Below, piece by piece: positions 1 through 20,000 of a stretch of DNA of 20,000 nt. Where the stretch lies: positions 60,841 to 80,840 of the forward strand of contig JACVGW010000002.1 in NCBI GenBank assembly GCA_018992565.1, in the 5' to 3' direction. The notes under the pieces were generated by a model. It saw only the letters and a list, made by a program, of their open reading frames with translations. It searched no databases and was not told the origin of the DNA. This stretch comes from Theionarchaea archaeon (lineage in GTDB: Archaea; Methanobacteriota_B; Thermococci; Methanofastidiosales; SZ-28-30). A program made the translations under genes and the position numbers. How positions within the stretch are numbered: the stretch's first letter is position 1; every line of letters begins with the position of its first letter.

Positions 1-696
1 ATCTTCCAAGAAGAGTCCTGAATACTGTGCAAGAGACTTCTGATCATACACCCTCGTACTGGCATTCCCCCTGATGCAGACTGCTTTCAGCTTTTTTGAT
101 CCCATGACAGCACCCAGCCCGCTCCTGGCAGCAAGTCGTCCCTTGTCGGTAACAACACCTGCTATCAGTGAGAGTGTTTCCCCTGCGGGTCCAATGCAGG
201 CAGTCTCGAACTCTTTTCCGTGTTTTTTCCGGAGATAATCATCAGTGAAGGTTGTATCTTTACCCCAGATTTCAGATGCATCTATCAGTTCTTTCTTACC
301 ATCATCAATGAGCAAGTACACAGGCGAAGGGCTCACACCGGTGAAGAAAAAGCCATCATACCCTGTTTTCTTGATTGCGGGAGCAAAGTAACCGCCGCAG
401 TTGGCATCACCCCACGTCCCTGTCAGCGGGCTTTTTCCAGCAACCATCCAGCGTCCATTCATGAGGGCACCCGTACCTGTGAGCAAGCCGCTCATCACAC
501 AGAAGATGTTCTCCGGTCCCAGTGGATCTGCCCCTGGTTTCTGGCGATCAAAAAGGATCTTGGCGGCCAACCCGTATCCTGAAAGAAATTTCTCGTAGTA
601 CTCGTCTGGAATGACTTCTTCTGTGATAGCTCCCGTCTCAAGATTGACCCACAGAATCTTACCCATGTACCCGAATTTTTGAGGTTCATTTCCCAT
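1..696 (-). CDS. aor: Aldehyde:ferredoxin oxidoreductase (tungsten AOR family), N-terminal part; runs off the window's left edge
   Basis: Not in the ORF track; translated by hand. ATG at 696 gives MGNEPQKFGYMGKILWVNLETG...DPLGPEN...KSPLTGTWGDANCGGYFAPAIKKTGYDG...GRLAARSGLGAVMGSKKLKAV, all AOR N-domain motifs. RBS GGAGGTGAA at 701-709 on the minus strand. Confidence 0.95.
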   Translation of the reverse strand, partial: MGNEPQKFGYMGKILWVNLETGAITEEVIPDEYYEKFLSGYGLAAKILFDRQKPGADPLGPENIFCVMSGLLTGTGALMNGRWMVAGKSPLTGTWGDANCGGYFAPAIKKTGYDGFFFTGVSPSPVYLLIDDGKKELIDASEIWGKDTTFTDDYLRKKHGKEFETACIGPAGETLSLIAGVVTDKGRLAARSGLGAVMGSKKLKAVCIRGNASTRVYDQKSLAQYSGLFLED

Positions 697-991
697 GTTT
701 TTCACCTCCGTATACTGGAGTCCAGTAGATCAAAAGGCTACGGCCGGCTCGTCTACAGTAAAGAGAAACCCCGAGCCATAGTGAGTACGTTAATTACTTC
801 GCCACTGGACATATCTCGTCTCTATCAGGGGAACTATAAAAGGGTTTGCAATTTTATTGGTTACTGCACTTTTGTGCTAATTCCAATTCATATACAATAC
901 TTTAATGTCTTTTTTACTTGTGAATATGAATTGCTGCAGAAAACAGTAATAGGATGACCAACTTTAAAAGGACTCAGGGAAGAATGAGTAC

Positions 992-1795
992 ATGCCAGAA
1001 CTTCCGGATCTGGAAGTGCTGAGAGAACGACTGGAGTCCTTGATTGGAGACACCATTTCAGAGGTGGAGATATTATTTCCCCTAACTTTTCGTGTTTTGA
1101 TAGAAGGCACTCCCCAGAGCGTACTCCTGCATCAACCAGTACAGAGAATTACCAGAAGGGGGAAGCTCTTGATATTTGAGCTTGATAGTCTGTTTCTTGT
1201 TATGAACCTCATGCTGACAGGGAGGTTGCAGCTGACCAGCGCACCTGACACATCCCGCTATCCTGTGGTTATCATTCATTTTGAATCAGGGACTGCCTTG
1301 AAGATTATGGACTACAAGAAGATGGGCAAAATCTACATAACAGATGATCTCAAGAGAGTACCTCAGTACACAAAGCTCGGGGTGGAACCTCTAAGCGAAG
1401 AATTTAGTGTGGAGGTTCTTTCACGCATACTCACTGATTCACGGCCAGTTAAGGTGGTTTTGACTGACCAGAGCAAGATTGCAGGAATTGGAAATGCATA
1501 TGTGGATGAAATACTCTTTCACGCCAAAATAAATCCTAGAAGAAGAGCTGATTCAATGAATCCAGAGGAGATAGTATATCTGTATGATTCCATCCTGACA
1601 GTGTTGAACAATGGAATCAAGAACCTCAGCGAAAGGGCTGGCGACATGTCAGAAGAAGTCCGTGATTTCCTGCTCGTACATGGGAAGAAAGGCCAGAGGT
1701 GTCCAACATGCGGGGCTCAAATTAAGGAAATTGAAGTTTCCAGGAGAGTCACTCATGTATGCCCTTCCTGCCAGAAGGTTACGCTCCCCTGGTAG
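992..1795 (+). CDS. mutM: Fpg/Nei family DNA glycosylase/AP lyase (MutM-like)
   Basis: N-terminal catalytic MPELP, RRGK, H2TH motif DQSKIAGIGNAYVDEILFHAKINP, and C-terminal zinc finger CPTC...CPSCQ. Confidence 0.9.
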   Translation: MPELPDLEVLRERLESLIGDTISEVEILFPLTFRVLIEGTPQSVLLHQPVQRITRRGKLLIFELDSLFLVMNLMLTGRLQLTSAPDTSRYPVVIIHFESGTALKIMDYKKMGKIYITDDLKRVPQYTKLGVEPLSEEFSVEVLSRILTDSRPVKVVLTDQSKIAGIGNAYVDEILFHAKINPRRRADSMNPEEIVYLYDSILTVLNNGIKNLSERAGDMSEEVRDFLLVHGKKGQRCPTCGAQIKEIEVSRRVTHVCPSCQKVTLPW

Positions 1796-1871
1796 GGGTC
1801 TCTCCCTTTTTGACCCATATACAACAATTCTATTTCAGGGTCAAATTGCCAAAAAGTGAAAGAAAAAGGTG

Positions 1872-3188
1872 TTATACCTTTTTCAGAGCCTTCTCAAAGA
1901 TATCCAATGCGAGATCTGCCTGTTCTTCTGCAACGATTAAGGGAGGTACAAATCGGATAGAGCTCTTCCCGCAGGGCAGGAGTAGCAATCCATTCTTCCA
2001 GGATTCAAAGATGATTTTCTCCACTTCTTTCTTCGCATGTTCCTTTGTTTTCCTGTCTTTTACCAGTTCGCAGGCGATCATTAACCCTTTGCCTCGTACA
2101 TCTCCAATAAGGGAGTGGTTCTCGTACATCTCTTTCAGCCGTTTCAGCATATGGGCCCCAACCTTGGCCGCGTTGTCCACAAGTTTACTGGTGAGTAAGT
2201 CAATGGTGGCAAGGGATGCAGCACAGGACACAGGGTTTCCTCCAAATGTTGAAGCATGCGCACCAGGAGGCCACGACATAATCTCAGAAGAGGCAACACA
2301 GGCACCCAAGGGCATACCACTGGCAATCCCCTTGGCCATACATATCACATCCGGGACAACGCCCCAGTGTTCAACTGCAAACATCTTACCCGTTCTGCCA
2401 AACCCTGACTGGACTTCGTCATCCACCAGCAGAATGTTGTGCTCATCACATATCTTCTTTATCTTGCTGAAAAACTCTGGAGGAGGAACGACGTACCCGC
2501 CTTCTCCCTGGATAGGTTCAGCAAATATCGCTGCGACATCAGTTGGAGGGACAACTTTCTCCAGATAGTGCTCAATGTATGCTATGCATTCAAACCCACA
2601 GCTGCCATATTCCTGGTTGAAAGCACACCGATAGCAGTAGGCGTAGGGTACATGGGTCACGTCAGGCACAAGAGGACTGAACCGCTCTTTTTGAATAGCT
2701 TTGGACGCCGTCAATGAGAGGGCCCCCATGGTCCTTCCATGAAATGCTCCTAAGAAGGCAATCATTTTTACTCGTCGTGTGTACCATCGGGCTACCTTGA
2801 GCCCGCACTCAACAGCCTCCGCCCCTGAGTTTCCAAAGAATACTCTCTTATCAAAGTCTCCTGGAGTAATCTGTGTCAGTTTTTGAGCCAGATCTACCTG
2901 CTCTGTATAGTAGAAGTCTGTCCCTGACAGGTGGATTAATTTGTCTGCCTGCTTCTTTATAGCTTCCACGACCTTGGGATGGGAGTGGCCGGTGGCACAG
3001 ACTGCAATACCTGCTGCAAAATCATAGAAGGTGTTTCCATCTACATCCTCAATGATCATCCCTCGCCCCGCTTTGGCAACCAGAGGATATGATCGGGTAT
3101 AGCTCGTTGAGATGTACTTCTCATCCTTTTTGAGGATTTCTTCCGCCTTTGGCCCCGGAAGGGTTGTTCTAATCTGTGGCTTCTCCAT
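1872..3188 (-). CDS. Class-III PLP-dependent aminotransferase (ornithine/4-aminobutyrate omega-aminotransferase-like)
   Basis: Motifs NSGAEAVE, FHGRT, EPIQGEGG, DEVQSGFGRTG, PLP lysine in AKGIASG, STFGGNP. Start moved to ATG 3188 (MEKPQIRTTLPGPK), with GGTGA just upstream. Confidence 0.93.
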   Translation of the reverse strand: MEKPQIRTTLPGPKAEEILKKDEKYISTSYTRSYPLVAKAGRGMIIEDVDGNTFYDFAAGIAVCATGHSHPKVVEAIKKQADKLIHLSGTDFYYTEQVDLAQKLTQITPGDFDKRVFFGNSGAEAVECGLKVARWYTRRVKMIAFLGAFHGRTMGALSLTASKAIQKERFSPLVPDVTHVPYAYCYRCAFNQEYGSCGFECIAYIEHYLEKVVPPTDVAAIFAEPIQGEGGYVVPPPEFFSKIKKICDEHNILLVDDEVQSGFGRTGKMFAVEHWGVVPDVICMAKGIASGMPLGACVASSEIMSWPPGAHASTFGGNPVSCAASLATIDLLTSKLVDNAAKVGAHMLKRLKEMYENHSLIGDVRGKGLMIACELVKDRKTKEHAKKEVEKIIFESWKNGLLLLPCGKSSIRFVPPLIVAEEQADLALDIFEKALKKV

Positions 3189-3314
3189 CAGTATCACCAG
3201 GTAAAATTCAAGTCTCTGCCTTATAAATGTTACCATACCTTTATTAGGTCAGAAGAATATCTTGAACTACTCAGGCGATGTTGTTGTTTCGCTTGAATTT
3301 GTCAGGTGGTCATC

Positions 3315-3758
3315 ATGGATGAACTGGACAGAGATATACTGCGGGAACTGAGAGAAGACGCGAGAATATCCTTTCGAGAGATCGCTCTGAAAACCAACGT
3401 ATCTTCCCAGACAGTTAGTGACCGCATCCAGAAGTTGATGGAGAAAGGAGTGATTAAAGGATTCACGGTCGTGATAGACCAGAATGCGGCAGGGTATCCC
3501 ATTACGTTCACCGTGGAGCTGGATGTGGATGTTCGTAACATGAAGCAGATTTTGAATAGCCTCTGCGAGTATCCAGAGCTGTACCAGATCAGTGTCATAA
3601 CAGGGGATCATGATATTCTAGCTCTGGGCGTTGCCAGAGATATTACACATCTCTACGAGATTATTGAGGAGAAGATCAGTAATATTGAAGGTGTCAAGGC
3701 GACAAAAACATCTATATCATTGAGAACCGTGAAGGAAGTCCCAAAATGTGTGGGCTAG
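3315..3758 (+). CDS. Lrp/AsnC family transcriptional regulator
   Basis: MDELDRDILRELREDARISFREIA...VSDRIQKLMEKGVIKGF HTH plus a RAM domain (ITGDHD). AGGTGG lies upstream of ATG 3315. Divergent from the aminotransferase. Confidence 0.93.
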   Translation: MDELDRDILRELREDARISFREIALKTNVSSQTVSDRIQKLMEKGVIKGFTVVIDQNAAGYPITFTVELDVDVRNMKQILNSLCEYPELYQISVITGDHDILALGVARDITHLYEIIEEKISNIEGVKATKTSISLRTVKEVPKCVG

Positions 3759-3930
3759 AATTGAGAACGATCCAGAAGAATGGGTTCCCACCAAGTTCCT
3801 CCCTGAGGTTCCTGACTGAATACTCATTTTCCCTGTAATTTTCGTTGACATCATGGTACTAGCTCTGACATCCCATTCTTTTATACCACGAGAAGTCCTT
3901 GACTGATATTCAACAATCTCAAGAGCCTTT

Positions 3931-4671
3931 CTAGCCCGTTGCCGCAAATATGGCCATGGCGGACAATGCGCCGGATACAGTGGCCCACAGGTTAGTCTGG
4001 TTGTTTCCCCACCAGCCAAGCTTGGTTTCACAAGTTGCACCCAGAACAGAATCTACATTTGCACCGATAAACCCTGCTGCACTGATGCCTAGAAATAACG
4101 CTGGTCCAGAAAATCCACCACTGCGCATGCCCAGGATCCAGGCTAACCCAGCAATAACAGCAGCAATCCCCAGTTCTGCGGCTTCTCCCAGGGGGGTGAT
4201 ACCTCCTTCTGCTCCCACAGCTACAGTCTTGAACGTGGTAATGAGAACAGGAGGTCTCTTGGAGAGTCTTCCGATTTCTCCTCCTGCAGTATCTGCTGTA
4301 GCGCTGGCCATGGCACCGAGAAATCCAGCCAGAAAGAATCCACCACCATATACTCCTTCAAGGACTGCACATATCATGGCAGCCAGACCATTTCCGAAGA
4401 CATTGCCATAACCTCTCGCTCCTTTCTTGGCTTCCGCAACACCCCGTTTTTTCTTTTGTTCATATTTATACTGGGTAGCTGCTCCTGCCAGAACGAAAAA
4501 CGTCAGTGAAATGACAAAGTATTCCCAACCTGCAAATATCCATACTATGAACCCAATCAAGAACCCTGACCACAGCCCTGAACCGCGAACGACCTTGGCT
4601 TTGTAGGCCAGGACTCCTATGGAAATCAAAATGATTACCGGGATTGCTATTTCGTTGATTGACGAGATCAT
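3931..4671 (-). CDS. DUF92 (TMEM19/TIGR00297-like) integral membrane protein
   Basis: Multiple TM segments; motifs GARGYGNVFGNG, ATADTAGGEIG, ITTFKTV..G.EGGIT..G, DSVLGAT, NN.TN. Start is ATG 4671 or GTG 4680. Confidence 0.88.
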   Translation of the reverse strand: MISSINEIAIPVIILISIGVLAYKAKVVRGSGLWSGFLIGFIVWIFAGWEYFVISLTFFVLAGAATQYKYEQKKKRGVAEAKKGARGYGNVFGNGLAAMICAVLEGVYGGGFFLAGFLGAMASATADTAGGEIGRLSKRPPVLITTFKTVAVGAEGGITPLGEAAELGIAAVIAGLAWILGMRSGGFSGPALFLGISAAGFIGANVDSVLGATCETKLGWWGNNQTNLWATVSGALSAMAIFAATG

Positions 4672-4719
4672 TTTTATCACTGTTGATATTTTGAAGGGGT
4701 ATTTAAGGGTTTGTGTAGG

Positions 4720-5175
4720 TTATGGTGCCAGCCCCTCTGATGCGTACATATAAACAACCTCTGTGTAGCCGAGGGTGGTCATAGCAGGGGGGTTCAATGT
4801 CCTGACCCGGGCGATGGCCTGGTCAGGTGGAATCCCCTGGTGGATGAGGTAGCAGGAAAGCATGGCTCCCGTGCGGTCATTCCCAGCATAGCAGTGGACA
4901 ATTCCAGGTGCTGTGAGAGACATGGCCACCTCAACAAAGCGGGGGACAGCCTTCACGAATTGCTCTTTTGATTGGAGCGTCGTCAAAGCAATATCAGGGA
5001 GATACAGTGGAACGTGGTCTATAGGGGAGGCAGCAATCTCCTGAGCATTCACCTTGTCATCCAGGGATATAATTGAGCGAATTCCTGCCGCGTACAACTC
5101 AGAGAGGTTCCAGGGCTTTCGTACAGGTCCACACCGTCCTCCTAACAATGGAGTTATCCAGTAAATACGATCCAT
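4720..5175 (-). CDS. Dual-specificity/protein-tyrosine phosphatase family protein
   Basis: CX5R P-loop VHCYAGNDRTG in a 151-aa protein; 8 nt downstream of the M20 peptidase, with GGTGA RBS. Confidence 0.88.
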   Translation of the reverse strand: MDRIYWITPLLGGRCGPVRKPWNLSELYAAGIRSIISLDDKVNAQEIAASPIDHVPLYLPDIALTTLQSKEQFVKAVPRFVEVAMSLTAPGIVHCYAGNDRTGAMLSCYLIHQGIPPDQAIARVRTLNPPAMTTLGYTEVVYMYASEGLAP

Positions 5176-5183
5176 TGAATCAC

Positions 5184-6473
5184 CTACATTCTCTTGATAA
5201 TTTCTGTGATAACGTTGATACCTTCTTCATAGTCTGATAGGGAGATACTCTCATTGGGGCTGTGCGTCCGTGACTCTGCATCTCCTACACCAATGGAGAC
5301 TGTGGGAATGCCCAGGACATCAGTGAACAGCCACATGGGACCTGATCCCGACATGGTGGGATAGATGACAGGTGGGTTTTCATATACTGCTCTCATAGAC
5401 TGTTCAGTGACAGAGACAATTTCTGCAGTTACCGGGGTCTTGGCAGGCCAGAGAGGCCCCATGAGTTCTGTATCAATGTCTGAGAATCCATGCTTCTCAA
5501 GGTGTAGGGTTAGTAGCTGGAATATCTTCTGCGGGTCCTGGCGGGGAACGAGTCTGAAATCAATCTTTGCCATGGCATCTGCGGGGAGGACAGTCTTGCT
5601 CCCTTGACCAGTATAGCCGGAAAGAATGCCGCATATGTTGCAGCTTGGGCCATACAAGAGATGGTAAACTGCTTCTTCATCTGACATGTCATTGAGGAAG
5701 TGGTCGACACCCAGCATGGCTCTGGCCTTGTCGCCATCATAGGGTATGGAGTCGACTATGGCACGTTCTTCAGCAGTGGGAGGCTCTACGTCCTGGTAGA
5801 AACCTTCTATCAGGATGTGGTCCCTGGAGTCTTTCAGTGTGGTCAAGGCTCTGATAAGTCTCCATGCGGGATTTTCCACGATAACTGCAAAAGCTGAGTG
5901 AAGATCTCTTTTGCTTCCATGCGCACGGAGCTGTACGTAGCATAGCCCTTTGGCTCCCAGGCACATGGTGGGTCTCCCTGCTTCATCTTTGTATCCTGCC
6001 TCCCAGATGCACGCATCAGCTTTGAGGAGGGATTTGTGGGTTTCGACGAATTTCTGGAGAGAAGGACTGCCAATCTCTTCTTCCCCCTCTATGATGAACT
6101 TTATAGTGATAGGCAGCCTGTCAAAGGATTCCACGGCTGCCAGGCGGGCCATGATGTTTCCTTTGTTATCTGCAACACCTCTGGCATACAGCCGATTGTC
6201 TCTGACATCAGGCTCGAAGGGTGGAGTAACCCACTGATCAAGGGGATCTGGGGGCTGCACATCGTAGTGATCATAGAAGATGAGGGTTTTGTCAGATATC
6301 CCTTTTTTTTCGCCGAATACTACGGGGTGCCCCTCTGTGGGTATGATCTGGACGTGAAACCCTGCTTCTTGCAGGAATTCCGTGACTTTTTCCGCACAGT
6401 CCTGAATCGCTTGATGATGGGCTGAGACACTGGGAATCTTCAGCAGCTCTTTCAAGGCTTCAACATTGGTCAT
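5184..6473 (-). CDS. M20/M25/M40 family metallopeptidase (dipeptidase/deacylase)
   Basis: Motifs HYDVQP, RGVADNKG, EGEEEIGS, DLHS and C-terminal HSPNE. Confidence 0.93.
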   Translation of the reverse strand: MTNVEALKELLKIPSVSAHHQAIQDCAEKVTEFLQEAGFHVQIIPTEGHPVVFGEKKGISDKTLIFYDHYDVQPPDPLDQWVTPPFEPDVRDNRLYARGVADNKGNIMARLAAVESFDRLPITIKFIIEGEEEIGSPSLQKFVETHKSLLKADACIWEAGYKDEAGRPTMCLGAKGLCYVQLRAHGSKRDLHSAFAVIVENPAWRLIRALTTLKDSRDHILIEGFYQDVEPPTAEERAIVDSIPYDGDKARAMLGVDHFLNDMSDEEAVYHLLYGPSCNICGILSGYTGQGSKTVLPADAMAKIDFRLVPRQDPQKIFQLLTLHLEKHGFSDIDTELMGPLWPAKTPVTAEIVSVTEQSMRAVYENPPVIYPTMSGSGPMWLFTDVLGIPTVSIGVGDAESRTHSPNESISLSDYEEGINVITEIIKRM

Positions 6474-6757
6474 GCAGAGGTGTTGTGGAAGGCCATAATA
6501 AAGCTATGTTTTGAATTCTCTGACCCTGCAGGAAGGAGAAGACATATACTGAGGATGTCAACATATGCACTTTTGGGTGGCATATCTGTATGTGATCCGA
6601 TCGTTCTTCATCAATAGACAATGATATGATATATGTGTTATGTCTCACATGGCTGTTCCATTCTCTTTATATCAAAATCTATCACGTATTTATGTCTTTA
6701 TAAATAGGATTATCCATAATTTTTTATATAAGAACATATGAATGGAAGCACGGAGGA

Positions 6758-7534
6758 ATGACAGTGAACCCCAGCAGAGATAAAGTGGCTCTCATAACAG
6801 GAGCATCTAGCGGCCTTGGCGAGGCTTATGCCAGGAAATTAGCCTCACAAGGGTATGACCTTGTCCTCGTAGCAAGAAGAGAGGAGCGGTTATCTGCTTT
6901 GAGTAGTGAACTCCAGGCTGACTATCCCATCACGGCGGAGGTTCTTGTTGCAGATCTAACCAGAGAGCGTGACATAAAAAGGGTAGAAACCACAATCTCT
7001 GATCTAGATCACATAGATATACTCATAAATAATGCAGGCTTTGGAACGACAGGAACATTTGCAGAGGTGGATCTCAAAGGGCAGCTTGGGATGATAACTC
7101 TCTATGTTGTGGCACCTACACGCCTCATCCGCGCCGCTCTGCATAAAATGGAAAAGGGAGGATCAATCATCAATGTTGCCTCTCTCGGCGCTTTTATCAA
7201 AGTGCCAGGGAATGTCACCTACTGCGCAGCGAAGTCCTACCTTGTAGTCTTCTCGGAGACTCTGCAGATAGAGCTTAAGGAGAAAGGCATCCGTGTTCAA
7301 GCATTATGTCCGGGATTTGCCAGGACGGAGTTCCACGGAAAAATGGGAGGATTCGACAGTTCAGTTGTTCCGAAGGTTCTATGGATGAATCCTGAGGATG
7401 TTGTCAAAGAATCATTGAAAGCCTTGGAGAAAGGAAAGGTGGTGTGCATTCCAGGTCTCAGGAATCGTATCGTTTTCATTCTGGCTCGTATTGGTGTTAG
7501 TCCATTTCTATTGAAGTTGTATCACCTTCAGTAG
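6758..7534 (+). CDS. Short-chain dehydrogenase/reductase (SDR)
   Basis: TGASSGLG Rossmann motif, NNAGFG, catalytic YCAAK, LCPG. The true start may be GTG 6764 given the spacing of GGAGG at 6752-6756. Confidence 0.93.
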   Translation: MTVNPSRDKVALITGASSGLGEAYARKLASQGYDLVLVARREERLSALSSELQADYPITAEVLVADLTRERDIKRVETTISDLDHIDILINNAGFGTTGTFAEVDLKGQLGMITLYVVAPTRLIRAALHKMEKGGSIINVASLGAFIKVPGNVTYCAAKSYLVVFSETLQIELKEKGIRVQALCPGFARTEFHGKMGGFDSSVVPKVLWMNPEDVVKESLKALEKGKVVCIPGLRNRIVFILARIGVSPFLLKLYHLQ

Positions 7535-7928
7535 AGGAAATTCAATTAACCATATAGGCGATGACCACAGTTCCTCTTCGGGAGTACACTGGACTCAAAA
7601 ATGAAGAGAAGATTAAAAGGAGGTAGCACAGGCTACCAGAAAACCAATTGCTGGATCAGTTGCTACAGAATCCGATCGAACCTCAGCCGGCATTCAGCCA
7701 GTCCTCCGTGCCCGTAGTATTCCAGAACCACCTCGTGGTACCGACCAACGAGATCGAGCTCCTTCTCAAGTATTTTCGCAGCCTGATCTTTCCAGCTTCT
7801 CGAGCGCTATCTTCCCATCGATGAGCAGAAGAATACCATCATTGTACAGAGAGCTGATGAGAAGACGCTAGAGCTTCTTTTTTCATCTTGCTGTTCAATT
7901 CGTTGTATTTTTAAGACAAAATGAGGTC

Positions 7929-9125
7929 TTATCTCGTTGATATCACGCTGAGAAGTCTCTCCACACCCAGAGCAATCCCTTCAACCTCAATGCCGCCTTC
8001 CCCTTTGGCACTGTCACCCACCAGGTATAACCCTTCGACAGGGGTTACCTGATCAAGGTCCTGACCAGACGCAGCATGATTCACAGGATTACTACTCCGG
8101 TAAATCTGAATATTCAAAACTTCATATCTCCCACCAAACAACTTCTCAAGCTCAGAAAGTCCCTTTTCCTTCTCTTTTCCAAAATTACCTGAAGATGCTC
8201 TCTGGTGAGCCATGACCAGATGATATCCCTCAGGAGCAAGGGAAGGATCGATATTCGTTACCTGGTTAACCCCTCCAATGTGGTCCAGCGCTGGAGTAAA
8301 CATCACCCCAGAATGGCCTATCAGTGATTCTTTTGAAGCCAGTGAGTACTTGATACCTTCAGAAGGGGTCATCTCATCAATCTGCGCCTGATATTCTCTG
8401 GGGAACTTGACCAGTCTCGAGGTTGCTTTTGCGCCGATGTCAGACACCACTACAGAGTCTCTATATTCTTTTCCGTCCTCATCTGTGACCCCGCACACGC
8501 TGTCATCTGTTATAATCTCAGTCACTCTCTTATGCACAATATCGTTCCCTCGTCTCCGAATGGCCTCCTCCAGTGCTCTTATTACACCAGAACACCCCCC
8601 CAGGGGAATACCGGGTCCTCTGTATTTGAACATAGACCTGACAATGGAAAACATTTCACTGCATGGAACCTGTGAGGGCTCCAAGCTCAAAGACCAGATA
8701 CAAAATGACCTAAATCCTCTTAGAATTATATCATTTTTCGTCCTTTGTTCAAGAAATTCCTTGAATGACTTCTTGCTTCCTTTCCTGTACCTCATTTCCA
8801 TCAGTGTAGTATACAACCACGTTCTCTCAGCCAGCTTCAACATATCCAGTACCTGTCCAAACCGCATCTCTCTATCATAGAAAAACGTTGCCAGAGGGTT
8901 TGAATCTACAATAGTGCAGGTAGCTCCTGCTCTTTTCAAGAGCCGAGCAAGAGGCCCCTTGGAACCATGTGGTACCATGTGCAGGGCACCCGTGGTCAGC
9001 TGAAATCCTTTGTAAGGAATATTACGGAACCGGCCGCCAAGCTGAGACGTCTTCTCGAAAAGCGTCACTTTAGGACAAAGGGCTGCTACCAACAACCCTC
9101 CAATCCCACCTCCAATGACAATCAT
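7929..9125 (-). CDS. FAD-dependent oxidoreductase, phytoene desaturase (CrtI)-like archaeal family
   Basis: N-terminal GGGIGG dinucleotide fold, EK...LGGR, DPSLAPEG, and C-terminal GLYLVGD. Confidence 0.8.
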   Translation of the reverse strand: MIVIGGGIGGLLVAALCPKVTLFEKTSQLGGRFRNIPYKGFQLTTGALHMVPHGSKGPLARLLKRAGATCTIVDSNPLATFFYDREMRFGQVLDMLKLAERTWLYTTLMEMRYRKGSKKSFKEFLEQRTKNDIILRGFRSFCIWSLSLEPSQVPCSEMFSIVRSMFKYRGPGIPLGGCSGVIRALEEAIRRRGNDIVHKRVTEIITDDSVCGVTDEDGKEYRDSVVVSDIGAKATSRLVKFPREYQAQIDEMTPSEGIKYSLASKESLIGHSGVMFTPALDHIGGVNQVTNIDPSLAPEGYHLVMAHQRASSGNFGKEKEKGLSELEKLFGGRYEVLNIQIYRSSNPVNHAASGQDLDQVTPVEGLYLVGDSAKGEGGIEVEGIALGVERLLSVISTR

Positions 9126-9559
9126 GTACCATTAAGAACTGGCAGGAATAAAAAGGTTCCTACCATCCAGTCACGACATATAGAATAATCTTTCGAACCT
9201 AAATAGCGTGGTTGTTAATCCATATCTTCTGTATCATTGAAAAAGCTCCATATGAAGAGTTTTTTCTCCCCTGCGTCATTAGTCTGTCTGACAAATGCGG
9301 AATTTTGATTCAACATGCCCACACACATGCGGTGGGTTTTCCTTTCCGGATATGAGAATTGTCAACTTATTTTTAATAAATTGAGCAACTAATCCAAAAA
9401 AGAAGAAATTTTAACTTAAAAGACAGAAATAGTCCATAATTTATATTTTTTTGCATAAAAAGACCAGAACATTTTTAAAGAAGAAAATGACTATATGAAC
9501 CTGTGATGCAGTGTTGTCAGAGAGAAATTCTATACCGTTTGCAGTAAGGAGGCGAAAAA

Positions 9560-10522
9560 ATGAGAGCAACTCCTGATGAAAAAGTGATGCAGTATAGAAT
9601 CATCTACGAAAAATTCACTGAGTGCCCCAGAGCAAAGGTTCGGGACGTGGCATCTCTCCTGAGAGTCAACCGTCATTGTGCCAGTATCAAGATAAAGGAA
9701 GCTCTCAACCTCGGCTATGTTCTCGTACCGCAGTTGAGAAAACGTTCGTATTCCAACATGAGGGAGTACATGTACTTTGTGAATTGTGTACATCCCTTCG
9801 ATTTCTACAAGAAGTACAGCAAGGATCTCAATGTGGTTTATCATGCGCGAATGGTGGGGTTTGCCAGTATGTGGATAGTCTCCAGCAGGAGAATACATGT
9901 TGAAGGAAAGACGGTGATAGAAGGAGTCCGCTCTGACTACTACGTGGCACATGCTCCCAGCCATTCCTGGCAGAAAGCAGTTGATATCATGTGGAAGAAA
10001 GTGCGGGAGTTTGATCCTGACAGGCATTCGTCCAGGAAGTTCATTGTCAACCACCTGACTGAGTCTATGCATTGGGATAGTCAGGATGAGATACTGTACC
10101 AGGAATTCAAATACGATCTGAGGAGAAACCTCAGCCCCATTATGAAAAAGTATGGTATTTCCGCCCGGAAGATTTATTCGTTCTTTGAGAAGATGCGTCG
10201 CTGCTGTACTGTATTTACGCGATTCTTCCCGGAGACTATTGTCTCTTACGATCCTTATCTGTTCATATTCGAGACTGAGTATGAGGACTTCGTCATTGAC
10301 CTGTTCTCTGAACTGCCCACCAGCCCCTTTTTCTTCAAGGTTGGGGATAGACTGCTCATGTACACGAATGTGGACAAATTCTTCTCACGACGAGTGGGAC
10401 TCGACATGTCGGATGTCAGTCAGCTCCACATTCCTCTCTTGGTGGATGCGCTGATAAAAAAAGGGATAGTGAAAAGAGAAGATCATGCTATTGCTGAGTA
10501 TTCAAATGCAAAGGGGTTTTAG
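9560..10522 (+). CDS. Hypothetical protein with two Lrp/AsnC-like HTH modules; putative transcriptional regulator
   Basis: 320-aa ORF with RBS AAGGAGG just upstream. Segment IIYEKFTECPRAKVRDVASLLRVNRHCASIKIKEALNLGYV and segment WDSQDEILYQEFKYDLRRNLSPIMKKYGISARKIYSFFEKM both align by eye with the Lrp N-terminus at 3315. Confidence 0.7.
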   Translation: MRATPDEKVMQYRIIYEKFTECPRAKVRDVASLLRVNRHCASIKIKEALNLGYVLVPQLRKRSYSNMREYMYFVNCVHPFDFYKKYSKDLNVVYHARMVGFASMWIVSSRRIHVEGKTVIEGVRSDYYVAHAPSHSWQKAVDIMWKKVREFDPDRHSSRKFIVNHLTESMHWDSQDEILYQEFKYDLRRNLSPIMKKYGISARKIYSFFEKMRRCCTVFTRFFPETIVSYDPYLFIFETEYEDFVIDLFSELPTSPFFFKVGDRLLMYTNVDKFFSRRVGLDMSDVSQLHIPLLVDALIKKGIVKREDHAIAEYSNAKGF

Positions 10523-10722
10523 CCTGGAGCCCCTCCTCCCCCACCCTGATGACCTCCATTGATTGTAGGGTTTCCATTCTGGGAGGCGTCTGGATTGATT
10601 GAGCAGTACTCATCTGGAAACTCTGTTTGATCTGTAACCTGGACGTATACCTCTCCTATTGCAGAAGAGGTTCCCACCAACAGGAGTCCAGCAACCAACA
10701 AGAACATTACTATAGGTTTCAT
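10519..10722 (-). CDS. Small exported peptide (67 aa) with N-terminal signal peptide and Gly-rich C-terminus
   Basis: Internal ATG 10722 of the 126-aa track ORF, preceded by RBS AGAGGTGA (10727-10734) and TTTTTATT (~10757-10764). Sequence MKPIVMFLLVAGLLLVGTSSA/IGEVYVQVTDQTEFPDEYCSINPDASQNGNPTINGGHQGGGGGAPG. Confidence 0.8.
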   Translation of the reverse strand: MKPIVMFLLVAGLLLVGTSSAIGEVYVQVTDQTEFPDEYCSINPDASQNGNPTINGGHQGGGGGAPG

Positions 10723-10940
10723 TCTCTCACCTCTTATGGGCGTATAATCCATTCTCAATAAAAAGATTTCGCTATACGGAAAGAATGGCATGCTGGAATG
10801 TTCCATAACGTGACCTGGGCCCTGTTCAAGACATGAGTGGTCTCCAGTGAAGAGGAGGGTTCTCGTAGTTGTGATACTTCCTGTGCAGGGGTCTACCAAC
10901 CTGTATCAATCTTTAAATATGTCAATGCTTCATTATTCCC

Positions 10941-12191
10941 ATGAGTAAAACCATGGCTGAGAAAATATTGGGAAGAGCAAGTAACCAGGAGGTTGCTTCA
11001 GGTGACATCATAGATGGTACAGTTGATCTGGCCATGTCTCATGAGAATACTGCTGCAATCTCTGGTAAGTTCAAGTCTATCGGTGTTCCCAGGGTGTGGG
11101 ATCCCGCACGGATTGTGGTCCCCATTGATCATTGCGCCCCTGCAGCAAATGAGGATTATGCCAAGAATCACAAGGTTATTAGGGAATTTGTCAGAGAACA
11201 GAACATCACAAACTTCTATGATATAAAAGCGGGAGTGTGCCATCAGGTTCTCCCTGAAAAGGGACACATTAAGCCGGGCATGTTGGTGGTGGGCTCAGAT
11301 TCTCATACACCCACCTATGGGGCATTGGCTGCATTTGCCACAGGAATCGGGAGGACAGAGATGGCTGCTGTCTATGCTACAGGAAAGATTTGGTTGAGAG
11401 TCCCTGAAAGCTTTAAGATAATCGTGGAAGGAAAGCTTCCTGATATGGTGTCAGCAAAGGATGTGATTCTTCACATTATTGGGGATCTGCGAGCCGATGG
11501 GGCGAATTACAAAGCCGTGGAATTCTGCGGGGATACGGTAGATCACATGACTGTGGGTGAGCGAATGGTCCTATGCAACATGTCTGCTGAGATGGGCGCC
11601 AAGGCGGGAATGGTTGCCTTTGATGATACTACCAGGATGTATCTGGACGAGAGAACAGACAGAGTGTATACTGTGCTGAATCCAGATGCAGATGCAGTCT
11701 ATGAGAAGGTTGTCCATGTTGCTGTCCATGATCTGGAGCCTCAGGTGGCCTGTCCCCATACGGTGGACAATGTCAAGCCTCTTTCCCAGGTGGAGGGAGT
11801 TCCCATCAACCAGGCGGTCCTGGGCACCTGTACCAATGGCAGAGTGGAGGATCTGGCTGTGGCAGCATCCCTTCTCAAGGGAAAGAAGATTGCTGACACG
11901 GTGCGGTTAATTGTCATCCCGGCTTCCACAGAAGTCTATGCAGAAGCAGTACAGAATGGGATAATTCTGGATTTAGTGAAAGCAGGTGCAGTCATCTGCA
12001 ACCCCAATTGTGGTCCCTGTCTGGGTGCTCACCAGGGTGCCCTGGCTCCTGGGGAAGTATGTATCTCCTCATCCAACCGCAACTTCAGAGGGAGGATGGG
12101 CTGTAAGGATGCTGAAATCTATCTTGCTTCTCCCGCGACTGTGGCAGCTTCATCTCTAACTGGCAGAATTACTGATCCCCGAGGTGTATAA
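10941..12191 (+). CDS. leuC: 3-isopropylmalate dehydratase/homoaconitase large subunit (LeuC/HacA family)
   Basis: MSKTMAEKIL, DH, CHQV, DSHT, [4Fe-4S] cysteines in GTCTNGR and CGPCLG, SNRNF.GRMG, YLASP. Confidence 0.95.
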   Translation: MSKTMAEKILGRASNQEVASGDIIDGTVDLAMSHENTAAISGKFKSIGVPRVWDPARIVVPIDHCAPAANEDYAKNHKVIREFVREQNITNFYDIKAGVCHQVLPEKGHIKPGMLVVGSDSHTPTYGALAAFATGIGRTEMAAVYATGKIWLRVPESFKIIVEGKLPDMVSAKDVILHIIGDLRADGANYKAVEFCGDTVDHMTVGERMVLCNMSAEMGAKAGMVAFDDTTRMYLDERTDRVYTVLNPDADAVYEKVVHVAVHDLEPQVACPHTVDNVKPLSQVEGVPINQAVLGTCTNGRVEDLAVAASLLKGKKIADTVRLIVIPASTEVYAEAVQNGIILDLVKAGAVICNPNCGPCLGAHQGALAPGEVCISSSNRNFRGRMGCKDAEIYLASPATVAASSLTGRITDPRGV

Positions 12192-12692
12192 ATGAAAATG
12201 AAAGGCAGAGTGTTCAAGTATGGAGATGACGTTAATACTGATGTCATTTTTCCTGGAAAGTACACGTACACGATATCAGATCCCAAAGAAATGGCAAAGC
12301 ATGCTCTGGAGGATTTGGATCCCGCATTTATTCAGAAGGTGAAAAAGGGAGATATCCTGGTGGCGGGGAAGTATTTTGGGTGCGGCTCCTCGCGTGAACA
12401 GGCAGTGACCTGTTTGAAGGAGGCTGGCATCTCAGTGGTCATCGCAGAATCATTTGCTCGTATCTACTACCGGAACTGCATCAATTCAGGTCTGCCCCCC
12501 TTGATACTGGAAGATACCTCTCACATCAATGCAGAAGACGAACTAGAGGTGGATGTAGAAACAGGAACTGTCACAGATGTGACTACAGGAGCGCAATACA
12601 CTGTCACTCCCCTGCCCCCCTTTATCATGCAGATCATACAGGATGGCGGTCTAATTCCGCACCTCAAGAAGGAGATCTCTCATGGACGTTGA
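12192..12692 (+). CDS. leuD: 3-isopropylmalate dehydratase/homoaconitase small subunit (LeuD/HacB family)
   Basis: GDDVNTDVIFPGKY, FGCGSSREQA, SFARIYYRNCIN.G, GGL; directly abuts the large subunit. Confidence 0.93.
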   Translation: MKMKGRVFKYGDDVNTDVIFPGKYTYTISDPKEMAKHALEDLDPAFIQKVKKGDILVAGKYFGCGSSREQAVTCLKEAGISVVIAESFARIYYRNCINSGLPPLILEDTSHINAEDELEVDVETGTVTDVTTGAQYTVTPLPPFIMQIIQDGGLIPHLKKEISHGR

Positions 12693-13165
12693 AGGGTTCT
12701 ATGACGAGAGGGCTCCCTTTTACGATGGGGAGTACAGGACTCCCTTTTTTGATTTGTACAGGGCTCTTACGTGGGACAATATCAGCNNNNNNNNNNNNNN
12801 NNNNNNNNNNNNNNNNNNNNNNNNNNNNNNNNNNNNNNNNNNNNNNNNNNNNNNNNNNNNNNNNNNNNNNNNNNNNNNNNNNNNNNTTATTTGAGACAGA
12901 ACGCGCCACATTTCAGACAGGGTTTGAAATTCGCTACTTCACTCCTGGGTCCTTGAGGCAGCTTTTTGAAGGTGCAGGATTTGAGGTGGTGCGCATCCTG
13001 GGAAAGCCTGTCTTCCTTTCCAGGGTCCCCCGGGAACGAGCGCATGATTTGCTGCGAGATAAAAAGGTGTTTGACAGAATACTTGAACTGGAACTGCAGT
13101 TCTGTGATAATCCAAATTTGATTGGCTTTGCGGGGCACCTGGAAATTGCAGGTAAAAAAGTGTAA
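12682..13165 (+). CDS. Probable class I SAM-dependent methyltransferase, middle lost in the assembly gap
   Basis: N-terminus MDVEGFYDERAPFYDGEY (FYD...YD, typical of class I MTases), with RBS AAGGAG and an 11-nt overlap with the small subunit. C-terminus RYFTPGSLRQLFEGAGFEVVRILG...GHLEIAGKKV. The SAM-binding motif would fall in the gap. Confidence 0.6.
12787..12886. other. Assembly gap (100 N)
   Basis: Run of exactly 100 N, a placeholder of unknown true length. Confidence 0.99.
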
Positions 13166-13174
13166 GAGTGAGGA

Positions 13175-13531
13175 CTATTTTTGCTTGTAGCGTTCCTTCT
13201 GATTGAAGAATGTAATGTCTTTGAAGCCTCTCCTGATTCTTGCCCTGTGTGGAACACCCCTGGGGATGTAGTACGTGTCTCCTCTCCTGAAGACGTGGCT
13301 CTCACCGTTAATTATAAGTTCAATTTCGCCATCCAGGACAACTCCCCACTGGGGCTCGTGAGCATGTTCGGGAACCTCAACATCTTCAGAAAATTCCATG
13401 AAAATGATTTGATTTGCTTCACCTTGAAACAGATATGAACGAAGACCTGTAAGGGGAATATCAGCTTCCGGCAGCGATGTAACCATGCTGGGAAAGAATT
13501 CTTTCTTGCTGTCAGTTGGGACATTTTTCAT
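13175..13531 (-). CDS. Cupin domain protein (cupin_2)
   Basis: Cupin motif 1 VPEHAHEPQWGVVLDGEIEL and motif 2 GDTYYIPRGVPH. Confidence 0.9.
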   Translation of the reverse strand: MKNVPTDSKKEFFPSMVTSLPEADIPLTGLRSYLFQGEANQIIFMEFSEDVEVPEHAHEPQWGVVLDGEIELIINGESHVFRRGDTYYIPRGVPHRARIRRGFKDITFFNQKERYKQK

Positions 13532-13645
13532 GGGGGGATATTTTTGATGGTCTTAAAAAAGGTTCGGTACAGCATGCGCAGTGAACCAAAAACCATTTAA
13601 GTCTTGAGATATAAATAGAATTAACTGGCGGGAAGCAGGTGGATT

Positions 13646-13777
13646 ATGGCTGAAGTCAAAGAAACTGAGCCCCCTGACACAGCTGCAGGATGGCTGTCTC
13701 AGGACGGATACAGGAATGCATGGCTCAACCAGATCATAGAGGAGTTGAAGCTGGAGTGCTACGAGGGATTGCTGTGA
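13646..13777 (+). CDS. Small hypothetical protein (43 aa), below the ORF-track cutoff
   Basis: MAEVKETEPPDTAAGWLSQDGYRNAWLNQIIEELKLECYEGLL*. RBS AGGTGG at 13638-13642 region and TATAAATA near 13610-13617. Its TGA overlaps the GTG start of the next gene (GTGA). Confidence 0.6.
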   Translation: MAEVKETEPPDTAAGWLSQDGYRNAWLNQIIEELKLECYEGLL

Positions 13778-14298
13778 GAGTTGCTCAGTGGGAGATTCTG
13801 GGAGTTTTGTTCATTATTGTGGTGGGTTCATTTCTGCATTTCCTCTTTGAGCTGTCAGGATTCATGCCTGTGGCAGGATTGATTGGAGCTGTCAATGAGA
13901 GTGTATGGGAACATCTGAAGATTGGATTCTGGCCTGCAGTATTTTTCGCACTGATCGAATATCATTTTCTGAAGTCCAGTGCGAATTTCTGGGTGGCAAA
14001 GGCAGCATGTGCATATGTAATACCCGTGACTATAGCTGTACTATTCTATGGTTATACAGGCATTCTGGGCTACAATACGCTGGCTCTTGATATTACTGTT
14101 TTTGTCGTAGCCGTCATCGTGGGTCAAATCGCCAGTTACAGATTGCTGACCTGCAGAGATCTTCCTGTGTTATGGCAATGGGTTGGCCCTGCTGCACTAC
14201 TGGTGCTGGCTGTGCTGTTCATGGTGTTCACGTTTTATCCACCGCATGTCGGGCTGTTCAGGGATCCAGTGACAGGTGGGTATGGCATTGTGAGTTGA
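13774..14298 (+). CDS. DUF6512-like integral membrane protein
   Basis: About 5 TM helices; motifs GSFLHFLFE, VNESVWEHLK and FT.YPP...LF.DP recalled as typical of this family. Start reassigned to GTG 13774. Confidence 0.7.
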   Translation: MRVAQWEILGVLFIIVVGSFLHFLFELSGFMPVAGLIGAVNESVWEHLKIGFWPAVFFALIEYHFLKSSANFWVAKAACAYVIPVTIAVLFYGYTGILGYNTLALDITVFVVAVIVGQIASYRLLTCRDLPVLWQWVGPAALLVLAVLFMVFTFYPPHVGLFRDPVTGGYGIVS

Positions 14299-14327
14299 GT
14301 ACATTCTGTCCAACAGATTGTTGCCAT

Positions 14328-16142
14328 CTACAAAGAGAAAAGGTGGAGGGTTCCGCTGGAATCCAGCACCAGGAGGTACTCTTCTGAGTGAGTAGCTGCA
14401 AGTGAGACTTCATCAGGGAAGATATCCAGCTCACGTTGTGCAACAATATACCATTGTAGAATACCAGTTTCTGCACTTAGGCAGTGGATATACCCATCGT
14501 TTGCTAAAACATAAATATTCTCGTTATATTGATAGAAAGAGGTAATTTCAGTCCCTCTCACTTCATGAACCCACAGCTCTGCACCTGTTTCTGCATCGAG
14601 GGCCTGGATTACTCCGCCTTCTCTGACGAGGAACACTTTTTTCTCAGTGAGGATTGTCCTGGAGATGGGTGTATTTTCAGAGTTGTACTCCCACTTTTTC
14701 AGGCCATTTATGTGTAACATGACTACAGACTGATATTCTGAATCAGTGTGCATCATCAGCGCGATATTGTCTCCAAGAATATTTATGGAGTCCACAGGGT
14801 ACTGAGGCCAGAAAAGGTCAGTTTCTGTCATAGTCTCCAGCGTAATGCTGGTGAGTGTCCCCTCCTCATCAAAGAAATAGAAGACACCTTCAGAGTATGT
14901 GGGATGCTGGATTGAAGGGAGAGGGCCACTCCACAACGGTTCTCCTGTGCCTATATCGAGGATGACATAGTGAGGTGCAGACTGTTGATCTAGCTCAGCA
15001 AAAAGTACCGCATCGTCATATATGGCCTCATTCCAGGTATCATTGGACACTTCCCAGAGCACATTGCCGTGTTCTCTTTCCAGGCAGACAATCCCTCCAG
15101 TGAGGGCTATTACCGTATTGTCAATAAGACTCACTGCAATGTAGTCAGTGACAGATGGTATCTTATACGTCCAACGTATGCTCCCTGTTTCAGTGTCTAT
15201 GCTGTAGATATGGGAATCAGGAGCCCCCACATACAGGGTGTCATCAGAGACTGCAATCTTTTGCTCCAGCGAGGAGGGATAAGAGTGCTGTACAATCTCA
15301 AAAGGAATTGTGTACAACTGGGTTCTTGACTGAGCATCAATGCATACAATCTTGTCAGCATATGGAAGGAATATCTTTTGGTTGTGATAAACGGGGCTGC
15401 ACATAGGAACCTCCGGGAGGGCTAACGACAACAGAAGATGGGTCTGGCCCAGGACTTCCTCTGGGGGACAAATATCAGTAGTTGAGGGAAAATCAAGACT
15501 GATTCCCTTTTCCTGGGCGGCTGGAGGAACATGAGCAGGATAACATCCCCAGGTTGCTATTTTCTGGTAGGATTCCCATTGGTTATCAAGTTTTATGAGA
15601 ATTTTGAACAGTGCACTGGGGATCTTCCCGCTGTACTGGACGTAATTAGAGCCTTCATACGTGATATTCCAGGGAATGAAGCAGTAATAGCTTGATTCGG
15701 ATTCTGCCTGTATAGTTTTCCCATTGGAAAGTGTTATTTCAATGGTGAAGTGAGGGCTGTAGTCGAGGCGTGTGTAGCCCCTATAGGTTGTCTGGTAACT
15801 AACCTGGTAGAGGTCTGTAAAGCTTTCTGCAACCTCTCCTATCAGTTCTGGGGTTACGTGTTCTCCAGTGCTGGCAAAGTACTCACTATTGATTCTCTGG
15901 ATCCTGTAGAAGTGGTAGGCCAGGATAGAATCTGCGGTCTCGCTGTTGGGATCTGTATTACGTGAGCCATTGAAGGCCGTTACAGCAGTATAGGTAATGT
16001 CAATAGTTGTTATGGACTGAACAGGGGAGTATATTTCAGGAGCGTCAAAATCGGGGGGAATGTGCCACTGGACAGTCATGATGCCAGCTACAACAGCTAC
16101 CATCAGTAATAGAGAAATACTCTTTTGAAGAGGAGATGTCAC
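14328..16142 (-). CDS. Membrane-anchored/exported PQQ-like (BamB-type) beta-propeller repeat protein
   Basis: N-terminal hydrophobic segment. Repeated propeller motifs IYSIDTETGSIRW, LEREHGNVLW, LDIGTGEPLW, ALDAETGAELW and LSAETGILQW. Acidic composition. Confidence 0.85.
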   Translation of the reverse strand: MTSPLQKSISLLLMVAVVAGIMTVQWHIPPDFDAPEIYSPVQSITTIDITYTAVTAFNGSRNTDPNSETADSILAYHFYRIQRINSEYFASTGEHVTPELIGEVAESFTDLYQVSYQTTYRGYTRLDYSPHFTIEITLSNGKTIQAESESSYYCFIPWNITYEGSNYVQYSGKIPSALFKILIKLDNQWESYQKIATWGCYPAHVPPAAQEKGISLDFPSTTDICPPEEVLGQTHLLLSLALPEVPMCSPVYHNQKIFLPYADKIVCIDAQSRTQLYTIPFEIVQHSYPSSLEQKIAVSDDTLYVGAPDSHIYSIDTETGSIRWTYKIPSVTDYIAVSLIDNTVIALTGGIVCLEREHGNVLWEVSNDTWNEAIYDDAVLFAELDQQSAPHYVILDIGTGEPLWSGPLPSIQHPTYSEGVFYFFDEEGTLTSITLETMTETDLFWPQYPVDSINILGDNIALMMHTDSEYQSVVMLHINGLKKWEYNSENTPISRTILTEKKVFLVREGGVIQALDAETGAELWVHEVRGTEITSFYQYNENIYVLANDGYIHCLSAETGILQWYIVAQRELDIFPDEVSLAATHSEEYLLVLDSSGTLHLFSL

Positions 16143-16425
16143 AGGTGACTCTAGGAATACCCCTTTTTAAGAATTCCTACACTGGGAGTTGCATTGAAGA
16201 GATCCAGCAGGAATCATGCAGCGTCATGGCAATTCTCCTATGCATCATTTCATATCCAACTGCGATCTCTCTGCTTCTTCATCTTTCTCAAGGTACTTGA
16301 GAGTTGTAGTCCCATCGAGAATCACTCTCATATAAAGCTCAGAAGTCTTGAGCAGCGCAATATTGGCAGTTACTGCATATCCAATTTCCTTCATAAGGCG
16401 ATGTCCTATATACATGGCCCCTCTC

Positions 16426-16440
16426 AAAAGAAAAAAAAGA
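16426..16440 (-). terminator. Oligo-T tract, possible archaeal terminator of the transglutaminase-like gene
   Basis: TCTTTTTTTTCTTTT on the minus strand about 70 nt after the stop at 16508. Confidence 0.35.
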
Positions 16441-16507
16441 GTGATAGAGATTACATGTCAGCAGGGAGAAGCCGCATTGGAGCCACAGTGCCTTCTGGTG
16501 AACCAAC

Positions 16508-17875
16508 TCAGGGTCGACATGACTTTTGTCTGAAGTGTTCCCATATAGCCAGAACCAGCAACGCCACGAGGAGCGCAACAATCAGCAGACCTCGAAATGG
16601 GATGGACGAACTGGTGTACTCATTCTCTGCCTGGTTCATTACCTCGATATACTCATCAAGGTTAGTGCACAGAACAGCTTTTTTCTGAGCTGCAAGGGCG
16701 CGAGGGGTTTCTTTTCCTGTTGTTATGTCTTCCAGATAGTGATTCCAAACTTGCTGGGTGAGAGCGAAGGCTTCTTCCATGTGGTCTATGTTGTCAAACT
16801 CACACACTGGTCCTCCTCCGTGATCGCAATCCCACTGCGGATCAATCAATCCATGCCCGGATATTTCGGGGCCACTGAGACTTTCGGGCACACTCATCCA
16901 GGGGACACCGCGCCCTGACCAGAAGGATTTGTCAAATGACTCATTTTCATCCTCAGGAGATACCACGGCTGCCACTACATAGTCATATGGCCTGTCGGAG
17001 ACACCTTCACTGCTGAGTGTTACCCATCCGTGGCCTGACACGTAGAACTGAACTATGTAGTGAGTCTGCAAGACAGGGGCCAATGTTGGATAGACTGCCA
17101 AAATACGTGCAGGTATACCATTCGTACGGAATAATGCGGCTCCAAGGTTAGCATAGCTGGTACAGTACCCTCCTTCATGCAGAGCTTCTACTGCGTCAGT
17201 ACTCTGAGGATCACCAAATTCAATTTTGTTGAGGAATTCTGCTATTCCATTGCAAATTCTCACGACATCGTTTCCACTCCCTCGCAGTCTCTTGGCGGTT
17301 TCCTGGATTTCGGGGTGATCCGCCTGAACAGAAGCTGTAGATTCGAGCCATACCATGACATCCTGGGGTAAATCCTCACTTGCAGCAACTTCAATTTTCT
17401 CAGATAGTATGTCCCCATAGTCACGATCTCTCATCAGAACGAATCCATCCCACTTCACATCCACAGCGTCACCCTTGTTCAAGTGGTGAAAGGTCACCTC
17501 ACAGATCCAGTTGAATTCATCTCTTTTCCTGGTAACCACAGTTTTTACAGCATCTTCTGGATCAAACCGAAGTTCAAAGTAGAGGGGAACCTGATTCTCA
17601 AATTCCAGAGGGATAGGAAATGCTATTTGTGGCTCTTCCACATCTTCTTCGGCCACGATTCGAAGCCGGAACACTGCATAGGCAATACCCGGGTCAAGCA
17701 TGCGCTGAATAGGCGCAGGGAATGACTTCTCAGTTCCATAGTCTGGAAGTTCTACTTCCTCATCAGGGATAGTGTCTTTGACGACACTTTCGTATACCAT
17801 TGACGCGCCTGTAACCACGACCATCACTATCAACAAAAGGTATGCTTTTCTTGTTTTTGATATCATGCTTTTCAT
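16508..17875 (-). CDS. Transglutaminase-like domain protein with N-terminal signal/TM and C-terminal TM anchor
   Basis: Motifs VQADHPEI, DAVEAL..GGYCTSYANLGAALFRTNGIPAR and THYIVQFYV.G.GWV. Hydrophobic segments at both ends and a basic C-tail. Confidence 0.85.
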   Translation of the reverse strand: MKSMISKTRKAYLLLIVMVVVTGASMVYESVVKDTIPDEEVELPDYGTEKSFPAPIQRMLDPGIAYAVFRLRIVAEEDVEEPQIAFPIPLEFENQVPLYFELRFDPEDAVKTVVTRKRDEFNWICEVTFHHLNKGDAVDVKWDGFVLMRDRDYGDILSEKIEVAASEDLPQDVMVWLESTASVQADHPEIQETAKRLRGSGNDVVRICNGIAEFLNKIEFGDPQSTDAVEALHEGGYCTSYANLGAALFRTNGIPARILAVYPTLAPVLQTHYIVQFYVSGHGWVTLSSEGVSDRPYDYVVAAVVSPEDENESFDKSFWSGRGVPWMSVPESLSGPEISGHGLIDPQWDCDHGGGPVCEFDNIDHMEEAFALTQQVWNHYLEDITTGKETPRALAAQKKAVLCTNLDEYIEVMNQAENEYTSSSIPFRGLLIVALLVALLVLAIWEHFRQKSCRP

Positions 17876-18120
17876 ACTATCATCTTCTCCTATACCATTC
17901 TATCGTAGGTAGTATCTACTTATGCAGTAGTATGTAAGCTCTTCTTCATAAATGTTCTTTTGTTCTAATGTGCAATTTTCTTTTCGGAGAAAAGAGAGAT
18001 GTGGGGAATCTGATTTTCATCCATCATGTATCGTCAGGCTGGTAGAAGATGCAGCAAGAGAGTGCCCATAACGCGGGATAAATATAGGGATTCCCGCATT
18101 TCCATGAATTGACCTTTATA

Positions 18121-18135
18121 GAAACCCTTTTATAC
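18121..18135 (+). promoter_or_regulatory. Archaeal BRE/TATA promoter of the radical SAM gene
   Basis: GAAACCCTTTTATAC: purine-rich BRE followed by TTTTATA, about 35 nt upstream of ATG 18168. Confidence 0.5.
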
Positions 18136-18167
18136 TCCTTGTAAGAATTCCAGAAAGAGCTGTTGAT

Positions 18168-19994
18168 ATGGACAGAAAAATACATTTTCCAGTCAATAAA
18201 GACTATATTCTGGAATTTGACAGTAATAATAGAAAAATAGACTTGTTGGAGTGGCAAGAGTTCGAAAATGTGAGACTTATCAACAGTGAGGAAGAAGAAG
18301 TTGCTGAAATCCCTTTTGCAAGATCAGACGATATCAGTGTGGTTGTAATACCCTCTCATTTCTGTAACCTCTCGTGCAAATATTGCCATGATGGAACCAT
18401 GACATCTAGCATTCAGAAGCTGGAGAAGAATATGATTGATTCCATTTTTGATTTCCTAGAACAATTTGAAGAAAATAAGGTGGTAAAATGGACGCTCATG
18501 GGGGGAGAACCATTTCATCATGTAGTGGAGGAATCAGTACTCTGCCTGATGGAAAGAATAAAAGAAAGAGGGGAGCCAATTCACGCTATTTGTAATGGAA
18601 CATTGCTGAATGAAGTGTATGCGAACTATCTGGATTCTGTTCAGATAGCGCTGGATGGAACAAGAGAATTCCATGACTATAGACGATTGTATCCTGATGG
18701 GAAAGGATCATTTCAGGATACTGTCAATGGTATAGAGACCGCACTAGCCTGTGATACCAGTGTCAGTGTGAGAGTACATGTAGATGCCCATAACATTAAT
18801 AACGTGCCAGAGCTCCTACATTACCTGTCGTCGAAAGGATATTTATCCAAAAAGCATTTTGAAGTGTATATGTACCCCCTGAGCGAATCAGGAAGTTTTG
18901 ATTATCAGTATTTTACTGATGAGCTCTCTCTGGTGAAAAGGGCAGTGTATTTAATGAGAGAATACCCACATCTGAGAAAAACAAAATGGAGGTTTCAAGG
19001 AATAGAGTTGTTCGAGAATATACGTGAGGGGAAGGAATTTCCCACAGCAGATTTTCATTTCTGCTGTGCACATTCAAATCAAATCGTTTTTGATCCCCAG
19101 GGCGATGTGTATGTTTGCTGGGTTGGCCTGGAAAAGGAACACTTCAAGATCGGCAAGTATTGCCCTGAAAAAAGACTATATAAGGGTTTATTCAAAAGAT
19201 GGCGGGACAGGAACATGATAAATCTTGAGGAGTGTTGTTCTTGTTATTTCCAGCCTGTTTGCGGAGGAGACTGTTCTCACAAAGCATACAAAGAAACGAA
19301 GAAATCTGGAGATCCAAGATGTGTACCTGTCTTGGAGATACTAGAAGAATGGGTACCGCTCCTTCTTGATAACTTCGAAATGGTGGAAAGAACCTCTTTT
19401 GAGAGGTGGGATTTTGAGAAATGGGCAGATAATTATGATGCTTCTGTCAAATCAAAAGGCTGGCTACATTCAGATTACGAAAAAATTCTAAGAGAAGTCT
19501 CCAACAGAGCTACTGGATCATTCTTGGTGGATATTGGTGCTGGAACAGGTAACATCCTCCAATACTTGAGGGAAGGAATACGATATGTGGGGATAGAACC
19601 TTCCCCCAATATGAGAAGAGTCTTCAGAGAAAAACACAGAGACAAAGAAGTATATTCTGGACATTTCCTCTATGTACCACTCATGAGTAGAATTGCAGAC
19701 ACTGTTCTCAGCTCATATGCCTTTCATCACGTCAGGGATGAGGATAAAGAAAGGTCAATAGAGGAAATGCTTCGATTGCTCAAGAATGGTGGGAAGCTGG
19801 TTATAGGAGACATAATGTTTCAATCCGAAGACGAGAAAGCCAGAATTGGAGAAGAAGACAATATTCTGGAAGATGTAAATGATGAATATTTCGCGTCTAT
19901 AGATCACATGAAGAACATTCTGGATACGCTGCAGATGAAGTCAGTATTTACACAGATAAATCGGTACATATGGATCATGGAGGTCTTTACTTGA
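18168..19994 (+). CDS. Radical SAM/SPASM domain protein fused to a C-terminal class I SAM-dependent methyltransferase
   Basis: CNLSCKYC (CxxxCxxC), GGEP, QIALDG..E.HD.RR. SPASM cysteines CC...GDVYVC...C-CS-C-YFQPV-C-GGD-C...C. From about nt 19400 an MTase domain: FEKWADNYD, VDIGAGTG, GIEPS..M, SSYAFHH, LK.GGKLVIGD. Confidence 0.93.
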   Translation: MDRKIHFPVNKDYILEFDSNNRKIDLLEWQEFENVRLINSEEEEVAEIPFARSDDISVVVIPSHFCNLSCKYCHDGTMTSSIQKLEKNMIDSIFDFLEQFEENKVVKWTLMGGEPFHHVVEESVLCLMERIKERGEPIHAICNGTLLNEVYANYLDSVQIALDGTREFHDYRRLYPDGKGSFQDTVNGIETALACDTSVSVRVHVDAHNINNVPELLHYLSSKGYLSKKHFEVYMYPLSESGSFDYQYFTDELSLVKRAVYLMREYPHLRKTKWRFQGIELFENIREGKEFPTADFHFCCAHSNQIVFDPQGDVYVCWVGLEKEHFKIGKYCPEKRLYKGLFKRWRDRNMINLEECCSCYFQPVCGGDCSHKAYKETKKSGDPRCVPVLEILEEWVPLLLDNFEMVERTSFERWDFEKWADNYDASVKSKGWLHSDYEKILREVSNRATGSFLVDIGAGTGNILQYLREGIRYVGIEPSPNMRRVFREKHRDKEVYSGHFLYVPLMSRIADTVLSSYAFHHVRDEDKERSIEEMLRLLKNGGKLVIGDIMFQSEDEKARIGEEDNILEDVNDEYFASIDHMKNILDTLQMKSVFTQINRYIWIMEVFT

Positions 19995-20000
19995 GTGATA

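Follow-up and report, generated by a model that had tools for sequence, protein, structure and literature searches.

The classical regulators of the Lrp/AsnC (FFRP) family are proteins of about 150 aa whose effector barrel is formed between two chains. The ligands of their effector domains are amino acids and other small molecules, and we know of no example of an Lrp/AsnC effector domain that binds a peptide. RRNPP receptors, in turn, are defined by a TPR fold. Of the short motifs found close to the ends of exported proteins, archaeosortase/PGF-CTERM-type sorting signals precede a transmembrane helix and basic residues, and double-glycine bacteriocin leaders are N-terminal and occur with a peptidase-ABC exporter. 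In the Group III Rgg/SHP systems, the shp gene is convergent with rgg and overlaps its 3' end (PMC13361665). NirDL (4CZC) is described in PMC4835899 as a protein in which two fused AsnC-related ferredoxin-like domains form one barrel.

The locus analyzed here lies in a 20,000-nucleotide stretch of a Theionarchaea archaeon genome, referred to as the window. It consists of a 320-aa ORF on the forward strand (9560..10522) and a 67-aa ORF on the reverse strand (10519..10722), which converge. The stop codon of the former is the TAG at 10520-10522 on the forward strand, and that of the latter is a TAA, the reverse complement of 10519-10521. A sequence-only reading had reported overlapping stops at TTAG, a separate ribosome-binding site for each gene and a location among unrelated metabolic genes, and the coordinates, bases and neighbors of the pair bear this description out:

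7929..9125, reverse strand: flavin amine-oxidase-like protein, upstream neighbor of the pair
9546..9552, forward strand: Shine-Dalgarno AAGGAGG of the 320-aa gene, 7 nt 5' of its ATG (sequence reading)
9560..10522, forward strand: gene for the 320-aa single-chain double Lrp/AsnC-like protein (ORF, AF2 model, Foldseek, HTH_24 matches, Atlas)
10456..10462, reverse strand: T7 run, 57-63 nt past the peptide stop, within the 3' end of the regulator coding sequence; candidate oligo-T terminator
10519..10522: TTAG, the bases common to both stop codons (sequence reading)
10519..10722, reverse strand: gene for the predicted 67-aa exported small protein, with signal/anchor helix, acidic spacer and tail NGGHQGGGGGAPG (ORF, homologues)
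10727..10733, reverse strand: Shine-Dalgarno GAGGTGA of the peptide gene, 4 nt 5' of its ATG (sequence reading)
10757..10765, reverse strand: A/T-rich box CTTTTTATT, about 35-43 nt 5' of the peptide ATG; candidate archaeal TATA box
10941..12692, forward strand: aconitase-family large and small subunits, downstream neighbors of the pair

An HTH regulator gene that meets a small exported-peptide gene in this manner has exactly the layout of Group III Rgg/SHP. Searches against Pfam, NCBIfam, PADLOC and PHROGs returned no significant match for either of the two window proteins.

The AF2 model of the 320-aa protein (pLDDT 91, pTM 0.89) presents three helices followed by beta-alpha-beta-beta elements, a pattern that is present twice along the chain. 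The secondary structure of the model delimits the following domains:

about residues 5-61: wHTH 1, three helices and a wing
about residues 70-124: ferredoxin-like domain 1
about residues 174-215: wHTH 2
about residues 216-317: ferredoxin-like domain 2

Foldseek searches with this model identified NirDL as the best PDB match over the whole chain (4ch7 and 4czc, E 1.2e-5 and 2.1e-5), with TM scores of 0.42-0.49 over 339-353 columns and an identity of 8-9%. Single Lrp/AsnC regulators followed, including the PH1519-DNA complex, with probabilities of 0.93-1.0 over 114-129 columns. In the Atlas, the structure matched archaeal clusters of 320-415 aa at TM 0.71-0.79, with more than 90% of their members carrying HTH_AsnC-type domains. 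Clusters labelled Lrp/AsnC matched the full-length model at TM 0.64-0.79, and in one of these, at TM 0.64, AsnC_trans_reg is present in 98% of cluster members. The Atlas cluster to which the protein itself belongs comprises 1210 members from the Methanobacteriota.

Profile searches were in keeping with a DNA-binding N-terminal unit. HTH_24 was matched by 16 of 32 family members and HTH_AsnC-type by 4 of 32 (E<=0.01); the AsnC_trans_reg model (PF01037) matched none of the 32, and the window protein fell below every Pfam threshold. A profile search against PDB sequences detected weak HTH matches to an Lrs14-like protein (E 0.0065) and to LrpA (E 0.12). Internal duplication was not significant by sequence in an hhalign comparison of the N-terminal and C-terminal halves (E 0.43); because the halves show no detectable similarity, the tandem Lrp assignment rests on predicted structure. 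The model predicts with high confidence (pLDDT 91) that the 320-aa protein folds as two wHTH + ferredoxin-like units in one chain, and the Foldseek and Atlas matches and the HTH_24 hits agree with the tandem Lrp/AsnC-type architecture, HTH fold included, that had been proposed from the bare sequence.

This predicted architecture allows a comparison with described proteins. Classical Lrp/AsnC regulators, such as Pyrococcus LrpA/FL11 (PH1519) and E. coli AsnC, share with it the order of an N-terminal wHTH and then an alpha-beta effector domain, but carry a single unit per chain where the 320-aa protein has two fused. The siroheme decarboxylase NirDL is, like the 320-aa protein, a single chain of about 320 aa with two wHTH + ferredoxin-like units. 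The match to the fused AsnC-like NirDL/AhbAB proteins is one of architecture only; identity is 8-9%, no NCBIfam or Pfam model of such families is matched and no heme-pathway genes adjoin the pair. The same single-chain double architecture is shared by unstudied archaeal and actinobacterial HTH_AsnC-type proteins of about 320-415 aa (Atlas TM 0.64-0.79). In contrast to NirDL and to these proteins, the 320-aa family is a lineage-specific expansion paired with an exported-peptide gene; in a comparison made by literature reports alone, no report of such a pairing was found for other fused double Lrp/AsnC groups.

The 320-aa protein belongs to a large archaeal family (at least 223 clusters at E<=1e-3) with many paralogues per genome. 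Its least conserved part is the recognition-helix region (residues 31-40, 0.46) and its most conserved part is the core of the second ferredoxin-like domain (residues 231-260, 0.84-0.91). A variable recognition helix together with a conserved second effector core would be the pattern expected of paralogous regulators. In the 32-sequence family alignment 22 columns are invariant, and polar or aromatic residues occupy many of these, including R24, R60, S125, D126, W137, W172, E177, R188, C216, D231, Y233, T239, Y241 and D243. A mobile-element origin was rejected, with no tblastn match to the regulator in plasmid and phage collections.

The 67-aa peptide, as read from the ATG at 10722, begins with MKPIVMFLLV and ends in NGGHQGGGGGAPG. 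Its frame is open on the reverse strand up to a TTG at 10899 (126 aa), and the 67-aa start is favored because ten of the eleven listed homologue clusters are 62-68 aa long and begin at the equivalent M-K/R; the remaining one is annotated at 95 aa. The clusters that carry a name are from Theionarchaea or Methanofastidiosia, which matches the mention, in the sequence-only reading, of similar Gly-tailed small proteins in Theionarchaea genomes. All follow a common pattern: the N-terminus is basic and hydrophobic, the acidic spacer after it varies, and the tail, (C)GGGGGNGGGAPG, of composition (C)G5-N-G3-A-P-G, is near-invariant. The features ascribed to the window peptide at the outset are all present by composition: an n-region MK, a 20-residue uncharged stretch leading to SSA-IG, a remainder of net charge -6 and the Gly-rich tail.

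Across the eleven peptides, K/R in the first residues followed by an uncharged hydrophobic stretch of 15-21 residues is universal, and in most of them this stretch ends in an A-x-A-like site (SSA, AEA, VEA); its length would also suffice for an uncleaved membrane anchor. All eleven are acidic and Gly- and Pro-rich, and ten retain at least one Cys, usually directly N-terminal to the Gly run. The C-terminus is A-P-G, with one case three residues longer. AF2 modelled a helix at residues 2-30 of the window peptide and assigned low confidence elsewhere, and the best score among its Atlas look-alikes (0.76) is under the meaningful level. No NCBIfam model, sorting domains included, was matched by any of the eleven peptides. 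The short Gly/Pro motif near the end of an exported protein resembles archaeosortase/PGF-CTERM signals, but the peptide ends 0-3 residues past A-P-G. It also recalls double-glycine-leader bacteriocins in having a short Gly motif near one end, but here the Gly tail is C-terminal and no peptidase-ABC exporter is present in the window.

The same type of ORF recurs beside 320-aa homologues elsewhere and the third positions of its Gly-run codons differ between loci, so that the 67-aa ORF is beyond chance and, on this comparative evidence, is a real, conserved gene. The variation in third positions also rules out conservation of the Gly run as a DNA or RNA element 3' of the regulator, and Rfam returned no match across the whole window. 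Read-through of the regulator TAG is likewise ruled out, given that the L001 regulator ends in TAA and that of L002 in TGA. Radical SAM/methyltransferase genes lie near the pair in the window (18168..19994) and in L002 (116..1024 and 2156..2932); the one in the window is its sole radical SAM gene, is fused to a methyltransferase domain and is 7.6 kb from the pair. These genes are unrelated (E 1.7 and 10), and the RiPP-like idea that they evoked was set aside as coincidence.

Gene surroundings were read for seven family genes, in the window and in loci L001, L002, L003 and L004 (two genes in the latter). A convergent peptide gene is present for three of them (window, L001 and L002), and the gene ends abut in each case, with a 4-nt overlap (CTAA) in L001, as in the window, and a 2-nt gap in L002. 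The flanking genes differ among all three loci, which supports the view of the convergent pairing as a recurring module. Another family gene is divergent and adjoins the same peptide gene as a convergent member, and the other three (in L003 and L004) have no peptide gene in context. The expectation that paralogues would repeatedly be accompanied by a convergent peptide gene hence holds for part of the family and fails for another. Furthermore, with 11 listed peptide clusters against at least 223 regulator clusters, most paralogues must work without the peptide.

Seen from the peptide side, the peptide gene lies beside a family member wherever its context is visible: in the three DNA loci, in one pair of adjacent locus tags (peptide WBA22_08560, regulator WBA22_08565) and in two contig-size matches, where the longest contigs are of the same size for P0121/P0001 (22543) and for P0280/P0004 (26081). 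Of the 11 peptide clusters, 5 have known context, and in none of these does a peptide gene stand apart from the regulator family. The peptide-linked regulators fall in at least four separately supported clades of a 126-row tree. The pair is conserved end to end in several Theionarchaea/Methanofastidiosia genomes.

Upstream of the peptide gene, A/T-rich boxes occupy the same alignment columns in the window, in L001 (CTTATAAATA) and in L002 (TTTTTAAAG), and the AGGTG Shine-Dalgarno core is found at the same alignment place in all three. Beyond the peptide stop, L001 presents a T6 run after about 8 nt. Repeat and promoter scans found no operator or common motif linking the regulator to the peptide promoter, returning weak repeats only; the promoter scan used a sigma-70 model, which is not applicable to archaea.

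The most likely reading of these results is a conserved, lineage-restricted two-gene cassette composed of a dedicated regulator and an exported small protein, a reading to which we assign about an even chance of being correct. It builds on the predicted fold of the first gene product, on the reality and conserved pattern of the second gene and on a convergent pairing kept despite differing flanks, which the data show. The product of the first gene would be a double Lrp/AsnC regulator in a single chain that binds DNA in the cytoplasm, and its two ferredoxin-like effector domains, by analogy with NirDL, may pack into one intramolecular barrel. The second would encode a small exported protein with an N-terminal signal/anchor helix and a disordered acidic spacer, placing its near-invariant tail outside the cell, and the site of action of the peptide would be the cell surface or the medium. 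The adjoining paralogue would be the dedicated regulator of the peptide gene. Since the abutting genes leave no room for terminators, each transcript would have to enter the other gene, and convergent transcription could thus impose a negative coupling whereby the cell mainly expresses one gene or the other. Points against this cassette are the lack of an operator or common motif in the scans, the three of seven family genes without a peptide gene, the excess of regulator over peptide clusters, a context limited to 5 of 11 peptide clusters, and the absence of Pfam matches for the window protein and of AsnC_trans_reg matches in the family. In addition, divergent or co-directional arrangements are commoner than convergent ones among regulator-target neighbors, and the top structural match of the 320-aa protein, NirDL, is an enzyme and not a regulator.

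An alternative that we regard as unlikely, if with an appreciable chance, is that the two genes are neighbors without functional coupling, the peptide being a small protein in its own right, secreted or located on the surface, with for instance an adhesive, antimicrobial or metal- or thiol-related role, that remained beside one branch of an expanded regulator family while the regulator controls other genes. The absence of the peptide beside most family members, the lack of a common regulatory motif in the scans and a composition that could serve a regulator-free extracellular role (Cys in 10/11 peptides, acidic, Gly/Pro-rich) all speak for it. Such a history sits poorly, however, with adjacency, convergence and abutting ends kept in three differently flanked loci, with a pairing that persists across regulator clades only 38-57% identical and with the confinement of peptide genes to the vicinity of family members in those clusters that have context. 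The NirDL match raises instead the very improbable case that the 320-aa protein is no regulator but an enzyme or binding protein which, as in NirDL/AhbAB, retained an Lrp/AsnC-like shape and uses the barrel cavity for a substrate. Besides NirDL being the best PDB match, this case has in its favor the 22 invariant columns, unusually many for paralogous regulators, and the failure of AsnC_trans_reg to match any of the 32 members. Yet identity to NirDL is very low, no tetrapyrrole/heme-pathway gene adjoins the pair in the window or among the scanned flanking ORFs of L001-L003, half of the members still match DNA-binding wHTH models, and a regulator is the better fit for a family with numerous paralogues in a genome and a first HTH that varies.

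Peptide signalling, as envisaged in the sequence-only reading, would have the exported and perhaps processed peptide, or a fragment such as its Gly tail, re-enter the cytoplasm, bind the regulator barrel and alter DNA binding, in a variant of RRNPP or Rgg/SHP-like systems built on an Lrp scaffold. This is possible but unsupported, and we judge it improbable. The convergent, overlapping layout is that of Group III Rgg/SHP (PMC13361665), and the pair stays together while its flanks change. The peptide evolves faster than the regulator: near-identical strains differ at 4 of its 67 residues and at 2 of the regulator's 320 (Fisher p 0.009), and in the next relative the identities are 56% for the peptide and 83% for the regulator. 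The peptide tail and the second ferredoxin-like domain are the most conserved parts, as expected of a shared ligand and its pocket, and because both are highly conserved one common signal might reach many paralogous receptors. The tail is, however, near-invariant across regulators only 38-83% identical, and therefore RRNPP-style receptor-specific signals are not possible; this lack of variation with the regulator counts against the tail as the mature signal of such a system, as had been proposed from the bare sequence. The middle of the peptide, which does vary, may be no more than an unconstrained linker.

The proposed RRNPP-like receptor does not hold either, for the predicted fold is Lrp-like and no TPR family of Pfam was matched by the 320-aa protein or its family members. 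Compared with the RRNPP/Rgg-SHP systems of Firmicutes, the host is an archaeon and the peptide has 62-68 aa, a putative Sec-type N-terminus and a conserved C-terminal Gly tail that stays the same from receptor to receptor. The window encodes neither an oligopeptide permease nor a processing protease. The flanks examined contained no permease, and their one processing gene is for a signal peptidase, located in L001 at a distance of 1.7 kb. The small-molecule ligands of Lrp/AsnC effector domains and the three of seven family genes without a peptide in context count against signalling as well, as does the excess of regulator over peptide clusters. Co-folding, with alignments of 32 rows for the regulator and 11 rows for peptide residues 22-67, taken as the mature form, scored 0.27 in both runs, made without controls, under a mark of 0.32; this weighs neither for nor against binding. 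Six regulator-peptide pairs were available for co-variation, few for the variable middle, and the conserved tail shows none with the regulator. In its fullest form, the idea would make this pair the first case of peptide-based cell-to-cell signalling described in Archaea, with a fused double Lrp/AsnC receptor, a (C)G5NG3APG-tailed pro-peptide as shared ligand read in the intramolecular barrel of one or many paralogues, a variable first HTH directing them to different promoters and an overlapping layout adding an antisense switch; we consider this complete scheme a long shot.

Theionarchaea and Methanofastidiosia are uncultured sediment archaea with no genetic system, in which regulation is essentially unknown, and no paper describing such a module was found in the literature on regulator-peptide modules. 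The analysis reveals in them an unnamed family of small proteins, predicted to be exported, whose glycine tail is conserved to an unusual degree, a set of single-chain double Lrp/AsnC proteins in a large expansion specific to the lineage and a tight genetic link between peptide and regulator that has outlasted the loss of all surrounding synteny. Read conservatively, as a cassette of dedicated regulator and exported small protein, the locus already yields a concrete candidate regulator-target pair. Should the regulator prove to sense the peptide, communication by peptides would reach into the Archaea, and an Lrp effector domain would read a peptide.

Re-reading of the window confirmed every element of the gene pair described in the sequence-only reading: two ORFs, a shared TTAG, Shine-Dalgarno sites and metabolic neighbours unrelated to the pair (on the upstream side a flavin amine-oxidase-like gene, on the downstream side the genes of both aconitase-family subunits, large and small). 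The 320-aa protein (the regulator) and the 67-aa protein (the peptide) were read as ORFs from the sequence, with the following features:

9546-9552, + strand: Shine-Dalgarno of the regulator, AAGGAGG
9560..10522, + strand: regulator ORF, 320 aa
10520-10522, + strand: regulator stop TAG; the peptide stop TAA is the complement of 10519-10521, TTAG being common to both
10722 (ATG) to 10519, - strand: peptide ORF, 67 aa, MKPIVMFLLV...NGGHQGGGGGAPG
10733-10727, - strand: Shine-Dalgarno of the peptide, GAGGTGA
10456-10462, - strand: T7 run, a candidate terminator of the peptide transcript, inside the coding end of the regulator

The regulator start codon is bracketed by an 18-nt direct repeat (9495-9512 and 9576-9593, 81 nt apart; 83% identical, common GTGATGCAGT), which may have arisen by chance or may serve as a site bound in autoregulation.

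The window's regulator returned no significant Pfam or NCBIfam match. At E<=1e-3, a word-indexed search outlined a family of at least 223 clusters; almost all measure 310-340 aa, and those with names are from Theionarchaea or Methanofastidiosia. An exhaustive representative search with the regulator yielded 166 clusters at 50% identity, and its own Atlas cluster comprises 1210 members, archaeal throughout. HTH_24 was matched by 16 of 32 aligned family members, and HTH_AsnC-type, TrmB and MarR_2 by four each, with no match to AsnC_trans_reg in any of the 32. The AF2 model based on this 32-row alignment (pLDDT 91, pTM 0.89) presents twice a pattern of three helices followed by beta-alpha-beta-beta elements. 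Its top Foldseek matches in the PDB were to the fused siroheme decarboxylase NirDL (4ch7 and 4czc, E 1e-5 and 2e-5, 339-353 columns); PMC4835899 describes 4CZC as a fusion of two AsnC-related ferredoxin-like domains that together build one barrel. Single Lrp/AsnC regulators came next (probability 0.93-1.0), among them AsnC, a halophilic Lrp and PH1519 in complex with DNA. The Atlas structural search gave full-length matches (TM 0.71-0.79) to archaeal 320-415-aa clusters, >90% of them with HTH_AsnC-type; an actinobacterial cluster with the label Lrp/AsnC matched at TM 0.64. The repeat pattern and these matches support the tandem Lrp architecture proposed earlier at the level of predicted structure only, since the N- and C-terminal halves show no significant sequence likeness (hhalign E 0.43) and only weak HTH matches emerged when PDB sequences were searched with a profile.

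Conservation in the family is lowest in the first recognition-helix region (0.46) and highest at residues 231-260, which form the core of ferredoxin-like domain 2 (0.84-0.91; YDPYLF.FET.YEDF.I.LFS.LPTS). A variable first HTH and a conserved second core would be expected of paralogous regulators that differ in DNA target and share an effector or interface.

A genome scan for regulator homologues returned four loci (L001-L004). In L001, a convergent small ORF (4957..5154) overlaps the regulator stop by 4 nt (CTAA), and in L002 a convergent small ORF (4616..4828) lies 2 nt past it. Of 11 peptide clusters, five had a visible context, and each of these five had a regulator-family member adjacent or on an identically long contig (P-numbers denote protein clusters matched with the regulator or the peptide):

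P0273 (L001 peptide) and P0272 (L002 peptide): both read directly in the DNA
P0278 (WBA22_08560): adjoins P0002 (WBA22_08565), consecutive locus tags
P0121 and P0001: longest contig 22543 in both
P0280 and P0004: longest contig 26081 in both

The genes flanking the pair are entirely different among the window, L001 and L002. In L001, KaiC-like and NAC genes precede the pair and an Ssb-like OB-fold gene follows it; in L002, radical SAM and methyltransferase genes lie on the upstream side and a second paralogue on the downstream side. Peptide-linked regulators are spread over at least four clades, each with its own support, of a 126-row tree in which peptide status is known for nine rows. Among seven family genes readable in context, the convergent peptide ORF adjoins three (window, L001 and L002); one, L002 reg2, is 85% identical to its paralogue reg1 and divergent from the same peptide gene; and no peptide was found beside the L003 gene, which is convergent with a TrkH gene, or either L004 gene. 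L004 is a 3.9-kb contig carrying the 3' end of one family member (3-269) and a second, very divergent member (1825-2871; 348 aa, 22% identical to the window's regulator), so deep branches of the family occur within one genome.

The L002 paralogues (3615-6121), which share a long identical central stretch, flank a single peptide gene, with reg1 convergent on it and reg2 ~277 bp upstream of the peptide start. The arrangement suggests that the regulator gene was recently duplicated in tandem, or underwent gene conversion, and that the peptide gene was not copied along. An 81-aa ORF (6199-6444, - strand), with about three hydrophobic stretches by eye and no Pfam match, converges on reg2 in the same position as the Gly-tailed peptide of reg1; it might represent another kind of small membrane partner, or a chance ORF. 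In L001, a signal peptidase gene (Peptidase_S26/S24; 6869-7420, + strand), probably housekeeping, lies ~1.7 kb from the peptide gene and beside a ribosomal L10e gene; in the window and L002, the pair has no such gene close by. The window also encodes a 608-aa fusion (18168-19994, + strand) of radical SAM (60-218) and class I methyltransferase (454-546), without kinship to the L002 genes of those types. Between its M20 peptidase and DUF92 membrane protein genes, a 151-aa protein (4720-5175, - strand) matches dual-specificity phosphatase models named after polymorphic toxin systems (Tc-R-P, 2e-10; PTP-SAK, 9e-9), and 14328-17875 (- strand) encodes two proteins that are probably exported or at the surface, a PQQ-like beta-propeller of 604 aa and a transglutaminase-core protein of 455 aa.

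As a single query, the window's peptide found one relative, 93% identical; a profile of three peptides (window, L001 and L002) listed 11 clusters, the named ones from Theionarchaea or Methanofastidiosia. Ten measure 62-68 aa. The remaining one, P0121, from the near-identical relative, has an annotated length of 95 aa, counted from an ATG further upstream, a start probably miscalled given that the other ten listed clusters begin with M-K/R directly after a Shine-Dalgarno. The peptides open with a basic start and an uncharged hydrophobic stretch of 15-21 residues (MKKILVLLLLVG..GTS..A.EA). A spacer of low conservation, rich in acidic residues and proline (net charge -4 to -8 beyond the hydrophobic stretch), leads to a near-invariant C-terminus, typically P-C-GGGGGNGGGAPG, and in 10 of 11 clusters one Cys or more occurs downstream of the hydrophobic stretch. 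AF2 predicts an N-terminal helix (residues 2-30) in the window's peptide and no structure beyond. The hydrophobic stretch is consistent with a Sec signal bearing an A-x-A-type site, and would also be long enough for an uncleaved membrane anchor. An AGGTG Shine-Dalgarno, and an A/T-rich box ~35-40 nt upstream of the peptide ATG, occur in all three DNA loci. Third positions of the Gly codons vary among these loci, pointing to selection on the protein and ruling out the Gly run as a conserved nucleic-acid element.

Between the window and its near-identical relative, 2 of 320 regulator residues and 4 of 67 peptide residues are changed (Fisher p 0.009), all four within the spacer; the relative's spacer has an N-G-T sequon and a second Cys, both absent from the window's. 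Against a Methanofastidiosia relative, identity is 83% for the regulator and 56% for the peptide. Judged from these sequences, fast evolution is confined to the spacer, the signal region and tail being slow.

A cytoplasmic double Lrp/AsnC-like protein and a Gly-tailed small protein occur in a conserved convergent, abutting arrangement. We favour, with middling confidence, a conserved unit of a regulator and a predicted exported Gly-tailed small protein, in which the adjacent paralogue would be the dedicated regulator of the peptide gene. As there is no intergenic space, each transcript would have to end inside the opposite gene, and the two genes would thereby interfere with each other's expression; in L001, a T6 run lies 8 nt past the peptide stop. 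Since adjacency is kept despite differing flanks, the pair behaves as a retained unit, and the peptide accompanies only a minority of regulator paralogues; adjacency without functional coupling of the two appears fairly unlikely. That the 320-aa protein acts in an enzyme-like manner, as its analogy to NirDL might suggest, is highly improbable.

Sensing of the exported peptide by the regulator, as the sequence-only reading proposed, is distinctly unlikely. The tandem Lrp of the predicted structure and the occurrence of the pair in other genomes uphold part of that interpretation, and a fast-evolving peptide is consistent with it. The layout has a true precedent in Group III Rgg/SHP, where, according to PMC13361665, shp is convergent with and overlaps the end of rgg; the window pair shares this convergence and overlap of a small gene at the regulator 3' end. 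However, the receptor does not have a TPR fold, differences between receptors are not mirrored in the conserved peptide tail, no permease lies nearby in the window and flanks inspected, and most regulator paralogues are without a peptide.

No description of the module, the peptide family or archaeal Lrp-type peptide signalling was found in the literature outside subscription journals. The regulator represents a divergent form of an architecture already known, whereas the peptide family has no name. Their pairing gives a new form to the familiar theme of a regulator and a small exported protein, and would be of high significance only if it is true that the regulator senses the peptide.

Follow-up and report, generated by a model that had tools for sequence, protein, structure and literature searches.

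A radical SAM/SPASM enzyme fused to a YrrT-like methyltransferase in an archaeon: a candidate two-activity peptide maturase

Introduction

Can a single archaeal polypeptide use SAM both to generate a radical and to donate a methyl group, and does it do so on one substrate? The question is raised by the last gene of the window (the whole stretch of 20,000 nucleotides analysed here), which codes for a radical SAM enzyme with a SPASM domain, followed in the same frame by a class I methyltransferase. The initial annotation took the product for a candidate two-activity RiPP maturase in an archaeon, and the host is indeed an archaeon, an uncultured one from sediment and a class-level relative of Thermococcus. 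The reading we prefer, with a probability of about 45%, is that one ribosomally made molecule, a peptide or a protein, is both crosslinked and methylated by this single polypeptide. The evidence is presented below together with the alternatives.

Architecture and integrity of the fusion gene

The gene, its product (P0001) and the region upstream are divided as follows (window positions; P0002 is a relative with the same architecture):

17876..18167, no strand assigned: intergenic region between divergent genes; TATA-like boxes (by eye) near 18115-18121 and 18129-18136
18168..19994, + strand: whole fusion gene for P0001, an uninterrupted open reading frame of 608 codons plus stop, with no internal stop
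18168..18266, + strand: N-terminal mini-domain (residues 1-33) of three beta-strands, with a helix next (residues 29-38; AF2 model)
18267..18332, + strand: linker 1 (residues 34-55), pLDDT 57-68 beyond the helix, 5% identity to P0002
18333..18857, + strand: radical SAM core (residues 56-230), PF04055 and PF13353, Cx3Cx2C
19053..19367, + strand: SPASM domain (residues 296-400) with seven cysteines kept in P0002, fold match to CteB and anSME
19368..19406, + strand: linker 2 between SPASM domain and methyltransferase (residues 401-413), pLDDT 60-64, 8% identity to P0002
19407..19991, + strand: class I SAM methyltransferase, YrrT-like (residues 414-608), Pfam Methyltransf_11/25/12, PDB 3hnr

The first start codon of the frame is at 18168, and P0002 starts at the aligned position. 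The radical SAM core carries the Cx3Cx2C motif of its superfamily as C66/C70/C73 (nucleotides 18363-18386), all three residues being invariant in P0002; it scores 50.5 bits with the Pfam model Radical_SAM (PF04055, residues 60-218, cut-off 29.5) and 37.9 bits with Fer4_12 (PF13353, cut-off 22), and it has a fold like those of CteB and anSME. In the SPASM domain, the cysteines common to P0002 (C299, C317, C356, C359, C365, C369 and C385) are spaced as C299-x12-G312-x4-C317, C356x2C359x5C365x3C369 and then C385, which is the pattern of a domain with two auxiliary clusters (Cx9-15Gx4C ... Cx2Cx5Cx3C ... C), and the structure aligns with CteB and anSME through residue 403. As the Pfam SPASM model (PF13186) gave no match to P0001 at E<=0.1, the assignment is based on this spacing of cysteines and on the likeness in fold to CteB and anSME. 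The C-terminal part has a Rossmann fold with motif I (GxGxG), present as DIGAGTGN at residues 455-462 (nucleotides 19530-19553); it matches Methyltransf_11 over residues 454-546 with 62.7 bits (cut-off 21.2), and many methyltransferase folds at Z 19-23. The complete radical SAM core, the full set of SPASM cysteines and the methyltransferase with an intact DIGAGTG, which the initial annotation had placed in one frame, are thus borne out by the reading frame, Pfam and the motifs, and the cofactor and SAM motifs are intact. The scores of the whole-chain AF2 model (pLDDT 90, pTM 0.85) would fit a defined packing of both halves.

The three-part architecture is real, rare and present in a second lineage: P0002 and P0164, both of 612 aa, are 50% identical to P0001 and are built in the same way. 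Between P0001 and P0002, identity is 48% in the N-terminal domain, 43% in the radical SAM core, 56% in the SPASM domain and 57% in the methyltransferase, and falls to 5% and 8% in the two linkers, so both halves are constrained in each of the two lineages. Such a gene could also arise from a chimeric assembly, or from two genes merged into one by a frameshift, as might be suspected from a contig that finishes just past it and from a GC content that is atypical for the genome. However, GC content is equal in the two halves (40.1 and 39.9%), and the 612-aa architecture is found on two contigs for P0002 and on three for P0164, while P0001 itself is carried by six. In addition, a 3971-base contig from the independent run X19, which is not among the flagged possible sources of this DNA, covers positions 17800-19608 with five substitutions and no gaps; the substitutions lead to F244P, P387S and V388I and to no stop (codons read by eye). 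This contig spans the junction between the domains (about 19380-19420) without indel, frameshift or stop, the support at this point consisting of assembled contigs, not raw reads. Runs X1 and X16 gave no contig over the region, which may be an effect of filtering. At least half of the sampled words are found in 19 runs from 7 studies, 18 of the 19 runs being flagged as possible sources of this DNA. An artefact or a dead gene is therefore close to refuted.

Genomic context and origin of the gene

Contig C102 ends 6 bases past the stop codon, at window position 20000, and no overlap of its last 21-127 bases with other contigs was found. Since the contig ends there and the 292-bp gap upstream holds nothing convincing (only ORFs of 20-39 aa, none of them Cys-patterned), no precursor or partner gene is visible. 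Upstream, the window has housekeeping genes with no relation to the fusion; they lie on the opposite strand, which fits the proposal that this is the first gene of its unit. The further proposal of a promoter of its own is plausible only, as the TATA-like boxes were recognised by eye and a sigma-70 scan found 5 promoters against 6.6 expected in shuffles, hence no excess. A metatranscriptome contig of 246 bases (run X20) lies over positions 18052-18297, which is not enough to infer transcription. The window contains no tRNA, and no meaningful repeats surround the fusion gene. When genome and metagenome contigs were searched, the P0001 sequence returned no fusion locus and the P0001/P0002 alignment returned only distant radical SAM proteins with 22-34% identity (80 retained loci from 396 relatives on genome contigs, and 3 loci on metagenome contigs).

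The composition of the gene is foreign to its host: its GC content is 40.0% compared with 46.6 +/- 2.1% for 1.8-kb windows of the genome, placing it in the lowest 0.45%. The host genome codes for 41 further radical SAM/SPASM paralogues; in a tree with 28 of them, the fusion pair (support 100) groups with foreign proteins, apart from the paralogues. There was no full-length match among the other 132 genomes of the phylum that were searched, and the fusion gene was not found in three close relatives. Contig G001:C27 matches window positions 10900-16221 at 75-83% and then diverges; the genes of G001 past this point have no collinear continuation in G000, and G001-G003 yielded no match to the transglutaminase-like neighbour. 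The low GC content shared equally by the halves, the placement in the tree and the absence from the 132 phylum genomes argue for foreign origin as one unit, and the gene looks like a recent import. It would have arrived already fused, by horizontal transfer.

The radical SAM/SPASM half

The best NCBIfam matches are two families of Cys-rich peptide maturases, TIGR04463 ('rSAM_vs_C_rich'; E 2.7e-37, 128.6 bits, curated cut-off 525) and CefB (NF038107; E 1.6e-36, 126 bits, curated cut-off 600), and the radical half also matches PapB (NF047865; E 1.7e-29, 103.1 bits, cut-off 340) and DynA (E 1e-28). None of the cut-offs of TIGR04463, CefB and PapB is reached, by wide margins, and the SCIFF model TIGR03974 gives 62.8 bits with a cut-off of 425. 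The score with the anaerobic sulfatase maturase model TIGR03942 (65.7 bits, cut-off 349.45) places the enzyme outside that family, and its fold similarity to anSME (4k38, Z 26.1) is that of the common SPASM scaffold. The sole PDB sequence match of the radical half is CteB (E 3.4e-16), the thioether-forming maturase of SCIFF/thermocellin (5wgg, 5why), which is also its best solved relative by fold (Foldseek E 4e-19; for 5wgg and model residues 1-403, Z 28.1, rmsd 3.9 and 377 aligned). The best match of the nearest free-standing relatives is likewise CefB or TIGR04463 in seven of the eight that were scanned, the eighth (P0041) having none at E<=1e-30. By sequence and fold, the radical half is nearest to the Cys-peptide maturases (CteB, CefB, TIGR04463, PapB). 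Related radical SAM/SPASM proteins carry other C-terminal add-ons, namely PqqD/RRE (P0051), Peptidase_S24 (P0058) and DUF5714 (P0093). PqqD and peptidases are kinds of helper in peptide maturation.

The N-terminal region is less complete. In the AF2 model it has three strands (residues 4-8, 13-18 and 23-28) and one helix in about 38 residues, followed by a disordered linker, and a complete RRE of three strands and three helices is absent. Most of the 44 aligned relatives have about 85-100 residues before the Cx3Cx2C motif, and the matches to CefB and TIGR04463 begin at about profile position 80, which indicates that the leader-binding part is missing. Judged from the model, the mini-domain looks like a truncated RiPP-recognition-element-like domain lacking two of the three helices; it aligns with the N-terminal end of CteB (residues 1..403 of the model with 1..450 of the chain).

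A truncated recognition domain would also suit an enzyme for small molecules, with a metabolite or the precursor of a cofactor as the substrate first of the radical half and then of the fused methyltransferase. Such an enzyme would parallel the fusions of radical SAM and ArsM-type domains tied to organo-arsenic chemistry, and further down the list of fold matches are SPASM/twitch enzymes acting on small molecules (BlsE, 7vob, Z 19.3). On the other hand, the top relatives of the radical half by sequence and fold are all peptide or protein modifiers, and the N-terminal beta-sheet is 48% conserved, against 5% for the adjacent linker, and aligns with the RRE end of CteB. Further evidence on this alternative comes from the methyltransferase.

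The methyltransferase half

The closest solved structure is PDB 3hnr (BT9727_4108; E 7.4e-29 over residues 10-200 of 202; Z 23.4, rmsd 2.0, 33% identity), which we take to be a YrrT ortholog, hence the name YrrT for this methyltransferase family. Similarity over the full length, the N-terminal W-x-F-x2-W-A-x2-Y-D helix and the C-terminal N-R-Y-x-W strand make the domain YrrT-like, while no NCBIfam model reached its cut-off on it. In an alignment with 12 free-standing proteins of Thermococcaceae type it shows 48-56% identity and retains every motif of the family, and on these sequence grounds it is an ortholog-level member of the free-standing family, not a dedicated tailoring enzyme by descent. 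Free-standing members occur in 24 of the 97 Thermococcaceae-type genomes. At all three loci examined they have no radical SAM neighbour and are found next to MFS transporters, GNAT acetyltransferases and a CAAX protease. Only one of these 24 genomes (G120) also has a relative of the radical half (E<=1e-20), so the usual acceptor of the family cannot be the product of this radical enzyme.

The adjoining transporters and acetyltransferases agree with action on a small molecule, and so do the nearest solved folds other than 3hnr, which are small-molecule methyltransferases (e.g. SgMT, PE N-methyltransferase, CmoA, ToxA and TylM1), and the ArsS-like and UbiE-like clusters of radical SAM plus methyltransferase in the ESM Atlas. 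The arsenic parallel is weakened by the methyltransferase domain having no cysteine, so that it is no ArsM-type As(III) binder. Taken with the peptide and protein modifiers among the relatives of the radical half, this makes a small-molecule enzyme unlikely in our view. An ArsM-type identity of the domain was considered separately and rejected: residues 407-608 contain no cysteine, hence no As(III)-binding Cys, and the ArsM models give 18-29 bits against cut-offs of 240-575.

The methyltransferase might also not act on the substrate of the radical half at all, being either a sensor that binds SAM/SAH and thereby modulates the radical half or a tethered enzyme that does the job of its own family. 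In Bacillus this job is thought to be the turnover of SAM to SAH for methionine-to-cysteine conversion. Two publications list yrrT, which would encode an AdoMet-dependent methyltransferase, as part of the yrrT-mtnN-mccA-mccB operon for the conversion of methionine to cysteine (PMC2566862; PMC3519770). Fusions of the same family to MerR DNA-binding domains (P0003, P0009 and P0173-P0175, with many MerR fusion clusters in the ESM Atlas) and to cysteine-synthase/PALP domains (P0004-P0008) point in the same direction, as does the fact that all family motifs are unchanged in the fusion with the radical SAM enzyme. However, when a fusion is stably kept in two lineages (here with 57% identity), its parts usually act together on a single substrate; the window contains no mtnN or mccAB genes, and the link to Bacillus runs through 3hnr as a presumed YrrT ortholog. 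We consider a sensor or a merely tethered enzyme improbable, to about the same degree as a small-molecule enzyme.

Proposed function

Returning to crosslinking and methylation of one ribosomally made peptide or protein, we infer the substrate class, the crosslink chemistry, the action of the methyltransferase on the same molecule and the order of the steps as follows. The N-terminal two thirds would be a three-cluster radical SAM/SPASM enzyme of the CteB/CefB/CrpC type, in which reductive cleavage of SAM would give a 5'-deoxyadenosyl radical that abstracts hydrogen from the substrate. Most likely, a cysteine sulfur would then be joined to carbon in a thioether crosslink, and the 3-Cys auxiliary cluster I may offer an open iron to the substrate thiol. 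The YrrT-type Rossmann methyltransferase, which makes up the C-terminal third, would take a methyl group from another SAM molecule and transfer it to the same substrate or to the product. The small beta-sheet conserved at the N-terminus would be a leader-binding remnant, which probably still has a part in holding the substrate.

In favour of this count the uninterrupted reading frame, the constraint in two lineages, the kinship with Cys-peptide maturases, the seven-Cys spacing like that of CrpC, the relatives bearing add-ons (P0051, P0058, P0093), the scores of the whole-chain model, the 41 paralogues of the host and the evidence for a foreign origin as one unit. Doubt comes from the truncated RRE, the missed cut-offs of the named families, the silence of PF13186 and the lack of a visible substrate gene, and further from a methyltransferase that keeps the motifs of its free-standing family and from housekeeping genes upstream. 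Of the two-activity RiPP maturase initially proposed, the architecture and the kinship with Cys-peptide maturases have thus held, whereas family membership, a complete RRE and an upstream precursor have not been found. A more specific version, in which the YrrT-like family methylates sulfur or carboxyl on peptides or proteins and a one-polypeptide archaeal enzyme with a minimal leader-binding domain makes a radical-crosslinked, methylated peptide of a kind undescribed in archaea, is a long shot.

OphMA is an example of a core peptide fused to its enzyme. A similar self-substrate arrangement was rejected here, because the protein ends with the conserved final strand of the methyltransferase, and because neither linker is conserved or contains cysteine.

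Relation to known systems and significance

CteB resembles the fusion protein in its three-cluster layout and seven-Cys SPASM domain, and differs from it in having a full N-terminal RRE and no methyltransferase, at about 20% identity. CefB and TIGR04463 enzymes mature Cys-rich peptides, whereas no Cys-rich precursor is seen at the fusion locus. The publication on CrpC describes an archaeal SPASM enzyme from Methanococcus voltae which forms ranthionine crosslinks on a protein, and whose SPASM cysteine spacing is assigned to a 3-Cys AuxI and a 4-Cys AuxII (PMC13692751). The fusion protein shares this 3+4 spacing of auxiliary-cluster cysteines, a likeness to the published pattern. CrpC differs in having a predicted RRE of 92 residues, no fused methyltransferase and an adjacent substrate gene; residual processing was reported after the RRE had been removed, so that activity may survive a reduction of this domain (PMC13692751).

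The YrrT-like methyltransferases (3hnr; yrrT of B. subtilis and B. cereus) are stand-alone proteins of about 200 aa, while here a domain of this kind forms the C-terminal part of a radical SAM enzyme. The architecture type as such is not unique: the ESM Atlas has several bacterial clusters of Radical_SAM plus Methyltransf_11 (559-679 aa, 58-94 members), which resemble P0001 in having Radical_SAM followed by a Methyltransf_11-type domain and differ in belonging to other methyltransferase subfamilies (ArsM/UbiE/PCMT types). None of them was a two-domain match among the best 150 HMMER matches, and our literature search found no paper on a radical SAM/SPASM enzyme fused to a class I methyltransferase.

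The architecture is well supported, and the function is a proposal. In the lineage of the radical enzyme, domains as different as an RRE, a peptidase, DUF5714 and a methyltransferase can be attached at the C-terminus, a point of use in genome mining. To our knowledge, this archaeal group has had no characterised natural product so far. If the two halves share a substrate, the fusion would let this group make a crosslinked and methylated peptide by a compact route, with one protein, and it would give the first functional hint for the widespread family of YrrT-like methyltransferases.

Integrity and architecture of the fusion gene

The gene encoding P0001, a radical SAM/SPASM protein with a C-terminal class I methyltransferase, lies on contig C102 of the host genome (G000), which stops at window position 20000, 6 bases past the gene's stop codon. 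Its features are the following:

18168–19994, + strand: fusion gene, 608 codons in one open frame
Residues 60–218: Radical_SAM (Pfam, above the gathering score)
Fer4_12: also matched in P0001 (Pfam, above the gathering score)
C66-x3-C70-x2-C73: radical SAM motif
C299-x12-G-x4-C317, C356-x2-C359-x5-C365-x3-C369, C385: SPASM cysteines, all 7 kept in P0002, the sole full-length relative
Residues 439–565: several class I methyltransferase models (Pfam, above the gathering scores)
Residues 455–462: DIGAGTGN, methyltransferase motif I

The Pfam SPASM model gave no match in P0001 at E ≤ 0.1, so the SPASM assignment rests on the cysteine pattern and the structure.

Among 5.8 billion proteins searched by word index, 12 of 7658 candidates matched at E ≤ 0.001, and both domain types were present only in P0001 and in P0002, a 612-aa protein from another lineage (50% identity, 99% coverage). 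P0001 is encoded on 6 contigs, the longest of 283,403 bases, while P0002 is carried by 2 contigs and its near-copy P0164 by 3. At least half of the window's sampled words are present in 19 public sequencing runs from 7 studies, 18 of which carry a flag as possible sources of this DNA. A contig of 3971 bases from the unflagged run (X19) spans 17800–19608, including the domain junction, with 5 substitutions (F244P, P387S and V388I when read by codon) and 0 gaps. Runs X1 and X16 yielded no contig over the region, possibly through a filter effect. Since the X19 contig crosses the junction gap-free, the stop or frameshift between the domains for which a test had been set beforehand was not found, at the level of contigs rather than raw reads, and the single polypeptide proposed in the initial annotation is upheld. 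That the fusion is an artefact, which the X19 contig opposes, is highly improbable.

The radical SAM/SPASM half and its N-terminal domain

The best NCBIfam matches of the radical half are maturases of Cys-bearing peptides (TIGR04463, 128.6 bits; CefB, 126; PapB, 103.1; DynA, 100.4), all scoring far below the curated cut-offs of 340–600, and the anaerobic sulfatase maturase model gives 65.7 against a cut-off of 349. CteB is the only sequence match in the PDB (E 3.4e-16), and it is also the top structural match to the AlphaFold2 model of P0001 (58-row alignment, mean pLDDT 90, pTM 0.85), with a Foldseek E of 4e-19 and a VIA Z of 28.1 (rmsd 3.9, 377 aligned, model residues 1–403), followed by anSME (Z 26.1) and ChlB (Z 26.0). 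In the report on CrpC, an archaeal ranthionine-forming enzyme, the cysteines are assigned as a 3-Cys AuxI and a 4-Cys AuxII, and the spacing of the SPASM cysteines in P0001 equals this assignment (PMC13692751).

Before the Cx3Cx2C motif, P0001 and P0002 have about 65 residues, fewer than the 85–100 or so found in most of the 44 relatives aligned. In the P0001 model, this N-terminus consists of three strands (4–8, 13–18 and 23–28) and a helix (29–38), followed by a low-confidence linker; it aligns structurally to the N-terminal end of CteB. The domain is 48% identical between P0001 and P0002, and the adjoining linker 5%. It falls short of the full RRE definition, and the model points to a truncated recognition element, which is probably still functional. 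The fusion can be likened to CteB/CefB/CrpC-type maturases in its working mode, yet it stays below membership of every named family and has no full RRE. The proposed RiPP maturase is retained as regards its nearest kin, the Cys-peptide maturases, and not as regards family membership. It is unlikely that the fusion is an enzyme of a small-molecule pathway, a reading that the truncated recognition element would favour and against which the kinship with peptide maturases speaks.

Relatives of the radical half outside the window carry other C-terminal additions, namely PqqD, Peptidase_S24 and DUF5714 (proteins P0051, P0058 and P0093), which makes the C-terminal end a recurrent site of fusion in this lineage. 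PqqD and peptidases are typical helpers in peptide maturation.

The methyltransferase half

Within the PDB, the methyltransferase half comes closest to 3hnr, annotated as "probable methyltransferase BT9727_4108" (E 7.4e-29; Z 23.4, rmsd 2.0, 33% identity), which we take to be a YrrT-family member. No NCBIfam model reached its cut-off for this domain. An ArsM-like identity was ruled out because the domain has no cysteine.

When 1.84 billion representatives were searched exhaustively with HMMER, 15,255 matches were obtained at E ≤ 0.001; among the best 150, one (P0001) covers both domains, two (P0013 and P0158) match the methyltransferase alone and 147 match radical SAM alone. P0013 (200 aa) comes from Thermococcus sp. 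LS1, and its sequence is that of the L105 protein, which places Thermococcus within the Thermococcaceae-like family f5. Among 133 genomes of the phylum, a full-length match to the fusion occurs in no other genome, and free-standing methyltransferases (about 200 aa, 47–57% identity) are found in 24 of the 97 f5 genomes and in none of 35 others outside f5, 33 of them from the window's own order. Radical-half relatives at E ≤ 1e-20 are present in 16 f5 genomes, including just one (G120) of the 24 with the methyltransferase. At the three loci examined, the neighbours of the free-standing genes encode MFS transporters, GNAT acetyltransferases and a CAAX protease, and none is a radical SAM gene. Aligned with the free-standing proteins (25 rows), the fused domains retain all motifs of the latter, and that of P0001 is as close to these proteins (48–56% identity) as to P0002 (54%).

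A search targeted at this domain gave 8 matches (2 rSAM, 3 MerR and 3 PALP fusions). Outside the window, P0004–P0008 (524 aa) join a YrrT-like methyltransferase to a PALP/cysteine-synthase domain, and P0003, P0009 and P0173–P0175 (341–388 aa) join one to a MerR DNA-binding domain. In two reports, yrrT encodes a putative AdoMet-dependent methyltransferase of the yrrT-mtnN-mccA-mccB operon for methionine-to-cysteine conversion (PMC2566862; PMC3519770), a role that the PALP fusions fit, while the MerR fusions hint at a SAM-sensing regulator. The methyltransferase domain of P0001 could likewise be a SAM/SAH sensor or retain its own family role; these fusions and the unchanged family motifs favour this reading, the joint conservation of both halves in two lineages speaks against it, and we consider it unlikely.

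Genomic context and origin

The host genome has class-level kinship with Thermococcus. At E < 1e-8, it has 41 rSAM/SPASM paralogues besides P0001; many of them lie in tandem clusters (for instance at C13:34-50 kb and C30:25-33 kb, and on C29, C62 and C128), and the expansion is partly common to G001, a genome of the same genus. The fusion pair, the 28 best of these paralogues and 46 foreign proteins (P0014–P0061, ≥ 400 aa, without the short P0019 and P0045) were placed in a quick maximum-likelihood tree (76 rows). The pair (SH-aLRT 100) falls inside a clade (99) of foreign proteins only, away from all own paralogues. The gene has a GC content of 40.0% (40.1% in one half and 39.9% in the other), which places it in the lowest 0.45% of 1.8-kb genome windows (46.6 ± 2.1%); values for the other 41 paralogues lie between 41.4 and 50.2%. 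G001 (contig C27) is collinear with window 10900–16221 at 75–83%, and collinearity is lost at about 16221, just past the PQQ-propeller gene. Neither the fusion gene nor its transglutaminase-like neighbour was found in the close relatives G001–G003. On this evidence the gene looks like a recent import, already fused, into a variable region. Among the genomes searched, only the host has the transglutaminase-like gene (16508–17875, − strand) and the fusion gene; G001 has at the same place a different 347-aa ORF matching radical SAM paralogues of the host.

The upstream genes are unrelated to the fusion (Fpg glycosylase, aminotransferase, M20 peptidase, SDR, aconitase-type pair, cupin and DUF6512, as well as the PQQ-like propeller and the transglutaminase-like membrane protein). 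A 158-aa ORF right after the aconitase-type small subunit (12689–13165, + strand) has no Pfam match and the lowest GC content among the window's genes (37.5%), and ORFs of 320 aa (9560–10522, + strand) and 126 aa (10519–10899, − strand) belong to no Pfam family. The 292-bp gap before the fusion gene holds only ORFs of 20–39 aa, none Cys-patterned, and TATA-like boxes read by eye; a bacterial-type promoter scan of the region showed no excess over shuffles. A single metatranscriptome contig of 246 bases on 18052–18297 is insufficient for a claim of expression.

Proposed function

No description of such a fusion was found in the literature searched. Proteins joining radical SAM to a class I methyltransferase are not confined to this case: the ESM Atlas has bacterial clusters of 559–679 aa with both Pfam families (scores 0.89–0.92, leads only). 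The novelty is that the partner is YrrT-like, that the host is an archaeon and that the N-domain is minimal; among the billions of proteins searched, two lineages only showed this combination.

Both halves are constrained in P0001 and P0002 while the linkers drift, which is in favour of the earlier proposal that SAM is used in two ways on one substrate. The substrate is however missing, the recognition domain is reduced, and the methyltransferase family plainly has its own job elsewhere, so that the proposal stands only in part. The most economical reading, to which we give a probability of roughly 45%, is that a single protein acts twice on one substrate: the radical half would crosslink a Cys-bearing peptide or protein, and the methyltransferase half, using a second SAM, would methylate the same molecule.
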